52,894 bases of DNA from the IMG/VR virus record IMGVR_UViG_3300049780_000032, positions 1-52,894 of that record; one strand, given 5' to 3'. Positions 1 through 52,894 of this stretch are shown in pieces. Under the pieces are notes generated by a model, which saw nothing but the letters and a program-made list of their open reading frames with translations, did no database searches and was not told the DNA's origin. This stretch comes from a virus. Taxonomy: Duplodnaviria > Caudoviricetes. How positions within the stretch are numbered: position 1 is the stretch's first letter; the number at the start of each line of letters is the position of its first letter. The translations under genes and the position numbers were made by a program.

Positions 1-485
1 ACACCGGACAGGGCCAGCTTGAGCGTGCCGAACGCGGCGCCGCCGAGCACTGCAGCGGCCGGCAGAGCGGCCAGGGCGCCAGCGGCCGGGGCGAGCGCGA
101 CGACCAGGCCGCCCACGCTGGAGGCGGCCGACGCCGCAGCGCCGGCCAGCGCGCCAAGCTTGGCCGCGCCGCCGACCACGGACACGCCGAGACTGGCCAG
201 GCCGCTGCCCGCAGCAGTCAGCGGCCCGGCCAGAGATGAAAGACGGCCGCCCAGCCCGGAGATGTGGCCGCCGAGCCCGCCGAGCTTGTCGCCGAGCCCG
301 TCCAGATCGACGCCGAACCCGGTCAGGGATTTGCCGACCCCGTCCAGGTCGCCGCGCAGTTTCCCGCCAGAGTCGCCGACCCCGTCGAGACGGCGTTCCA
401 GGCGCTGCGCCGAGTCGCCGACCTGGTCGAACGTCTTGGAGGCGTGATCTCTGGCGAAAATGTCGAACGCCATCGAGGAGGCCAA
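1..485 (-). CDS. Tape measure protein, N-terminus (runs off window edge)
   Basis: Not in ORF track. GGAGG RBS then TTG start: MASSMAFDIFARDHASKTFDQVGDSAQRLE..., Ala/Gly/Leu-rich, directly after the tail assembly chaperone. Confidence 0.85.
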   Translation of the reverse strand, partial: MASSMAFDIFARDHASKTFDQVGDSAQRLERRLDGVGDSGGKLRGDLDGVGKSLTGFGVDLDGLGDKLGGLGGHISGLGGRLSSLAGPLTAAGSGLASLGVSVVGGAAKLGALAGAAASAASSVGGLVVALAPAAGALAALPAAAVLGGAAFGTLKLALSG

Positions 486-514
486 AGAGCACCTCCCGAG
501 GCGGGGTGGCCCAG

Positions 515-975
515 CTAGCTGGGCGGCTTATTCAGTTGGTCGGCGGCAGCGCAGAACGTCTCGTAGTCGGCCCACGACAGGAGTTCGATCTCCCACGGGC
601 GGATCCCGAAGTGGTAGGCGAGGGCCGGCTTGTAGCGCTGGAGTCTCAGGTACGGGTCTTCGCCTTTGCGCCGCCCGACCGGGACACTTGACCGTTTCCC
701 TCCGCGGCCTTGGCGTCCGGGTTGACGAAGTCGCCCGTGGTCACTACGCAGCGGCCCTCACAGACGTCCTCGTAGGTGACGTCGGATTTGCCGATGCGGA
801 ACTTGACCAGCATCCAGCCGAGCGCGGCCAGCGCCTCCATGTCCGCCGATCTGATCGCGTCGAGGAACTCGGGGAGCCGGCGCCCGGTGGCCTTTTGCAG
901 GGCAAGCCCTTCGTGCAGGGGCAGTGCGTCGAGGTCGACGTCGATGGTCTGGCCGTCGTGGGTGAACTTCAGCAT
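515..975 (-). CDS. Tail assembly chaperone, -1 frameshift product (gpGT-like)
   Basis: G GGA AAC at 700-694. The -1 frame reads ...LQRYKPALAYHFGIRPWEIELLSWADYETFCAAADQLNKPPS to TAG at 515-517 and has no evident RBS/start of its own. Confidence 0.85.
646..975 (-). CDS. Tail assembly chaperone (gpG-like)
   Basis: MLKFTHDGQTIDVDLD...; lies upstream of TMP and carries a slippery site. Confidence 0.8.
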   Translation of the reverse strand: MLKFTHDGQTIDVDLDALPLHEGLALQKATGRRLPEFLDAIRSADMEALAALGWMLVKFRIGKSDVTYEDVCEGRCVVTTGDFVNPDAKAAEGNGQVSRSGGAKAKTRT

Positions 976-980
976 GAGTG

Positions 981-1544
981 TCAGCCTTCGATCTTGGCGG
1001 CGATGTCGTCCATCGCCTTGAGGATGCGGGCCCGCATCGCGGGCAGATGCTTGCGGATCGTCACCTGAAACCAGGGCTGGCCCTTCTGGGCCACCCACGG
1101 GTCGTGGCCGAACGTCGGGTGACGCCAGCCCCTGATGCTGTTGAGGTGGCGCGGCAGGGTGCGCTGATCCTCCGGCATCTTGGAGGCGTCCACCTCGAAG
1201 CGGACGCGTGGCGCCCTGCTGCCGGTCTTCACCGTCAGGCGCAGCGCACGGGCCACCGTGTCCCGCAGGCCCGCGCCTCGCCTGGCGCGGGCCCGTCGCT
1301 TGTCTTCGTCGCCGCGGGAGTGGTCGAACTGGTGCTCTTCGCGGGCCTTGCGCCCTCCGCCGCGCGCCCCGGTGACCGGGATCGTCTTGACGGCCTTGCG
1401 GGTGTCAGCGAGCGCCGGCTTCGCCCCGGCCCGGATCGCCTTCAGCAGCTCCTTGCGGAGCTTCTTGCCGTCCGGGCCGGCGTCCTTCAGCCGCTTGGCC
1501 AGCGAGCCGAGCTGCTCGGCGCCGGTGATGCGGACATCGACCAT
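981..1544 (-). CDS. HK97 gp10-like tail completion protein
   Basis: Basic 187 aa, 'VDVRITGAEQLGSLAKRLK' N-terminus, C-terminal 'QPWF', within tail module. Confidence 0.6.
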   Translation of the reverse strand: MVDVRITGAEQLGSLAKRLKDAGPDGKKLRKELLKAIRAGAKPALADTRKAVKTIPVTGARGGGRKAREEHQFDHSRGDEDKRRARARRGAGLRDTVARALRLTVKTGSRAPRVRFEVDASKMPEDQRTLPRHLNSIRGWRHPTFGHDPWVAQKGQPWFQVTIRKHLPAMRARILKAMDDIAAKIEG

Positions 1545-1546
1545 GC

Positions 1547-2578
1547 TCAGATTGAGGTGTCGGACGACACGATCTTTACCTGGATGGGTGCATCGACCGC
1601 GTTGTCGTACGCCTCGAACTCGGTGGACATGCTCACGATGTCCGGGCCTCCAACACTCGGCGCGGCCGTCTTGATCTTGCAGGCGGGCATGATGATGCTG
1701 ATCGAGAAGTTGTTGCCACCGCCCGCCGGGATCGCGCTGCCGACCATCGCGAAGTCGAACGCGAACGTCGTGTTGTTCTTCATCAGCAGGTACAGCTCAT
1801 CCCGCGCGAACTCGGCGGTGAGCGACCCCGTGATGGTCGGAAAGTCGTTTTCGAGCTGCTCCTTCTTCGTGCCGGACTGGCCGACACCGTAGCGTTCGGT
1901 CGCCAGCGGGTTGTCACCCTTGATGGACAATTCGGTGATGACCGCCGCCACGGCGACGCCGCTGGTGACGGCCAGTTCCCCGCTGGAGGTGGCGGGGGTG
2001 CCGCCCAGCTTCAGCGTCGCCTGCCGGAAGTCGAAGAGCTCGGTGCTGCTGGCGAAGCTGGCGCTGGCCAGCGCTGTGGCCGTCGCCTCGTCCCAGCCGT
2101 CCACCTCGGCGCTGAAGGTGAGCACGCCGTCGTTGGCGAGCTTGAATTCCCACGAGGTGATCTTGCAGCCGGCGTAGGTGTGCGGTCGGACGGTCCCGGA
2201 CGGCTCCGGCCGACCCACCTGCACGGTCAAGCCCTTGCCGACCAGGCCGCCCGGCACGTGCAGTTGCGCGTAGGCGCCCGACGTGGAGATCTGCGTGGCC
2301 GTGGCGGTCGAGCCGAGCGCGTGCGCCACCAGCAGGCCGCCGCCCTTGTTCGGCCACTCCAGCTCGAAGCCGCCCTCCACCGTGCGCCTGCTCTGGACCA
2401 CGCGGGATGCCCGCTTAAACTTGCGGCCGACGCGCAGGCCGACCGGGTCCACGTACGTCGGCACGTAGGCGATGCTCTCGCTGTTGAACTCTAGGAAGCG
2501 CGTCACCGTCACCGGCGTCCCCACGGTGGTCTCCGCGGCGAACCCGATTTGCGCGTCCAGACCGGTCCCGGTCGCCAT
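1547..2578 (-). CDS. Major tail (tube) protein
   Basis: 343 aa; 'QIGFAAETTVGTPVTVTRFLEF', 'YAGCKITSWEF' are typical tail tube motifs. Confidence 0.85.
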   Translation of the reverse strand: MATGTGLDAQIGFAAETTVGTPVTVTRFLEFNSESIAYVPTYVDPVGLRVGRKFKRASRVVQSRRTVEGGFELEWPNKGGGLLVAHALGSTATATQISTSGAYAQLHVPGGLVGKGLTVQVGRPEPSGTVRPHTYAGCKITSWEFKLANDGVLTFSAEVDGWDEATATALASASFASSTELFDFRQATLKLGGTPATSSGELAVTSGVAVAAVITELSIKGDNPLATERYGVGQSGTKKEQLENDFPTITGSLTAEFARDELYLLMKNNTTFAFDFAMVGSAIPAGGGNNFSISIIMPACKIKTAAPSVGGPDIVSMSTEFEAYDNAVDAPIQVKIVSSDTSI

Positions 2579-2580
2579 GG

Positions 2581-2805
2581 TCAGTCACCAGCCTTTCCGC
2601 TGCTCTTGCTCTTCGCCTCGGGCACCAGCTCCCACAGCGCCTTCGGCCACGCCCGCGCGTGCTCGCCCTCGCCGACGACGTAGGCGTCGCCGTCCTGCTG
2701 GGTCACGTCCCCGCCGACCGCGGTCACGTCGCCAGCCTCGACGAGCGGGCCGTCGGCGCGGCCGACATGCATGCCCGCGCCGCTGATGTTCCTGAACCTG
2801 GCCAC
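2581..2805 (-). CDS. Small hypothetical virion-module protein
   Basis: AGGAG RBS, GTG start VARFRNISG..., 74 aa. Confidence 0.6.
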   Translation of the reverse strand: MARFRNISGAGMHVGRADGPLVEAGDVTAVGGDVTQQDGDAYVVGEGEHARAWPKALWELVPEAKSKSSGKAGD

Positions 2806-2819
2806 CCGGTGGTCTCCTC

Positions 2820-3287
2820 TCAGATGCGGGTTTTCACCGCGACTTGGAACGGGATTCGGCACTGCATGCCCTCGCTGCGCTGCGCCTGGTGCACCGAGCC
2901 GGACGCGAACGCCACGATCGTGGGTGGCGGCTGCCCGAGATCCGGGGCTGCCCGCAGCGCATCCTCGACAGCGGCCAGCAAGGCGAACGCCCGGACCCGT
3001 ACCGGGCGCACCGCGGTCGAGCCGCGCCAGGCCAGAACCGCGCACGTCACCGTGAACGTCTCATCACGGGCCCGCTGGCCGATGCTGGCCCACTCCTGCG
3101 AGAACTCGACGGCCAGGCCGCCGTCCTCGTCGGGGTCGCCGTCGTAGCCGACGAACACCACGTCCTTGAGCGGACTGCCGGTGACGACCGGCCCGTCGAG
3201 CACCTTCACACCAGCCAGGCCGGGTGCGGCCGCGAACAGGGCCACCAGCGCGTCGATGACGTCCGGGACCCGTGACGTGGTCGTCAT
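2820..3287 (-). CDS. Tail terminator-like protein
   Basis: MTTTSRVPDVIDALVALF...; 'LLAAVEDALRA', C-terminal beta strand; upstream of tail tube. Confidence 0.7.
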   Translation of the reverse strand: MTTTSRVPDVIDALVALFAAAPGLAGVKVLDGPVVTGSPLKDVVFVGYDGDPDEDGGLAVEFSQEWASIGQRARDETFTVTCAVLAWRGSTAVRPVRVRAFALLAAVEDALRAAPDLGQPPPTIVAFASGSVHQAQRSEGMQCRIPFQVAVKTRI

Positions 3288-4096
3288 CAGGCGATCCCCG
3301 GATAGCGGCCGGTGAGCAGCTCCTGCACGCGGCGCGGCACCGTGAACCCGAACCGCGGATCCCACCCGTCGTCGCTGCCGCCGGCGCGGACGCCGCCCAT
3401 CGTGCCGCGCTGCGTCTCCCACAGGTGCTGCAGCAGGATCCGGGCCGCCTGGTCGACGTTCGACGGGATGCTGGTCCGCCCGGCCACGTAGGAGACGTCG
3501 ACGTCGCCGGGCAGCGGGCCGCCGCCCTTGCTCCGCACGATCCCAGTCTGTCCGTCCACGTGCAGGCCGGCCACGTCCAGCGCGGCCGCGCCGGACCCGA
3601 TCGACGTCACCGACGTGACCGAGAGCACCGGCGGGTGGGCCAGCACATAGGCGTTGCCGCCGCGGTGCGCCTCGACGTGCACGGTGCGCACCAGTGCGCC
3701 CACCCGGTCCTCGCACACCGCGGTGACGCTACGCAGCTTGTCGAGGATCTCCACATCGTCGCTGGTGTCGTCGGCGTCGATGTTCAGCTCGTGTTTCGCG
3801 TCGTCCAGCGAGATGATGCCGGCCTCCGCCCATATGGCGGCCACCTCGAACGGCGTCTCCTTCGCCCCGACCGGGCCGGTGGTGACCCAGCGGGCGACGT
3901 GGCGGCCGGCCTGCGCCGGGCCGAAGTCGTAGTGGTAGATGCCTGCGCCGTCCACGGTGGGCGAGAACGGGCCGCCGATGCTCCCGTCCGGCAGCAGGAT
4001 CGACAGGCTGATCGTCGTCGGCGTGACGGGCGCCCCGGCGTCGTCCTTGACCGTCGTGTCCAGGCGGACGCCGGCGCCGAACGCGTACGTGCTCAT
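3287..4096 (-). CDS. Head-tail adaptor with N-terminal extra beta domain
   Basis: C-terminal gp6/gp15-like part 'ISLDDAKHELNI...VSYVAG..IPSNVDQAARILLQHLWETQR' plus ~90 aa beta-rich N-terminus. Confidence 0.75.
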   Translation of the reverse strand: MSTYAFGAGVRLDTTVKDDAGAPVTPTTISLSILLPDGSIGGPFSPTVDGAGIYHYDFGPAQAGRHVARWVTTGPVGAKETPFEVAAIWAEAGIISLDDAKHELNIDADDTSDDVEILDKLRSVTAVCEDRVGALVRTVHVEAHRGGNAYVLAHPPVLSVTSVTSIGSGAAALDVAGLHVDGQTGIVRSKGGGPLPGDVDVSYVAGRTSIPSNVDQAARILLQHLWETQRGTMGGVRAGGSDDGWDPRFGFTVPRRVQELLTGRYPGIA

Positions 4097-5643
4097 CCAC
4101 CCTCCCAGGTGATCAGCGGGTGTGAGGAGCTCGACAGGTTCCCGGCCGGGGCCGTTGCGGCGGCGAGCCCGGCGGAAGGCCTCGATGAGGCGGACACGCG
4201 GGCCGGGCCGCCGGTCGCCGCCGCGGCGGCAAGGCTCACCGTGGCCTGCAGGTGAGCGGCGGCGTACACGTGTAGCGCGGCACGAATGGTCAGGCCGGCC
4301 AGGCTGGACGCCTGCACAGCGGCGAACTGGTGGGCGAGCGCCGTCGCGGTCAGGTCGGCCGCCGCCGACAGGGCTGCGGCGCCAGTCGTCGCGCTGGTCC
4401 GTGCCGTCAACGTCGCCTGCGCCGACAGTTCCGTGGCTGCGAAGCGTACGACGACGCCTGAGGCGGTCAGCCCTGCCGTGGCAGAGAACGCAGCCCCGGC
4501 GATCGCCCGAGGGGTCGCGGCCGCGGTGAGGTTCGACTGGGCTGACAGCGCTGCAGCACCGGTGGCCGACCCGCCGGCGGACGCCGTCAGTGTGGCGGCG
4601 CAGGACAGTGTGACCGTGGCGAAAACGGTGAGACGGGCTGCTCCGGCCAGAGCCGACCCGCCGCTCAGGTGGGCGGCAACCAGAACGCGCACCCGGCCCG
4701 CGGCTACGGCGCCGCTCGTGACAGACAGGGCGGTCGCGGCTCGTACCGTGTTCGTGGCGGCCGCGGTGAGCGCTGCGGCGGCGGAGGCTGCCACTGCGGC
4801 GAGGACCCGCGCCCGGGCCACCGCCGACAGCGTGCTCGGGGCTGTGAATGTCGCGGCGGCGCGGACGGTCACGCGGGCCTGCGCCGCACTAGTGCCGGTC
4901 GCCGACAGCACCGCCGCGGCGACGACGATGCGTCTGCCGGCCACCGTCTCCGTAGCCGACGCGGACAGCGCCGCAGCCCCCGACACGGTGGCCGCGCCGC
5001 CCGTGCTCACGATGACGATGGAGCACGCGGCGTACGCGCGGGCCGCGTTGATCGTCGCGGTGCGGGTGCCTGTCGGCCCCGACGACGTCAGCGCCTGCCG
5101 GGCCGACCCCAGCGTGGAGAACGGCCCGATAGTGTCCTCGACATCCAGGAGGTCGGTCATCCCGGCCGGCGCGGTGAAGTTCACGCCCGAGTGCGGTGCC
5201 CCGGTCTGCCACGCGCACAGCAGAAGGTCGTCCGCCCCGGACGGCGAGGCCGACGGCGCCACGAGCGAGGTAGCGGCGACGACGCCGTCATTGCCTGCCG
5301 CGTCGTCGACTTGAAGATTGTCACCGGCGATCACATAGGTGATCTGGTAGACCTCTTCGCTGCTAATCGGCGAGATGGTGACCGTCTGCGCGCCGCCGAC
5401 GGTGACGGGCCTGGTGAAGGTCTTCAGGTGGGCGGTGTTGACGCCGGCGTCCCCGCTGGCCTCTTCCGTCCAGGTGCCTGCCGTGCCGGTCGGCGGGCCC
5501 GGCCAGTTCGCGATATCGAAGTAGTTCGAACCGTAGAAGGTGACCAGCAGGTCGTCGGCCTCGGTGCCAGCTCCCGTGACGACCGTGGCCGGCCCGCCGC
5601 TCTCTGCCGCGGACAGGACTTCGCGGACGCTGGGAGTAGCCAT
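4093..5643 (-). CDS. Ala/Thr/Ser-rich repetitive virion fibre-like protein
   Basis: 516 aa; beta-rich N-terminal domain then ~13 copies of a ~20-aa repeat. Confidence 0.65.
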   Translation of the reverse strand: MATPSVREVLSAAESGGPATVVTGAGTEADDLLVTFYGSNYFDIANWPGPPTGTAGTWTEEASGDAGVNTAHLKTFTRPVTVGGAQTVTISPISSEEVYQITYVIAGDNLQVDDAAGNDGVVAATSLVAPSASPSGADDLLLCAWQTGAPHSGVNFTAPAGMTDLLDVEDTIGPFSTLGSARQALTSSGPTGTRTATINAARAYAACSIVIVSTGGAATVSGAAALSASATETVAGRRIVVAAAVLSATGTSAAQARVTVRAAATFTAPSTLSAVARARVLAAVAASAAAALTAAATNTVRAATALSVTSGAVAAGRVRVLVAAHLSGGSALAGAARLTVFATVTLSCAATLTASAGGSATGAAALSAQSNLTAAATPRAIAGAAFSATAGLTASGVVVRFAATELSAQATLTARTSATTGAAALSAAADLTATALAHQFAAVQASSLAGLTIRAALHVYAAAHLQATVSLAAAAATGGPARVSASSRPSAGLAAATAPAGNLSSSSHPLITWEGG

Positions 5644-5663
5644 CGAACCTCCCCGTCACGCGG

Positions 5664-5963
5664 TCAGTAGACCCCGACTCCGATGAGCCTTCGGGGAAAG
5701 ACGCGGTAGTCGTGCGGCAGCGTGGCCGCGGGCGCGCCGCCTGCCCAGAGTGCGGCCAGGTCGGCGAGCTCCGTGTAGGCGCTCTTCAGTACGGCGGCGT
5801 CGTCAGAGGTGAAGCTGTAAATGGTCTCCAGGTCGTTGACCGAGACCGAGTCCAGCCACGCCTTGAACTCGACGACGTTCTGCAGGGCGGTGAACACCGC
5901 CGCGGCGATCGCACCCGCCTGCGTGTTGATCCGGTCCTTGGTGATCGGGATGCCTGCTGCCAC
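5664..5963 (-). CDS. Hypothetical protein (99 aa)
   Basis: GTG start VAAGIPITKDRINTQAG...; good codon usage, fills gap. Confidence 0.7.
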   Translation of the reverse strand: MAAGIPITKDRINTQAGAIAAAVFTALQNVVEFKAWLDSVSVNDLETIYSFTSDDAAVLKSAYTELADLAALWAGGAPAATLPHDYRVFPRRLIGVGVY

Positions 5964-5965
5964 GC

Positions 5966-6361
5966 CTATCCAATCGTCAGGTCGAGATCGCCTGTGGGGA
6001 TCTCGAAGGTGTCTCCGAGGTTGACCGTCTTGGAGGCCGTCAGCGCGCCGTACCAGAGCCGGACGGGCGAGCCGGCGCTGTCCCAGATCTCCACGCCGAC
6101 GACGGTCACTGCGGGCATGTTCGCGAAGGTCAACGCCCCGCTGTTCGACGTAGCGCCGCCCGAGGCGGTGGCCAGGGTGACGTTCTGGGAGGCGTAGGTG
6201 GAGCCGCCCGAGTTCGTCACTTCGGTGCCGCCCGAGCTGTCGCTGCCGTTGGCGGTCATCAGGCGGCATTTGAGCGGCGAGGTCGGCCGCGTCGGTGTGC
6301 CAACCACGTTGATCCAGTCGAGAATCAGGTTTTCGGCGGTGTCGGTCAGGTTGTCGGCCAC
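5966..6361 (-). CDS. Small virion fibre/bead subunit ('phage tail fiber protein'-type)
   Basis: 131 aa, 'TAENLILDW...GGTEVT..Y..Q.V..A..SGG.TSNSG.LTF...IWD...LWYGAL..SKTV..GD.F.IP.GDLDL' pattern. Confidence 0.7.
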   Translation of the reverse strand: MADNLTDTAENLILDWINVVGTPTRPTSPLKCRLMTANGSDSSGGTEVTNSGGSTYASQNVTLATASGGATSNSGALTFANMPAVTVVGVEIWDSAGSPVRLWYGALTASKTVNLGDTFEIPTGDLDLTIG

Positions 6362-6364
6362 GGC

Positions 6365-7264
6365 CTACCTCCAAGCGGTCGCATGTTGAAACGCCCGCGC
6401 CACGCCCTCGTCGAGGCCGATCCGCGGCCGGTAGATGTCGTGCAGCCGGCCGGGGTCGCCGACCCGGTAGGCGACGCCTGCGGGGGCGCCCTGGTCGGTG
6501 GAGAACCGTGGCTCGTAGCCGGCCTCGGCGCACACCATCATGGCCAGGTCGACCATGGATGTGCCGACGCCGGTGCATAGGTTGACCGGCTCGCGCACGT
6601 CCGCCTCGACGATGGCGAGTGCGCCGGCCACGACATCGTCGATGTGGATCCAGTCGCGCACCTGCTGGCCGCTGCCCCAGATGCGGAACGGGTCCTCGCG
6701 GCGCTTGGCGCGGGACAGGAACGCCCCGAACGGCCAGCGGTCCGCCTGGTCCTCGCCGTAGCCGCTGAAGGGCCGTACGACGTGCACAGCCACGCCAGAC
6801 GCGTTCGCTGCGGCGGCCATCCGCTCGCCGGTGAGCTTGGTCCATCCGTATGCCGCGTCGGGCATGATGCCGAGAGGCGACACGGTGTTCGTCTCGTGCA
6901 GCCGCCAGTCCTCGGCCCCGTCCTGGAACTGCACCGGATAGACAGCGCTGGACGACAGGTACAGCACTCGCCGCTGATGGGTGCGCACCGCCCACTCGAA
7001 CATGGCGGCGTCGAGCATCAGATCGCGGGCCAGGTTCATCGGCTGGCCGTCGATCGCAGCCCGGTGCGGGGCCGTCGCCGCCGCGTGCACCACCAGGTCG
7101 TACTGGCGGACGTGGTGCTCCCGGAACACGAAGAGCGCATCATCGCCCGGGGCGTCCGAGTGGGCCACGTCGCACATGCCGACGTCCCAGCCGCGGGCGC
7201 GGAGCTCGGCGACCATGTGTCGGCCGACGAACCCCGCGCTGCCGGTGATCAGGGCGCTCTTCAC
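6365..7264 (-). CDS. NAD-dependent nucleotide-sugar epimerase/dehydratase (extended SDR)
   Basis: TGSAGFVG Rossmann motif, SSSAVY, YGWTK (YxxxK), RDWIHIDD. Confidence 0.92.
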   Translation of the reverse strand: MKSALITGSAGFVGRHMVAELRARGWDVGMCDVAHSDAPGDDALFVFREHHVRQYDLVVHAAATAPHRAAIDGQPMNLARDLMLDAAMFEWAVRTHQRRVLYLSSSAVYPVQFQDGAEDWRLHETNTVSPLGIMPDAAYGWTKLTGERMAAAANASGVAVHVVRPFSGYGEDQADRWPFGAFLSRAKRREDPFRIWGSGQQVRDWIHIDDVVAGALAIVEADVREPVNLCTGVGTSMVDLAMMVCAEAGYEPRFSTDQGAPAGVAYRVGDPGRLHDIYRPRIGLDEGVARAFQHATAWR

Positions 7265-7818
7265 CGCACCCCCCAAATCCCGAAGCAGTACGGGAGGCCC
7301 ATCGGCCGAAAGTCGGCGGTGGTGAACACGTGCTGGCGCCACCCGGCGGCCTTGAGCATGGCCTCGACGTCGTCGCGGCTCCATGCCCAGTAGTGCTCGG
7401 GGTTGGTGTCGTCCCATGCGTCCACAGGTGTGGATAACACGAGGATGCGGGCCCGCTCCCGGATCTGGCCGAGCACCAGTTCGGGCGCGTCGACGTGTTC
7501 GAGCGTCTCGCTGCAGACGAACAGATCCACCTGCGGAAGGTCCTTGATGGTCTTCTCGATGGGGCCCTCATACTCATAGCCGGGCGCCAGGTCGCCGAAG
7601 TGCTTCACCTCGACCGGCACCGCCTGCAGGATGGCGCCGTTCCCGCACGACAGGTCCGCAGCCGAGTGCACGCCGCCAGCGACCATCCACCGCGCGACCG
7701 CGATTGTCACGTCCACTCGCAGGAAGTGGTCGAACCACTTCCGGTGGTCGTGCGGCGTCCGGTACAGCGCCGCGAGCTGGTCCTCGGTGTAGGCGGGTCG
7801 CAGCCGTTGCCGGGTCAC
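7261..7818 (-). CDS. Class I SAM-dependent methyltransferase
   Basis: DLSCGNG motif I, 'CSETLEHV', 'LVLSTP'. Confidence 0.8.
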   Translation of the reverse strand: MTRQRLRPAYTEDQLAALYRTPHDHRKWFDHFLRVDVTIAVARWMVAGGVHSAADLSCGNGAILQAVPVEVKHFGDLAPGYEYEGPIEKTIKDLPQVDLFVCSETLEHVDAPELVLGQIRERARILVLSTPVDAWDDTNPEHYWAWSRDDVEAMLKAAGWRQHVFTTADFRPMGLPYCFGIWGVR

Positions 7819-8528
7819 CGCCGGGCTCCCGCGCACGCCTCGCGCACGGCCAGGACCTCGGCGGGCCCGTGCTCGCGCATGTACGCCTCGATAGCCGCAC
7901 GGTCCTGGGCGTAGACGTCAGGAGCGTTCACCCGCCGGTAGCCGTCGTCCCACTCCGCGGTTCCGGCAACCGGGTGCAGGTGCTCGACGACCACGCGCGG
8001 CAGGTAGGTGATGCAGCCGGACGACCGGCCGAGCGTGAGCCAGTAGTTGTCGACGTACATGTGCCGCAGCACGGGCGGCGCCATGTGCCCGAGCGCCTGC
8101 ACCACCGGCGTGCTGATCGCCACCTGCGTGGGCAGCCGCACGCCCTGCACCCGGTCGTCGCCGTACACGAAGCCGGGCAGCGTGGTGAGCGCCTCCAGGT
8201 AGGAGGTGTCCCAGCCAGCTGTGCGAGGGCGGTGGTCGTCACCCATGAAGCCGATCGCCTCGACGTCCGGCCAGGTTGCGAGGACGTGCGCCACGCCAGT
8301 GTTGAGAGCGGCCACCATCGAACCGCCAGGCTGCGACAGCAGGCTCGTGCGGAACCGGTAGGTGTGCGGCTCCATCGCTTCGCGGTACTGGTCCGCCCCG
8401 GGATCATCGTCATCGATGATGATCAGCAGCCGCGTTGTCGCCTGGCATGTCGCCTCGAAGGCCACGACCAGTCTGTCCACAGCTTCAGGGCGCCCGCGCG
8501 ACGGCACGATCACCACCAGGCCGCTCAC
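7815..8528 (-). CDS. Glycosyltransferase (GT-A fold, GT2-like)
   Basis: VVIVPSRGRP start, IIDDDD, FMGDDH, HMYVDN, VVEHLHP. Confidence 0.85.
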   Translation of the reverse strand: MSGLVVIVPSRGRPEAVDRLVVAFEATCQATTRLLIIIDDDDPGADQYREAMEPHTYRFRTSLLSQPGGSMVAALNTGVAHVLATWPDVEAIGFMGDDHRPRTAGWDTSYLEALTTLPGFVYGDDRVQGVRLPTQVAISTPVVQALGHMAPPVLRHMYVDNYWLTLGRSSGCITYLPRVVVEHLHPVAGTAEWDDGYRRVNAPDVYAQDRAAIEAYMREHGPAEVLAVREACAGARR

Positions 8529-9256
8529 GAGCTCGCCTCCAACGTCTCGCCAGGCTGCTCATAGTCGTCGGCGCCGAGCCAGAACATCTTGTGGTGGTTC
8601 GTCTTCACGCCGGTATGGACGTACAGCGGGATGCCCACCTTCGACAGCCGCCAGCAGAACGACAGGTCCTCGGAGACCCATCGGCCGTCCGGGTACTTCA
8701 CCGGGTCGAACCAGCAGTCGCCCGCCTCCGCGCGCACCTTCTCCGCCGCACTGCGATGCACCAGCAGGCACGCCGCCCCCGTCCCGGCCACCTGCACCAG
8801 CGTGTTCTCCGGGACGTCCCAGCGTGTCGCGAAACCCACCTGGCCGCGCGGGTCCTTGCCCGGCCGGTACATGGTCGGCGTCGGCTGGATCCGGTGGCCG
8901 CCCATGCCGTCGCGGGCCACCTCGCGGGCGGCGAAGCACAGCGCGCCGACGATCGGCCGCTCGACCGGGTCGGCGGCGTCGACGAGGCGGTCCACGGTGT
9001 CCGGCTCGAACCCCATGTCGGTGTCGATGAACCACAGCCATTCGTGCGGTGTCTCGTCCAGCCAGCGGCGGAACGCCACGTTGCGGGCCTCGACCAGGCC
9101 GCCCGACCCGCACGTGATCATGTAGGGGCCGCCGGTCTGCATGATCCGGCCGTCGTGCGCCTGATCCCACACGACCAGGCGCAGCACCGACTCGTGCCAG
9201 GAGTGCGACACGGTGTGCGAGTGCAGGTAGGCCATCTGCACCAGGCCGTCACCCAC
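8525..9256 (-). CDS. Glycosyltransferase (GT-A fold)
   Basis: ARN, WLWFIDTDM (DxD), GAACLLVHR, SEDLSFC, H..VK..HHK. Confidence 0.85.
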   Translation of the reverse strand: MGDGLVQMAYLHSHTVSHSWHESVLRLVVWDQAHDGRIMQTGGPYMITCGSGGLVEARNVAFRRWLDETPHEWLWFIDTDMGFEPDTVDRLVDAADPVERPIVGALCFAAREVARDGMGGHRIQPTPTMYRPGKDPRGQVGFATRWDVPENTLVQVAGTGAACLLVHRSAAEKVRAEAGDCWFDPVKYPDGRWVSEDLSFCWRLSKVGIPLYVHTGVKTNHHKMFWLGADDYEQPGETLEASS

Positions 9257-9527
9257 CGGACGTGTCGCCCTTCGCCTTGGCCGTGCGGGGGGCGCGGGTC
9301 TGGCGCTGCTCGCCTGGCTCGCGGGTGGCCGCCTCTACTGGCGGAGCGGCGCCGCGGCCCGGCTTGGCGGGCAGCTTGATGTCCGGCTGCGGCTCATCCG
9401 AGGTGAACAGGTCCGGCCGCTCGAGCGCCAGCGGGTGGTCGTCAGCGATCGACTGGCCCGGCGACAGCACGGTCAGGCCGCCCGACCACTTCACCGCGCC
9501 AGAGCATGCGGAATACAGGAATGCCAC
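9249..9527 (-). CDS. Small post-capsid protein
   Basis: GAGGAG RBS; 92 aa with 'AT.EPGE.R' motif often seen after actinophage capsid genes. Confidence 0.7.
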   Translation of the reverse strand: MAFLYSACSGAVKWSGGLTVLSPGQSIADDHPLALERPDLFTSDEPQPDIKLPAKPGRGAAPPVEAATREPGEQRQTRAPRTAKAKGDTSGG

Positions 9528-9554
9528 GAGCTTCTCCTCTCAGCCCAGGAGGGA

Positions 9555-9593
9555 TCCGGGCCGCCGCGCGGGCTGAGCACGCCGCGGCCCGGA
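9555..9593 (-). terminator. GC hairpin downstream of capsid gene
   Basis: TCCGGGCCGC (9555-9564) / GCGGCCCGGA (9584-9593) perfect 10-bp stem; no U-tract. Confidence 0.45.
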
Positions 9594-9610
9594 GTAGGTG
9601 GGGGTACGGG

Positions 9611-11107
9611 TTACGCGGACCGGTTGACCAGCAGCCGGAACGCGTGCGGGTTGACGACACCGGCGCCGACCCGCGCCCACGCGAACCATCCGCGCTGGCC
9701 AGTCGGCCTGTTGTTGGTGACGTCGAACAGTTGCGGGATGAACTCGACCGTCATGCCGGCCCGCTGCGCGACCACGTAGCCGGTGAAGTCGCCGACGACG
9801 AGCAGCGGCTGGGTGCCGGTGCCGGCCGGGTCGTCCTGCATGAAGTCGTTCATCGGGTATTCCTTGCCGAACAGCCGCGGGATCGCCTCCTGGGTGATGT
9901 CCACGGTGAAGTTCGGGTCGGTGGTGCCAAGCTGCCGGATCGTGTTCTGCACGTCCGTGCTCGACAGCCAGGCCGTGGACGACTTACGCCGGTACTTCTG
10001 CGGAAGCTGGTTCCACAGCCCGTAGATGTCGACCGCGCCCACCACGCCCGCGGTGCTGAGCTCGATGTTGGCCGGGTTCGTCACCGCGTCGAGGCTGGAC
10101 ACCAGGCCGTTCGGCTCGTTGGAGCCGGCCGTTCCGGTGGTGAGCTTCTCCGCCAGCAGCTCGTCGTAGCCTTCGGCGAGCAGCATCGACATGGCGTCGG
10201 CGAAGCCCGGCCAGTCCTGGCCCACCTCGATGCTGAACGGGATGAAGCCGTCCGCGCGCCGGGTCGGGATCTCGGGCTGGGCGATCGACGGGCTGTTATC
10301 GGTCGCCGCCGAGGCCTCCGCCTTGAACGACCACGACACGCCCGCGGAGCTCAGGCCGCGCCACGTGTCGTTCGTGATCGTCTCCACCCGGGCGAGCCGC
10401 AAGATATCGTTCTCGCTGCCCTGCGCCGTCAGGATGATCGTCGGGTCGATCAGGACCGGCACCGCGAAGCCGCCGGACGCGTCCACGCCGATGCTCATGG
10501 CGCGCTTGATGAGCGCCACCTGCTCGATCGCACGGGCCTCCTCCGGCGTGAACACCGGCACCTGCGACGCCGCGACCTTCTGGAACGCCGAGCGGTAATG
10601 CGGGTTCTCCGTGGCCAGCAGCAGCCGGCCGATCAGCTCGCCGTTCAGGTCCTGCGTCGACGTGCGCAGCAGCTTGTGCACGCGCTCCTTCTGCTCCGGC
10701 TCCAGGTGTCGGCCGCCGGCGCTGGAGTCCACGACGGCCATCGACCGGTCGTAGACAGCCCTGGAGTTCAGGACTCGGGGGTCCTCGCTGAACGGGTCCT
10801 GCTGCGGGCTGAACTGGCTCGACGACCACTTCTCACGCGACTGGCGCAGCCGCTCCGACCGCTCCAGGGCGCGCACCTCACGCTCACGGAACTGCAGTTC
10901 GCGCTCGAGCTCGTCCCACGACGCCTGCGCGTCCGCGTCCAAGGCCTCGCCATCGGCCTCACGGTCGAGGACTTCCATCTCGCCGTGGATCCCGCCGATG
11001 CGTGTGGCGGCCTGCTCCAGGTTCTCCGACCGCTCGAACGTCGGCTCGCCGTCCTGCGGGTCCGCCAGTGGCGGCACATTCCTTCTTGCCGGGGGCATCC
11101 CGGTCAC
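9611..11107 (-). CDS. Major capsid protein, HK97 fold, with coiled-coil delta domain
   Basis: 498 aa; 'SGGFAVPVLID', 'VGDFTGY', 'RVGAGVVNPHAFRLL'. Confidence 0.93.
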   Translation of the reverse strand: MTGMPPARRNVPPLADPQDGEPTFERSENLEQAATRIGGIHGEMEVLDREADGEALDADAQASWDELERELQFREREVRALERSERLRQSREKWSSSQFSPQQDPFSEDPRVLNSRAVYDRSMAVVDSSAGGRHLEPEQKERVHKLLRTSTQDLNGELIGRLLLATENPHYRSAFQKVAASQVPVFTPEEARAIEQVALIKRAMSIGVDASGGFAVPVLIDPTIILTAQGSENDILRLARVETITNDTWRGLSSAGVSWSFKAEASAATDNSPSIAQPEIPTRRADGFIPFSIEVGQDWPGFADAMSMLLAEGYDELLAEKLTTGTAGSNEPNGLVSSLDAVTNPANIELSTAGVVGAVDIYGLWNQLPQKYRRKSSTAWLSSTDVQNTIRQLGTTDPNFTVDITQEAIPRLFGKEYPMNDFMQDDPAGTGTQPLLVVGDFTGYVVAQRAGMTVEFIPQLFDVTNNRPTGQRGWFAWARVGAGVVNPHAFRLLVNRSA

Positions 11108-11931
11108 CTTCCTCTCGTCACGCCGAGCAGGGTCATGCGGCGGGCACGTGCCGCCGCGGTGAGTCCCGTGACGTGGCGGACCGGCTCGTCGCCGGGTGCC
11201 GGGGCCGTCGGGGCGGGCTGCTGCTGCGGAGCGACGGGCCCGCCATCAGGCGGGGTGTCGAGTCCGTGCAGTGCCCGGAAAGCGGCGAACGTGCGCTCCA
11301 GCTCCTTGTGCTGGTCGTCGTCGCGTTCGCTGAGTTCGTCCATCAGCCAGTCCACGCCGGAGCGCAGGCCGGCGGTCGCGTCAGGGTTGGCCGGCCAGGT
11401 GACCGGGCCCGCCTCGAACAGCCGGATCTCGGTGATGGTGCGCTCCGGCAGGCCGTCCGGGTTGTGGCTGCTGATGTCGGGCTCGTGGTTCCACGTCTCC
11501 TGTACCACCTCGAACATGAACGAGGAGCCGTACGCGCCGGCGCGCAGGCCGGGCACCAGGTCCCGGTTGTAGCTGGTGTCGAGCAGCGGCACCTCCATGT
11601 ACGGGGAGGTGTCCCGCTCCTCCAGGACATTGGCCACGCCGAGCACCTTCTGGTTGATCTGCAGGTCGCGGCCGTGGTTGAACAGCACCTTCACGCCGGC
11701 CGGACCGAGCGCGTTGATGGTGCGCTTGAACGCGCCCTTCTGGGTGCGCTCCAGGAACCGGCCCTCCCAGTAGGAGTCGATCTCATACCAGGAGCCGAAC
11801 CGGCTGAACTCAACCGTCATCACCGGCATGCCGTCGTCGCCGTCGGCGCGCTGCTCGGGCGGCCGCGCCAGGGCGGGCGCCAGCGCGCCGCCGCGGATCA
11901 GCCGAAGCCCACGAATCGCGGCCATGGTCAC
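11104..11931 (-). CDS. HK97-family prohead protease
   Basis: 'GAFKRTI', 'LFNHG', 'GSSFMF', 'LFEAGPVTWPANP'. Confidence 0.9.
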   Translation of the reverse strand: MTMAAIRGLRLIRGGALAPALARPPEQRADGDDGMPVMTVEFSRFGSWYEIDSYWEGRFLERTQKGAFKRTINALGPAGVKVLFNHGRDLQINQKVLGVANVLEERDTSPYMEVPLLDTSYNRDLVPGLRAGAYGSSFMFEVVQETWNHEPDISSHNPDGLPERTITEIRLFEAGPVTWPANPDATAGLRSGVDWLMDELSERDDDQHKELERTFAAFRALHGLDTPPDGGPVAPQQQPAPTAPAPGDEPVRHVTGLTAAARARRMTLLGVTRGR

Positions 11932-13127
11932 TCCTCCCCTTGCGGGTCGTCGTCGCTGTCGCCGCCGGCCAGGCTCTGGCGGGGCTGGTTGGGCTTGTCA
12001 CCCCACGGGACCGGAGGCAGATCCTCCAGCTCGCGGACCTCGTTGACCGTCCCCCACTGCTTGTCCAGGCGAGACGCGTACGCCTGGTAGCGCTGGATCG
12101 TGTTCGTCTCCAGCAGCGCGTCCCGGTTGATGCGCACGTACTGCGGTTTCGGCAGGAAGCCGGACAGCAGCCGCTCCAGCCGGCGCAACCACTTGCCGAC
12201 GCTGTACTTCAGCAGCGACAGGTCGCGGTCGACCAGGTTGGAGTAGGTGAGCGACCCCTGGCTGGTGCCGTAGCCGAGCAGCTCGGCCACCCCCGGCCCG
12301 AAAATTCGGGCGCATTCCGCCGCTGAATACCCCTGCGTCTCCAAGAACTGGCTTTCCTCGGGGTTCACCTGGATGGACTGGTACTGCCAGCCGCGCCCGA
12401 GCACGACCGGCTCGCGGACGCCGCGCACAGCCGCCAGGAACCGGTCCTTAGCGGTGCGGGCCGTGGCCGGGGTGAGTTCGATCTCCGAGTTGGTCAGCAG
12501 CGCTGCCGGGTGGGCACCCTCGCTGAACCACTGCTGCCCGAACTTGCTGGTGGCCAAGTTGATGCCGATCGTGGTGGCCAGCATCTGGATCGGCGACAGG
12601 CCCAGCACCACGCCGGGGATGGCGTTCACCCGCCGGTGCAGGAAGTCGCGGGCCGGAATCTCCTGGCCGGACACCATCCACCGCACCGCGCCGTCCTCGA
12701 CGGAGCCGCTCACCTTGTCGGGGTGGAACAGGTCCGCCTGCTGCATGAAACCCTGCGGAGACCAGGACAAGACCCTGCCGTACACGTTGCCGCGCAGCAG
12801 CCAGCTCATGAGCACCCGGTAGCACCAGTCCTGAAGGCCGTGCCCGTCGCCGTCCGGGTCCTCCAGCCACCACGGCATCCGCGTCTCTTCCCGGTCGGCG
12901 CCGTCGCCCCGGAACACGTCCATCGGCAATTCGGAACCGAGTGAGGCGATCATGTCGGTGGCGGCGAACACGGAGACCGCCTGCAGAGCGCTCTCGGCGG
13001 TGGTCACCTGCACGTCGGCGTAGGAGCCGCCCGCCCGGATCCGGCGCAGCACCTCGTCGAGCGAGCCTTCGAAGAACGGCGTCAGCCGCTTCTCGGTGCG
13101 TTCGCGGCCGCCCCACCACACGCTCAC
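11928..13127 (-). CDS. Portal protein (HK97 family)
   Basis: 'LLRGNVY', 'GLSPI', 'SQFLET', 'TVNEVRELEDLPP'; GTG start overlaps upstream stop. Confidence 0.92.
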   Translation of the reverse strand: MSVWWGGRERTEKRLTPFFEGSLDEVLRRIRAGGSYADVQVTTAESALQAVSVFAATDMIASLGSELPMDVFRGDGADREETRMPWWLEDPDGDGHGLQDWCYRVLMSWLLRGNVYGRVLSWSPQGFMQQADLFHPDKVSGSVEDGAVRWMVSGQEIPARDFLHRRVNAIPGVVLGLSPIQMLATTIGINLATSKFGQQWFSEGAHPAALLTNSEIELTPATARTAKDRFLAAVRGVREPVVLGRGWQYQSIQVNPEESQFLETQGYSAAECARIFGPGVAELLGYGTSQGSLTYSNLVDRDLSLLKYSVGKWLRRLERLLSGFLPKPQYVRINRDALLETNTIQRYQAYASRLDKQWGTVNEVRELEDLPPVPWGDKPNQPRQSLAGGDSDDDPQGEE

Positions 13128-13348
13128 GCGACCCTCCGGTCCAGCAGCAGCAGGAAGCCGCCCGCGGCGATGAAGCCGAGCGGCGCCCACGCCAGCCACA
13201 GCCCGTAGCAGACCAGCCCGGCACCGGCCAGGCCGGGCAGCCCGCGGCCCGCCACGCCCACGAGCCTGCCGAGCACGCCAGCCGCCGCCAGCCATGCGCG
13301 CGCCATCCGGCCCTGCAGACGCTTAGAGGATGTTGGCGAGGGGGTCAT
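13124..13348 (-). CDS. Small membrane protein between terL and portal
   Basis: Two hydrophobic segments; start uncertain (maybe 13306). Confidence 0.65.
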   Translation of the reverse strand: MTPSPTSSKRLQGRMARAWLAAAGVLGRLVGVAGRGLPGLAGAGLVCYGLWLAWAPLGFIAAGGFLLLLDRRVA

Positions 13349-14861
13349 AGTCCTCCTTCACCAGGTCAGCCCACGACTCGTACAGCCAGCGCGCCAAGGT
13401 GGCGGCGTAGAACGGGGTCACATCGGTGAGCGAGCGGCGCCGATCCAGCACCCACGCGTCCCCCATCGGCCGGGTTCGCGCGCCGTTCACCGCCGCCGTC
13501 AGATCCTTCTGATCACGGTGCACCACCGCGCCCTGCTTGATGGCGTCGGCCATCTGCCCGCACGCCTCGACCAGGTCGTTCGATCGCATGATGGCCAGGT
13601 CGCCGCGGCGTGGCCGATCCTTGTCCTTCGGCGGCTTCACCCCGGCCGCCACCAGGTCGTCGATCAGTGACCCCGCCGGCGATCCCGTCGACGCGATGGC
13701 CACACCGATCGGCTTCCACATGCGGCGCAACTTCACCACCGCGGGAACCACCCAATCGGTGCCTGGCCGCTTGTCGACGCGCTCCACGTGCATGCGGCCG
13801 TCAGAGCGCGGTGAAGCGATCACGATGCAGGACGACTCCCGATCGTGCGACACCTCGACCGCGAGCGTCACCTCGGGTCCCGGCTGCGAAGCCTCGTCGG
13901 CCAGGCCCGGCCAGGACTTCACCGGGATGTTCGGATCCTGCGGCGGCACCTGCTTGCGGGTGCGATTCAGGTACGCCCGGTCGAACTCGGCCGGGTCGAG
14001 CTTGTCCAGCTCGGCGCGGATCGTGTCCTCGCTGACCGTGAACCCGAGCGCGGGCAGGCACCGCCGCCACGTCGCAGGATCGTCGCGCGGCAACTCGTCC
14101 GGGGCGAACCACTCGAAGTAGGCGACCCGGCGCCGGATCCCCAGCCGCCACAACTCCATGACGAGCTCGCGGCCCGCCTCTCGCTTCTTGTTCAGCCACA
14201 GGCTCTTCTCGGTGCCGCCCGCTGACGCCCACCACAGCTGCGCCATGTCGCGGGTCAGCATCGCCGGCGAGAAAGCCTGCTCCAGCCGATCATCCTCGTG
14301 CGCGAACGCCTCATCGATCACGCCCAGATCCAACGGTGGCCCATGCCCGGCCTTCTCCGTGTTCGCGGTGATGCCCAGCTTGGATCGGGTCTTGAACCAG
14401 ATGATCGCCTCGTTGCCGTTCGTCATGCGGGTGCGATATCTCCCGGCCAGCGACGACCCCTCCAGCGTCTCCAGGAACTCATCCTCGAACCGCTCGCGCG
14501 CCATGCCGCGCGTCTGCGCCGCGTACACGACCCGCTGCCGCGTCCAGGCCGCGATCCGGTGCACCATCAGCCCGAGGGTCTGCTGGGTTTTGCCCTGCTG
14601 GCGCGGCACCGACAGGCCCACCTCGCGGTGCGCGAACAGCCCGGTCTCGGGGTCGATCTCCAGGCCGACGTCGAGCACGTACCGCTGCCATGGCATCGGC
14701 GGGTAGCCGAGCCGCTCCATCACCTTCCACGCCTTCGGGCCCAGCGACGGGTATTCCGGCCGGCGCGGCGTGCCCCACAGCGGCGGGCATTTCAGCCCGT
14801 ACAGGTCCTCCAGTTGGGCGGCGAACTCACTCGGGGGTGTCCAGGTCTCCGAGGTCGTCAT
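13323..14861 (-). CDS. Terminase large subunit
   Basis: PWQ adenine motif, VPRQQGKT Walker A, VIDEAF Walker B, C-terminal nuclease. Confidence 0.93.
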   Translation of the reverse strand: MTTSETWTPPSEFAAQLEDLYGLKCPPLWGTPRRPEYPSLGPKAWKVMERLGYPPMPWQRYVLDVGLEIDPETGLFAHREVGLSVPRQQGKTQQTLGLMVHRIAAWTRQRVVYAAQTRGMARERFEDEFLETLEGSSLAGRYRTRMTNGNEAIIWFKTRSKLGITANTEKAGHGPPLDLGVIDEAFAHEDDRLEQAFSPAMLTRDMAQLWWASAGGTEKSLWLNKKREAGRELVMELWRLGIRRRVAYFEWFAPDELPRDDPATWRRCLPALGFTVSEDTIRAELDKLDPAEFDRAYLNRTRKQVPPQDPNIPVKSWPGLADEASQPGPEVTLAVEVSHDRESSCIVIASPRSDGRMHVERVDKRPGTDWVVPAVVKLRRMWKPIGVAIASTGSPAGSLIDDLVAAGVKPPKDKDRPRRGDLAIMRSNDLVEACGQMADAIKQGAVVHRDQKDLTAAVNGARTRPMGDAWVLDRRRSLTDVTPFYAATLARWLYESWADLVKEDYDPLANIL

Positions 14862-15120
14862 CGTCCTCCTCGGGAGCCCGCGCGGCCAGCAGCTGCGCGA
14901 GCGTGGCCCGCAGCTCCTTCGTGAGGCCCGGCAGCGTGCGCGCCTCTTCCTGTGACGGGATCAGCTCGCCGCAACCCTGGCAGGTCCGCCCGTTCGCCTT
15001 GTCGATCTCGCGGGCGAGCCGGTAGGCCACCTCGGACAGCGACGGCTCTACGCCCACCAGGTCGCCGAGCTGCTCGACGTCGTCGCGGACGGCCTTCTCA
15101 ACTGGGCCCATCATGTGCAC
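14827..15120 (-). CDS. Terminase small subunit
   Basis: 97 aa, 'LAREID...LTKELRATLAQL', directly upstream of terL. Confidence 0.7.
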   Translation of the reverse strand: MHMMGPVEKAVRDDVEQLGDLVGVEPSLSEVAYRLAREIDKANGRTCQGCGELIPSQEEARTLPGLTKELRATLAQLLAARAPEEDDDDLGDLDTPE

Positions 15121-15271
15121 CCCGCGAGCGGGTGAGGCATCGCCCCTCCAAGATCGACTGTTGGAGATCGCTTTCGGGGAGAAAAAAAGGGAGCGATGTC
15201 AAGGGGTCACCCGAGGTCGTCCCTAAAAAGCTCTGACCTGCACAAACGCGCCACGACGCTGTGACCTGCGG

Positions 15272-15583
15272 TTATGTCCCCGGTCCGGCGTACCAGTCAC
15301 GCGAGGTGTCGCTCCGAGCAGGTCTTATCGCGGCGATCGGCCTGTTGCCTCGCTCGGTGTTGCACTTGCGCCCGCAATCGGGGCACGGCGCGCTGGCTCC
15401 GTGTGCTGGCCGCATGGCGTGCGGGTCGAGCGGCTGCTCGGCGTCGATGCTGATGGGTACCAGGTGGTCGGCCTCGCCTGCGCCGTCATGTCCGCACAGA
15501 TGGCAGATGGTGCCGTAGATGGCGAACATCCGCTTGCGTGCGGTCCGGTAGGGGCGGCCTGTCCGGTGCTTCGTGTTCCGCAT
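15272..15583 (-). CDS. HNH endonuclease (packaging-associated)
   Basis: CHLC...DH...AH...CN; upstream of terS. Confidence 0.85.
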   Translation of the reverse strand: MRNTKHRTGRPYRTARKRMFAIYGTICHLCGHDGAGEADHLVPISIDAEQPLDPHAMRPAHGASAPCPDCGRKCNTERGNRPIAAIRPARSDTSRDWYAGPGT

Positions 15584-15686
15584 GCGGGTTGCCTCGGATA
15601 CGGCGAGGCCCGGCACTTGGCCGGGCCGGTTCTCGGGTTGACGGTCAAGGGCCGTGGGTGGCTGAGGCGACACGTCAGGTGAGTTA

Positions 15687-15893
15687 TCACAGAGCATGGG
15701 CCATTACGGGCGTCCTTGGCAAGCGACTGCCGCCGCGCTGTTCTGCGAGCTGGTCGAGTTCGGCGCAGTCCCAGAGCAGGTTTCGGCCGTCCCGGTGGAC
15801 GGTGATTCGGCCTTCGGTGTGCCAGCGGCGCAGCGTCCGGGCGGGGATCTGATAGAGGGCCTCGGCGTCGGCGGTGCTGATCCTCGCGTTCAT
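15687..15893 (-). CDS. Small HTH DNA-binding protein
   Basis: 'IPARTLRRWHTEGRI' MerR/Xis-type HTH. Confidence 0.7.
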   Translation of the reverse strand: MNARISTADAEALYQIPARTLRRWHTEGRITVHRDGRNLLWDCAELDQLAEQRGGSRLPRTPVMAHAL

Positions 15894-16237
15894 TTCCGCC
15901 CCGTTCTCCGACGCCTACGCCGGGCGTACTCGCTCTTCATCGCACGTCTCACCTGCCGGTTGGCTTCGGCCAGCTCCTCCATCTGGGGCGCGATCCCGGT
16001 GAGTGTCTGCAAGGCGGAGCCGAGGTCGCGCATCATCCGCTCGAAGGCCGGCTGCATCGCTTCCACAAGCGTCCGCACGTGACTGCCGAAGATCGCCGCT
16101 GCCTGCTGTGCCCTCTCGGCGTCGACCGCGGATAGGCCGGGGAATTTGGGCGGTTCGACAGTCCACGTCATGGAGTCGGGGCTGCCATGCCAGGTGATGA
16201 CGTCGTCGATCTGGTCGAGGATGTCGCGCTCGCTCAC
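15890..16237 (-). CDS. Hypothetical protein
   Basis: GTG start VSERDILDQIDD overlapping upstream stop. Confidence 0.6.
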   Translation of the reverse strand: MSERDILDQIDDVITWHGSPDSMTWTVEPPKFPGLSAVDAERAQQAAAIFGSHVRTLVEAMQPAFERMMRDLGSALQTLTGIAPQMEELAEANRQVRRAMKSEYARRRRRRTGRK

Positions 16238-16896
16238 CCTGCCATCCTTCCTCGCTGGCAGCGGCGGCCGAACCGGTGCCACTGCGTCGTGTCCAAGCTG
16301 AGATCGCACATGTCGCAGTAGATGACGCTCGGGGTGGGGTCGTCGTCGCGCCGGACGGTCGCCTTCAGCACGCCGCCGCACGGCTCACCGTCCACGAGCT
16401 CCACGCACCGTACGGGCAGCACGAGCGGCAGCCGGCCCGGGTCGATCACCCCGTATGAGCGGCCGACCAGTTCGGCGAGCGTGTCCTTGTAGGCGCCCGC
16501 GTCGGGCCGTGCGGCGAGCCAGTCGGCGTGCCGTTCGAGCCATGCGCACTGGGCGCCCGGGTTGGGTGGCGGCCCGGTGAGCCCGCGTTCGATGGCGACG
16601 AGTTCGGTGAGCCAGCGCAGGTCGTGCCGCATCTGGGCGAGCAGGTCGCCGGCGCGCGGGTTGTACGGCAGGGGCGGGGTGCGGCTGCCGCTGACGGCGG
16701 GCCCGCTGCTGATGCTGCCGGTGGGGAGTTGGGCGAGCACGTCGGCGTGGAGTTCGGGCAGGTCGTGAAGGTTGCGGCCGAGGGCGGCGTGGCATCCGGG
16801 GCACAGGTTGAGTCCGTCGGCGGCGTGGCGTGGCCGGTCGGGGTTGTGCCGGTGGGTGGCTTGGCAGAGGGCTGGGGACGTGACACGGCGGGCCAT
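16234..16896 (-). CDS. Zn-binding putative late-gene regulator
   Basis: Cys pairs LCPGC, RC..PC, CDMC; lies just before the late operon. Confidence 0.55.
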   Translation of the reverse strand: MARRVTSPALCQATHRHNPDRPRHAADGLNLCPGCHAALGRNLHDLPELHADVLAQLPTGSISSGPAVSGSRTPPLPYNPRAGDLLAQMRHDLRWLTELVAIERGLTGPPPNPGAQCAWLERHADWLAARPDAGAYKDTLAELVGRSYGVIDPGRLPLVLPVRCVELVDGEPCGGVLKATVRRDDDPTPSVIYCDMCDLSLDTTQWHRFGRRCQRGRMAG

Positions 16897-17144
16897 CACG
16901 CGTGCTCCTCGAACCAGAACGGGTCCTGGATGGCGCAGTTCACGAACAGCGGCGGTTGGAGGCGTCCTGCCACCAGGTCTGCGCGGTGTTCGTCGAGCAG
17001 GTGGTTGGTTCCGGCTTGCGCGGCTTCCCGCGAGAGGTTCCACGTGCCGGGGACGATGGCGCCGCACGGGACGCAGCGCATGATCTCGATGTCCTGCATG
17101 ACCAGCGGCAGGTGCTGGGGGATGGTCACGGGCGGGTCAGCCAT
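16896..17144 (-). CDS. Hypothetical protein (CxxC...HxxxxH)
   Basis: Coupled start MADPPVTIPQ. Confidence 0.55.
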   Translation of the reverse strand: MADPPVTIPQHLPLVMQDIEIMRCVPCGAIVPGTWNLSREAAQAGTNHLLDEHRADLVAGRLQPPLFVNCAIQDPFWFEEHA

Positions 17145-17454
17145 TCGCGTCCTCCCCGACCACCTCGTACAGATGGAAGACCAGGCCGTCGAGGCGGGGC
17201 GTGGTGCCGCACCACCGTGAACGGCCCGGGACAGGGTGGCCGGTGCCGTACACACGGAACGACCTCGGGTAGACACGGGCGCCGTCTCGGTGCTCGGCCC
17301 AGAACTCGACCGTCCAGCGCTCCCCGTCGCGGATGGCCGCGACGGCAAGCGGCGGGCCCTGGTGATCCCAGAGCGGGGAGCTGATGGGCAGCGTGTGGGT
17401 CTGGTCGTCGATCGGCACCTCGTAGCGGTACACCCGCTTCGCGGCCTCGGGCAT
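17137..17454 (-). CDS. Conserved phage hypothetical protein
   Basis: 'VYRYEVPID...FRVYGTGHP...G.VFHLYE' pattern. Confidence 0.7.
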   Translation of the reverse strand: MPEAAKRVYRYEVPIDDQTHTLPISSPLWDHQGPPLAVAAIRDGERWTVEFWAEHRDGARVYPRSFRVYGTGHPVPGRSRWCGTTPRLDGLVFHLYEVVGEDANG

Positions 17455-17457
17455 GGC

Positions 17458-17634
17458 TCAGTCCTCCACTTCGTCCAGGTCGAAGCTGTTACAGCCTGCT
17501 GTGGTGAGCTCGTACGGCATGCCGTGCTTGTTGATCGCAGCCGGCACCTGTTCGAGGACTACCGCCCCAGCAGCCGGGGTTCGGAACGTGAGGTGGACGT
17601 TGACGTGTGGGTCGGGCATGGGGTGTCGCCTCAT
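17458..17634 (-). CDS. Hypothetical protein
   Basis: ATGA-coupled small ORF. Confidence 0.5.
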   Translation of the reverse strand: MRRHPMPDPHVNVHLTFRTPAAGAVVLEQVPAAINKHGMPYELTTAGCNSFDLDEVED

Positions 17635-18296
17635 CCGTGGTAGTCGGGGCTCTGGCGGTCGATGACCTGGCGCTCGCGCTCGGTTGGGGCGGGGCGGCCG
17701 TGGCGTCCGGCATGCGGTGTCGCCGGCGTGCCGGGGTTGTTGAGGGCGTCCGTGACGGCTGCCGCGCACGCCTGCCATCCGGCGCGCCAGGCCTCGCGCT
17801 GCGCGGCCGGGATGCGGATGTCGTCGCAGGTCTCGATGGCGACGAGCGCGCGCATCACCATGCGTTCGGCGCTCGCTGTGCGTCGGCGGAGGGCGGCGGC
17901 CAGGCGGGCGTGTTCGGCTTCGGCGTCGTCGTGGCGTTGGCGCCAGGCCGCGGCCGCGTGTTCGGCGTCGCCGATGCGGGTGAAGGCGGCGGCGATGCGG
18001 GGTGCGGCGGCTTCTGCGCTGCGCCGGTCGATGTGCGCCTGCAGGTGGACGATCATGTTGTGGAGGGCGTCTTGAAGCGGTCGGCATCCGCACTGGTGAT
18101 CGTTTTCTGCGTGGGTGTTGAGGGCCTCCGGAACGGCTCCGTGCCAGATCTCGTGATTCTGTTCGGGTAAAGCGGCGGTCAAATGCTCCCGTGCGGGGCT
18201 GTAGGGCCTCTCTCGCGGCCGAACAACCCCTTCCGAGTCTCTCTGTATGGGCGACACGGGAGAATCGCTCTCAGCGCCGCGCGGCAGGGTGCTCAC
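17631..18296 (-). CDS. Hypothetical coiled-coil protein
   Basis: GTGA overlap with dnaB stop. Confidence 0.55.
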   Translation of the reverse strand: MSTLPRGAESDSPVSPIQRDSEGVVRPRERPYSPAREHLTAALPEQNHEIWHGAVPEALNTHAENDHQCGCRPLQDALHNMIVHLQAHIDRRSAEAAAPRIAAAFTRIGDAEHAAAAWRQRHDDAEAEHARLAAALRRRTASAERMVMRALVAIETCDDIRIPAAQREAWRAGWQACAAAVTDALNNPGTPATPHAGRHGRPAPTERERQVIDRQSPDYHG

Positions 18297-19642
18297 GACA
18301 GGCCTTTCGTCGGGCTCCACGCCATGTCCACGAACCGCGAATAGTGCAGCTGGTGCGCCACCGTGATCGTCGCTGTGGGACCGTTCCGGTTCTTCGCCAC
18401 GATCAGGTCGGCTTCGCCCGCCCTCGCCGACTCCTTGTCGAGCGCGTCCTCCCGATGCAGCAGGATGATCACGTCGGCGTCCTGCTCGATGGCGCCCGAC
18501 TCGCGCAGATCCGACGGCTGCGGGCGCCCGCCCGTACGCTTCTCCACCTCCCGATTCAACTGGCTGAGCAGCACGATCGGCATCTCGAACTCGCCCGCCA
18601 TCAGCTTCAGTCCGCGCGTCAGGAGGGCGACCTCCTGCTCCCGGTTCGGCGCCTTCGGCGGCGTCATCAGCTGCAGATAGTCGATCACCGCAATGGCGGC
18701 CCCGCCCTGCCGGGACAGGCTCCGCAGCGTCGACCTGACGTGCTCCAAACTGCAGCCCGACCGGTCGTCGATGATCAGCGGCGCGCCGGAGATGCGGGAC
18801 GCTGCGTCCACCAGCCGCTCCAGGTCGACCTCGCCCACCTGGTTGCCGCGGATCGCGTGCAGGCCGACCCCGGACTCCGCCGACGACATGCGCTGCAGCA
18901 CCTCGCGGCGGCGCATCTCCATCGTGAACATCGCCGCGAGCTTGCCGTCCCGGATGGCCGCCTTGCGCAGGAAATCCACGGCCAACGTTGATTTGCCGAC
19001 CGACTGCCGCGCCCCCACCACGATGAGCTGGCCGGGCGCGAACGTGCCCAACAGGTGCGCCAGGTCCTGGAACGGCGGGATCACCCCGGCGGGCGCGGGC
19101 GGCGGATTCTCCAAGTCGTCCAGCAGCGCCGCCATCTCGCCGGCGACGTCGAAGTCCACCAGGTCGCCGGGCTTGACCGCCGCCTCATCGATCAGCTTGC
19201 GGATCAGGTCGGGGTCGGCCTCGTCGTCCCAGTCGTCGGCCTCCGTCACCTGCTGGCCGCGCTGGCAGGCCAGGTTGAGGCGTCGGCGCCGGGCGTCGGC
19301 CGCCACATGGCGGGCGTGGTAGGCGACGTTGCTGGGCACGGCGGCGTGCTGCATCAGCGTGTGCAGGTACGGGCCGGCGCCGACCCGCTCCAGGTTGCCG
19401 TCGGCGGCCAGCACGCCGAGCACGGCGGCCGGGTCGACCGGCTTGCCGTCGTCGGCCAGGGCGAGCGCCGCGGCGTAGACGATCCCGGCCGGGCTGTAGA
19501 AGTCGGCGGCGGCCACGCAGGCGGCGGCCTCCTCGGCGACGCCGCGGGCCTGGATCGCGGCCCCGGCCACGGACATCTCGGCGGCCACGATCCCTGGCGA
19601 CGGGCGCCAGTCGCGGGCGCCGGTTTCCATGTCGGTGCTCAT
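18293..19642 (-). CDS. dnaB: Replicative DNA helicase, DnaB family
   Basis: GARQSVGKS, IDYLQL, LSQLNR, DLRESGAIEQDAD, KNRNGP. Confidence 0.96.
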   Translation of the reverse strand: MSTDMETGARDWRPSPGIVAAEMSVAGAAIQARGVAEEAAACVAAADFYSPAGIVYAAALALADDGKPVDPAAVLGVLAADGNLERVGAGPYLHTLMQHAAVPSNVAYHARHVAADARRRRLNLACQRGQQVTEADDWDDEADPDLIRKLIDEAAVKPGDLVDFDVAGEMAALLDDLENPPPAPAGVIPPFQDLAHLLGTFAPGQLIVVGARQSVGKSTLAVDFLRKAAIRDGKLAAMFTMEMRRREVLQRMSSAESGVGLHAIRGNQVGEVDLERLVDAASRISGAPLIIDDRSGCSLEHVRSTLRSLSRQGGAAIAVIDYLQLMTPPKAPNREQEVALLTRGLKLMAGEFEMPIVLLSQLNREVEKRTGGRPQPSDLRESGAIEQDADVIILLHREDALDKESARAGEADLIVAKNRNGPTATITVAHQLHYSRFVDMAWSPTKGLS

Positions 19643-20193
19643 GCGGTCCTCCGGCGGTCGGCGCCCGCCATCTGCACGATGGTGACGCGGTGGGACAGGC
19701 GTGAGGCGGTGCGCTCCCCGACGAGGGTGCGCAGGTCCAGCTGGTTACTGGTGAGCACGGTTGGGCGCTGGTCCTCCCACCGCGGGTCGAGCAGGGCTCC
19801 CATCTGGTCGGAGTCCCAGTCGCCGATCCGCACCGAGCCGACGTCGTCGATGGCGAGCAGCCCGGCGGCGGCGAGTCGGCCGAGGGCTGCCCAGTCGACG
19901 GGCGGGGTGATGAGCCGCTGCAGTCGGCGGGCGGGGACGATCTCGACGCGGCCCCGGTATCCGGCGGAGACCATGCGCTCGGCGAGCGCCCACAGCGACC
20001 AGGACTTGCCGACGCCGATGTTGCCGACCAGCACGAAGTTGCCGTACTCGCCGACGGCGACCTTGTCGGCCCACGCGGCGACGTCGGGATGCAGCCGGCC
20101 GGGCACGTTGTAGGCGGGCGGCCGGGCGGCGCGCAGCCTGGCCAGCCGGTCGCGGGCCTGCTCTACCTGCCACTGCTCGTAGGGGGTGCTCAT
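19639..20193 (-). CDS. DnaC/IstB-like helicase loader ATPase
   Basis: GNIGVGKS Walker A, LAIDDVG, TSN, SRL, GADRR. Confidence 0.9.
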   Translation of the reverse strand: MSTPYEQWQVEQARDRLARLRAARPPAYNVPGRLHPDVAAWADKVAVGEYGNFVLVGNIGVGKSWSLWALAERMVSAGYRGRVEIVPARRLQRLITPPVDWAALGRLAAAGLLAIDDVGSVRIGDWDSDQMGALLDPRWEDQRPTVLTSNQLDLRTLVGERTASRLSHRVTIVQMAGADRRRTA

Positions 20194-21185
20194 AGGATGA
20201 CCTGCCCGTTCGCTATCTCGTCGGCGGTGGGGAGCTTGGCTCGGGATCCCGAGTTGGGGGCGAACCGGCTGCCGCCACCCGGATCCTGGCCGCCACCGGC
20301 GCTCATGCGAAGCAGTTCGCGGCCGAGGTCGGCGAAGCCCTTGCGTCCGGCGGCGGTCGCGGCTTCGATCAGGCGTGCCGGGTCCTTGCCTTCGTCGATG
20401 AGCTCTTTGGCCTGCCGCCCGATCTGGGCGATGAGCCGCCCGGCGGGCCGCCCGCCGCCCGCGGCTTGGGCGCCCTCCACCCACGCGGCGACGACATCGC
20501 CCGCGTTGGGTGGGGAGCTGCCGGAACTGCCGGATTCAACTGCCCGGCGCTGCGTAGCGCCCGCCGTAGGCGGAAGGTCTTTATTCCTTTCCCTTCCTTT
20601 CCTTTCCCCCAGTGAGTCCTCCGTGAGCCCTCCGTGAGGGTTCAGTGAGTCCTCCGTGAGGCCGTTTTGGCTGTTCAGAGCGGGTGTCGCGGGGTCGTCC
20701 GGGCCGGTGGGGACACTGACGAGCCGGACAGCCCGGCGATCGTCGGAATCGGACATTTCACCCTCTTTTGAGGGCTCACGCGGCCACCCCTCAGGGAGCG
20801 TTTGAGCCCTCACTGAGCCCTCACTGAGCCCTCCGTGAGGGCTGGTGGGCGGGTCTGGCGGAGGCGGAATCTTGCTCGGCGACGGCCGGTTGACCCGCTG
20901 ATGCTCATGCCATCCCCGCACCGCGAGATACCGGCGCCCCTCGACCTCGTAGCGGATGATGAGTGCGGCCTGATGGATCGCTTGAAGGTCTCCGTCGACG
21001 TCGGCCGCGGTGCGGTCGTCGAGCGGCCACAGAGCTGCTTTGATCAGCCGCGCATCATCGACACAGCGGCCCTCGTCGTCGCATTGGGTCCACAGTCCGA
21101 TGAAGGTGAGCCGTGCCGTCAGGTCCAGGTCGGCAATGGACAGGGAGGTGAAGAACTCCGGCTTGATGCTGCGAATGCGGGCCAT
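20190..21185 (-). CDS. Phage replication initiator
   Basis: MARIRSIKPEFF...ARLTFIGLW..CDDEGR N-terminus; internal iteron-like repeats. Confidence 0.85.
   Translation of the reverse strand: MARIRSIKPEFFTSLSIADLDLTARLTFIGLWTQCDDEGRCVDDARLIKAALWPLDDRTAADVDGDLQAIHQAALIIRYEVEGRRYLAVRGWHEHQRVNRPSPSKIPPPPDPPTSPHGGLSEGSVRAQTLPEGWPREPSKEGEMSDSDDRRAVRLVSVPTGPDDPATPALNSQNGLTEDSLNPHGGLTEDSLGERKGRERNKDLPPTAGATQRRAVESGSSGSSPPNAGDVVAAWVEGAQAAGGGRPAGRLIAQIGRQAKELIDEGKDPARLIEAATAAGRKGFADLGRELLRMSAGGGQDPGGGSRFAPNSGSRAKLPTADEIANGQVIL
20610..20843. repeat. 11-bp tandem repeat arrays (putative ori iterons)
   Basis: Five units at 20610-20664 (CAGTGAGTCCT/CCGTGAGCCCT...) and four at 20800-20843 (CACTGAGCCCT...). 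Confidence 0.8.
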
Positions 21186-21676
21186 CAGACGCGCGCCCCC
21201 TTGCTGCTGTTGCAGGACCGGCACAGAGTCCGCAGGTTCTCCTCGGTGTCCGCGCCACCAAGCGACCATGGCCAAACGTGGTCGAGCGTCAGATCGTCGG
21301 CACATCCGCATCTCACGCATTGCCAGTCGTCCCGCCTGTAGATGCGGCGGCGCAGCCATTTCGGGATGTAGCTGCGGCGGCCATCCATTGGTCCCCACTC
21401 GAACAACTCGAACTCGACAAACAGCCAGCCGTCGTCGCAGCACGCCCACAGGTCAGCCTTGACGAGCGTGGCGGCCAGTTCGATGCTCGCCGGCCCGCCG
21501 AACATGCCGACGACATCGTGGGGGACGTGGGCCACGCGGCTGGGATGCCGATGGCGGCTGGCCCACGTCAGGCACAGCGTCCACAGGCCTATGGCGGCCG
21601 CCGCGTTTTCCATGTCGAGGAGGGCGAGCACCTTGGGGTGGTCGTCGAATGCGTCGTCGATGCGTGCCCATGCCAC
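21185..21676 (-). CDS. HNH endonuclease with Rep-like N-terminal domain
   Basis: WARIDDAFDDHPKV N-terminus; CVRC..LTLDHVWPWSLGG...NL..LCRSCNSSKG. Confidence 0.85.
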   Translation of the reverse strand: MAWARIDDAFDDHPKVLALLDMENAAAAIGLWTLCLTWASRHRHPSRVAHVPHDVVGMFGGPASIELAATLVKADLWACCDDGWLFVEFELFEWGPMDGRRSYIPKWLRRRIYRRDDWQCVRCGCADDLTLDHVWPWSLGGADTEENLRTLCRSCNSSKGARV

Positions 21677-21694
21677 GGTTGTGCTCCAAGGGTT

Positions 21695-22246
21695 CTAGTG
21701 GTCGATGCTTGCTCGGAGCGGGGCCTGTATTCGCCGCGGCGAATGCCAGGGCGACGGACTCAGGTCGGCCGACTGGTAGAGCGGGTGGACGGGCTGTCCG
21801 TCACGGGCCATGCGCAGGCATAGCGGTTTGAGCGGCTCCAGGAGGGCGGCCACTCGGTCGCAGCGGCCGTGTAGGCGCGGCCACCGGCCCGTACCCCAGG
21901 CGACCACCACGCGCCCCACTCCGTCCCACCTAGCCAGCCACCCGTCGTTGTCAGGCCCGATCGGATCGTTGGCGGCGGCGAGCTCTGCCGGTTGGGTGGC
22001 GCGGAACGCGAACAGGTTGCGCACAACAATGCCGTCGTAGCCCCACGAGCGGGCGTAGGCGACGCAGCGGCGGATGGTGGGGTCGTCCTGGGTGGCGTCG
22101 GCGGTGGACGGGTTGAGCATCACCCACGCGCACAGCGCGGGCTCGGGGCGGAGTGTCCATGTGCGCCAGAGGTTGTACCGGTAGGGCCCGTCAATGACGG
22201 CGCCCGACGGGTCCAGCCCGAACAGGGTGTCGCTCGGCTCTGTCAC
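21695..22246 (-). CDS. DUF1643 family protein
   Basis: YRY.L.R.W, MLNPSTAD..DDPTIRRC, NLFAFRAT.P, AWG, HPLY. Confidence 0.9.
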   Translation of the reverse strand: MTEPSDTLFGLDPSGAVIDGPYRYNLWRTWTLRPEPALCAWVMLNPSTADATQDDPTIRRCVAYARSWGYDGIVVRNLFAFRATQPAELAAANDPIGPDNDGWLARWDGVGRVVVAWGTGRWPRLHGRCDRVAALLEPLKPLCLRMARDGQPVHPLYQSADLSPSPWHSPRRIQAPLRASIDH

Positions 22247-22428
22247 GGCTTCCTCCGACCGGGCCGGTGGCCGACGTGATGGCAGCCGCAGAACTCGCAG
22301 GCGTACGCCCTGAGGGCGCCGCGGGCTGCGCCTTGCTCCACGAGCCTCTTGACGACGGCTAGGGCTATTTCCCGGGTGCTGTAGCCGCGCTTGCCGTCGC
22401 ACTTGCGGCCCTTCGTCTCGGTGCTCAC
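22243..22428 (-). CDS. Small Zn-ribbon protein
   Basis: C.GKR.Y...RAYACEFCGCHHVGH. Confidence 0.7.
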   Translation of the reverse strand: MSTETKGRKCDGKRGYSTREIALAVVKRLVEQGAARGALRAYACEFCGCHHVGHRPGRRKP

Positions 22429-22724
22429 GGCGCCTCGCTCAGCAGGTCGGTGTCGATGGCGAGCACCAGCCCGGGGCCGAGCTTGACGAGCAGCCGCCCC
22501 TCCTGGTGGGCGCGGGCGGCCTGCGCGGCGGCTTCGACGGCGAGGCCCGCCCGGGTGAGGCGCCGCATCAGGTCGGCGATTTGCAGTTCCGCCTGGGGCC
22601 AGACGCGGGCGTTGCCGGTGCCGCCGGGCGCGCTGGGGCGGAGCCAGCCGCGCCGGCTCCAATGGTCGATCTGGCGGTAGGTGAGGCCCCGCTTGAGCAC
22701 CTGGTCGAGGGTGAGCGGCTTCAT
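22425..22724 (-). CDS. MerR-family HTH protein
   Basis: 'GLTYRQIDHWSRRGWLRPS..GGTGNARVW'. Confidence 0.8.
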   Translation of the reverse strand: MKPLTLDQVLKRGLTYRQIDHWSRRGWLRPSAPGGTGNARVWPQAELQIADLMRRLTRAGLAVEAAAQAARAHQEGRLLVKLGPGLVLAIDTDLLSEAP

Positions 22725-25231
22725 GAGGCGAGCTCGTCCAGGTCGAACAGCGTCGGCATGGCCACCTCCGCGGCCGCGGCCACCACGTACGCCACGCCGT
22801 CGCGGAAGTAGTCGGCGTTCAACTCCACGGCGAGGCCCCGGCGGCGCGCCTTGACCGCGCAGTACGGCACCGTCATCAGCCCGCCGAACGGGTCGAACAC
22901 GAGCTCGCCCTCCATTGAGAACTGGGCGATGAGCCGCTCGACGATGTCGAACTGGAGCGGGCACAGGTGGAACTGCTGGCCCTTACGCTCCTGCATCATG
23001 TTGAGCGTCCGCATCCGGGCGACGTCCGTCCACACGTCCGGATGCCACGACGGCGGCTGCAGCAGCATGAACCCGGACGGCAGCTGCCGGGCCGCCTCGA
23101 GTGCTTCGCCGGCGACGACGTGCGCCTCGTAGTCGTAGACGTGGGTGAGGTTGTAGTCACGGAACAGTCGGAACACCTCGTCGGCGGGCAGGCCCACGAG
23201 GTCCTGGGGCGTGAGCGGCCTGTCGCCGTTGGAGCGGGCGAATCCGTGGGCGTCGACCTGCCAGCGGGCCCGCGTGAACGCGTCCTTCGATTTGACGACG
23301 GGCAGGTCGGCGTAGCCGTTGGAGGCGTCGGTGGGCGGCTTGCGGAACAGCAGCACATACTCGGGCAGCCCGGCGCCCATCTTGCTGCCGTCCTTGCACT
23401 GTTCGGTCCAGCCGAGCCGGTAGGTCTGGTTGTTCTCCCGCACGACGTCGGTGACGATCGTCTTCATGCCGAGGAACGCGAAGCCGTGCCCGGTGTAGTG
23501 GGTGATCGCTTCGGCGTGGAACGGCTGCACGGTCTGGAAGCCGAGCCCAGTCATGCCGCCCGGGACGATCCGGTCCTTGACGTGGACGGCGGCGACCCGG
23601 CCGGGCTGCAGGACACGCAGCAAGTGCGGGGTGAGGTAGTCCATCTGCGCCCAGAAGTGGGCGTTGTCGTCGGTGTGGCCGAAGTCGTTGTAGGAGGGCG
23701 TGTACTCGTACTGGGTGGCGAACGGGATGCTGGTGACGATCAGGCCGACGCTGTCGGATTCCAGCGTCTCCGCCTCCAGCACGGCGTCGTTGTTGACGAG
23801 CCGGTACCGATCGCCGGTGACCTCCTGTCGTGCGACGCCGATCGACCGGTGCAGGCTGCGTGACATGGCCTCATGTGACAGGCCGTATTCGCGGATGATC
23901 CGGCCCATGCCGGAGACGAGCTCTTCGTGCTGGGCCCACTTGCGTTCGAGCTGCTTGCGGATGTCACGCTCGGCTTCGGTGTAGATGAGGTCGATGCGGA
24001 CCGGCTCGCCCTGCAGGAACCGGTGGATGCGGTGGATGGCCTGGATGAAGTCGGCGAATTTGAACCCGATGCCGAGGAATACGGCGCGGTGGCAGTGCCG
24101 CTGGAAGTTGCACCCGGACCCGGCGATGACAGGCTTGGTGGCCAGGATGCGGATCTCTCCGTCGGAGAAGGCGAGGATGCGCCGCTCGCGTTCGTCGAGG
24201 TCCTGGGATCCCCACACGGTGGTCGCGTCGGGGACGGCGGCTTCGATGGCGCGCCGCTCGTCCTCGAGGTCGTGCCACAGCAGGAAGTGCTCGCCGGGCG
24301 ACTCGGTGACGAGCTCGCGCATCTTGGCGACCCGGGCGTCGAGGCTGGAGCGCTTCTCGCGGGCGGCGTCCTGCACGCCGACGGCGGCGTTGGCGAACAG
24401 GGCGGCGCGGCCGCTGCGGTCCACCACCCCTTCGGCCGGCATCTCGGACGGGAGCTCGTGCCAGCGCACGTCGAGCGGCGGCAGCTCATAGCCGTCGTCG
24501 GGGTGGCCCAGATCGGACGGCTTCTGAAGAAACATCGCCCAGGAGGCAACCCACAGCCAGAACTGGCGTTCCATGTGCGGCAGCAGCGTCAGCTTGTCGG
24601 CCTTGGTGGAGTCGCGTTTGAAGAAGCGGGTCTTGGCCTGCCCGACATCCATCACGTCGAGGAACGCCGCGTAGGCGAGCAGCTCGATGTATTCGTTCGG
24701 GCTGGGCGTAGCCGTGGCCACGAACCGGTAGTTGTCGCTGCCCTCGTACAGTTTCATGAACTCGCGGAACGTCTTGGTGCCGCCGAAACCGCGCAGGACC
24801 GCCGCCTCGTCGAGGGACACGACGTCGAAGGCCCGCGGGTCAAGCTTGCCGTCCCGGACGGTCTCGTAGTTGGTGAGGTAGATGCCGTCGTCCGAGGCCT
24901 CGCTCTCGCGGCGGATGAACGTCGGCGTCAGCCCGATCAGCGCAGCGTCCCGGACGAACTCCTGCCGCACGCCGAGCGGGCAGACGATCAGCGCGCGGCC
25001 GCGGCCCAGCTTGGCCAGCACCAGCCGGACGATTTCGAGCTGGATGAGGGTTTTGCCGAGCCCGAACGAGGCGAACACGGCACGCCGGCCGCCGCGCACG
25101 GCCCACACGACGGTGTCGCGCTGGTGCGGCTTGAGCAGCGGGTGAACCTCGGACGGGCCGCAGTCGAGGCCGCTCTCGACTGCGAGCGAGGCCTTGGCCT
25201 GAAGGAACTCGGTGTAGACGGGGGCGGTCAC
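22721..25231 (-). CDS. SNF2-like helicase fused to N4/N6 DNA methyltransferase
   Basis: GLGKT, LDEA, TATP, QAIHRIHRF helicase motifs; TSIPF and FDPFGG MTase motifs. Confidence 0.9.
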   Translation of the reverse strand: MTAPVYTEFLQAKASLAVESGLDCGPSEVHPLLKPHQRDTVVWAVRGGRRAVFASFGLGKTLIQLEIVRLVLAKLGRGRALIVCPLGVRQEFVRDAALIGLTPTFIRRESEASDDGIYLTNYETVRDGKLDPRAFDVVSLDEAAVLRGFGGTKTFREFMKLYEGSDNYRFVATATPSPNEYIELLAYAAFLDVMDVGQAKTRFFKRDSTKADKLTLLPHMERQFWLWVASWAMFLQKPSDLGHPDDGYELPPLDVRWHELPSEMPAEGVVDRSGRAALFANAAVGVQDAAREKRSSLDARVAKMRELVTESPGEHFLLWHDLEDERRAIEAAVPDATTVWGSQDLDERERRILAFSDGEIRILATKPVIAGSGCNFQRHCHRAVFLGIGFKFADFIQAIHRIHRFLQGEPVRIDLIYTEAERDIRKQLERKWAQHEELVSGMGRIIREYGLSHEAMSRSLHRSIGVARQEVTGDRYRLVNNDAVLEAETLESDSVGLIVTSIPFATQYEYTPSYNDFGHTDDNAHFWAQMDYLTPHLLRVLQPGRVAAVHVKDRIVPGGMTGLGFQTVQPFHAEAITHYTGHGFAFLGMKTIVTDVVRENNQTYRLGWTEQCKDGSKMGAGLPEYVLLFRKPPTDASNGYADLPVVKSKDAFTRARWQVDAHGFARSNGDRPLTPQDLVGLPADEVFRLFRDYNLTHVYDYEAHVVAGEALEAARQLPSGFMLLQPPSWHPDVWTDVARMRTLNMMQERKGQQFHLCPLQFDIVERLIAQFSMEGELVFDPFGGLMTVPYCAVKARRRGLAVELNADYFRDGVAYVVAAAAEVAMPTLFDLDELAS

Positions 25232-25437
25232 GTGATCCTCCGGAGGCCTCGGAACGGGCGGACGACGACGCGGCCGTCGGGGTAGCGCACGGCGACGTTG
25301 CGGGGTGCACCGGCTGGCGGGGTGACCCAGGTGAGCCACGCTGGCGCGGTCGGGAGCGGGTTCCGCTTGGACGGCAGAACGAACCTGCAGACGACCTCGA
25401 CCTGCTGGCCGCGCAGCATGTAGCGGCGGCCGGTCAC
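25228..25437 (-). CDS. Hypothetical protein
   Basis: GTGA-coupled at both ends; 'PRNVAVRYPDG..VVRPFRGLR'. Confidence 0.65.
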   Translation of the reverse strand: MTGRRYMLRGQQVEVVCRFVLPSKRNPLPTAPAWLTWVTPPAGAPRNVAVRYPDGRVVVRPFRGLRRIT

Positions 25438-26519
25438 GTGGTCCTCAACGACATGAGCAGCTGCTTGTAGGCGCCGTCCTCGCTGGAGAACAGGGCGGGC
25501 TTGTGTGTGGCTTCCATGCCGATGCGGGCCCGGCCGTCGAGGGCGCCGAGCGCGTCGAGCAGGAACTGCGACTGGAACGCGATCTCGATGGGGTCGCCGG
25601 CCAGCTCGCACGGCGCGGCGTCGTGGGCGCGCCCGACGTCACCGCCGCCCGCCCTGATCAGCACCTCGCCGGGGCTGAAGGCGAGGTGCACGGCGGTGTT
25701 CTTCTCGGCGACCAGCGCCACCCGCTTGACCGCTCCGGCCAAGGCGGCGGCGTCGACGGTGGCTACGGTCGGCATTTCGACGTCGACGCGGGCCCGGTAG
25801 TTGATGAACTGTTCGTCGATCAGTCGGACGGTGTACTGCCGGGTGGCGGTGGTGGCGGCGGCCAGCTTGTCGTCGAACGCGAGCGTGATCGGGCCCGATC
25901 CGAGGCCTCGGGTGAGGTCTTGCAGAACTTTGCCGGGCACGAGCTGGCCGAGGATGGTCTCCGCGGCGGGCTGCCAGGGCAGGTCGCGGACGGCGATCCG
26001 GTACCGGTCGGTGGCGGCCAGCGTGAGCCGGTCGCCGTCGGCGTCGACGCGCACGCCGATCAGCGCGGGCAGCGTGTCGTCGCGTGCGGTGGCGATGGCG
26101 ACCTGCTCGACGGCGTGCGCGAACAGTGCCCCGTCGACGGTTCCGGCCGCGGGCGGCGGCTCGGGCAGGTGGGGGTAGTCCTCGACGGGCAGCGTGGTGA
26201 GCGCGAACTCGGAGCGGCCGCACGTGATGACGCACTCCCGGTCGGTGGCGGCGACGTCGGCGAAAAGGTCGCAGGGCAGGCTTTTGGCGACTTCGGCGAG
26301 TAGCCGCCCGGGCACCAGCACGCGGCCGGGTTCGGCGACGTCGGCGGCGACGGTGCCGCGGTGGGAGGTGTCGTAGTCGAACGCGGACACGGTGACCTGG
26401 TCGCCGTCGGCGTGCAGGAGGAGCCCGGACAGGACGGGGACGACGGGCCGCTGCGGGAGGGCGCGCGCGGCGGAGGCGATGGTGTCGGCCAGCAGTTTCG
26501 GGTCGATGGTGAACTTCAT
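25434..26519 (-). CDS. dnaN: DNA polymerase III beta sliding clamp (phage copy)
   Basis: MKF...RPVVPVLSGLLL, AFDYD, LPVEDYP.LP, AATDRYR, IAF...LLDAL. Confidence 0.93.
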   Translation of the reverse strand: MKFTIDPKLLADTIASAARALPQRPVVPVLSGLLLHADGDQVTVSAFDYDTSHRGTVAADVAEPGRVLVPGRLLAEVAKSLPCDLFADVAATDRECVITCGRSEFALTTLPVEDYPHLPEPPPAAGTVDGALFAHAVEQVAIATARDDTLPALIGVRVDADGDRLTLAATDRYRIAVRDLPWQPAAETILGQLVPGKVLQDLTRGLGSGPITLAFDDKLAAATTATRQYTVRLIDEQFINYRARVDVEMPTVATVDAAALAGAVKRVALVAEKNTAVHLAFSPGEVLIRAGGGDVGRAHDAAPCELAGDPIEIAFQSQFLLDALGALDGRARIGMEATHKPALFSSEDGAYKQLLMSLRTT

Positions 26520-26794
26520 TCGTCGTCGTCCCATTCGTCGTCGTCGCCGAACACTGCGGCGTGCAGTTGGGGGTCGTAGCGCAGGAGGCAGGACTCGCAC
26601 ATCGGCCCCTTGCGCGGGTCAAGCCAGCCAGCGCCTTCCTGGGGCTCGGGGCGGATGCGCAGCAGGTCCTCGCAGTCCGCATAGATGTGGCCGACGAAGT
26701 GCCCCTTGCCTGCCCTGAAGGGGATCTCGCCGGGATACCAGGGCCGGATCCAGTACGCGGTGTCGGGCAGCGTCGTCGTCTCGGTGGTGGCCAT
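26516..26794 (-). CDS. Hypothetical protein
   Basis: Coupled ORF, His/Cys cluster, acidic tail. Confidence 0.6.
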   Translation of the reverse strand: MATTETTTLPDTAYWIRPWYPGEIPFRAGKGHFVGHIYADCEDLLRIRPEPQEGAGWLDPRKGPMCESCLLRYDPQLHAAVFGDDDEWDDDE

Positions 26795-27111
26795 CAGAAC
26801 GGCCCCTCGTCGTCGGTCAGCTCACCGCGGCCAGGGACGGGCAGGGTCGCCATCTCCCATCGGGACACGGGCGCGGGCCGCAGCAGCGCAGCCGCCCGCC
26901 TGGCCATCGCCTCCGTCGTCGGCGTGATCGCGTACACGGAGTTGGGGGCGTAGTACTGGGTCATGGTCGGCTGCTCGTCGTCGGCGCCGGGGATGTCGAT
27001 GCGCAGGAACGGGGCGCCGCCGACGGTGGCTTCACTCAGGTGGCCGGCGAGGCGCCGGTGTCCGAGCAGTTCGAGGAACACCCAGCCGTTGATCGTGCTT
27101 TCGCTGGTCAT
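26794..27111 (-). CDS. Conserved phage hypothetical protein
   Basis: 'W..LELLGHRRLAG...FLRIDIP...YAITP.TE..AR'. Confidence 0.7.
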   Translation of the reverse strand: MTSESTINGWVFLELLGHRRLAGHLSEATVGGAPFLRIDIPGADDEQPTMTQYYAPNSVYAITPTTEAMARRAAALLRPAPVSRWEMATLPVPGRGELTDDEGPF

Positions 27112-27878
27112 GCTGCCGCCTTCCTGGTGAGGGCTTTGCGTTCGTTGGGGGTGGTGGCGCCCCAGATGCCGTACGTCAGCTCGCCGTGATCGAGCGCGTA
27201 CCGCAGGCATGCCGCCCGGAGCGGGCAGCCGCGGCACACGCGCTTGGCCTGCTCGACCTGGTCGGCGGACGCCGGACCGTACGTGAGCGGGTAGAACAGC
27301 TCCCGGTCCAGGTCCTGGCAGGCGGTGTGCTCGCCTGGCAGCCCGTGCCCGGCCTGCGCCGCCGCGCGCACGGTGCGGGGGGCCGGGTTCACCTTCTTCG
27401 GCTGCTTGTCGCGCAGCCGTGCCCTGTCGCCAGCGGGTGTGCCGGTGCCGGGGCAGCGCGTGCCGTCGTTGAGCGGCTGCTTGGATTCGCGCGGGTGGGA
27501 GATGAACGTCCCGTCGGTGCGGAGCTGGATGGTCGGCCGCCCGCACACGGGGCAGGCGGCGACCATCGGCCGGCGCTCGCCCTTGTCGGTGTAGCTGGTG
27601 GCGGTGACGGCGTCGCCGAGCCCGAGCATGTCGAGCACCATGTCGAGGTCGGAGTGGGGGGCGCCGAGCCGGTCGGCGGCGTCGCGGAGCTTTTCGGCGG
27701 CGGCGGCCCGCTGGCTGGGGGTGGTGGTGGCGATGCGCCGCGGCGCGGCGACGTCCAGGCTGGGGCTTTTGGCCTTGCCGCGCCGCTGCTTCCGCATGAT
27801 GGCGTCGTTGACGACGCGCTCCTGCTGGAGCATCCATTCGGCGTCGTGGTCGCGGCTGTGGTGGCGGAGCTCGCTCAT
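27108..27878 (-). CDS. WhiB-family transcription factor with long N-terminal extension
   Basis: C-terminal AC...D.ELFYP...AKRVCRGCP...C...GIWG.TTPNER. Confidence 0.88.
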   Translation of the reverse strand: MSELRHHSRDHDAEWMLQQERVVNDAIMRKQRRGKAKSPSLDVAAPRRIATTTPSQRAAAAEKLRDAADRLGAPHSDLDMVLDMLGLGDAVTATSYTDKGERRPMVAACPVCGRPTIQLRTDGTFISHPRESKQPLNDGTRCPGTGTPAGDRARLRDKQPKKVNPAPRTVRAAAQAGHGLPGEHTACQDLDRELFYPLTYGPASADQVEQAKRVCRGCPLRAACLRYALDHGELTYGIWGATTPNERKALTRKAAA

Positions 27879-29422
27879 GCGGCACGCTCCAGCGCCTCGC
27901 CTGTGATGCACTCGACCAGCGCGGAGACCAGCACCTCGGCCGCGGGCGGGGTGACGGCGTTCCCGAGTTGTTTGACCTTGGCCCGCTTGTCGCCGAGCAC
28001 GACATAGCCGTCATCGAACGCCATGCCACGCGCGATCTCCTCCGGCTCCAGCATGCGGAACCCGACCTCGTTGACGTCGATGGCGGGCGTGGCCAGCCCG
28101 TACCGATGTTTGGCTGTGAGCGCGCCGACGGGCTCGGACGCGGGCCGGGCTACGCCGGTGCGGTAGTACGGCACCAGCAGCGGCTCGGGCGCAGTGGCCA
28201 AGTAGTGGTGATTGCCGCCTGCGGTGACGGTGTGCAGCGGCTCGTCGATGGGGCGGGCCCGCTCCTTGTCGCCGCCGCCCCGCATGGCGATGAGAAACGA
28301 CGGCGGGATCGCCACCCCGGTTTCGCGCCGGGTGGTTTGCGTGCGGCCCGGCTCGGTGACGGGGAACGCCGCCTTGCCGTCGCGGCCTTCGGTGGGCACG
28401 AGCAGCGGCGGTATCGCGAGCCCGTCGTTCTCGGTGCCAGTGCGGGTACGCAGCGGCTGGGTGACGGGGTATGCGGTGGTGTTCCATGTTCCGCCGGCCG
28501 GTACGAGTAGCGGCGTCCAGTACGTGTCGATGCCCGCCTGGACTCGGCCGACGGTCGCGGGCGCGTACGGCCGGAACGTCTTGCCGGGTTTACCTTCCCC
28601 GATCTTCCTGGTGGGCAGGGTGAGGTCAATGGCGGCGTACGCGGGCAGCACGGCGGGTTCGACGATCGCGTTGCGGCAGGTGGCGTGCGGGCACCGGAAG
28701 ACGTACTGCTGCCGGTACCGGCCCATGTCGCGGCGCAGGTTCTTGAACACCTGGAGGGCGGGCACCACCTGGTCGCAGGTGGGGCACCATGCCTGCGGCC
28801 GGAGCCACTTGTCCCAGTCGGGGTCCCGGCCGAGGCTGCGGTGCCAGTAGCCGAAGTACAGTCGGTCGCGCGACTGTGGGGCGCGCAGGGTCTGCACGGG
28901 TTCGACGTGCATGCTGTTGAGGGCGATGACGCGCGTCTTGTAGCCCATGCGGTGAAAGCGGGCCCGCCAGTCGTCGAAGCCGTCCCACGCCCGTTCGTCG
29001 ATGACGTTCTCGACGATGCCTGCGAGCACGAGCTTGCCGCGCGCGACCACGCCTTCCAGGTAGGTGGGCACCTGCTCCATGAGCGCCCTGGACTCTTCGG
29101 CGCTGACCTCTTCGGCGGTCTTCTCGCGGGGGATGAGTTCGTCTTGGCGGGACTGATGGAAGGTGCGCTTCTGACCGTTGGCGATGGTCCACTTGGTGCA
29201 CTCGGGTGAGGCCCAGTGGATGTCCGCGACGGGCCAGTCGTAGACGGGCGATTCTTGGATCTTCCCCTGCTTGTGGGTGACGTTCGGGAAGTTGGTGGCG
29301 TGGGTGTCGAGGGCGAGCTGCCAGTGGTTGGCGGCCAGTTTCACCTCAACGCCGGGCACCTTGTCCGCGCCCTGGCTACTGCCGCCTGCTCCGCAGAACC
29401 AGTCACAGAGGGTCAGCGTCAC
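27875..29422 (-). CDS. C5 cytosine DNA methyltransferase
   Basis: DWFCGAGG, SPEC, ENV, QSRDR, GNAV motifs. Confidence 0.92.
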   Translation of the reverse strand: MTLTLCDWFCGAGGSSQGADKVPGVEVKLAANHWQLALDTHATNFPNVTHKQGKIQESPVYDWPVADIHWASPECTKWTIANGQKRTFHQSRQDELIPREKTAEEVSAEESRALMEQVPTYLEGVVARGKLVLAGIVENVIDERAWDGFDDWRARFHRMGYKTRVIALNSMHVEPVQTLRAPQSRDRLYFGYWHRSLGRDPDWDKWLRPQAWCPTCDQVVPALQVFKNLRRDMGRYRQQYVFRCPHATCRNAIVEPAVLPAYAAIDLTLPTRKIGEGKPGKTFRPYAPATVGRVQAGIDTYWTPLLVPAGGTWNTTAYPVTQPLRTRTGTENDGLAIPPLLVPTEGRDGKAAFPVTEPGRTQTTRRETGVAIPPSFLIAMRGGGDKERARPIDEPLHTVTAGGNHHYLATAPEPLLVPYYRTGVARPASEPVGALTAKHRYGLATPAIDVNEVGFRMLEPEEIARGMAFDDGYVVLGDKRAKVKQLGNAVTPPAAEVLVSALVECITGEALERAA

Positions 29423-29715
29423 GATGTCCCGCCTTTCTGGCCGGTTCCGGCCCGCAGCTCGGGGTGGGTGTCGAGGAATCGCCGCCACACCGTGTCGCTG
29501 CCGAGCGCGGCGAACTCGCCGGCGACGGTCAGGTCGAGGCTGCGGCGCTGGGCGGCACGGATCTCGCGGCGGAGACACTGCTCGGTGTCGGTGAGCTGGG
29601 CGCGTTCGCAGGCGAGCCGCGCCCGCTGTCGTCGGCGCCGGATGGTGTAGGCGACGTTGACGGCGGCGAGCGCGATCACGCAGGTGACGGCGACGGCCAG
29701 TTCGGGGTCAGGCAT
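29419..29715 (-). CDS. Small membrane-anchored protein
   Basis: N-terminal TM segment followed by RRRR. Confidence 0.6.
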   Translation of the reverse strand: MPDPELAVAVTCVIALAAVNVAYTIRRRRQRARLACERAQLTDTEQCLRREIRAAQRRSLDLTVAGEFAALGSDTVWRRFLDTHPELRAGTGQKGGTS

Positions 29716-30019
29716 TGCTGACCACCGCCTCCGGGGCTATAGCCACGACCTCCCGGGCGATGGCCACCGCGCGATGGGCGATCGACTGGCGGAGCGCGTC
29801 ACGCTCCCGCTCGGCCAGCTCGGCGCGCTGGCGGAGCCGCTCCACCTCGTCGGCGAGCGCGGGCAGGTCGCGGCCGATCACCTTGTCGAGGGCGAGCAGA
29901 GTGTCGGCGTCGGTCACGGTGACGGGGTTGAGGCGGCCGGTGCCGACGTAGCCGGGGGCGAGCCAGCGCAGGTCCCAGGCGCGGGTGCGGATGGTGTCCA
30001 GGTCGAGGGTGTCAGGCAT
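29708..30019 (-). CDS. Hypothetical protein
   Basis: 'DLPALADEVERLR' coiled coil; overlapping neighbours. Confidence 0.65.
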   Translation of the reverse strand: MPDTLDLDTIRTRAWDLRWLAPGYVGTGRLNPVTVTDADTLLALDKVIGRDLPALADEVERLRQRAELAERERDALRQSIAHRAVAIAREVVAIAPEAVVSNA

Positions 30020-30767
30020 TCGCGGCCACCGCCTGACGCGCGGCGGCTTTCGCCCGGTCGTACTTGGCGATGCCCCAGACGATCGCGTGGCAGGCCCAGA
30101 GGTACCACCAGTAGTAGTCGCGGAACGACCACTCGTAGGTGTCCTCGAACTCGAAGGTCTCGATCGGTGTCACCGTGACGCGGTGGTATGCGCTGTTTTC
30201 CGCAATATGCCGCTTGCGCCACAGCTCGGCGGAGGTGTCGTCGAAGAATTCGGCGCTGACGTCGCAGCGGCGGCACGAGGCTTTGGCCTTCGTGCTGTAC
30301 TCGAAGGTCTCGAGTTCCTGGCGGGCGCCGCCTTCCCAGGTGATGTCGCCGTACTCCAGCAGGTACCGGACTGCGGCCCCGATCCCGCGCGGCGCGCTCC
30401 TCTCTCGGATCGCGTTCGCGACGTGCTCTTTCACCTGCTGCTCAAACAGGTCCTGGTCGTACTTCATGACGCAGTCGCGGTCGGAGGTTAGCTTCTCCGC
30501 CCAGTAGTGCGGGTTGATGTGCAGCGACCCGTCCTTCCGGACGCCGGAGCGGAAGAACTCGAACATGTCGGTGAGCCGGTCGAAGACGTAGCTTTCGCCG
30601 TCGCCCCGGAAGATGAGGGCGTGCGGCACGGTGATCAGGTCGAACCAGTAACCTCCGTGGTCCGGGTGCCGGAACCGCAGGTGCCGGTACAGGCCGTCGT
30701 CGTGCAGGATCTGCATCTTGTGGTCGGCGGTTTCGCGGGCGAACCGCTCGGCGATGTCCTGGCGCAT
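30012..30767 (-). CDS. Conserved phage hypothetical protein
   Basis: 'H.MQILHDDGLYRHLRF...DMFEFFR...INPHYWAEK...WACHAI.WGI..YD'. Confidence 0.75.
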   Translation of the reverse strand: MRQDIAERFARETADHKMQILHDDGLYRHLRFRHPDHGGYWFDLITVPHALIFRGDGESYVFDRLTDMFEFFRSGVRKDGSLHINPHYWAEKLTSDRDCVMKYDQDLFEQQVKEHVANAIRERSAPRGIGAAVRYLLEYGDITWEGGARQELETFEYSTKAKASCRRCDVSAEFFDDTSAELWRKRHIAENSAYHRVTVTPIETFEFEDTYEWSFRDYYWWYLWACHAIVWGIAKYDRAKAAARQAVAANA

Positions 30768-31144
30768 CAGCCCAGCACCTCCAGCGCGGCGTTGCGCAGC
30801 TCGCGCACCACCGCGGCCTCGTCCCGCTCGTCCGACCAGGCACCGAGCGAGTCGGCGTACGCGTCGTCGCGCGACAGCCCCAGAAAGTCGATCAGCATGT
30901 CGGCGGTGTCGAGCACCAGCCGCCAGTGGCCGGCCCGGTCCCGGTCGTCCTCCCAGGCGTGCGGGTCGAAACCGCACGCGACCGCGACCGCGCCGAGCAC
31001 GTCCACCGGCGCTTCGCGGGGCGGCAGCCCGAACGCGTCGAGGTAGTAGTCGTCGCGGGCGAGGCCCTGCCGTTCGATGATGTCGGCGGCGGCCAGCGCG
31101 ACGGCGGCCGGGGTGAGTGTCAGGTTGATCGTCTGCGTGGTCAT
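30767..31144 (-). CDS. Hypothetical protein (DUF6197-like)
   Basis: 'AADIIER.G...LGAVAVA...WSD.R....VV..LR.AA'. Confidence 0.6.
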   Translation of the reverse strand: MTTQTINLTLTPAAVALAAADIIERQGLARDDYYLDAFGLPPREAPVDVLGAVAVACGFDPHAWEDDRDRAGHWRLVLDTADMLIDFLGLSRDDAYADSLGAWSDERDEAAVVRELRNAALEVLG

Positions 31145-31947
31145 GGCGTCTCCGCAGGAGGAGGTGTCGGGGAGGTGGCGGCACCAATGCCGCCTGAGCG
31201 TTCCTTGCCGATGCGGTCGATCAGGTCGCCGATCCGCTCGTCGTCGCCGTTCTCGTTCGTGACCAAGGCGCCGAGCTGCCGGGCCTGGCCGAGCTCGAAA
31301 CGCATCTGCCGGAGCCTGCCGACAGACGTGTTCGGGTGGAGGGCTTCATCCCGGTAGTCGGTGGCGGGCCGGATGCCGGCCTCCCCGCGCTCCAGGTTGT
31401 GCGAGTCCGGGTCGGGGTCGCGGGTGGGCACGAGTCCGGCGTGGTAGAGGAGGGTGCGCAGCGCGACCGCCTGCGCTTTCGCGGTGCCCTTGTCGCCTGG
31501 GTCGAGGGACTCGCCGGCGGCCTGCACTTCGAGGTGGTCGCCGTTCGGCCCGTAGATCCGGTAGGTGACCAAGACGGTGCACTCGCGGGTCGCCTTGTCG
31601 CGGGAGGTCTTGGTGTCCCGGTATGACGCCTCGACCCGGTAGGGCAGTACGAGCACGCCGTGCGCCCGGCAGGCAGGGCCAAAAAAATTGAGCGCATCGT
31701 CCACGCCTCGGTACTTGAAGCGCGGGCCCTCGGTCGGCTCCCACTGCTTGACGACGCTGCGGACCTCGCCCATCACGTTGGCCCACGCCACGTGCACGGG
31801 CACGCTGGCCGGCCCGCCCTCGGGCACGGGGATGTCGATGTCGGGCAGCGGCGCGGGCGCGGCGCTGACCTGCTCGCGCTCGGCCGGGTGCTTGTCACTC
31901 ACTTCATCGGGCCGGGCCAGGGCGGCGGCCTTGTCGGCGAGCGTCAT
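31141..31947 (-). CDS. ERF-family ssDNA annealing protein
   Basis: 'FKYRGVDD', 'GE..D.GDKGT.KA..VALR..L', DPD. Confidence 0.85.
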   Translation of the reverse strand: MTLADKAAALARPDEVSDKHPAEREQVSAAPAPLPDIDIPVPEGGPASVPVHVAWANVMGEVRSVVKQWEPTEGPRFKYRGVDDALNFFGPACRAHGVLVLPYRVEASYRDTKTSRDKATRECTVLVTYRIYGPNGDHLEVQAAGESLDPGDKGTAKAQAVALRTLLYHAGLVPTRDPDPDSHNLERGEAGIRPATDYRDEALHPNTSVGRLRQMRFELGQARQLGALVTNENGDDERIGDLIDRIGKERSGGIGAATSPTPPPAETP

Positions 31948-32957
31948 GACAGGGCCTCCGCGAGTCGGTGCTCCTTGGCGATGTGCAGGCGGTGGCCGGG
32001 CTTGTCGGTCACGCAGGCGGCGTAGGCCTCCGGGAACTCCTCCGCCAGCCGCTCCAGGTCCGGGGTGGCCTTGCTGGTCGGGTTGAGCCCGTACGCGTAG
32101 TCGTTGCCGAACGCGCCGATGGCGTGCCCGCCGAGCAGTTCGACCAGGCGGGCTTTCGCGGTCTCCTTCTCGGCTTTCGCGGCCTTCTCCCGCAGTCGGG
32201 CGTCCTCGTAGGCGAGAAGCTGCTCGTACGCGTTGGTCGCGTCGAGGTCGGCCACGCCGTCCCGGTCCGGGTGCAGCCGGTCCCACAGTTCGAGCAGCCG
32301 CTCAGGGTCGCCAGTGCTGGGCGGTGGGGTGCGATCCTGCACCCGCTGCCACATCTGGCCGGCCACCGCCACGATGTCGTCAATGAGTTGCTCGTTGCCC
32401 GCGCGCCGGATCACGTTCTGCCGGTAGCTGTTGCCGCCGATGAGTACGGCCGTGTGGATGTGGTCGTAGCCGCTGACGGCGATCTGGTGCAGCGTCTGCG
32501 CGAGCACATCGTCGGGGACGGCGCGCCGCCAGCGCCTGGCGGCCCACGCGTCGCGGTGCTTGACCTCAAGGGCGCAGCGTTCGCGCACGTCGCGGGACAG
32601 CGGGCATTCGATGACCTGCCGGTCGAGGGTGCACATCATCCACGGCCGGTCGACGTTCGCGATCAGCCCGACCCGGCGGACGACGGACCGGTTGCGGCGG
32701 GCCCATTCGCGGGCGATTGTCTCCTCGTGGAGGGTGCCCCACAGGCCGGGCTCGCCGAGGTCGCCGGGAGGGAGTTCGCCGATCTTGTCGTAGTAGACGT
32801 GGGACGGGGTCTTGTAGCCGACTTCGAGGATGTCGGCTGCGTCGGCGCTGCCGATGCCACCGCGGCGGGCGGCGAGCCACACGTCGCGGTCTGCGGTGGC
32901 GGGCAGCACGAGCCGGGCGGTCGGCGTGACCCGGCGGCCGGGCGCGGCGGTCGTCAT
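31944..32957 (-). CDS. YqaJ-like viral recombinase exonuclease
   Basis: 'WLAARRGGIGSAD', 'WGTLHE', 'TLDR', 'LEVK'. Confidence 0.9.
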   Translation of the reverse strand: MTTAAPGRRVTPTARLVLPATADRDVWLAARRGGIGSADAADILEVGYKTPSHVYYDKIGELPPGDLGEPGLWGTLHEETIAREWARRNRSVVRRVGLIANVDRPWMMCTLDRQVIECPLSRDVRERCALEVKHRDAWAARRWRRAVPDDVLAQTLHQIAVSGYDHIHTAVLIGGNSYRQNVIRRAGNEQLIDDIVAVAGQMWQRVQDRTPPPSTGDPERLLELWDRLHPDRDGVADLDATNAYEQLLAYEDARLREKAAKAEKETAKARLVELLGGHAIGAFGNDYAYGLNPTSKATPDLERLAEEFPEAYAACVTDKPGHRLHIAKEHRLAEALS

Positions 32958-33277
32958 GAGCCCGTCTCAGGCGTCTTGGGCAGCTCGCTCTTGGTGAACG
33001 GTGACCAGACCCGCACGGGGACGCCCGCGAACTCGCCGACCACATCGGCGCTGCCGCCCGTGGCGCTGCCGTACCGGGTGACGCTGATCTCGGCGTTGAG
33101 GAACTCCGCCCACGTGCGCAGGTGGGCGCGGCGCGGACCGGGCCCGGCGCTGTATGTGGGGATGTGGCCGACCAGTCCCTCATTGCCGCCGACGGTCCAC
33201 ACGGCCTCGGGCAGGTCATGGGCGAGCAAGCTCACCAGGGCTGCGGCGTAACGCTGCTGCTCCTTGCGGGGCATCAT
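32954..33277 (-). CDS. Hypothetical protein
   Basis: ATGA-coupled early ORF. Confidence 0.6.
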   Translation of the reverse strand: MMPRKEQQRYAAALVSLLAHDLPEAVWTVGGNEGLVGHIPTYSAGPGPRRAHLRTWAEFLNAEISVTRYGSATGGSADVVGEFAGVPVRVWSPFTKSELPKTPETGS

Positions 33278-33546
33278 GCCGTGACCGCCTGTCGCTCGCG
33301 CACGGAGGCCAGCCAGTCGGCGACGCGCACGCACTGCACGGTGTCGCCCTCGCCGACCTCGATGGTGCCGATGCGCGGCAGGCCGTCGATCGGTCCGGCG
33401 GCGACCCACACGAGCACGAGCCGGCCGGGCCCGGCGCTGTAGGTGTCGCGAACGCGCACTAGCTGCTGGTCGGTCTGGACCAGGTGCTGCGGCTTGATCG
33501 CGGTCGCGTCCACGGGGACGGTGGGCAGGCTCGTGGGCCGGGTCAT
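33274..33546 (-). CDS. Hypothetical protein
   Basis: ATGA-coupled early ORF. Confidence 0.6.
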   Translation of the reverse strand: MTRPTSLPTVPVDATAIKPQHLVQTDQQLVRVRDTYSAGPGRLVLVWVAAGPIDGLPRIGTIEVGEGDTVQCVRVADWLASVRERQAVTA

Positions 33547-33959
33547 CGTCCGCCCCCGATCCGTAGCGGGCGCACGATGTCCGCGAGCCGGTCGTCCGGC
33601 GGCGGCTCCGGCGTATGCAGACCCTTCGCCTCCAGCGAGGCCCGCGCCTTGTCGATGCCGCGCTTGAATTCCTCCAGCGTGGGGATGCGCAGCACCAGGT
33701 GCTCACCGTCCGTCGTGCTGACGGTCATCGCGTGCCCTTCGGCGGCGCGCAGCAGCTCGTGGGGCGTAACGAGCACCTCGCGGCCGCTTCCCTCCCGAGC
33801 GGCCTTGACGAGGGCTTCGCCGATGCGCATGTCCACCTCGCGCTGGCCGTCGTCGAGGTCTTCCCACGACAGCAGCCAGGACGGCTTCGGGTTGTCCTGT
33901 TCGCGGGCCCATTCGACCCACACGTGGCGGACCAGCCTGCCCAGGTCCTCGCGCGTCAC
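33543..33959 (-). CDS. Hypothetical protein
   Basis: 'LGRLVR.VWVEWAREQ..PKPSWLL.WEDL' motif. Confidence 0.65.
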   Translation of the reverse strand: MTREDLGRLVRHVWVEWAREQDNPKPSWLLSWEDLDDGQREVDMRIGEALVKAAREGSGREVLVTPHELLRAAEGHAMTVSTTDGEHLVLRIPTLEEFKRGIDKARASLEAKGLHTPEPPPDDRLADIVRPLRIGGGR

Positions 33960-34696
33960 GCGGCACCGCCCACGGTCTGCGTCATCGACTTCAGGGCGAA
34001 GGCGAGAGCGGCTTGTGCGGCGTCGTCGTCGCGGGCGACCACGAGCGCCAGCGGCGCGTGCGGGTGTTCCTCTTCGCGGAGTTCGGTGGTGGCGAACCCG
34101 GCCTCGATGAGGGCGGCGGCGTACGGGGCGAGCCGCTGGGCGTTCATCTGCCGCCAGCCGCCCATGCCGTACAGGGCGCCCTCTCGGACGTCCTCGATGA
34201 TGACGTGGACGGGCACGGCGGGCGCGGCGTCCTCGGTGAGGGCGTGCACGCGGTAGCCGTCGCCCCACTTGTTGCGGACGGGGTGCCCGGCGGCGGTGAG
34301 CGCGTCGATGACGTCGTCGCCGAAGGATGCGATGCGGTTCCTGTGCTCGGAGGCGGCGTTCTCGCGGGCGGCCAGCCACGCCTCCTGCACGTCCCAGCTC
34401 GGCTCCGGCAGCAGGTTGTCGTCGCCGTGGATGTCGAGCAGGTGCATCGCGAGCGCGACCGGCAGCGGCAGCGCGGCGGTGCCGTTGGCGAGCTTGGCGA
34501 GCAGCATGCGGGTGATGCCGCGCAGCTGGGGGACGTACGTGAACAGGGCGAGCGCCTGTCGGTCGCGGGCGTCGAGGCCGGTGGCGTTGTAGGCGACGGC
34601 GTTGCGGATGGCTTCGGCGATGTCGAGCACGTCGTTGGCGGTCAGCATCGAGCCGGTGTGCTGCGTGGTGTCGGGGCTAGGTGCGAGGATGGTCAT
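33956..34696 (-). CDS. Hypothetical protein
   Basis: AAGGA RBS before MTILAPS; GC3-rich. Confidence 0.65.
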   Translation of the reverse strand: MTILAPSPDTTQHTGSMLTANDVLDIAEAIRNAVAYNATGLDARDRQALALFTYVPQLRGITRMLLAKLANGTAALPLPVALAMHLLDIHGDDNLLPEPSWDVQEAWLAARENAASEHRNRIASFGDDVIDALTAAGHPVRNKWGDGYRVHALTEDAAPAVPVHVIIEDVREGALYGMGGWRQMNAQRLAPYAAALIEAGFATTELREEEHPHAPLALVVARDDDAAQAALAFALKSMTQTVGGAA

Positions 34697-34796
34697 GTCC
34701 GCGTCCTTGCTAGAGGGATGTCGGATGTTCTCTGCGGGGCTCATCCGGTGGCTCGGGTGAGCCCTGCGGCGTGATCAGAAGCCAAAGGCTGGAGAG

Positions 34797-34943
34797 TCAG
34801 GCGTCGGCTTCGTGCACCACGACGTCTTCGGCGCCGTAAAGCTCGCGCAGCTCCCGCGCTCGGATGTCCGCGTCTTCGAGGCTGTCCGCCTCTTCGCGCT
34901 GTGGGTGGCCTTCCGCGTCTCGTCACGTCAGGTAGATGGCCAT
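34797..34943 (-). pseudogene. Small early gene with in-frame TGA at codon 7
   Basis: MAIYLT*RDAEGHPQREEADSLEDADIRARELRELYGAEDVVVHEADA*. Confidence 0.45.
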
Positions 34944-35191
34944 ATCGGTTTCCCGGTTGAGTCGTTGATGGATGTCACGCTGCGGATGGCGATGATCGGC
35001 ACGCCGCCGCCGTTGTCGAGGCAGTCGAGGACCAAGCAGACCGGACGGGCGTTGGCGTACTGGCCCTGCTTGGTGCCGATGGCCAGGAGCAGCCCGTCGT
35101 AGACCTCAGGGTCGGAGCCGCCGAAGACGGCCTGCACCTGTACCCGGCGGCCAACGAGAGGTTGGACGGCGGCGAGGTCGGATACTCGCAT
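34928..35191 (-). CDS. Hypothetical protein
   Basis: 87 aa beta-rich ORF in early operon. Confidence 0.55.
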   Translation of the reverse strand: MRVSDLAAVQPLVGRRVQVQAVFGGSDPEVYDGLLLAIGTKQGQYANARPVCLVLDCLDNGGGVPIIAIRSVTSINDSTGKPIWPST

Positions 35192-35195
35192 CGGG

Positions 35196-35453
35196 TCATC
35201 GCCCCTTCACGTACTCGCCTGGCGGGACGGTGAAGGTGGAGCCGTCCTTGTAGTGCTCGATCCAGCCGAACTTGCCGAGTTCTCTCGGGTTGTGGCGGAC
35301 GCGCCGTCGTAGAACCGCGCCACACGTCTGACAGACAAGGTGCGGACCGTGCGCTTCGAACTTGTCTGTGTCAGGGCACTTCACCTGCGTGACAGATACC
35401 GGCTGTCGCCGATCCTGGTAGGAGGTGCGTTTCGCGGGCTGCTCGGTGGTCAT
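35196..35453 (-). CDS. Hypothetical Zn-ribbon protein
   Basis: C..H.H..CQTC; AAGGGA RBS. Confidence 0.55.
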   Translation of the reverse strand: MTTEQPAKRTSYQDRRQPVSVTQVKCPDTDKFEAHGPHLVCQTCGAVLRRRVRHNPRELGKFGWIEHYKDGSTFTVPPGEYVKGR

Positions 35454-35530
35454 GTCCGTGTCCCTTGCAAGTCGGGGATGGCGGATGAGCGAGGTTCCGG
35501 CCGAGGCAACGGTCAGGGCCTCGCGGCGTG

Positions 35531-35785
35531 TCAGGAGGCGCGGGCCCTGGACTCGGGCGACTCGGCGTCGGCGAGGAACTCGTGGACGGCGTGCAGGTCG
35601 ATGCGGCGGAGCCGGCCGACGAGGTAACTCTTGAGCTGGCCGCTGCGGATGAGCTTCTCGACGGAGCGGCGGCTCTTGAGCTTGAGCAGGACCTGCACCT
35701 CGGGGACCTCAAGGACGAGGGGCGTGGTGGCGCAGTGATGTCCGCAGGTCTGGCATCCGGAGGGGGGCGGGTGGCTGTTCGTCAT
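35531..35785 (-). CDS. Excisionase/Cox-like HTH protein
   Basis: 'LEVPEVQVLLKL.SRRSVEKLIRSGQLKS..VGRLRRI...V.EF' HTH_17 pattern; divergent from repressor. Confidence 0.85.
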   Translation of the reverse strand: MTNSHPPPSGCQTCGHHCATTPLVLEVPEVQVLLKLKSRRSVEKLIRSGQLKSYLVGRLRRIDLHAVHEFLADAESPESRARAS

Positions 35786-35786
35786 G

Positions 35787-35950
35787 TACGCAAACATACG
35801 CGTACATACGCACATGTCAATGGGTTGCTGCGCATGGATGCGTAGGGTTCTGCTTGACCGCTGGTCCTTACTGGCGGGCGATCTAAACGGCAACCGTGAT
35901 TGTCGGGACCACCGACTGTCAGGTATGGTGCGCGTACATGCGCAAAGGTT
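35787..35950. repeat. 10-bp phased repeats T(A/G)CGC..CA in the switch region
   Basis: TACGCAAACA TACGCGTACA TACGCACATG at 35787-35816; inverted copy at 35829-35844; TGCGCGTACA TGCGCA at 35929. Confidence 0.75.
35793..35820 (-). promoter_or_regulatory. Early lytic promoter, probably leaderless
   Basis: TTGACA-16 nt-TATGTT, then 7 nt to the xis ATG. Confidence 0.65.
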
Positions 35951-35985
35951 CGCGCACCTGAACCCGCGAGAGGTCGGAAGCGCCC

Positions 35986-36513
35986 GTGAGCATCCCACCC
36001 GAGGCTGCACTCATACGCGAACGCCGAAAGAACCGCCTCCCCAGCCCCGCAATGTCCCTGCGGGCCGCCGCCGCGGCAGCATCCACGCACGGCGCAAAGG
36101 TGTCCGAAGCAGGCTGGCGCTCCATCGAGTCAGGCAAATACGTCGCCAAGGCGGAGATCCTCGCCGCGATGGCCCGGGTCGTCGGCGTCACGCCGGCCGA
36201 GCTCGACGAGATCGCCGCCCGCCACGAGCGGCAGAACGCAGCAGATGCCGCCGTCATGCTGCGCGCCTACGTGCGTCAGCGGGCCGAGAGCGAGCCCGCG
36301 CTCGAAGGAATCAACCCGGATGCCCCCGAGGACGTGCTCCAGATGATCGTCAAAGGGATCGACGACATCCGCAGCGCCACAGGTCTGACCGAAGACCAAA
36401 AAGCGTCTCTAGAGAAGACCCTTATAGAGACCGTGATGCAAACGGTTGCCGGGCAGCTTGTCCAAATACGTACCGTTTTGGAAATCGCCCGAGGTAAGGA
36501 CAGCCAGGCCTAA
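35986..36513 (+). CDS. Immunity repressor (XRE-like HTH)
   Basis: 'LIRERR...SLRAAA...SEAGWRSIESG...LAAMARVVGVTPAEL'; divergent from xis. Confidence 0.8.
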   Translation: MSIPPEAALIRERRKNRLPSPAMSLRAAAAAASTHGAKVSEAGWRSIESGKYVAKAEILAAMARVVGVTPAELDEIAARHERQNAADAAVMLRAYVRQRAESEPALEGINPDAPEDVLQMIVKGIDDIRSATGLTEDQKASLEKTLIETVMQTVAGQLVQIRTVLEIARGKDSQA

Positions 36514-36634
36514 CGCGACTGTCTCTCACGTTACGCTCGCCTTACCTCTCTATCCTCACCTGCGATTCGGTCATAGTGTGACGTGACCGTGGCGTGGGGG
36601 ATAAGACGTAACGGGCTGGCAACGGAGGCAGCGG

Positions 36635-37000
36635 GTGGCAACCGAAAAACGCACAGCGCTCAAATGGTTCGCACGCATCGGATGGGGGTTAACGGGCGTC
36701 ATTCTGGTCGGGATCTTCCTCGAACTCGACCTGGTGAGCGCCCGGCAGTTCTTCTTCGGCCGCCTGTTCGCCCTGGCGCTGGGAGCGAGCATCGTTCTCA
36801 CGCTGGGACTCTGGTTCGAGTCGTCTCGCCTCCGCATCGTCATCCCCGTCGAGGAGGCATGGAAGGCCGGGGTCCAGTACGGCGTCACCTGGCGACGCTC
36901 CGACCCGGCGGCGGCCGATCAGATGATCCAATTCCTGCAGCAGCCCATCAACAGCCAGGGCCCGCTGGAATCACCACAGATCAAGCATCAGCGTCGGTAA
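36635..37000 (+). CDS. Two-TM membrane protein in lysogeny operon
   Basis: Two hydrophobic helices; between repressor and integrase. Confidence 0.7.
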   Translation: MATEKRTALKWFARIGWGLTGVILVGIFLELDLVSARQFFFGRLFALALGASIVLTLGLWFESSRLRIVIPVEEAWKAGVQYGVTWRRSDPAAADQMIQFLQQPINSQGPLESPQIKHQRR

Positions 37001-37046
37001 TCTTCCAAGTAAAGACGGCGTTTCGCATTTCGCGCGAGGTGGATCG

Positions 37047-38525
37047 ATGGCTAGACGCAAGAGTCGGCGCCAGCACGGCGAGGGATCGATCTACCAGCGG
37101 AAAAAGGACGGCCGATGGGTGTGCGAACTCCACCTCGGATACCGTCCTGACGGAAAGCCCGATCGGCGCTATCTGTACGGCGACACCTCAGATGAGGTGA
37201 TCGAGAAGCGCCGCAAATTCTGGCAAGCGCAGGATGACGGGTTCACGCCGGCGAAGGGCCGAGGCCGCACCGTGGGGGAGTGGCTGACCCACTGGCTGTA
37301 CAACATCGTCAAGGCACAGGTCCGCGAGTCCACCTGGCACAAGTCGTATCGCCCCAAGGTGGAGAACTATCTGATCCCGGGGCTCAATCGGATCCTGCTG
37401 AAGGAACTCGACGAGGACCTCGTCGAGAAGTTGTATGCCCGCCTCAAGACCGACGGCTTAGCGCCAGCGACGATCCTGCAAATCCACGCAATTCTCTCGC
37501 GATCTCTGAAGATCGCGGCGAAGCGCAAGCTGATCCCGCGGAACCCGTGCTCCTTCGTGGCGCCGGCGCGCGGAGACCGCGCCGAGATCGTGCCGCCAGA
37601 GCGAGATGAGGCCGCGGCGATCCTGCAGGCGGTGGCCACCCGCTGGAACGGGGCACGATGGGCGCTCGCCCTGAGCGTTGGTCCTCGCCAAGGAGAGGCT
37701 CTCGGCCTCACCTGGCCGATGCTGGACCTGTCTGACCTCGACCACGCGACGATCCGGATCGCGTGGGAGATCGCGCGGGTGCCATGGCAGCACGGCTGCG
37801 AGGACCCGAAGAAGTGCGGCGAGCGTCTCCACCGGCGCCCGTGCCCGCCCGACCCTGCCGACTGCCCGAAGGTGCGCCCGACCGGACGCCGCCACGTCTG
37901 TAGCCGGCCGTGCCCGCCGCGGTGCACCGAGCATCAGGCCGGCCAGTGCCCGACTTGGTGCCCGGACGACTGCGTGAAGCATGCGTCGAGCTGCAAACAG
38001 CGGCTCGGCGGCGGCTTGGTGTTGACGGAGCCAAAGAGCGCGAAGTCGAAGAGGACCGCCGCACTGCCGCGCCGGATGGCGGAGCTGCTGCTCGCACACC
38101 GGACATGGCAGGAGGCGCAGCGGATCGGTAACCCGGCGTGGGTGGGCTGGGGGCACGACAGCCAGACCTGCGATCGGCGGCCGCGCGCCCGCGAGGCCGT
38201 TTGCCCGAAGTGCCGCAAGCCGACGAAGCGGGACGCGCTGGTGTTCGCTCAGCCGAACGGGACGCCGATCGACGGGCGGCGCGACTGGCAGGAGTGGACG
38301 GACCTGCTCGCGGAGCTCGGGTTGCCGCACTATCGCCCGCATGACAGCCGCCATTTCGCCGCGACGACGGCGCTGGAGGAAGACGTGGACGTGGTGGTGG
38401 TGCAGGAGATGCTGGGTCACGCGACCGCCGCGTTCACTCAGTCGACGTATCAGCACGTCAGACCCGCGTTGCAGCGGCAGGCCGCAGATAGGATCGGCGG
38501 CGCGTTGTGGGGGGCCGACACGTGA
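37047..38525 (+). CDS. int: Tyrosine integrase of the prophage
   Basis: GEGSIYQR arm domain, GPRQGE (R), PKS (K), HDSRH, LGH, TYQH. Confidence 0.95.
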   Translation: MARRKSRRQHGEGSIYQRKKDGRWVCELHLGYRPDGKPDRRYLYGDTSDEVIEKRRKFWQAQDDGFTPAKGRGRTVGEWLTHWLYNIVKAQVRESTWHKSYRPKVENYLIPGLNRILLKELDEDLVEKLYARLKTDGLAPATILQIHAILSRSLKIAAKRKLIPRNPCSFVAPARGDRAEIVPPERDEAAAILQAVATRWNGARWALALSVGPRQGEALGLTWPMLDLSDLDHATIRIAWEIARVPWQHGCEDPKKCGERLHRRPCPPDPADCPKVRPTGRRHVCSRPCPPRCTEHQAGQCPTWCPDDCVKHASSCKQRLGGGLVLTEPKSAKSKRTAALPRRMAELLLAHRTWQEAQRIGNPAWVGWGHDSQTCDRRPRAREAVCPKCRKPTKRDALVFAQPNGTPIDGRRDWQEWTDLLAELGLPHYRPHDSRHFAATTALEEDVDVVVVQEMLGHATAAFTQSTYQHVRPALQRQAADRIGGALWGADT

Positions 38526-38650
38526 CAGGAGAAACGACAGGGCACCGGATGCGCTTAGGTACTCCTAGATACGCATACATGCGCATCGCTCGCGCTGGTC
38601 GGTGGCTTGGATGCGCCTCGGCGCGTATACGTGCGCAGGTCATCTGAATT

Positions 38651-38693
38651 CTTCTAATCCGACGGTCGCAGGTTCGAATCCTGCAGGGCGCGC
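38651..38693 (+). other. att core: 3' half of tRNA-Arg(UCU)
   Basis: CTTCTAA anticodon loop, GCAGG TTCGAAT CCTGC T-arm, GGGCGCG acceptor strand; no D-arm or 5' half upstream. Confidence 0.85.
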
Positions 38694-38841
38694 TTCGATC
38701 ATGGTCTGACCTGCGGCGATGCGGGATCGGATGCGTTCTAGAATTTTCCTCTAGCGTGCGCGTGCTCCAAACGCGCTCGCCCGCACCAACCCCGCACACA
38801 CCATGATCCATTCGCCACCTCCGCCTGCTGCGGCAAGAGCA

Positions 38842-38884
38842 CCGGCCCCGCCTCGCCGCGAGCAGGCGGCGAACGCGGGGCCGG
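38842..38884. terminator. Strong hairpin downstream of second integrase
   Basis: CCGGCCCCGC/GCGGGGCCGG outer stem plus TCGCCGC/GCGGCGA inner stem. Confidence 0.65.
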
Positions 38885-38901
38885 ATACTTAATCCGACTG
38901 T

Positions 38902-40467
38902 TCAGCTCCTCAGCGAGATGAGCTTCCCGGGTTCGACCTGGTCTTCCTTGCCGAACAGCAGAGCGGCGGTCTTCTCGGCCGCCGCTGTGGCCACCTGCGG
39001 GTAGACCGAGGTGTAGGTATCGGCGGTGAAGGCGCTGGAGGTGTGGCCCAGCGTTTCCTGCACCACCTTCATCTCCACCCCGGCCGCCAGCATCAGCGAG
39101 GCCGCGCCATGGCGGAGGTCATGGAGCCGGATGGGAGGCAGGCCGGCCAGGTAGGCGAGCCAGAGAAACTGGTCGGAGACGTGCTGCGGGTGCAGGCGGC
39201 TGCCGTCCGGTTGGGTGAAGACGAACTCGGTGTCGGTCCAGGCTTCCCCCATGGCCAGTCGCTCCTGAAGTTGCTGCTGGCGATGGGCGCGCAGCACCTG
39301 GGCAGTGTCGCTGTCCAGGGCGATGGTCCGCACCGAGGCGTCAGTCTTCGGTGTGCCTTCGTGGACTTCCCAGGCCAGCTGTACCAACTGCCAGTTGACG
39401 GTCAGGGTGTGGCCGTCGAGGTCGACTTCCTTCCAGCGCAGCCCGCAGGCCTCGCCCCGGCGCAGCCCGCGCAGCGCGATCAACTGATACAGGGCGAAGA
39501 GGCGATGCCGTCGTGCCTCTTCGAGGAACAGGCGGGTGTGCACGGGCGTCCACACCATCACCGGGGAGGGGCGTGGCACGCTGGTGTAGGCGTCGATCGG
39601 ATCGACCCGCCGTCCACCCCGGCGCTGCTTCTCGGCCTGCCGGTATTGACGGAAGGCCTCCTGCCAGGCGCAGACCCGGTCATTCGTCCACACCAGCGGC
39701 CTGGGCCGGGTCTTGGCCGGCATCTCCAGCACGGCGGCGGGGTTGAAGTCGATGAGCCGGTCCTGGCGCATGGCCATGTTCAAGGCATGTCGCAGGGTGG
39801 CGCGGATGCTGTGCATGGTGGTAACGCTGATCGGCCGCCGGTATTTGACGCTGGCCCGCACTTGCGGGTCGGGGTCGGTGCGGCGTTCGGCGATGGTGTC
39901 GTTGAACTCCTCGATCTGCTCGAACATCAACGCGATGTCGCTGACCTTGAGCTGATCCAACCTGAAGCGCCCCAGATACGGGGTCAGGTAGAGGCGGATG
40001 TGACCCTCGTAGGAGCGGCGGGTTGTTTCCTCGATCCTGCGCTTGCGGTTGAGGAACTCGGCCAGCCACTGTTCGACGGTGATCTCCTGGGTGAGGTGCT
40101 GCCCGGTCTTGATCTTGCGGCGGATGGTTTCCGCGTTGGGGAGGGTGTCGGTCTCATCCAGGGTGCGTTTGATCAGGTCGGCGATCTGGGTGCGGGTGGC
40201 GGGCTCGCGCGGGTCGGCCAGCGCGAGCAGGTCGCGCACGTGACCGAGTTCGTCTCTGGCGGCGTCCTGGGTGGCGAAGCCGCCGCGGCGCAGCGGTCCG
40301 CGCCGTTTGCCGTCGGGTTCGGGTGGGAGTTCGATCTGGTAGTTCCAGATGCCGTGCCGGTAGCTCCACCCGCCGTCGGCGCGGCGCAGCTTGGGGCACT
40401 TCTGGCCCAGTGCCTTGCCGTCGTCTCCTCGGCAGGAACAGCGTTTGAAGGTGCGTCCTTCGGCCAT
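38902..40467 (-). CDS. int: Second tyrosine integrase (actinomycete integrative-element type)
   Basis: MAEGRTFKRCSCR..CPKL N-terminus; GLRRGE, PKT, HDLRH, LGH, DTY. Confidence 0.95.
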   Translation of the reverse strand: MAEGRTFKRCSCRGDDGKALGQKCPKLRRADGGWSYRHGIWNYQIELPPEPDGKRRGPLRRGGFATQDAARDELGHVRDLLALADPREPATRTQIADLIKRTLDETDTLPNAETIRRKIKTGQHLTQEITVEQWLAEFLNRKRRIEETTRRSYEGHIRLYLTPYLGRFRLDQLKVSDIALMFEQIEEFNDTIAERRTDPDPQVRASVKYRRPISVTTMHSIRATLRHALNMAMRQDRLIDFNPAAVLEMPAKTRPRPLVWTNDRVCAWQEAFRQYRQAEKQRRGGRRVDPIDAYTSVPRPSPVMVWTPVHTRLFLEEARRHRLFALYQLIALRGLRRGEACGLRWKEVDLDGHTLTVNWQLVQLAWEVHEGTPKTDASVRTIALDSDTAQVLRAHRQQQLQERLAMGEAWTDTEFVFTQPDGSRLHPQHVSDQFLWLAYLAGLPPIRLHDLRHGAASLMLAAGVEMKVVQETLGHTSSAFTADTYTSVYPQVATAAAEKTAALLFGKEDQVEPGKLISLRS

Positions 40468-41420
40468 CGTGGTGCCTGTCCTGTTCTCTTCGGTGCTGAT
40501 GGGTGGGGCTGGTGTGGTGGAGATCGGGGTGGTGCTCGGCGCAGGGGTGCTGCGTCCGGTCCTGGAGTAGCCGGTGAAGGGCTGCCCTGCTCGAGGGGCG
40601 CGCTTTGAGAAGGTCCTGTTTCGAGTGCTCATCCCGCGATATCCCGTTCAGCCATGGCCCCGGTGATCGCTGGATACGGGTGCACGGCGGTCCTGCCGCG
40701 CGTGCCGCCGTTCTGTACGGTGTGGAGCGCCGGGCCGTCGTGTTCCCGTCCGGCGCGGCCGATGCGGTGGTGTGATCGGGCGAGCACGCCCGTGGTCGTC
40801 ACCCCGCCGCATCGATGGCCGTGCCGGACAGGGGGTATCGACGCCCACCTGGATGGCGATGGTCAAGGCCGAATCCGACGGTCAACGCCGGGCGGGTGCG
40901 ACAGCGGTCTCTGTACGGCGTCGCCGCCAGCTCAGCGCTCATCGCTTCGAGACGCCACAGAGCAAGGACGGCTCTCGCCGCGGGAACGCACCAAGGCGTG
41001 CGAGCGAGATGAGCAGCCATCCCAGGGCGTAGGCCTGGAATGACCGCGCAGTCGCTGCCGGCCCAAAGAGTCCCTTCGACCGGCAGATCTGAGCCGTCGG
41101 TGGTGCTGAACGGTATGGTCCGCGGTTCGCGTGGTACGGCGGATGATGTGATTCGCTGGTGTTGGTTGTCGTGCGGTGAAAGCCATGTCGGTGTGGCCCG
41201 ATCACCTGGGCCACCTGATCCCTGTCACCTTTATAAATACCTGCGATCAAACCCGGATTCGGACAGCAGGCGAGGCAAAGATTCGACCATGATCACCCGA
41301 CAAATCCTCCGCATCCGGGGCATACTCCCCGTCCTCGACCGGCGGTAGACAGCCTCAACCCGGCGAGGAAACAACCATGGCGGCCTGCAAGATGCGAGCA
41401 ACGATGCCCGGGAATTTAGC

Positions 41421-41449
41421 GAACCTGCGGATTAAAAGTCGGCAGCTCT
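41421..41449 (-). other. Degenerate tRNA-Lys(UUU) fragment, att relic
   Basis: Minus strand AGAGCTGCCGA CTTTTAA TCCGCAGGTTC: end of D-arm plus anticodon arm with one stem mismatch. Confidence 0.55.
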
Positions 41450-41851
41450 TATGTCGCGTCCTGCCTTAGCCTACTTAATTCTATCACGGGGATCGCTTTT
41501 GTCGCTTTTAGAATGTCCCAAAATGCCGCGCCGTGTTCGTGGGTGTCGATGGCCGAAGAGCATGTGACGAGCACGTGAACGGCGGGCTCACTGTCGCCCG
41601 CGGTGCCTCGTGGTGAGCCCTTGACATTTCAATCTGTCCCGGTGTGGCTATATTTGGCCTTCGGCTGCTTGGTTCACTGCGGTGCTGGTTCTGGCGCGGA
41701 GACGCAGGCTAAGGCATCCCTTTACGTTCCTGGCAGGGAAGATGGCGGTTGTCGTTTCTAATAAACACAGCTCGGGGCCGACTGACACTGATGCTGCTGA
41801 CATGATGAGTCAGATACGGGCTGAGGTACGGCTCAAGTGCAGTGCCGTACC

Positions 41852-42667
41852 TCAGGGGCTGACTGCCGCGGAGTCGAGGCGTCGGTGCAGCATCGAAATC
41901 AGAGTCAGGACGTCGAGGGCATCCGACCGTGAGGTGGCCCAGAGAACTCTAGGTGCGTGCGCACTGGGGTTGCGGAAGGTGCTGAACAGGCCCTTCATCA
42001 GCATCACCAGACCGTTTTGCTCGGAGCGCTCCCATTCGGTGGTGAGGGTGTTGAAGGCGATACGGGGGCCCTGCCCGATAGAGCATGTCTTGTCGACCAG
42101 GCCGGAGCCATCACCGTGCTCCCCGGTCAGGGCCCGTAGCTTGTCAGCCACGCTCTTGGACGCCTCCAGCACCGCATGAAAGTAGTTGCGGTCCGTCAAC
42201 TCAGCCCGACAAAAGCGCAAGACATCAGGGTGCACATCACGCCGGCTGAGCTCCGCGCGCAGGTCGTCGGCTCGTTGCTGAGCCTCTGACACGGTAGTGG
42301 CCGCTGCGGTGCGTGCGATCTTGCCGTCCTCGCGTACCTTGTAACCGCTGTAGAGGAGGCTTTCATTCACCGCAGTACGCGTGCGCTCGTAGTCGGCTGT
42401 GGACTGGAAGCGGACCGGCCTCATGACCTCCCCTACCAGCCGAAGCATGGCGTGCCCATCCCCCTGATGGTTCTGTCGCTGAGCGACCGCGTCGAACAGG
42501 CGCTTCCATTTCGTTTGCCGCTCGCTGCCAGCGGGTTCGGTGACCTTGAGCGGGACGATCAGGTTAGGGATCTGCGGCCCTGTGACCGCATCGGCCAGCG
42601 CCTTGCAGATCTGCTCAACCGAGGCAGCGGGAAAGGGCGCGGGGAGAGGAGGCGCTGCTTGTGCCAT
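41852..42667 (-). CDS. TIGR02391 family protein
   Basis: 'TKWKRLF', 'VHPDVLRFCRAEL..NYFHAVLEA.KSVADKLR', 'FRNP.AH'. Confidence 0.85.
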   Translation of the reverse strand: MAQAAPPLPAPFPAASVEQICKALADAVTGPQIPNLIVPLKVTEPAGSERQTKWKRLFDAVAQRQNHQGDGHAMLRLVGEVMRPVRFQSTADYERTRTAVNESLLYSGYKVREDGKIARTAAATTVSEAQQRADDLRAELSRRDVHPDVLRFCRAELTDRNYFHAVLEASKSVADKLRALTGEHGDGSGLVDKTCSIGQGPRIAFNTLTTEWERSEQNGLVMLMKGLFSTFRNPSAHAPRVLWATSRSDALDVLTLISMLHRRLDSAAVSP

Positions 42668-42786
42668 AGCGTCTATGGTCTCGTGTTGCCGCCAAGGCCG
42701 CTACCAAATTACGGCCGTCGGCCGTCGGCCATCCCAGTCCCAAGCTGACTCTGCCCCAGCGGCTGAGCATGCTCATTGGGCCTCCT

Positions 42787-43824
42787 TTAATGGGGTTCCG
42801 GAGAGGAGATTTCAAGAATGTCATAAATGGGGTCTCCCCATGTAGCCCAATCACGCAGTCGTGGCGTATCAATGAGATGAATGTTCTGACTTCTGGCAAA
42901 CGCACGGGCTGGCTGGGAAAAGTCTCCACTTGCCATCATGACGACTATGTTCGCCTTGTGTATCGGGCGCGCAGTTCCGTTGAGTCGCTGAAGTGCTTCG
43001 GAACCGATCCGTCTACGGCCTCGAGTATGTTTGCACTGCATAACGAGCCGGCGGCCGTCTGGAGTCGTCGCAATCACGTCCGCGCCAAGGTCTCCAGACC
43101 CACCCGCACGGCGCACAATGGCCAACCCGTCGCGTCTCAAGAGCCAGGAACCAAGTATTTCAAAGTTCCGCGGATCGAAGTTATTGATCGTATCGAGGGT
43201 ATAGCTTTTTTCGCTTGAGGCGAATTCCTTGCGCCGGCAATCAAGTTTGTTTAGCGCGGCGATACACTCTTCGGCGTCGTGGCATATGCGCGTAATGCGT
43301 TCCCTGCGAGGCTCGATATCGACCCAATTTCCATGCTGTCTTCGTTTGGCGATACGCGCTCGTTTCCTGCGCTGTATAGAGAGGATGGCGAGTAGCCAAA
43401 CGTGCCCTTGAGGCGCTCGAAATTGCTTCTGGCTCTCTGAATGTGCAACGCAAGGTGCTGAGATTCCGTTTCGAGTAGCGCTCTTTTTCTTCGCAGGATT
43501 GCCTCATATTCGCCCCGCGTGAACTCATATTCTCCGGAGGGGATTTTATTTTATGCGCTCCCAGGTCGATCGAACTTCCGTGGATATCTCTTCACGGCAC
43601 TTTTCTGCTGTCGTTGCGATTGCTCTTGCGATAATTCCCTCGCGGGTCCAGAGAAGGGCTGCTAGAAAGTCGCTCTCGTCGGCCTTGCCGATATAGTCAC
43701 CCATGGCCTGGCGGAGTAGCTTGTCTGCAAATTTCGGAGGAGTAATTCGGGCTTCTCGGTCAATGATCACCGCGAAATGGTGCACCACTCCATAAAGATG
43801 GATGAAACGCCCAAACATGATCAT
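42787..43824 (-). pseudogene. Frameshifted Mrr-like restriction endonuclease
   Basis: C-terminal 'FE..GSWLLRRDG....GGSGDLGADVIA...VMQCK...FSQPA..FA..I.LID'; upstream AT-rich coding split over successive frames. Confidence 0.7.
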
Positions 43825-43858
43825 ATCGCATGCAAGCTAGGGCGCGGCTGATGGGGAC

Positions 43859-44190
43859 GTGCAGGAGACGGGCGAACTCCTGGCTGAGGTCGGCATTCCG
43901 ACCGTGCTCACCAGAATCCGGATGCCGCGCGTGAACTCGATCATGGAGCGGCGGGTGAGGTCCTGTCGCCGCGCACTCCTCGGTCACTGCCTGCTGTGGA
44001 ACGAATACCATCTGCGTCATGCCCTGCGTGAGTACGAATGGTTGTCACCTACAGCCAGCACCGTGCTCACTAGGCCCTGGACCAAATGGCCCCGCTACGC
44101 GTTATGCCGGATCCGATCACAGATCTAGAGCGGGTCATCGTCCTGCGCGTACGCTGAAGATACCGGCTCGGCGGAGTTCTCCGTGAGTGT
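43859..44190 (+). pseudogene. Integrase-core transposase remnant
   Basis: 'GI..V.T..RMPRVNSIMERRVRSCRR.LL...L.WNE.HLRHALREYE'; truncated and frameshifted. Confidence 0.75.
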
Positions 44191-44292
44191 TCACATACGG
44201 CTTGAGTTGTATGGATGTGGTTTGGCAGGCGTGGAGCCGATGGTGGGCATGGATAAGTATGGCCAGCATCCGGCGAGTCTGAGAGGTGCACA

Positions 44293-44895
44293 GTGGAGCT
44301 GCGAAAATTGCGCTTCTGGCCGGGCTCGCTCGTGGTGCTTGAGGGCTTGGACCGCAGTGGCAAGTCTACTCAGCGCCATTGGCTCTCAACTCTCGATTGG
44401 GCCGCCCCCGCTCCGTTGTTTACGCACATGCCATCCGGCTTGGCTCGTGTGACGGAAAGTATCTATACCCTTACTGAAGATGTCGATATCAAGTCGCCAT
44501 TAGCGCGCCAGCTGTTACATCTCGCGTGCCATGCAGAGAACATCGCCGCGATTGCTGAGGCCCGTCACGAGCGAGGCGTGGTGCTCGATCGGTGGTGGTG
44601 GTCCACTGTGGCCTACGGTTGGTACGGCTGCGACCTAGCCAACCTCGGCGTGGATGAGCGCGCGTTCTTTGGAATGATCAACTCAATCTGGGCGCGTCAG
44701 CCAGCGGACTTGGTTTTCCTGTTCACCTCGCCTTTTGAAGGGGATGAGCTAAACCGTGATCAGGTTCGCCGTGGCTACGAGGTTCTCGCGCGCCAGCACG
44801 CCTCCACGACGGTCGAAGTTCCCGCTGCCGATGAGGCGACGACTACGGCCTTCCTCGTTGAGCAGCTGGTCCTTCACAAGCTGGTCAAGATGTAG
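44293..44895 (+). CDS. Thymidylate kinase-like nucleotide kinase
   Basis: VVLEGLDRSGKST P-loop; VVLDRWWWSTVAYG; P.DLVFLF. Confidence 0.88.
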   Translation: MELRKLRFWPGSLVVLEGLDRSGKSTQRHWLSTLDWAAPAPLFTHMPSGLARVTESIYTLTEDVDIKSPLARQLLHLACHAENIAAIAEARHERGVVLDRWWWSTVAYGWYGCDLANLGVDERAFFGMINSIWARQPADLVFLFTSPFEGDELNRDQVRRGYEVLARQHASTTVEVPAADEATTTAFLVEQLVLHKLVKM

Positions 44896-45035
44896 CCGGC
44901 AAAGGCCTACCTTCCCATGGATGACAGGAGATCGCCGCGACGGTGCGTCCCGGAACTCCCTGGGTCGACGTGTGAGTGGCAAGGCACGCGTAGGACAGAA
45001 CCTGAGCCGTTGCTCTTCGCCGTGGTCTTCGTACC

Positions 45036-45914
45036 TCACTCGGTGGGCATGGGGGAAACGACGAGCGTCTGGGTGTTCATGTCAAGATCGATGATGCCGC
45101 CGCCAGCTTGGCGCAACTGCCGCCAGGCGGTGTAGCCGGTCAGGATGGCCTTTTCCCAGTCGGCGGCGCGGTGGACGGAGACCTCGAGGTGTCCCACCAT
45201 GGAGCCGATGGTGTCGAGTAGGTCATTGTCGATGTGGATCGTGCCGTCCAGGTAGTTGTGGCGGCTGGCGTAGGAGAACACCAAGGCGGAGATGCCTTCC
45301 TCGATGGCGATGGCCCGGCCGCCGTCTTCCGCTTCGTCGACGGTGGAGTTGGAACGGCGCTTGCGGCGTAGCAAGGAGCGCATCACCGGGGACCATCCAA
45401 GGACCGCTGCGTAGGACAGGTGGAAGATGTCGTGCATCCTGTAGTCGTCGCTGACGTGCGAGGCGTCGGTGAGCGGATCTCCCACGGCGGCACCGTCCCA
45501 GGTGAGGATCGATTTGATGATGCCGTTCACGTCGGCAAGGCGAAGGACGAAGCGGGCGGTGCGTGGAAGTCGTTCTTCCTGCGGATAGCCATCGTCGAAA
45601 GGAATCTGATCGGCGGTGGTGGGGCGCCAGCGATCAGCGATTTTGTGCAGGTTGGCTGCAGCGACATCGGCTAGATCGAGGCCGGCCTGCTCAGCGAGTA
45701 CGGCCAGGTACCACAGGGCGTCACCGAGTTCCTCGCGCAGCTGTGCCTTGAACGTCGGATTGGCCCGCCCATCACGCAACTGCTTCTTGTAGGCCGTGGC
45801 GACAGCCCCGACCTCGCCGATGAGCCCGAGGAGAGGAACAGCAACGGGGTCCGTGCCGGCTTCCGCCTCCTGAAGGGTCTTGCAGGCGGCTCGTTGGTAG
45901 TCGCTCAGGTCCAC
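45036..45914 (-). CDS. MazG-family nucleotide pyrophosphohydrolase with MazG C-terminal domain
   Basis: YQ, LGLIGEVG, EELGDALWYLA, ANLHK; C-terminal 'GDPLTD...DDYR.HD.FH...LGWSPV.R...EDGGRA..IEEG'. Confidence 0.9.
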   Translation of the reverse strand: MDLSDYQRAACKTLQEAEAGTDPVAVPLLGLIGEVGAVATAYKKQLRDGRANPTFKAQLREELGDALWYLAVLAEQAGLDLADVAAANLHKIADRWRPTTADQIPFDDGYPQEERLPRTARFVLRLADVNGIIKSILTWDGAAVGDPLTDASHVSDDYRMHDIFHLSYAAVLGWSPVMRSLLRRKRRSNSTVDEAEDGGRAIAIEEGISALVFSYASRHNYLDGTIHIDNDLLDTIGSMVGHLEVSVHRAADWEKAILTGYTAWRQLRQAGGGIIDLDMNTQTLVVSPMPTE

Positions 45915-45965
45915 ACTCACTCCTCGTGTCGGGTTCCCCAGCAGAACTTGTAGGATATCCAGGAG

Positions 45966-46004
45966 TGTGGCATTCTCGGACAGTAAATTCAGGAAAACGC
46001 CACA
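45966..46004. promoter_or_regulatory. Inverted repeat, candidate operator between divergent mazG and ACP-XRE operon
   Basis: TGTGGCATTCTC-N15-GAAAACGCCACA (10/12 match). Confidence 0.5.
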
Positions 46005-46018
46005 GCCGGGGAGGGCGG

Positions 46019-46309
46019 ATGTCCGCAAGCATGACCCGGGAGGACGTGGTGGGCCTCACCATCGGCCTACTGGCTGCGGAGCAAGGCCGGGACCCGGCCG
46101 AGTTGCGCGCAGAACTGGAGGGGCAGGGCTCCGACCTGCCTATCGACTCACAGCTGATCGCCGAGGTTCTGGCCCGAGTTGAGAATCACTTCGGGGTTCG
46201 CATCCCAGCCGACAACGAAGCCGCCCGCTCTTTGCGGTCGGTGCAGACGTTCGCCGAGACCATTCTCGTCGCAGCCGCCATGGCCGTCGCAAGTCAAGAG
46301 GTGTCATGA
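46019..46309 (+). CDS. Acyl carrier protein-like (phosphopantetheine site)
   Basis: 96 aa, acidic; 'LPIDSQLIAEVLARVENHFGVRIP...LRSVQTFAETI' ACP pattern. Confidence 0.8.
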   Translation: MSASMTREDVVGLTIGLLAAEQGRDPAELRAELEGQGSDLPIDSQLIAEVLARVENHFGVRIPADNEAARSLRSVQTFAETILVAAAMAVASQEVS

Positions 46310-46728
46310 CCACCCCAGAAGAACACATTGCCCGCGATCCTGACTGGAGCCCGAGTTGGGAGCTGATCGGAGAGAGACTGCGTACCGCCCGCGAATATTT
46401 GAACTTCTCTCAGCAGCATGTCGCGGACAGGACCGGAATCCCGCGGACGGCCATCAGCGACATCGAGCGTGGGGCACGTAAGGTCGACAGCCTGGAGTTG
46501 CGCAAGCTGGCGCGGTTCTACAAGCGCCCCATCGGCTACTTCCTTGATGAGGACACCGAGGCCGCCATCGCTGATCACGCAACGGCCATGCTCGCTCGGG
46601 CGCTGAGTCCTCTTAGCGACGGCGACCGGGAGCAGGTGGTCAAGTTCGCGCAGTTCTTGCAGTCCGCATACGCCGCAGAGGCCGAGGAGGAGAAGCAGCA
46701 GCGGGTGTCCGGGGAGAGAGATCGGTGA
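46306..46728 (+). CDS. XRE-family transcriptional regulator
   Basis: 'IGERLRTARE..NFSQQHVA..TGIPRTAISDIERG.RKV..LEL..LA'. Confidence 0.93.
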   Translation: MTTPEEHIARDPDWSPSWELIGERLRTAREYLNFSQQHVADRTGIPRTAISDIERGARKVDSLELRKLARFYKRPIGYFLDEDTEAAIADHATAMLARALSPLSDGDREQVVKFAQFLQSAYAAEAEEEKQQRVSGERDR

Positions 46729-47672
46729 CCTGGGGGCTGGCGCACGGGCGCGCGATGATCCGGGCCGCTCAGGCCCACCGCGACCTGGATCTAGATCAGA
46801 GCCGCTACATCGACGTATACGAGGCCTTGCACCGTGCGGAGCTGATGGTGGTATGCGCCCCGATGTCGGCCCTGTTCGGTGCTTACCTGCCGGCCGCCGT
46901 AGGCCCGGGAGGCAGGAAGGCGGGCGTGCTGCTGAACAGCCATCGAAGCGTTATTGATCAGCGCCACAGCGCTGCTCACGAACTTGGCCACCATGTGTTC
47001 GGTCACGGCGAGTGTGTATCTGAGGGCTCGCAAGTGTTCGAGGACAGCGATCCGGGAGCGTGGCCGGTGAGGGAGAAGGAGGCGGAAGCTTTCGCCTCCT
47101 GGTTCTTGATGCCACGCGTAGCGACCCGCAAGGTGATCGCCGCACTGGGCGTCGAGGTCATTACCCGGCCCGAGGAGGTGTATCAAGTTGCGCTGCACCT
47201 GGGTACTTCCTATCGAGGCACGCTGCGCCATCTCGTCAGCCTGAAGCTCATCTCCTCGGCCGACGCGAGCCGTTGGGCTCGTTTGCCCAGAGGGAAGGTC
47301 CGAGCACGAGCCGTCGGTCGGGCTGCCTCCTCGCCCGTCAACGACATCTGGATTCTAGGCCCGGCCGCACACGGCGCTACGTTGCACGTACGCCCCGGCG
47401 ACCGACTGGTGGTCGGCTTGTCATCAGCCACGGATTCTGCTGCGGAGCCGCTCACCCCGCCAGCGGGGGTACAACGTGCTATCTCCCCGAGCGGGGACGA
47501 AGCAGGCATGCTGGGATTTGAGCTAGATCTCGATGATCCCCTGGAGTTCGACATCACCGACCAGTTCTCTGCTGGAGGTCCGTTGCGGCTTACGGCGCCC
47601 GAAAGGGGCGGATGGGAGGTGAAGGTGGCTTCCGTCCGGGTTCCTCGGGTTGGCTTCAACGAGCCGGACTGA
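46725..47672 (+). CDS. ImmA/IrrE-family zinc metallopeptidase
   Basis: R.S.AHELGH, E.EA..FA..FLMP, HTH-like LGTSY; extra C-terminal beta domain. Confidence 0.9.
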   Translation: MTWGLAHGRAMIRAAQAHRDLDLDQSRYIDVYEALHRAELMVVCAPMSALFGAYLPAAVGPGGRKAGVLLNSHRSVIDQRHSAAHELGHHVFGHGECVSEGSQVFEDSDPGAWPVREKEAEAFASWFLMPRVATRKVIAALGVEVITRPEEVYQVALHLGTSYRGTLRHLVSLKLISSADASRWARLPRGKVRARAVGRAASSPVNDIWILGPAAHGATLHVRPGDRLVVGLSSATDSAAEPLTPPAGVQRAISPSGDEAGMLGFELDLDDPLEFDITDQFSAGGPLRLTAPERGGWEVKVASVRVPRVGFNEPD

Positions 47673-47873
47673 TGTGGATGGGAAGGGTCGGTTACTGATC
47701 TAGCGAGATCGGTCAGCTCGTTAACGGTGATTCGCCCGTGTCGGACGGGCGACCGGACTGAACGTCCCGGGACGTGTGCCCGGCCTACACGCCTGCGCTC
47801 GCAGGGTTCGTGGCTAGATTCCAGCCCAAGCTGCGACAACATGATCCGTCTACCGCGAGAAACGGACATCGCG

Positions 47874-48737
47874 ATGTCAGTCCTGTACATCCAAGCGCCG
47901 AACGTCTCCGAAGCATGGCTGCAGGCCGTGCGTGCGCTGGGAGAGCGGCCAGATCCTCGCGCTCTACACATGATCGTGTCAATTGACGCCCCGGTCGCTG
48001 AGGACAGCCGCATTCGAGCTGCCGTCGACAGGCTCCTCGACGATCTCGGGCAGCCGGGTGTCGACACCGTGGCCAACACGATCTTCCCCGCGGCCCTTGC
48101 AGCCACCAGCTCAAATCACGAGGAGCTGGTCGAACGCTACCTGCGTTACCTCCCGCGGCTACGCGGATTCAAGGGCAACCAGTTCGGTACCTATTTCGCC
48201 AGGCTGGTCGCATATCCCGGGATCAAGGGAGCAGTTGACCAGCTAGCCGCCGTGGTGGATCGGCTTCAAAAGGGCGGTCGCGCACGCTTCACCCGCTACG
48301 AAGCGCTCATCGACCAACCCGAAGTAGACGGTGAACCTGATACGGAGGCGGCGGCTTCGCAGGAGCCGAACGAGTCGGTCAACGGCGACTCGCCTCCGCC
48401 CGATGGCGGGGCAACTGCTCCGATCTACGTGCCGGGCAAGGACCGAACACCTGGCCACTTCCCCTGCCTGAGTCACTGCTCATTCCAACTGGATGCCGAC
48501 GCCCGCGTGCATCTACTGGCCTACTACCGTAGCCAGTCGATGGTGGAGAGGGCCTACGGAAATTACCTGGGACTGGGCCGGCTACTGCAGTACGTAGCCA
48601 GTCAGGCAGGACTGCGAACGGGGCAGCTCACTGTCGTGGCCGGACAGGCGCAGATCGAGATGGCGCGCCGCCAAGTGCGCTTGCTGACATCGCAGCCCGA
48701 GATCCTCCCGGGCTTCGCTGTATCCAAGTCTGCCTGA
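47874..48737 (+). CDS. Thymidylate synthase-like protein (candidate dUMP hydroxymethylase)
   Basis: TVANTIFP, DQL, FPCLSHCSFQ (catalytic Cys), YYRSQ, AYGNY. Confidence 0.8.
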   Translation: MSVLYIQAPNVSEAWLQAVRALGERPDPRALHMIVSIDAPVAEDSRIRAAVDRLLDDLGQPGVDTVANTIFPAALAATSSNHEELVERYLRYLPRLRGFKGNQFGTYFARLVAYPGIKGAVDQLAAVVDRLQKGGRARFTRYEALIDQPEVDGEPDTEAAASQEPNESVNGDSPPPDGGATAPIYVPGKDRTPGHFPCLSHCSFQLDADARVHLLAYYRSQSMVERAYGNYLGLGRLLQYVASQAGLRTGQLTVVAGQAQIEMARRQVRLLTSQPEILPGFAVSKSA

Positions 48738-48804
48738 AGACGGACATGTCTGAGACGTTCCTGGCAGACCTCTGAAGCTAAAGTCATCTCATCCGCTCAA
48801 AGCA

Positions 48805-49830
48805 CTACGCAGGGGGCAACTCGTCGCTATTGATCTTCCACTTCGGCGGAAACCATGCCGTCAAGGGAGCAGAGTCTGCCCGGTAACCCTGCTTGATCCG
48901 GGTACGACCGCTGACACCCTGCACGTGGGGATGAGCCACCCGTGAGTATTTGTCGACCTCGCAGAAGAGGTTCTGACAGTCGATCAACTGCAAACGCCTA
49001 CCGGACAAGCCAGAGAACTCCAGGCCGAGACGCTCGAACTGGACCTCCTGCGTGTCAGCCATGTAGCGGATCACCTCCGCCTCAACCCCCTGAGCGTCAG
49101 GGCCGAAGCATTTGCGGATGCCATCACGAGCTCCAGGACCCGCCACGACGAAGTCCATCTCGCTGAAACTCAGCGCCGACGTGTAGTTCAGGTCGATCAG
49201 GAACTGGAACGCAAGGAAGTCCCCCAACCCGGGATATCCCTTCAAGACCTCGAAAGCCTCTGCCATGGTGGTCGCAGAAGCGATCTTGGCTGGCGCATCG
49301 GCAGTCATCATCAATTCCAACAACCGTAGGTGGTTACGGTGCTTGCGCTGCTCACCAAGCGGCGGCTGCGGGATCACGTAGGCGGGGGAGTACAGACGCT
49401 GTCCTTCAGCGAAAGCACCGCTCAGCACGGCTTCGTAGGCCTGCCACGAGTAGTTCACCCAACTGATCTCGCCGAGCATGGCTGACAGCAGATGCCAGGT
49501 GGAGATTCGGTTGAACAGCTTAAACAACATGACCCGGAAGAACACCTCAGACCACTCGGACGACCCCCGGTAGATGACCTGGGTGATGAGGTGCTGGCTC
49601 ACACGGTCACTAGCCCGGTAGCAGTTGGTGAAGCGGTACCGCGCCAGGATCGGGTCGGCCGTCCATGGACCGACCTGCCCGGCGAGCTTCCTCTCGTACA
49701 CCCGCTGCCGCTCTGCGGCGAAACGCCAATAGGTGTCGAACACCGTCGTGGGGCTCAGCCGCCGGCCCGCGATGACCACCTCTGACGTCCGGTCGAGGTC
49801 AGCCCTCTGTCCGATCGTTGTCGTCGTCAC
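48805..49830 (-). CDS. 5-hmdU DNA kinase-like protein (aGPT-Pplase clade 1)
   Basis: 'YWRFAAERQ....GPWT.DPIL..YRFTN.YR..DRVSQ', 'FKLFN', 'G.G.FLA.Q..IDL.Y', 'GPGARDG', 'QNLFCE.DKY'. Confidence 0.88.
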   Translation of the reverse strand: MTTTTIGQRADLDRTSEVVIAGRRLSPTTVFDTYWRFAAERQRVYERKLAGQVGPWTADPILARYRFTNCYRASDRVSQHLITQVIYRGSSEWSEVFFRVMLFKLFNRISTWHLLSAMLGEISWVNYSWQAYEAVLSGAFAEGQRLYSPAYVIPQPPLGEQRKHRNHLRLLELMMTADAPAKIASATTMAEAFEVLKGYPGLGDFLAFQFLIDLNYTSALSFSEMDFVVAGPGARDGIRKCFGPDAQGVEAEVIRYMADTQEVQFERLGLEFSGLSGRRLQLIDCQNLFCEVDKYSRVAHPHVQGVSGRTRIKQGYRADSAPLTAWFPPKWKINSDELPPA

Positions 49831-49860
49831 TCTAGAATTATATATCTATTGCATATCTGT
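49831..49860 (-). promoter_or_regulatory. AT-rich divergent promoter; leaderless for the DNA kinase gene
   Basis: Perfect TATAAT (49842-49837) 6 nt before GTG start. Confidence 0.6.
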
Positions 49861-49885
49861 CGCCTGCGAATGCGAGAGAAGAGGC

Positions 49886-50176
49886 ATGGAGCTCCTCCGG
49901 GACTCGCCCAAACGCACCACGTCAGTGCAGTGGCCGGACGCTGTTGACGCCCGGCTTGAGATACTGGCGGCCCTGGCAACTGCGGCAGGAGAGCAGGTCT
50001 CAAGGGCGCAATTGCTGGCAGCCCTGGTCGCCATGGCACCGCTGGACAAGGAAGCACTGAGCGTGGCCGTGCATTCCTACAGGCAGCAGTTGCACGAGGA
50101 GTTCGCCACTGCCACTGCTCAAGTTGAAGATCTTCCCCGTGTAAGACGTTCTGGGCGAAAGCGCCGTAACACTTGA
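49886..50176 (+). CDS. Small putative ribbon-helix-helix DNA-binding protein
   Basis: GAGG RBS; 'RTTSVQWPDAVDARLE.L.......SRAQLLAALV' strand-helix-helix. Confidence 0.6.
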   Translation: MELLRDSPKRTTSVQWPDAVDARLEILAALATAAGEQVSRAQLLAALVAMAPLDKEALSVAVHSYRQQLHEEFATATAQVEDLPRVRRSGRKRRNT

Positions 50177-50305
50177 GCTTGGCGGCTGCGGAGCAAACGA
50201 GCGGGCCGCTGATCTGCGGGCGGAACCTAGGAACGCACCAATCCGGCATGCAAGTCATCGGTGATCGAGGCGCCCTAGATCTTTCCGGACAGCTCCCAGC
50301 TAGGG

Positions 50306-50494
50306 TTGGGTGACCGAAAGGAAGTTGCAGTTGACACGGCGCAAGGGCCCGTACTCGCAGGCGTTCAAAGGACGATGCCGTCCGCATGGTGCTGGATGGG
50401 GGTCGATCAGTGTCGCACGTTGCCCGAGTTGGACCGTCCACGACAGCATCTACATAACTGGGTGAAGGCGTGGCGGCGGAAGCATGGAGGCTAG
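50306..50494 (+). pseudogene. IS3-family OrfA remnant
   Basis: Frameshifted 'YSQAFK.DAVRMVLDG.RSV..VAR...LHNWVKAWR'. Confidence 0.65.
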
Positions 50495-50570
50495 GCGCTG
50501 GCCGCTTCGGGGCCGCTTCAGGTGAGGCCGCCATGCAGCTTGTACGCTGCGAGGCAACCTCAGACTCAGG

Positions 50571-52511
50571 TCAGACAGTCAGAAGGCGGAAGATTTCTTC
50601 GAAGCGCTCAAGCGTGGCATCGTCCACCTGCGCGAAGAACGCCCCAAGGTCGGAGGTGAGTTGGTGCGCGGGGCCAGCGTGATCGAACTCTCCCCGAACG
50701 AGGGCAATGCGGCGCAGGATTGGTTCGTTGGTCTGAGGAAGTTCCGCTTCCGTCACGGCGGGGAGACCAGACTGGTTGTAGAGCCACAAATAGTCCTTGG
50801 CCGTGAACAAGTCCTCGATATCGCCGCTGGCGGGTAGACCGTCGAGCTCGCCGATAACCACGATCTTGCTCTGGTCGACGCCTGCTGCCGTGGCGGCCAT
50901 CCGAACCTTCCTGATGACCTTGGTGGCCTCGGCGCCATCTACCAAGGCGCGTACGTCGAGGCGGCGTCCCATCAGGGCCACAAAGGCGGGCATGTTGCCT
51001 ACGCCACCGACCGGGATGATGGACAGGCGAGGATTAAGCCCTGTCCGATTCTGGGCCACCAGATGGGCCGACAAGCGCATCAGGAACACGAAGTCGCTGC
51101 TGCCTTCCACCGCGAGGTGTGGGCCTACGCCCAGGAAGAGGTGCTGGGATACGGAGTAGCCCAGGGCTGCCTCGACGGGCAGAATCGTATTGCGGTCGGC
51201 CGACAGATCGACAGGAGTGATGACCACGCCGAGGTCGGGATTCTCCCGAGTGGCCTGGTCGTGGACGGCGCGCATCGTCTCGTAGCGGCTGGGATCGAGC
51301 ATGTGCTGCGAGTGTGTGGTGTAGAGGACTTGCTGGTGCACTCCCAACTCGTCGATGATGTAGGTAAGGAAGTCACGCTGCGCTTCCCCGTGCAAGCTGG
51401 TCCCCGGCTCGTCTAGGAGGACCACCACCCGATCAGAGGAATCCTGGTATCTGCTGAACGCGGCTAGGAAGGAGAAGAACCACTGGAACCCTGACGAGCG
51501 TGTGGAGAAGTTGGTGTCCACCTCGTGCCGCGCGTCATGAAGCTCGATCTTGAGTATCCTGTGGCGAATCTCGTGACCTTCAGCCGTATGGTCGACAACC
51601 GGCATATCGGTATCAAACCGCACCGACAGGGCGGGATTCTGCTGCCAGTACTTCATCACCTGGGCGGTGAGGTCGGAGCTGGCTGCCTGCAGCTCGGCCT
51701 TCCGGGTGATGTACTCCTCGTCCAAGAAGCTCCCCGGAACCTGTCCCGCCAGGCTGAGCAGGGCCAGCATGGTCTCGTCACCTTTGATCAACGACTTCGA
51801 TTTGGCGCGGTGCGCCAGTTCGGTCAGATCGCACTCGCCCTTGAGTAGCTCGTAGTTGGAGAAGTAGAAGAAGCGAGGGAGCAGCGTGTGCAGCTGTTCC
51901 TGCTGGTCACCGGTGGTTCGCTCGCCCAAGAGCACGGCATACTTCTTCAACATGTTGGGGATCTTCTTGATCGCCGTCGCACGCGCGGTGTGCCCGTCCT
52001 CGCTCAACTGCATGGCCAACTCGCGCGCGGTGCTGGCCAGGGCGGCCGAATTCTCGATCTGTATCAGGGATGCGAGATCGTCTGGATCTGCGCCAACCTC
52101 GTTGCCCAGGGTGCGAACGAGATCGGAAAGCTCACATTCAACTTCGATCACGAGTTCGTTGTCGTAGCTCCGCCATGCCACAACGATCATCCCCGCCGGT
52201 GGTTCAAAGCCCAAGATGCCGGCCACATCGCTGACATCTTGGACCTCCAGAGCGAACCTGCCGACGATGGGTGCGACGGCACCTAGGTCCTCTTTGCGGC
52301 GATCCCTGGCCAGATGTCGACGGGGATACTCCACCGATACGTCGAATTTGTCTGGCCGGTTGGCGGGATTGAGACGATGCAACGCCTGCAAGATCGTCGT
52401 TTTGCCCGACTCGTTCTTGCCGATGAGACTAGTCACCGCCTGGTCGACCACCATGGTCTGGGCGTCGGTGAAGTTACGGAATCGCTGGATCTCGATCGAG
52501 AGGAGGAGCAT
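50571..52511 (-). CDS. OLD-like ATP-dependent nuclease (ABC ATPase + TOPRIM)
   Basis: GKNESGKTT, SSGFQWF signature, LLDEPG, TTHS, VEGSSD, LVDG, DIEDLF. Confidence 0.88.
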   Translation of the reverse strand: MLLLSIEIQRFRNFTDAQTMVVDQAVTSLIGKNESGKTTILQALHRLNPANRPDKFDVSVEYPRRHLARDRRKEDLGAVAPIVGRFALEVQDVSDVAGILGFEPPAGMIVVAWRSYDNELVIEVECELSDLVRTLGNEVGADPDDLASLIQIENSAALASTARELAMQLSEDGHTARATAIKKIPNMLKKYAVLLGERTTGDQQEQLHTLLPRFFYFSNYELLKGECDLTELAHRAKSKSLIKGDETMLALLSLAGQVPGSFLDEEYITRKAELQAASSDLTAQVMKYWQQNPALSVRFDTDMPVVDHTAEGHEIRHRILKIELHDARHEVDTNFSTRSSGFQWFFSFLAAFSRYQDSSDRVVVLLDEPGTSLHGEAQRDFLTYIIDELGVHQQVLYTTHSQHMLDPSRYETMRAVHDQATRENPDLGVVITPVDLSADRNTILPVEAALGYSVSQHLFLGVGPHLAVEGSSDFVFLMRLSAHLVAQNRTGLNPRLSIIPVGGVGNMPAFVALMGRRLDVRALVDGAEATKVIRKVRMAATAAGVDQSKIVVIGELDGLPASGDIEDLFTAKDYLWLYNQSGLPAVTEAELPQTNEPILRRIALVRGEFDHAGPAHQLTSDLGAFFAQVDDATLERFEEIFRLLTV

Positions 52512-52607
52512 CTGTTGTCCTGTTGCTCAGCGCATCGTCGCGGGTCCATAACGTTAGCGATCGGCACCGACAACATCTGCCTTGCGATCGGACTGTGACC
52601 ATCGAGG

Positions 52608-52894
52608 TGTGTCAGAGAAAATGCACCAGATAGGGCCGAAAACACCTATCTGCCGCGAGAGGGGTTATACGGGATCTTGGCGTAGTTCGCGCCGGGTCGC
52701 AACCCTGGCCTCGTGAGCGGCCTTCAGCCCGGCCCGGCGGGCCTCCCGGATCGCCTCACCGCGCCCATGGTGCTCGTCGTCGGGGGTGACGTAGCCGAGG
52801 CCCTCGTGCAGCCTGACCTCGTTGTAGAACGTCCGGATCGAGTCCAGCTCGGCCTCCAGCTCCCCAGGCTCGGTGATCTTGTCCAGGTGCGGGA
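52608..52894 (-). mobile_element. IS (IS481/IS3-like) 3' end
   Basis: Transposase C-terminus 'FYNEVRLHEGLGYVTP' ending TAA at 52665-52667; candidate terminal TGTGTCAGAG at 52608. Confidence 0.75.

Follow-up and report, generated by a model that had tools for sequence, protein, structure and literature searches.

The window analyzed here is the whole stretch of DNA, 52,894 nucleotides long. Between positions 44293 and 50176, we found eight open frames with family support, in agreement with an earlier note that had described eight intact genes there. This span is a near-exact match to a discrete 5.9-kb module, 44275-50182, which aligned with the nearest relative as a single blastn block of 90.1% identity, and outside of which blastn found nothing in common with that relative. 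The ends of the shared block coincide with the borders of the module, and we counted this as evidence of mobility. In the list below, four probable true starts lie later than those of the longest frames (MazG, 45914; ACP, 46019; TS, 47874; small frame, 49886), and alignment A2, together with a GAGGAG ribosome-binding site, fixed that of MazG.

44293-44895, plus strand: TMK-like dNMP kinase, an accessory part (200 aa; PF02223)
45036-45914, minus strand: MazG, a DCTPP1-like all-alpha NTP pyrophosphatase, with fused MazG_C (PF18722, PF03819; longest frame to 46028)
45915-46018: divergent spacer separating MazG from the ACP-XRE-ImmA operon (104 bp, read from the sequence)
46019-46309, plus strand: ACP-like carrier protein (96 aa; longest frame from 45926; PF00550)
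46306-46728, plus strand: XRE-family repressor, CapH-like (140 aa; HTH_3, PADLOC capH)
46725-47672, plus strand: ImmA/IrrE metallopeptidase, CapP-like (315 aa; Peptidase_M78, PADLOC capP)
47673-47873: spacer separating ImmA from the TS-like gene (201 bp, contains an 8-bp stem)
47874-48737, plus strand: predicted divergent thymidylate-synthase-superfamily enzyme (287 aa; longest frame from 47727)
48805-49830, minus strand: HMUDK_hel-only protein with a predicted HhH-glycosylase fold, M6 gp55 / aGPT-Pplase homologue (341 aa; PF18723)
49831-49885: divergent spacer, rich in A+T, separating the gp55-like gene from that of the small regulator (55 bp, from the sequence)
49886-50176, plus strand: small conserved protein, probable DNA-binding regulator (96 aa; longest frame from 49733)

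Because the MazG and HMUDK_hel genes lie on the minus strand, the module is not one operon. The G+C content is reduced in this region, at 0.56-0.65 versus about 0.70. A prophage occupies bases 1-38525, encoding tail tube, capsid, portal, terminase, DnaB, beta clamp and integrase, and it ends about 6 kb upstream of the module, so the former statement that no phage genes are adjacent has to be dropped. The record is classified as viral. A defence-island setting, as previously described, was recovered: a PD-Lambda-3_B-like protein (240.8 bits), an Mrr_cat protein and an AAA_15 ATPase that matched AriA/Old/GajA are encoded nearby. As for the IS scars thought to bracket the module, the right-hand one was found (rve_3, 25.4 bits, 52665-52892), whereas the left-hand candidate at 43859-44128 matched no Pfam family.

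Enzymes and carrier protein

The gp55-like gene is the most conserved of the set, with a median identity of 66% over 79 loci. Its product matched PF18723 (HMUDK_hel) with 386.9 bits at residues 28-304 of 341, and is a full-length homologue of gp55 of phage M6 (25% identity, E 1e-20). An AlphaFold2 model had a pLDDT of 94.2, and in VIA comparisons with this model ranks 1-23 were all taken by the HhH-glycosylase superfamily, including the queuine salvage enzyme 7ugk (Z 10.7), PaMx11 gp46 (8z2m, Z 9.5) and 20 HhH glycosylases (Z 5.2-8.7). The label '5-hmdU DNA kinase' given in the earlier note was rejected, since only the helical domain is present, without a P-loop or kinase domain. Judging from the model, the protein is an HhH-glycosylase-fold member of the M6 gp55 / aGPT-Pplase family, and not a kinase.

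The TS-like protein scored below the cut-offs of both TIGR03283 (55.7 bits; cut-off 174.55) and PF00303 (17.5 bits; cut-off 24.3). A profile of 25 TS-like homologues retrieved thymidylate synthases from the PDB (best E 0.0028), and in the alignment the catalytic Cys is matched by PC, QRS by YRS and FN by GN, the 11-residue spacing being identical. The FPCL and AYGNY motifs singled out before are well conserved, as P197, C198, G229 and N230 are invariant in 25/25 aligned homologues. Around the catalytic Cys, the protein also shows 33% identity with M6 gp58 over 64 aa. By its sequence, we regard it as a divergent thymidylate-synthase-superfamily enzyme in which the nucleophilic Cys is kept.

The MazG protein matched PF18722 (MazG_C, 252.4 bits) and PF03819 (32.9 bits). 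Its best PDB sequence match was dCTP pyrophosphatase 1, Foldseek returned DCTPP1/RS21-C6 at 25-28% identity, and VIA gave a Z of 9.2 to 1vmg. It shares the fold of DCTPP1/RS21-C6 and other all-alpha MazG pyrophosphatases, with which it is about 25-28% identical across some 100 residues, but it is fused to a 190-residue MazG_C domain, to which structure comparison assigned no fold. Given that the second Glu of the ExxE motif is replaced by Ala or Ser in 21/22 homologues, activity is not assured; E72, E99, E100 and D103 are invariant.

The TMK-like kinase passed the PF02223 cut-off in its N-terminal half only (30.7 bits; cut-off 27) and fell short of that of TIGR00041 (41.1 bits; cut-off 83). 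It resembles the N-terminal domain of the kinase+HMUDK_hel fusion protein P0122 (31% identity over 189 aa, E 2e-12), and no similarity to M6 gp54 was found. The ACP-like protein reached 20.1 bits with PF00550, slightly below the cut-off of 20.8; its orthologue in S. cathayae, annotated as an acyl carrier protein, reached 32.3 bits. The P[IV]DS motif keeps its Ser in 16/16 homologues, and a phosphopantetheinyl transferase gene adjoins the cassette of Rhizobium.

Regulators and spacers

The small frame at 49886-50176 always runs divergent to the gp55-like gene. Its product is probably a DNA-binding regulator: it scored 25.7 bits with Trans_reg_C (cut-off 26.2), and it has a W-P..VD.RL / SRAQLLAAL pattern that may represent a ribbon-helix-helix. 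A scan of the 55-bp spacer in front of it found no operator repeat. The 104-bp spacer at 45915-46018 is likely the promoter and operator region, where only the gene layout points to the operator; the scan found there neither an inverted repeat nor a shared operator word. The 201 bp that separate ImmA from the TS-like gene suggest that the latter is under its own control, and they include a perfect stem of 8 bp, TCGCCCGT/ACGGGCGA, at 47732-47752.

The start of the XRE gene overlaps the stop of the ACP gene. Its product matched HTH_3 (43.4 bits) and the PADLOC capH model (5.5e-15, positions 7-99 of a 103-position profile). ImmA matched Peptidase_M78 (38.5 bits), with a HELGH motif that is invariant in 17/17 homologues, and the capP model (5.5e-12); its best PDB sequence match was CapP 7t5t (E 0.013). 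PADLOC, one of the programs proposed in the earlier note, has no family for the TS-like, gp55-like, MazG or ACP proteins. An HTH repressor gene followed by an overlapping M78 metallopeptidase gene is also the arrangement of the CapH/CapP switch of CBASS and other immune operons. In that family, a peptidase stimulated by single-stranded DNA is reported to cleave the repressor, and the protease-repressor switch envisaged earlier for this locus thus fits. The differences are that the ImmA protein shows no conserved cysteine switch (Cys97 is found in only 4/17 homologues), that its C-terminal half is unmatched by capP and that the ACP-like gene heads the regulator operon. Moreover, the CapH/CapP paper describes regulators on the strand opposite to all regulated genes, a layout that is only partly kept in the window, and in Rhizobium and Nostoc all genes of the cassette point the same way. 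XRE/ImmA-type pairs are reported to govern DNA-damage regulons and mobile elements as well; therefore, their presence is no proof of defence.

Conservation, mobility and related systems

We surveyed 80 related actinobacterial loci, 67 of which have room for the whole cassette, from Streptomyces, Nonomuraea, Micromonospora, Amycolatopsis, Nocardia and others. The TS-like gene, among the most constant parts, was found in 75 of the 80, XRE and ImmA in 71 each, MazG+MazG_C in 70, the small frame in 66, the ACP-like gene in 65 and the TMK-like kinase in only 7. The five core genes (gp55-like, TS-like, ImmA, XRE and MazG+MazG_C) occurred together in 70/80 loci, and all seven, with the ACP-like carrier and the small regulator, in 60/80; for the 67 loci with full room, the numbers were 60 and 50. 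No gene outside the cassette was conserved among these loci. We also found gene fusions of the TMK-like kinase with HMUDK_hel (P0122, P0124), of HMUDK_hel with MazG_C (P0123) and of HMUDK_hel with MazG and MazG_C (P0126, P0151). Co-occurrence, the block shared with the nearest relative and these fusions support the earlier view that the genes form one conserved functional unit.

Conjugative plasmids of Rhizobium and Nostoc carry the same gene set, running wholly in a single direction, and in Rhizobium an SMC-like ATPase and a SIR2 protein are encoded downstream as defence-type neighbours. PF18723 was present in 5/401 genomes sampled across the phylum (one of the five, G150, is an unpublished genome) and on 22 plasmid records, of which 6 are conjugative, 3 mobilizable and 13 non-mobilizable; most cassette copies are chromosomal. 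The 82 flanking genes included integrases (4), TniQ (3) and transposases, as well as ResIII (4) and restriction or Mokosh-type matches, all being raw counts with no background control. Several phyla have this mobile cassette, and the segment 44275-50182 is its actinobacterial version.

The parallel drawn earlier with phage thymidine hypermodification holds. In such clusters (M6 gp51-gp58; PaMx11, ViI, SP10 and PhiW-14), a TS-superfamily enzyme is likewise found with a nucleotide kinase and an HhH-fold protein of the gp55 type: in M6, gp55 adjoins the true kinase gp54 and lies near the TS homologue gp58, and SP10 gp186 is a kinase fused to a gp55-type domain, like the bacterial protein P0122. 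However, the TMK-like kinase of the window is unlike gp54, none of the eight proteins matched an aGPT-Pplase2, PLP or radical-SAM family in the Pfam scans, and the cassette adds MazG_C, the ACP-like carrier and the XRE/ImmA regulators. Among 79 viral loci with a homologue, XRE and ImmA were found in 2 each, TS in 3 and MazG in none; the cassette sits in cellular DNA.

Another comparison is offered by E. coli units with TS and 5-hmdU-kinase (5hmdUk) domains, validated with DefensePredictor (Science 2026, PMC13092281), which are reported to cut phage plating, with no mechanism given. The earlier claim that related systems lack functional characterization is thus superseded. The text of that paper names Pfam-type domains that also occur in the cassette, namely TS, dNMP kinase and 5hmdUk, but an NMAD domain is named as well, and neither an ACP nor an XRE/ImmA pair is described in it. 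It also lists MazG, MazG-C and aGPT-Pplase as predicted defence domains, MazG and MazG-C being unvalidated there.

Possible functions of the cassette

With moderate confidence, we propose that the cassette is an inducible anti-phage system under CapH/CapP-like regulation, which acts via deoxyuridine/thymidine nucleotides. In its favor are the linkage, fusions and mobility of the genes, the CapH/CapP-like regulators, the invariant Cys and Asn of the TS-like enzyme, the DCTPP1-like MazG, the fold of the gp55-like protein with its phage parallel, the defence genes nearby and the precedent of the E. coli units. The substrates, step order and defence phenotype that we infer are as follows. Single-stranded DNA or DNA damage would activate the peptidase, which would cleave the repressor. 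MazG would convert pyrimidine dNTPs to dNMPs, also draining the pool, the TS-like enzyme would modify C5 of dUMP, and the TMK-like or a host kinase would rephosphorylate the modified product. Finally, the gp55-like protein would act on the modified base, in DNA or nucleotide, and replicating phage DNA would be spoiled; in the chemistry proposed earlier, 5-hmdU would be produced, incorporated and phosphorylated. Several points speak against this proposal. The kinase step is missing from 73/80 loci, and the carrier protein, whatever part it may play, has no place in the proposed nucleotide chemistry. The Rhizobium TS-like orthologue has Ala in place of the Arg that aligns with R166 of thymidylate synthase, and ImmA lacks a conserved cysteine switch, its capP match being confined to the peptidase half. 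The lack of PADLOC models for four of the proteins, the strand layout of the regulators and the replaced Glu of MazG homologues count on this side, too.

It is unlikely, in our estimate, that the genes are a module for DNA-damage-induced nucleotide-pool cleaning and repair under an IrrE/DdrO-like switch, in which 5-hmdUTP and other oxidised pyrimidine dNTPs would be destroyed by MazG, the HhH-fold protein would remove the oxidised base from nucleotides or DNA, and the TS-like enzyme and TMK-like kinase would refill the thymidylate pool. A damage-response pair of Deinococcus is reported to belong to the regulator family, and the structure that best matched the gp55-like protein is that of the queuine salvage enzyme, a nucleotide glycosidase. 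DCTPP1, which MazG resembles, has been crystallised with 5-methyl-dCTP/dCMP, all partner enzymes work on free nucleotides, and human DNPH1 has been described as a pool sanitiser that hydrolyses hmdUMP. However, the distribution is patchy and mobile, with few positive genomes, copies on plasmids and borders equal to the shared block, and therefore an accessory conflict system fits better than housekeeping repair. Furthermore, the neighbours are defence and mobile-element genes, related domains have been validated in phage defence (PMC13092281), and the carrier protein would be left unexplained.

We consider it rather improbable that a mobile element protects itself with the cassette, by hypermodifying thymidine in the DNA of its carrier plasmid or island on host entry or after damage and so evading restriction, as phage pathways do. 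The enzyme set either derives from the hypermodification genes of phages or runs parallel to them, the homologue H42 is annotated as a 'putative DNA base hypermodification protein', and from the CapH/CapP literature a single-stranded-DNA-sensitive switch would be expected to fire on the entry of those plasmids that are conjugative. Yet most of the plasmid records are non-mobilizable and most copies chromosomal, we detected neither a true 5-hmdU DNA kinase nor a clade-2 transferase in the cassette, gp55 is dispensable in the reconstituted M6 reaction, and a repressed, inducible module would be an odd means of keeping DNA modified. Very doubtful is a system against phages already using 5-hmdU or hypermodified thymidine, with MazG destroying the modified dNTP and the gp55-like protein excising or blocking the modified base in phage DNA. 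The gp55-like protein does share its fold with base-flipping enzymes handling modified T (8z2m), MazG is DCTPP1-like and there are actinophage relatives with TS + glycosyltransferase clusters, such as Brevibacterium phage LuckyBarnes, but this would give no role to the C5-modifying TS-like enzyme of 75/80 loci, nor explain the kinase and carrier.

Thus, we favor the inducible anti-phage system, in which damage-sensing regulators are paired with enzymes that probably alter thymidine-type building blocks of DNA, most likely against phages.

The eight-gene module and its setting

Comparison of the window with its nearest relative gave a single common block, at 44275-50182 (90.1% identity), and this block is the module. 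Its gene map was drawn from family scans and homologue alignments and checked against the sequence.

Genes of the module
44293-44895, plus strand, TMK-like kinase
45036-45914, minus strand, MazG+MazG_C protein
46019-46309, plus strand, ACP-like carrier
46306-46728, plus strand, XRE repressor
46725-47672, plus strand, ImmA/IrrE peptidase
47874-48737, plus strand, TS-like enzyme
48805-49830, minus strand, HMUDK_hel-only (gp55-like) protein
49886-50176, plus strand, 96-aa conserved protein (small gene)

The ACP, XRE and ImmA genes form an operon in which successive stop and start codons overlap, and from which the MazG gene diverges. The TS-like gene lies downstream of this operon after a 201-bp spacer and is convergent with the gp55-like gene, which in turn is divergent from the small gene. 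The module thus comprises at least four transcription units: the TMK-like gene; MazG, opposite the divergent ACP-XRE-ImmA operon; the TS-like gene; and the gp55-like gene, opposite the divergent small gene. The three promoter-side spacers contained no convincing inverted repeats or shared words, the sole repeat seen being one 8-bp stem in the ImmA-TS spacer, and there were no terminal repeats of note at the module borders. No RNA run is listed as containing the stretch; two soil-metagenome DNA runs contain it and are its possible source.

The record is classed as viral (a contig of 52,894 bases, completeness estimated at 60), and a prophage occupies its bases 1-38525, so that the earlier note was mistaken in stating that no phage genes are adjacent.

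Other features of the window
1-38525, prophage structural genes: tail tube, capsid, prohead protease, portal, terminase
1-38525, other prophage genes: DnaB, DnaC-like loader, HNH, two DNA methylases, beta clamp, WhiB, YqaJ exonuclease, repressor
37047-38525, plus strand, prophage integrase
38902-40632, minus strand, second integrase
41852-43140 region, PD-Lambda-3_B-like / TIGR02391 protein (240.8 bits; PADLOC 3.8e-72)
50571-52511, AAA_15/AAA_21 ATPase, 646 aa (PADLOC AriA 2e-21, Old 3.3e-14, GajA)
right end of the window, running off the contig, transposase fragment (rve_3)

Within the prophage, the replication module encodes a DnaB of its own together with a DnaC/IstB-like loader and a complete 388-aa beta sliding clamp, and it further contains an N6/N4 methylase of 872 aa, a C5 methylase of 567 aa, DUF1643, HNH and a WhiB-domain protein. 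Amid its structural genes, 6365-7836 holds two frames, one for a 350-aa NAD-dependent epimerase/dehydratase and one with a weak likeness to methyltransferases, which may represent sugar-modification or glycosylation cargo.

From about 41 kb, the G+C content drops from approximately 0.70 to 0.56-0.65. The right-hand island contains the PD-Lambda-3_B-like protein, an Mrr_cat fragment, the module, the AAA_15 ATPase and the rve_3 fragment. Defense-type genes thus lie on either side of the module in this low-G+C island, and its description as a defense island holds. The claim that IS scars bracket the module stands only for the right side, where the rve_3 fragment lies; the left scar, which we take to resemble a transposase C-terminus, had no match in the Pfam family scan. 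The two integrases are both of the tyrosine type and convergent, which suggests that the prophage and the low-G+C island are two integrative elements stacked at one site. A check for attachment sites found no tRNA genes in the window, and hence none near an integrase. The Mrr_cat nuclease frame (117 aa), which adjoins the PD-Lambda-3_B-like protein, covers positions 17-114 of the 115-position profile and is possibly truncated. The 646-aa ATPase is, judging from its matches, a probable OLD-family or Gabija/PARIS-type defense ATPase, and no partner gene is obvious within the window.

Conservation and spread of the cassette

Species-representative genomes gave 399 candidate stretches, of which 366 held up, and the analysis used the best 80 loci. 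These are a sample of close relatives, because all of them are actinobacterial and their gp55-like proteins are 61-92% identical to the query. The presence of each gene was scored by tblastn at a query coverage of at least 40%.

Presence of the other module genes at the 80 loci
TS-like, 75/80
XRE, 71/80
ImmA, 71/80
MazG, 70/80
small gene, 66/80
ACP-like, 65/80
TMK-like, 7/80

The core five genes (gp55-like, TS-like, ImmA, XRE and MazG+MazG_C) occur together at 70 of the 80 actinobacterial loci, which bears out the neighborhood conservation that the earlier note had proposed as a check, and all seven non-kinase genes, that is, the core plus the ACP-like and small genes, at 60. Where the locus had room for the whole cassette (67 loci), all seven were present in 50 and the core five in 60; the core set was incomplete despite the room at L019, L024, L042, L043, L057, L068 and L074. 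The main form has an invariant gene order, and a second arrangement without the ACP or small gene was seen at six loci (L054, L073 and L075-L078). Clustering of all flanking frames revealed no conserved genes outside the cassette. At one locus with a TMK-like gene (L060, Nonomuraea salmonea, 12526-13122), this gene was matched as three mutually offset pieces and is probably disrupted.

Across 401 genomes sampled evenly from the phylum, PF18723, the family of the gp55-like protein, was found in five, a count that includes the centre genome and the unpublished genome G150; it was found in none of the 14 control genomes. The gp55-like gene was also found on 22 plasmid records, the hosts being Streptomyces, Mycobacterium, Rhodococcus, Rhizobium/Sinorhizobium, Nostoc and other cyanobacteria, Parabacteroides and haloarchaea. 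One conjugative Rhizobium plasmid carries the genes on a single strand in the order TMK-like, small protein, HTH, ImmA, TS, gp55-like and MazG+MazG_C, and its TS-like protein is a full-length relative (E 3e-18). A gene for a 4'-phosphopantetheinyl transferase (ACPS) adjoins this cassette on the opposite strand, and the cassette is followed by genes for an SMC-like ATPase and a SIR2 protein. A conjugative Nostoc plasmid has the Rhizobium gene order minus the kinase. Directly beside the cassette of Rhizobium rosettiformans plasmid p3 (L085, 6497-11243) are an 805-aa SMC_N/AAA_23 ATPase, a SIR2 family protein and a 205-aa protein with no family match, and these genes look like a separate defense system.

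A descriptive survey, without a background set, of the 82 genes that most closely flank the other loci found integrases (4), TniQ (3), transposases, Replic_Relax (2), ResIII (4) and helicase-associated domains (7), together with single matches to restriction, Mokosh MkoB, PbeA and STAND. Among 79 loci on viral contigs with a gp55-like gene, TS was found at three, TMK, XRE and ImmA at two each and MazG at none, counts in which tblastn could have missed divergent partners. Among phages, the gp55-like protein has its closest homologue (36% identity) in Brevibacterium phage LuckyBarnes (L083, region 1840-5855), where the gene comes after those for a thymidylate synthase homologue of 517 aa and two glycosyltransferases, beside the DNA polymerase; this region may encode an undescribed glycosylated-thymidine pathway in an actinophage.

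Predicted properties of the module proteins

The protein encoded at 48805-49830 had been called a 5-hmdU DNA kinase, an enzyme defined in the literature as a P-loop kinase, such as gp54 of Pseudomonas phage M6. We reject this identity. Only the helical domain PF18723 (HMUDK_hel) was matched, over residues 28-304 of 341; the Pfam scan shows no P-loop kinase domain, and the model (pLDDT 94.2) is an all-helical, two-bundle fold resembling that of HhH glycosylases. The protein proves instead to be homologous, along its full length, to M6 gp55 (25% identity, E 1e-20), the gene for which adjoins gp54. In phage SP10, gp186 carries the gp55 domain fused behind a kinase, which accounts for the Pfam name, and the family is widely annotated as 'nucleotide kinase' though it lacks the kinase domain.

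A wide structure search (VIA) returned only members of the HhH glycosylase superfamily at ranks 1-23, with matches to the queuine salvage enzyme (Z 10.7 and 10.6), to PaMx11 gp46 (8z2m; Z 9.5, rmsd 4.0 over 217 residues), which is a 5-PmdU glycinyltransferase, and to 20 DNA glycosylases (Z 5.2-8.7), Z values of a kind that helical proteins can reach by chance. Foldseek agreed weakly (best E 0.05). The uniformity of the match list and the sequence link to gp55 argue that the HhH kinship is nonetheless real. M6 gp55 itself is one of two aG/PT-PPlase paralogues (Table 3, PMC5889632). By predicted fold and phage homology, the gp55-like protein is thus a putative member of the aGPT-Pplase / amino-acid:DNA transferase superfamily, whose hallmark reaction is to transfer a nucleophile onto 5-phosphomethyl-dU in DNA. 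Since gp55 is dispensable for the reconstituted M6 reaction, its clade has no known activity. The family is large, with at least 8000 matches in the sequence search and 4479 cluster representatives at E values up to 0.001. Two of its members are unusual fusions, one of NADAR, HMUDK_hel and an N6_N4 DNA methylase (P0175, 1007 aa) and one of HMUDK_hel with a chromo domain (P0260, 747 aa), which hint at DNA- or chromatin-directed roles elsewhere.

The TS-like protein scored 17.5 bits against PF00303 (threshold 24.3) and 55.7 against the archaeal TS model TIGR03283 (174.55), and is a divergent relative rather than a canonical ThyA. A profile of 25 homologues retrieved thymidylate synthases from the PDB (best E 0.0028). 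In the alignment, P-C falls on the catalytic Cys, Y-R-S on Q-R-S and G-N on F-N, and the spacing of R219 and N230 (11 residues) is the same as that of QRS...FN in thymidylate synthases; the N-terminal half aligns poorly to the solved enzymes. P197 and C198, aligned with the PC motif, are invariant in 25/25 homologues, as are R219 and N230 in 25/25 actinobacterial homologues; the Arg is Ala in the Rhizobium orthologue. The retention of the Cys of FPCL and the Asn of AYGNY, noticed earlier, is thereby upheld. We take the thymidylate synthase equivalents of the Arg and Asn to be R166 and N177; in this superfamily, the Asn selects uracil and the Arg binds phosphate.

The MazG domain matched PF03819 (32.9 bits, cut-off 22), and its structure matched 1vmg (VIA Z 9.2) and DCTPP1 (Foldseek probability 1.00); sequence and structure searches both placed DCTPP1/RS21-C6 closest. 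The MazG metal site is defined by four acidic residues, ExxE ... ExxD. Here, E72, E99, E100 and D103 are invariant, and of 22 homologues 21 carry Ala or Ser in place of the second Glu of the first motif. In the homologue alignment, MazG_C shows strongly conserved motifs, and in the ESM Atlas it found only MazG_C clusters; the full-length model (pLDDT 70.4) was matched through the MazG domain in both structure searches, which thus gave MazG_C no fold assignment and no sign that its fold is new.

The TMK-like protein matches Thymidylate_kin and, in part only, the PADLOC candidate PDC-M51B (6.3e-9). It aligns with the kinase domain of a kinase+HMUDK_hel fusion (31% identity over 189 aa, E 2e-12) and is the split form of the kinase domain that is fused to HMUDK_hel in other bacteria. 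Pairwise BLASTP detected no similarity to M6 gp54 (best E 0.46). The ACP-like protein scored 20.1 bits against a cut-off of 20.8 and its S. cathayae orthologue 32.3 bits, and the predicted phosphopantetheine-attachment Ser is invariant (16/16). The carrier is secure in actinobacteria only, because the small proteins at its position in Rhizobium and Nostoc have no Pfam family and no significant similarity to the ACP-like protein of the window.

The XRE and ImmA proteins matched the PADLOC models capH (5.5e-15) and capP (5.5e-12), respectively, CapP was the best PDB sequence match of the latter, and its HELGH motif is invariant (17/17). The two are therefore predicted to be a CapH/CapP-type pair of HTH repressor and HExxH M78 peptidase. 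The CapH/CapP literature describes an autoregulatory cysteine-switch loop in the peptidase, and has the regulators lie upstream of the operon that they control and in the opposite orientation. However, the window peptidase lacks a conserved cysteine switch, the only nearby Cys (Cys97) occurring in four of 17 orthologues, and its C-terminal half is unmatched by the capP model. The orientation rule is also only partly kept, since MazG is divergent from the regulators whereas the TS-like gene is co-directional, and in the Rhizobium and Nostoc cassettes every gene runs in one direction. The 96-aa protein scored 25.7 bits against Trans_reg_C (cut-off 26.2) and is probably a second DNA-binding regulator. 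A complex prediction for this protein with the gp55-like protein scored 0.00, which makes no call either way.

Precedents and meaning of the cassette

The cassette is real, well delimited and widespread, yet it has precedent. It did not prove to be a named system in PADLOC-DB 2.0 (2023 library), which was suggested as a check: among the effector genes, the MazG, ACP, TS-like and HMUDK_hel products each hit zero families, and the TMK-like protein hit part of a candidate model only. The first predictions of such bacterial neighborhoods are probably those of Iyer et al. (2013) and of Burroughs et al. (2015), both in NAR. The DefensePredictor work (Science 2026, PMC13092281) was the only study bearing on this cassette that we found in the literature. 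According to that paper, phage protection is conferred by E. coli transcription units with "5-hydroxymethyluracil kinase" and "thymidylate synthase" domains, and MazG, MazG-C and aGPT-Pplase are predicted, unvalidated defense domains; it gives no mechanism.

Phage pathways of thymidine hypermodification are well described, and their enzymes are known as weapons against host restriction. Like them, the cassette has a TS homologue, a gp55-type HhH protein and a nucleotide kinase; unlike the phage toolkit, it adds MazG_C, a carrier protein and a predicted damage-sensing switch. We considered whether the gene set is a defense that hypermodifies the DNA of the invader and not its own, which we think quite unlikely. 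In such a defense, the TS-like enzyme would make a 5-substituted dUMP for incorporation by the replicating phage, and MazG+MazG_C would protect or feed the nucleotide pool. The gp55-like HhH protein is a paralogue of the amino-acid:DNA transferases, and its part would be to link the modified thymine with the dedicated carrier, through the phosphopantetheine arm or a cargo; and the bulky adduct or DNA-protein crosslink would stop phage replication and packaging.

The cassette spreads on plasmids and islands across actinobacteria, alphaproteobacteria and cyanobacteria; plasmids of Bacteroidota and haloarchaea encode the gp55-like protein itself as well. Solving it would give a function both to the gp55 / HMUDK_hel family and to MazG_C, and new DNA-writing enzymes are possible. 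It would also reveal whether bacteria turn modified nucleotides or DNA adducts on phages.

What the first reader, a model, noticed from the sequence alone, without database searches (positions are those of the whole stretch)
46019..47672. Acyl carrier protein translationally coupled to an XRE repressor and ImmA/IrrE protease
Seen: an ACP-like gene (IDS serine motif) overlaps XRE by ATGA, and XRE overlaps the peptidase by GTGA. No PKS, NRPS, ligase or PPTase gene is present in the window. Inference: the ACP could donate an acyl or aminoacyl group or a thiol to the phosphorylated hmdU. It could instead be a sensor or decoy for phage proteins that bind ACP, or an allosteric partner of the protease. 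An orphan ACP inside a regulatory switch is unusual.
Basis: partly seen in the sequence, partly recalled or inferred. Interest (0 to 1): 0.8.

Follow-up and report, generated by a model that had tools for sequence, protein, structure and literature searches.

The report
Carrier protein in inducible thymidine-modification cassette
A small acyl-carrier-type protein with an invariant cofactor-attachment serine is a fixed part of a mobile, repressor-controlled gene cassette built around a thymidylate-synthase-like enzyme, which points to an undescribed use of a carrier protein in DNA-base chemistry or anti-phage defence.

Summary
Window 46019-46309 encodes a 96-aa carrier protein: Pfam PP-binding is just over its cut-off, a profile matches AcpM at 2e-6, and the predicted fold is ACP-like. 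Its stop overlaps the start of an XRE gene (ATGA), and the XRE stop overlaps an ImmA/M78 peptidase gene (GTGA). The window holds no PPTase or adenylating enzyme.

The ACP is not an orphan inside a switch. It is the first gene of an ACP-XRE-ImmA-TS-like operon. [quoted passage not shown] I mapped the cassette in 61 loci, window included. The attachment serine is invariant in 56 of 56 homologues.

In four divergent loci the order is (ACP-)TS-like-AcpS-type PPTase. In three of them XRE and ImmA follow. So the ACP is meant to be phosphopantetheinylated, and it travels with the enzymes as much as with the repressor. XRE/ImmA resembles CapH/CapP, and a conserved palindrome lies upstream of the ACP gene.

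Best reading: an inducible pyrimidine-C5 modification or defence cassette in which holo-ACP supplies a thiol or a tethered cargo. The chemistry is inferred, not shown. I rate it a new variant of a known kind, interest about 0.65.

The parts
44293..44895 (+). Thymidylate-kinase-like P-loop kinase (optional cassette member)
   Evidence: Pfam Thymidylate_kin 3.1e-7, NCBIfam dTMP kinase 1.5e-10, PADLOC PDC-M51B 6.3e-9. Present in only 1 of the 19 genome-contig loci (L002) by tblastn, and also in L040 among the loci from the genome search. Fused to PF18723 in L125.
45036..45944 (-). MazG pyrophosphohydrolase fused to MazG_C domain, divergent from the ACP operon (the ORF runs to 46028, but homology starts near residue 29)
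   Evidence: MazG_C 2.4e-75 and MazG 6.8e-8. tblastn matches begin at query residues 29-36 in most loci.
45945..46018 (.). Divergent promoter/operator region: GGATATCC palindrome at 45953-45960, and an imperfect inverted repeat at 45966-45977 / 45993-46004 just upstream of the ACP start
   Evidence: Inverted repeat with 12-nt arms, 83% complementary. In 17 of 19 loci the same position holds TGTCGG-N4-CCGAC(A); the window and L002 are the two without it. No sigma-70 consensus match.
46019..46309 (+). Acyl-carrier-protein-family gene (96 aa, pI 4.4), attachment serine Ser44 in LPIDSQL
   Evidence: PP-binding 21.0 bits against 20.8. Profile against PDB: AcpM 2.1e-6, with DS aligned to DIDS. AF2 model pLDDT 76.5 with Ser44 at the N-terminus of helix 44-58. 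All 50 top Foldseek and VIA rows are carrier proteins; best Z 8.1, rmsd 1.8 A over 72 residues. Ser invariant in 56 of 56.
46306..46728 (+). XRE-family HTH repressor, CapH-like
   Evidence: HTH_3 3.5e-11. PADLOC capH 5.5e-15. ATGA overlap with the ACP gene.
46725..47672 (+). ImmA/IrrE (M78) zinc peptidase, CapP-like, with an unassigned C-terminal part of about 130 aa
   Evidence: Peptidase_M78 1.1e-9. PADLOC capP 5.5e-12. HExxH (H85, E86, H89) and E117 invariant in 30 of 30. No Pfam match for residues 189-315. 5 of 30 relatives carry Inhibitor_I42 there.
47874..48737 (+). Thymidylate-synthase-fold enzyme (likely start ATG 47874; the ORF is open from 47727)
   Evidence: NCBIfam archaeal-type TS 4.6e-15, partial. 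AF2 pLDDT 82.5. Foldseek: MilA CMP hydroxymethylase 3.5e-10, phage dCMP hydroxylase, ThyA. Cys in the FPCL motif, Y218, G229 and N230 invariant in 43 sequences. Homologues start at the MSVLY position.
48805..49830 (-). [quoted passage not shown]
   Evidence: HMUDK_hel 7.3e-116 covering residues 28-304, with no other Pfam domain even at E up to 10.
49733..50176 (+). Small winged-helix (Trans_reg_C-like) protein, divergent from the PF18723 gene
   Evidence: Trans_reg_C 3.2e-5, below the cut-off. Homologue present in 18 of 19 genome loci.

Best explanation
The 96-aa gene encodes a genuine carrier protein. It is the first gene of a translationally coupled operon, ACP-XRE-ImmA-TS-like.

This operon forms a self-contained mobile cassette of about 5.5 kb with three or four other genes: a divergent MazG::MazG_C gene, a convergent PF18723 gene, a small winged-helix gene and, sometimes, a Tmk-like P-loop kinase. 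In the window the cassette lies in a lower-GC defence island next to a prophage.

XRE and ImmA form a CapH/CapP-type (ImmR/ImmA, DdrO/IrrE-type) switch. XRE is inferred to repress the divergent promoters through a palindrome just upstream of the ACP gene. The peptidase is inferred to cleave XRE on a stress or infection signal, so that all cassette genes come on together.

The ACP is not part of that switch. It is made to be phosphopantetheinylated, either by host PPTases or by the cassette's own AcpS-type enzyme in hosts that have few, and it works with the pyrimidine-C5 enzymes.

The most economical chemistry (inferred) is that the free phosphopantetheine thiol, or a cargo loaded by host enzymes, attacks the C5 exocyclic-methylene or 5-phosphomethyl electrophile made by the TS-fold enzyme and the PF18723/kinase pathway. 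This would give a thio-linked or ACP-delivered thymidine derivative, or an ACP-nucleotide adduct, only after induction.

Shown here: gene identity, fold, serine conservation, cassette conservation, the PPTase link, the operator-like palindrome.
Inferred: repression and cleavage, phosphopantetheinylation, the chemistry, and whether the outcome is defence or self-modification.
For: ACP identity:
- Pfam PP-binding is over its cut-off.
- The family profile hits AcpM at 2.1e-6 with the serine aligned to the known attachment site.
- The model has the carrier-protein helix order.
- All 50 best structural rows are ACP/PCP/DltC; best Z 8.1, rmsd 1.8 A over 72 residues.
- The serine is kept in 56 of 56 sequences at down to about 40% identity. 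The residue before it is D in 51, N in 3 and S in 2. Glu at +5 is kept in 53.

Cassette:
- 18 of 19 genome loci have MazG(-) | ACP XRE ImmA TS-like(+) | PF18723(-) | wHTH(+).
- Of 41 metagenome or viral loci with at least 1.9 kb upstream of the TS-like gene, 38 have XRE, and 36 of those have the ACP by HMM.
- In all, 61 loci carry the ACP cassette, and the flanking genes are not conserved. The largest flank cluster covers 9 loci, 4 of them copies in one genome.

PPTase link:
- Pfam ACPS scores 3.9e-14, 8e-16, 1e-15 and 4.4e-8 in L040, L041, L120 and L117, always directly after the TS-like gene.
- In L040 and L041 the ACP stop overlaps the TS-like start by 4 nt.
- Hosts of PPTase-less cassettes have 4, 5 and 4 PPTase matches. 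Hosts of the PPTase-bearing cassettes have 2 each, one of which is the cassette's own.

Switch:
- PADLOC capH 5.5e-15 and capP 5.5e-12.
- HExxH and Glu are invariant in 30 of 30.
- The TGTCGG-N4-CCGAC palindrome lies about 80 nt upstream of the ACP start in 17 of 19 loci. The window has its own inverted repeat there.

Enzymes:
- TS fold at 3.5e-10 to MilA, with an invariant catalytic-type Cys.

Chemical precedent (Lee et al. 2021, PMC8989533, passages read): the exocyclic methylene formed from 5-phosphomethyl-dU in DNA is trapped by the thiol of beta-mercaptoethanol.

Defence context:
- PD-Lambda-3_B 3.8e-72, an OLD/AriA/GajA-like ATPase and an Mrr fragment flank the cassette.
- Type I R-M genes lie beside L120.
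- An E. coli system with TS, a kinase, PF18723, TIR and Nmad2 (DS-4) was reported as a validated defence system (PMC13092281; passages and supplementary tables).
Against: - No modification of the ACP, no cargo and no nucleotide product has been observed. The chemistry is inference.
- The window and 27 other genome loci have no PPTase within 10 kb.
- No locus shows a conserved loading enzyme, so a thioester cargo has no dedicated source.
- In the common arrangement, and in the two remote phage-contig versions (L124, L125), the ACP-like ORF is coupled to XRE rather than to an enzyme gene. That fits a regulatory partner equally well.
- The L124 and L125 ORFs are ACP-like only by language-model neighbours at 0.92-0.94. 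Pfam and hhalign do not support them.
- Four metagenome loci have the TS-like gene with no HMM hit to any other cassette gene. They are L061, L064, L067 and L068, all with contig names of the same numbering series. In L064 only about 430 nt lie upstream of the gene. So the enzyme family does not strictly need the ACP.
- PF18723 lacks a P-loop, and most loci lack the Tmk-like kinase. A 5-phosphomethyl intermediate is therefore itself unproven here.
- The Pfam score of the window's own ACP is marginal, 21.0 against 20.8.
- The PPTase-count contrast rests on 3 against 2 genomes.
Confidence: 0.45

Rival explanations
1. The ACP is a protein partner of the switch. It would act as a co-repressor, anti-repressor or modulator of the ImmA peptidase, possibly reporting the state of its phosphopantetheine arm. 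It would carry nothing to nucleotides or DNA.
For: The ACP stop overlaps the XRE start in the window and in at least 7 of the 21 other ACP-bearing loci mapped. The same small-ORF-then-XRE coupling is seen in the remote phage contig L124, with a 4-nt overlap. In L125 the ORF lies directly upstream of XRE. ACP, XRE and the TS-like gene always co-occur, so phyletic patterns cannot separate them. Solved structures among the fold hits show ACPs serving as plain protein subunits, such as AcpM with MmpL5 or Emb and mitochondrial ACP in complex I.
Against: In L040, L041 and L120 the ACP is separated from XRE/ImmA by the TS-like and PPTase genes, and in L040 and L041 it is coupled to the TS-like gene. 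L096 keeps ACP and XRE but has no ImmA. The CapH/CapP papers I read describe a two-protein module, with no third component in what I read (bioRxiv 10.1101/2022.04.27.489752, passages; bioRxiv 10.64898/2026.05.16.725639, abstract).
Confidence: 0.2
2. The ACP is a structural or allosteric subunit of one of the enzymes (TS-like, MazG::MazG_C or PF18723). The arm would serve as an anchor rather than as a reactant or carrier, as in ACP-LYR or AcpM-transporter complexes.
For: The ACP has a fixed place in the cassette. A PPTase is needed in some hosts. No loading enzyme is found. Precedents appear among the fold hits.
Against: No interaction was shown. An anchor role does not explain why the TS-like family can stand alone in the L061 group.
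Confidence: 0.15
3. The ACP is a decoy or sensor for phage proteins that target the host's fatty-acid ACP, and so triggers the cassette.
For: Only the defence-island setting and the acidic ACP-like surface, pI 4.4.
Against: The closest sequence matches are weak (AcpM 2.1e-6 by profile), so it is not a close mimic of the housekeeping ACP. A dedicated PPTase and coupling to the TS-like gene are not expected of a decoy. No phage partner is known.
Confidence: 0.05
4. The cassette is not an immune system. It would be a self-modification module of temperate phages or integrative elements, switched on together with induction to hypermodify the element's own DNA. The ACP role would be as in the best explanation.
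For: L124 carries ACP-like-XRE-ImmA-TS-like-MazG_C between the terminase and portal genes of a phage. L125 lies beside a 706-aa ORF with no Pfam match, which I took for a phage structural gene from its sequence alone. Integrases flank the cassette in the window, L020 and L040. The characterised relatives of these enzymes make hypermodified thymidine in phage DNA (PMC8989533).
Against: Most of the 61 loci show no phage genes in the 4-kb flanks that I clustered. In the window the cassette lies beyond both integrases, among defence genes. PF18723/TS cassettes with TIR and Nmad2 protect E. coli (PMC13092281). No aGPT-Pplase-type transferase is present.
Confidence: 0.3

Closest known systems
CapH/CapP regulators of CBASS and other immune operons, with their relatives ImmR/ImmA of ICEBs1 and DdrO/IrrE of Deinococcus
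   Same: An XRE-type HTH repressor is followed by an M78 HExxH zinc peptidase encoded at the head of the operon it controls. PADLOC capH and capP models match at 5.5e-15 and 5.5e-12. A palindrome lies in the promoter region.
   Different: CapP has a C-terminal GAF domain and binds ssDNA (passages; abstract). Here no GAF is detected, and 5 of 30 relatives carry a chagasin-like Inhibitor_I42 domain instead, sometimes followed by a papain-like protease gene. A carrier-protein gene precedes the repressor. The CapH/CapP papers I read do not mention such a gene ('acyl carrier' occurs 0 times in the full-text search).
DS-4 ('NTTI') of E. coli, DefensePredictor (PMC13092281)
   Same: A chromosomal cassette with a TS-family enzyme, a small nucleotide-kinase-like protein and a PF18723 protein, reported to protect against phage.
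   Different: DS-4 has TIR and Nmad2 proteins, and no MazG::MazG_C, ACP, XRE or ImmA. The window has no TIR or Nmad2 in the ORFs scanned. The actinobacterial loci L039, L042 and L043 are closer to DS-4.
Phage thymidine hypermodification pathways (M6, PaMx11, ViI, PhiW-14, SP10; PMC8989533, PMC5889632)
   Same: They have a TS-family enzyme at the nucleotide stage and proteins annotated as 5-hmdU DNA kinase. The activated C5-methyl carbon reacts with nucleophiles, including a thiol in vitro.
   Different: Those pathways use P-loop 5-HMUDKs plus an aGPT-Pplase/AADT transferase and free amino acids or polyamines. Neither paper mentions an ACP or a PPTase (0 occurrences). Here no aGPT-Pplase is detected, PF18723 has no P-loop, and the genes are under a repressor/peptidase switch in bacterial chromosomes.
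Stand-alone carrier proteins with AcpS-type PPTases: type II FAS/PKS ACPs, AcpM, and the D-alanyl carrier protein DltC
   Same: The fold, the acidic helix II and the D-S motif at the start of helix II match. Four loci have a neighbouring AcpS-type PPTase. DltC is a precedent for a small carrier protein that delivers a group onto a polymer (recalled).
   Different: No ketosynthase, acyltransferase, adenylating ligase or thioesterase lies in the window or recurs in the flanks. The partners are nucleotide and DNA enzymes and a transcription switch.

Membership tests
Acyl/peptidyl carrier protein (Pfam PP-binding, PF00550) | Sequence match to the family model above the curated cut-off | tested here: met
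   21.0 bits against a cut-off of 20.8, which is marginal. 20.9 bits in the six-frame search. The family profile A1 against PDB gives AcpM 2.1e-6.
Acyl/peptidyl carrier protein (Pfam PP-binding, PF00550) | Four-helix carrier-protein fold | tested here: met
   AF2 pLDDT 76.5, helices 7-22, 26-36, 44-58, 66-70 and 75-95. All 50 Foldseek rows are ACP/PCP, though with E of 0.16 or worse. VIA Z 8.1, rmsd 1.8 A over 72 residues, with all 50 rows carrier proteins. Z near 8 is not decisive on its own for helical proteins.
Acyl/peptidyl carrier protein (Pfam PP-binding, PF00550) | Conserved serine at the N-terminus of helix II (D-S-x motif) as the phosphopantetheine site | tested here: met
   Ser44 starts helix 44-58 and aligns with the DIDS serine of AcpM. 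It is invariant in 18 of 18 and in 56 of 56 sequences.
Acyl/peptidyl carrier protein (Pfam PP-binding, PF00550) | Actual 4'-phosphopantetheinylation | not testable with these tools
   Indirect only. An AcpS-type PPTase gene sits inside 4 variant cassettes. Host genomes hold 2-5 PPTase matches.
CapH/CapP-type (ImmR/ImmA, DdrO/IrrE) repressor-peptidase switch | Adjacent XRE HTH repressor and M78 HExxH metallopeptidase genes at the head of the regulated operon | tested here: met
   HExxH and Glu are invariant in 30 of 30.
CapH/CapP-type (ImmR/ImmA, DdrO/IrrE) repressor-peptidase switch | C-terminal GAF sensor domain on the peptidase (CapP, IrrE) | tested here: inconclusive
   No Pfam match for window ImmA residues 189-315 even at E up to 10. 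5 of 30 relatives have Inhibitor_I42 there, and none shows GAF. The fold of the window's domain was not modelled.
CapH/CapP-type (ImmR/ImmA, DdrO/IrrE) repressor-peptidase switch | Repressor binds a palindromic operator in its own promoter; peptidase cleaves it on a DNA-damage or ssDNA signal | not testable with these tools
   A candidate operator is conserved in 17 of 19 loci, and the window has an inverted repeat. Binding and cleavage are untested.
Phage-type thymidine hypermodification pathway | TS-family dUMP hydroxymethylase | tested here: inconclusive
   The TS fold (3.5e-10) and the invariant Cys are met. Substrate and product are unknown. The nearest structures are a CMP hydroxymethylase and a dCMP hydroxylase.
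Phage-type thymidine hypermodification pathway | P-loop 5-hmdU DNA kinase | tested here: inconclusive
   PF18723 is present (7.3e-116) but has no P-loop domain. A separate Tmk-like P-loop gene is in the window. It is missing from 18 of the 19 genome-contig loci and is fused to PF18723 in L125.
Phage-type thymidine hypermodification pathway | aGPT-Pplase / amino acid:DNA transferase | tested here: not met
   No such Pfam family appears in any cassette protein of the window.
DS-4 / TIR-Nmad2 type PF18723 cassette | TIR and Nmad2 proteins next to PF18723 | tested here: not met
   None among the window ORFs scanned. They are present in L039, L042 and L043, which lack the ACP and the TS-like gene.

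The most novel reading that the evidence does not exclude
Holo-ACP is a sacrificial protein nucleophile. After the XRE/ImmA switch fires, the phosphopantetheine thiol is alkylated by a C5-exocyclic-methylene pyrimidine intermediate. That intermediate would sit on the TS-fold enzyme at the nucleotide level, or on 5-hydroxymethyl-dU-derived sites in replicating DNA. The result would be covalent ACP-nucleotide or ACP-DNA thioether adducts. These would either poison phage replication or packaging, or start a sulfur-linked thymidine hypermodification not yet seen in nature. It would be the first use of a carrier protein in nucleic-acid base chemistry.
Probability: 0.15. Interest if true: 0.9.

Novelty: new variant of a known kind. 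Interest (0 to 1): 0.65.

Why it matters
Carrier proteins are known from lipid, polyketide, peptide and cell-wall chemistry. I know of none in nucleotide or DNA-base modification or in anti-phage immunity.

Two full-text searches bear on this:
- 'acyl carrier protein' + 'phosphopantetheinyl transferase' + 'anti-phage' + 'defense system' found no paper.
- 'acyl carrier protein' + 'thymidylate synthase' + 'hypermodif' + 'phage' found one paper, which is irrelevant.

The two comparative-genomics papers most likely to have described these cassettes, Iyer et al. 2013 and Burroughs et al. 2015, were not available to me. Prior mention there cannot be excluded.

The cassette is compact, widespread in soil actinomycetes and under a simple switch, and it has an obvious single-residue test (Ser44). 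It is therefore a tractable way to learn three things: what the uncharacterised MazG_C, PF18723 and TS-like proteins do in bacteria, whether a new thymidine derivative or protein-DNA adduct exists, and how CapH/CapP-type switches are wired to nucleotide-based defences.

Tried and rejected
1. Complex prediction of ACP with the TS-like protein, both as alignments. Result: no verdict (ipSAE 0.00 and 0.01, controls not run). This is neither for nor against binding. Earlier hand-ins met a full queue or got no answer.
2. Expression data: no RNA run is listed for window 44200-50200. Two soil-metagenome DNA runs hold the stretch and may be the source of this DNA.
3. The small ORFs upstream of XRE in L124 and L125 have no Pfam match and no hhalign match to the ACP profile. 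The L125 ORF alone was also run by phmmer against PDB, with no meaningful hit. They are called ACP-like only on language-model neighbours and on position.
4. A viral-contig scan with the ACP profile found nothing.
5. The sigma-70 consensus scan of 45850-46100 found nothing, which is not surprising for a high-GC actinomycete.
6. I looked for a conserved extra gene, such as a ligase or acyltransferase, in the 4-kb flanks of the 61 loci. None was found. The recurrent flank genes are a helicase, transposases and integrases.
7. The 79-aa ORF upstream of the lone TS-like gene in L061 has no Pfam match and does not read as ACP-like.
8. A possible 'cysteine switch' in the window ImmA (a Cys eight residues after HExxH) was rejected. 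By eye, the Cys is absent from the L041, L124 and L125 peptidases.
9. Earlier-findings look-ups by place, by sequence and by the full word set returned nothing.
10. An order-level survey around G177 added no further PF18723 locus: 1 of 39 genomes, G177 itself.
Full report
**What is in the window**

ORF listing and direct reading of the DNA confirm three genes on the + strand:
- a 96-aa gene at 46019-46309
- a 140-aa gene at 46306-46728
- a 315-aa gene at 46725-47672

They are joined by ATGA and GTGA stop/start overlaps. Each start is preceded by a purine-rich stretch that I read by eye as Shine-Dalgarno-like.

Pfam calls them PP-binding, HTH_3 (3.5e-11) and Peptidase_M78 (1.1e-9). The PP-binding score is 21.0 bits against a cut-off of 20.8. 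PADLOC's capH and capP models match the second and third genes at 5.5e-15 and 5.5e-12.

Around them lie:
- a Tmk-like P-loop kinase, 44293-44895 (+)
- MazG fused to MazG_C, 45036-45944 (-)
- a TS-like gene, best start 47874, ending at 48737 (+)
- a small winged-helix protein, 49733-50176 (+)

The 52.9-kb record has no PPTase and no AMP-binding enzyme in six-frame family searches, and only this one PP-binding match.

**Is it really a carrier protein?**

The database search returned 18 proteins of 92-127 aa, the top one the window's own. Those from Nonomuraea and Streptomyces are named ACP by their sources. In their alignment Asp43-Ser44 is invariant.

A profile of the family hits mycobacterial AcpM at 2.1e-6, and LPIDS aligns to the DIDS attachment motif.

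The AlphaFold model (pLDDT 76.5) has the carrier-protein helix order, with Ser44 at the N-terminus of the second long helix. All 50 best Foldseek rows are ACP/PCP chains, though with weak E-values. The second-look aligner gives Z 8.1, rmsd 1.8 A over 72 residues, to a holo-ACP, and again only carrier proteins appear.

The protein is acidic, pI 4.4.

Adding homologues from metagenome loci, the serine is kept in 56 of 56 sequences. The preceding residue is D in 51, N in 3 and S in 2. A Glu five residues later is kept in 53.

**The trio is part of a larger conserved cassette**

A scan of one genome per species found 19 loci, in Nonomuraea, Streptomyces, Embleya (four copies near replicon ends), Kitasatospora and Yinghuangia. 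tblastn with the window's proteins shows the same order in 18 of 19: MazG(-) | ACP XRE ImmA TS-like(+) | PF18723(-) | wHTH(+). The 19th, L020, is a remnant, and its genome has no PF18723.

A metagenome scan with the TS-like profile returned 80 loci. My HMM map of these, plus the two viral contigs, shows the following:
- 41 loci have at least 1.9 kb upstream of the TS-like gene.
- 38 of those have XRE.
- 36 of the 38 have the ACP.
- The other two are the viral contigs L124 and L125, treated below.

In an earlier tally, L080 had seemed to lack the ACP. It has the gene, shown by reading and by Pfam.

In all, 61 loci including the window carry the ACP cassette. Some are near-duplicates. The genes flanking the cassette are not conserved. 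The most frequent flank family is a helicase in 9 loci, and the others are integrases and transposases. The cassette is thus a self-contained mobile unit. No ligase, acyltransferase or other loading enzyme travels with it.

**The decisive variant**

PF18723 is present in 9 of 401 sampled actinomycete genomes. Two of these, L040 and L041, plus the metagenome loci L120 and L117, have a different order: ACP, TS-like, a 117-131-aa gene, XRE, ImmA, then MazG::MazG_C, with or without Tmk, and PF18723. L117 is a short contig that shows only the TS-like gene and the next gene.

The extra gene is an AcpS-type 4'-phosphopantetheinyl transferase, with Pfam ACPS at 3.9e-14, 8e-16, 1e-15 and 4.4e-8.

The ACP-like proteins of L040 and L041 align to the family profile over the whole domain with the serine in register (hhalign 8.5e-5 and 6.9e-7). 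Their stop codons overlap the TS-like start by 4 nt.

No PPTase lies in the window or within 10 kb in 27 other genome loci. But the hosts of such cassettes have 4, 5 and 4 PPTase matches. The two small-genome hosts of the PPTase-bearing cassettes have only 2 each, one being the cassette's own. That contrast rests on 3 against 2 genomes.

Taken together, the cassette needs a holo-ACP and brings its own PPTase where the host may not supply a suitable one. The ACP is also at least as closely tied to the TS-like enzyme as to the repressor.

**The switch**

The peptidase keeps HExxH and the downstream Glu in 30 of 30 relatives.

The region between MazG and ACP holds a TGTCGG-N4-CCGAC(A) palindrome about 80 nt before the ACP start in 17 of 19 loci. 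Off-site copies in the 362 kb examined are few. The window and its closest relative L002 instead have a GGATATCC palindrome and an imperfect 12-nt inverted repeat at 45966-45977 / 45993-46004.

This is the architecture described for CapH/CapP. There the repressor binds its own promoter, and the peptidase cleaves it when activated by single-stranded DNA (bioRxiv 10.1101/2022.04.27.489752, passages; bioRxiv 10.64898/2026.05.16.725639, abstract).

There is a difference. CapP has a GAF domain, and here none is detected. 5 of 30 relatives carry a chagasin-like Inhibitor_I42 domain. In L041, L107 and L120 a papain-like protease gene follows. The window's own C-terminal part has no Pfam match.

Repression, cleavage and the inducing signal are inferred.

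**The enzymes**

The TS-like protein models well (pLDDT 82.5). It matches CMP hydroxymethylase MilA (3.5e-10), a phage dCMP hydroxylase and thymidylate synthases. The FPCL cysteine and the YGN asparagine are invariant in 43 sequences. It is probably an active pyrimidine-C5 enzyme of unknown product.

PF18723 covers nearly the whole of its protein and has no P-loop. In L125 it is fused to a Tmk-like kinase. Earlier notes of this scan on other genomes (e1-6042396, e1-5869902) also doubted that such proteins are kinases.

PF18723 and MazG_C also occur without the TS-like gene and the ACP. In those loci they sit beside SLOG, TIR and Nmad2 genes (L039, L042, L043). That resembles the E. coli system DS-4 (TS, kinase, PF18723, TIR, Nmad2), reported as a validated anti-phage system (PMC13092281, passages and supplementary tables).

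**Setting**

The first 35 kb of the window is a prophage, followed by two integrases.

The cassette lies beyond them in DNA of lower G+C, 0.59-0.64 against about 0.70. Its neighbours are a PD-Lambda-3_B homologue (3.8e-72), an Mrr-type nuclease fragment and an OLD/AriA/GajA-like ATPase. L120 sits beside a type I restriction system. This favours a defence role.

But L124 carries a remote version between the terminase and portal genes of a phage. L125 carries one, with a radical-SAM gene, beside a 706-aa ORF that has no Pfam match and that I took for a phage structural gene from its sequence alone. A role in modifying a mobile element's own DNA on induction therefore stays open.

In both contigs a 93-97-aa ORF sits directly upstream of XRE. 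In L124 it overlaps the XRE start by 4 nt. These ORFs are ACP-like only by language-model neighbours (0.92-0.94). Pfam and hhalign do not support them.

**How it most likely works**

Shown: a carrier protein with an invariant attachment site; its fixed place in a coupled operon with a repressor, a peptidase and a TS-fold enzyme; a dedicated PPTase in some versions; a conserved operator-like palindrome.

Inferred: XRE keeps the cassette off. ImmA removes XRE on a damage or infection signal. The TS-fold enzyme, MazG::MazG_C and PF18723, with or without the kinase, then rework the thymidine pathway. Holo-ACP takes part through its thiol.

Because no loading enzyme is part of the cassette, the free thiol is the simplest reactant. 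Lee et al. 2021 (PMC8989533, passages) showed that the exocyclic methylene formed from 5-phosphomethyl-dU in DNA is captured by amines, by hydroxyls and by the thiol of beta-mercaptoethanol. A cargo loaded by host enzymes cannot be excluded.

I give the overall reading 0.45, and the specific thiol-adduct chemistry about 0.15.

**Against this reading**

- Nothing chemical has been observed.
- In the common order, and in the remote phage versions, the ACP is coupled to XRE rather than to an enzyme.
- The TS-like family can stand alone in L061, L064, L067 and L068.
- Most loci lack the P-loop kinase.
- The window ACP's Pfam score is marginal.

**Novelty**

XRE/ImmA switches and PF18723/TS/MazG cassettes are known or predicted kinds. 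A conserved holo-ACP, with its own PPTase in some versions, as part of such a cassette is not described in the papers I could search. The two most relevant comparative-genomics papers were not available. I therefore rate it a new variant of a known kind, with interest 0.65.

Noticed in passing
window 1-40632: The first 35 kb or so is a prophage. It has tail tube, capsid, prohead protease, portal, terminase, DnaB, DUF1643, an 872-aa N6/N4 methylase, a beta-clamp, a C5 methylase and ERF/YqaJ recombinases. Two tyrosine integrases follow, at 37047-38525 (+) and 38902-40632 (-). The second may belong to the island that holds the cassette.
   Followed up: partly
window 35901: The palindrome that marks the operator position of the Streptomyces cassettes (TGTCGG-N4-CCGAC) also occurs once in the prophage's presumed control region. 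This could be chance or cross-talk between repressors.
   Followed up: no
window 41852-42667 (-), 42787-43140 (-), 50571-52511 (-): Defence-type neighbours: a PD-Lambda-3_B homologue (3.8e-72, also Hypoth_Ymh), a truncated Mrr-type nuclease, and a 646-aa OLD/AriA/GajA-like ABC ATPase. No PD-Lambda-3_A partner was looked for.
   Followed up: partly
window 43200-44290: A stretch of G+C about 0.59 with only short overlapping ORFs. One ORF (43859-44128) reads, by eye and from memory, like the C-terminal part of a DDE transposase. It is probably a decayed insertion sequence.
   Followed up: no
L041:1238-3363, L107:322-1604, L120:9682-11420: The cassette's ImmA peptidase is fused to a chagasin-like cysteine-protease inhibitor domain (Inhibitor_I42, up to 6.3e-17). 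A papain-like Peptidase_C1 gene follows directly. This could be a second proteolytic layer held in check by the ImmA protein itself.
   Followed up: partly
L039, L042, L043: A second actinobacterial cassette type joins PF18723 and MazG_C to SLOG, two TIR-domain proteins and Nmad2, without the TS-like gene or the ACP. It resembles the validated E. coli DS-4 system.
   Followed up: partly
L007-L010: In Embleya sp. MST-111070 the cassette lies about 4.7 kb from all four ends of two linear replicons, that is, inside the terminal inverted repeats. A Mutator-family transposase lies beside it.
   Followed up: no
L125:8779-11543 and L124:5733-9573: On two viral contigs, L125 has a Tmk-like::PF18723 fusion followed by a radical-SAM gene. 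L124 has the cassette, without PF18723, between the terminase/DUF1643 genes and the portal gene.
   Followed up: partly
L061, L064, L067, L068: TS-like genes about 48% identical to the window's show no HMM hit to any other cassette gene. In L061 the neighbours are a histone-deacetylase-family gene, a CBS/BON gene and a GNAT-CoA-ligase gene.
   Followed up: partly
window 49733-49830: With the first possible starts, the winged-helix gene and the PF18723 gene overlap divergently by 98 nt. In some loci protein similarity in both frames reaches into the overlap. The start sites need experimental mapping.
   Followed up: no
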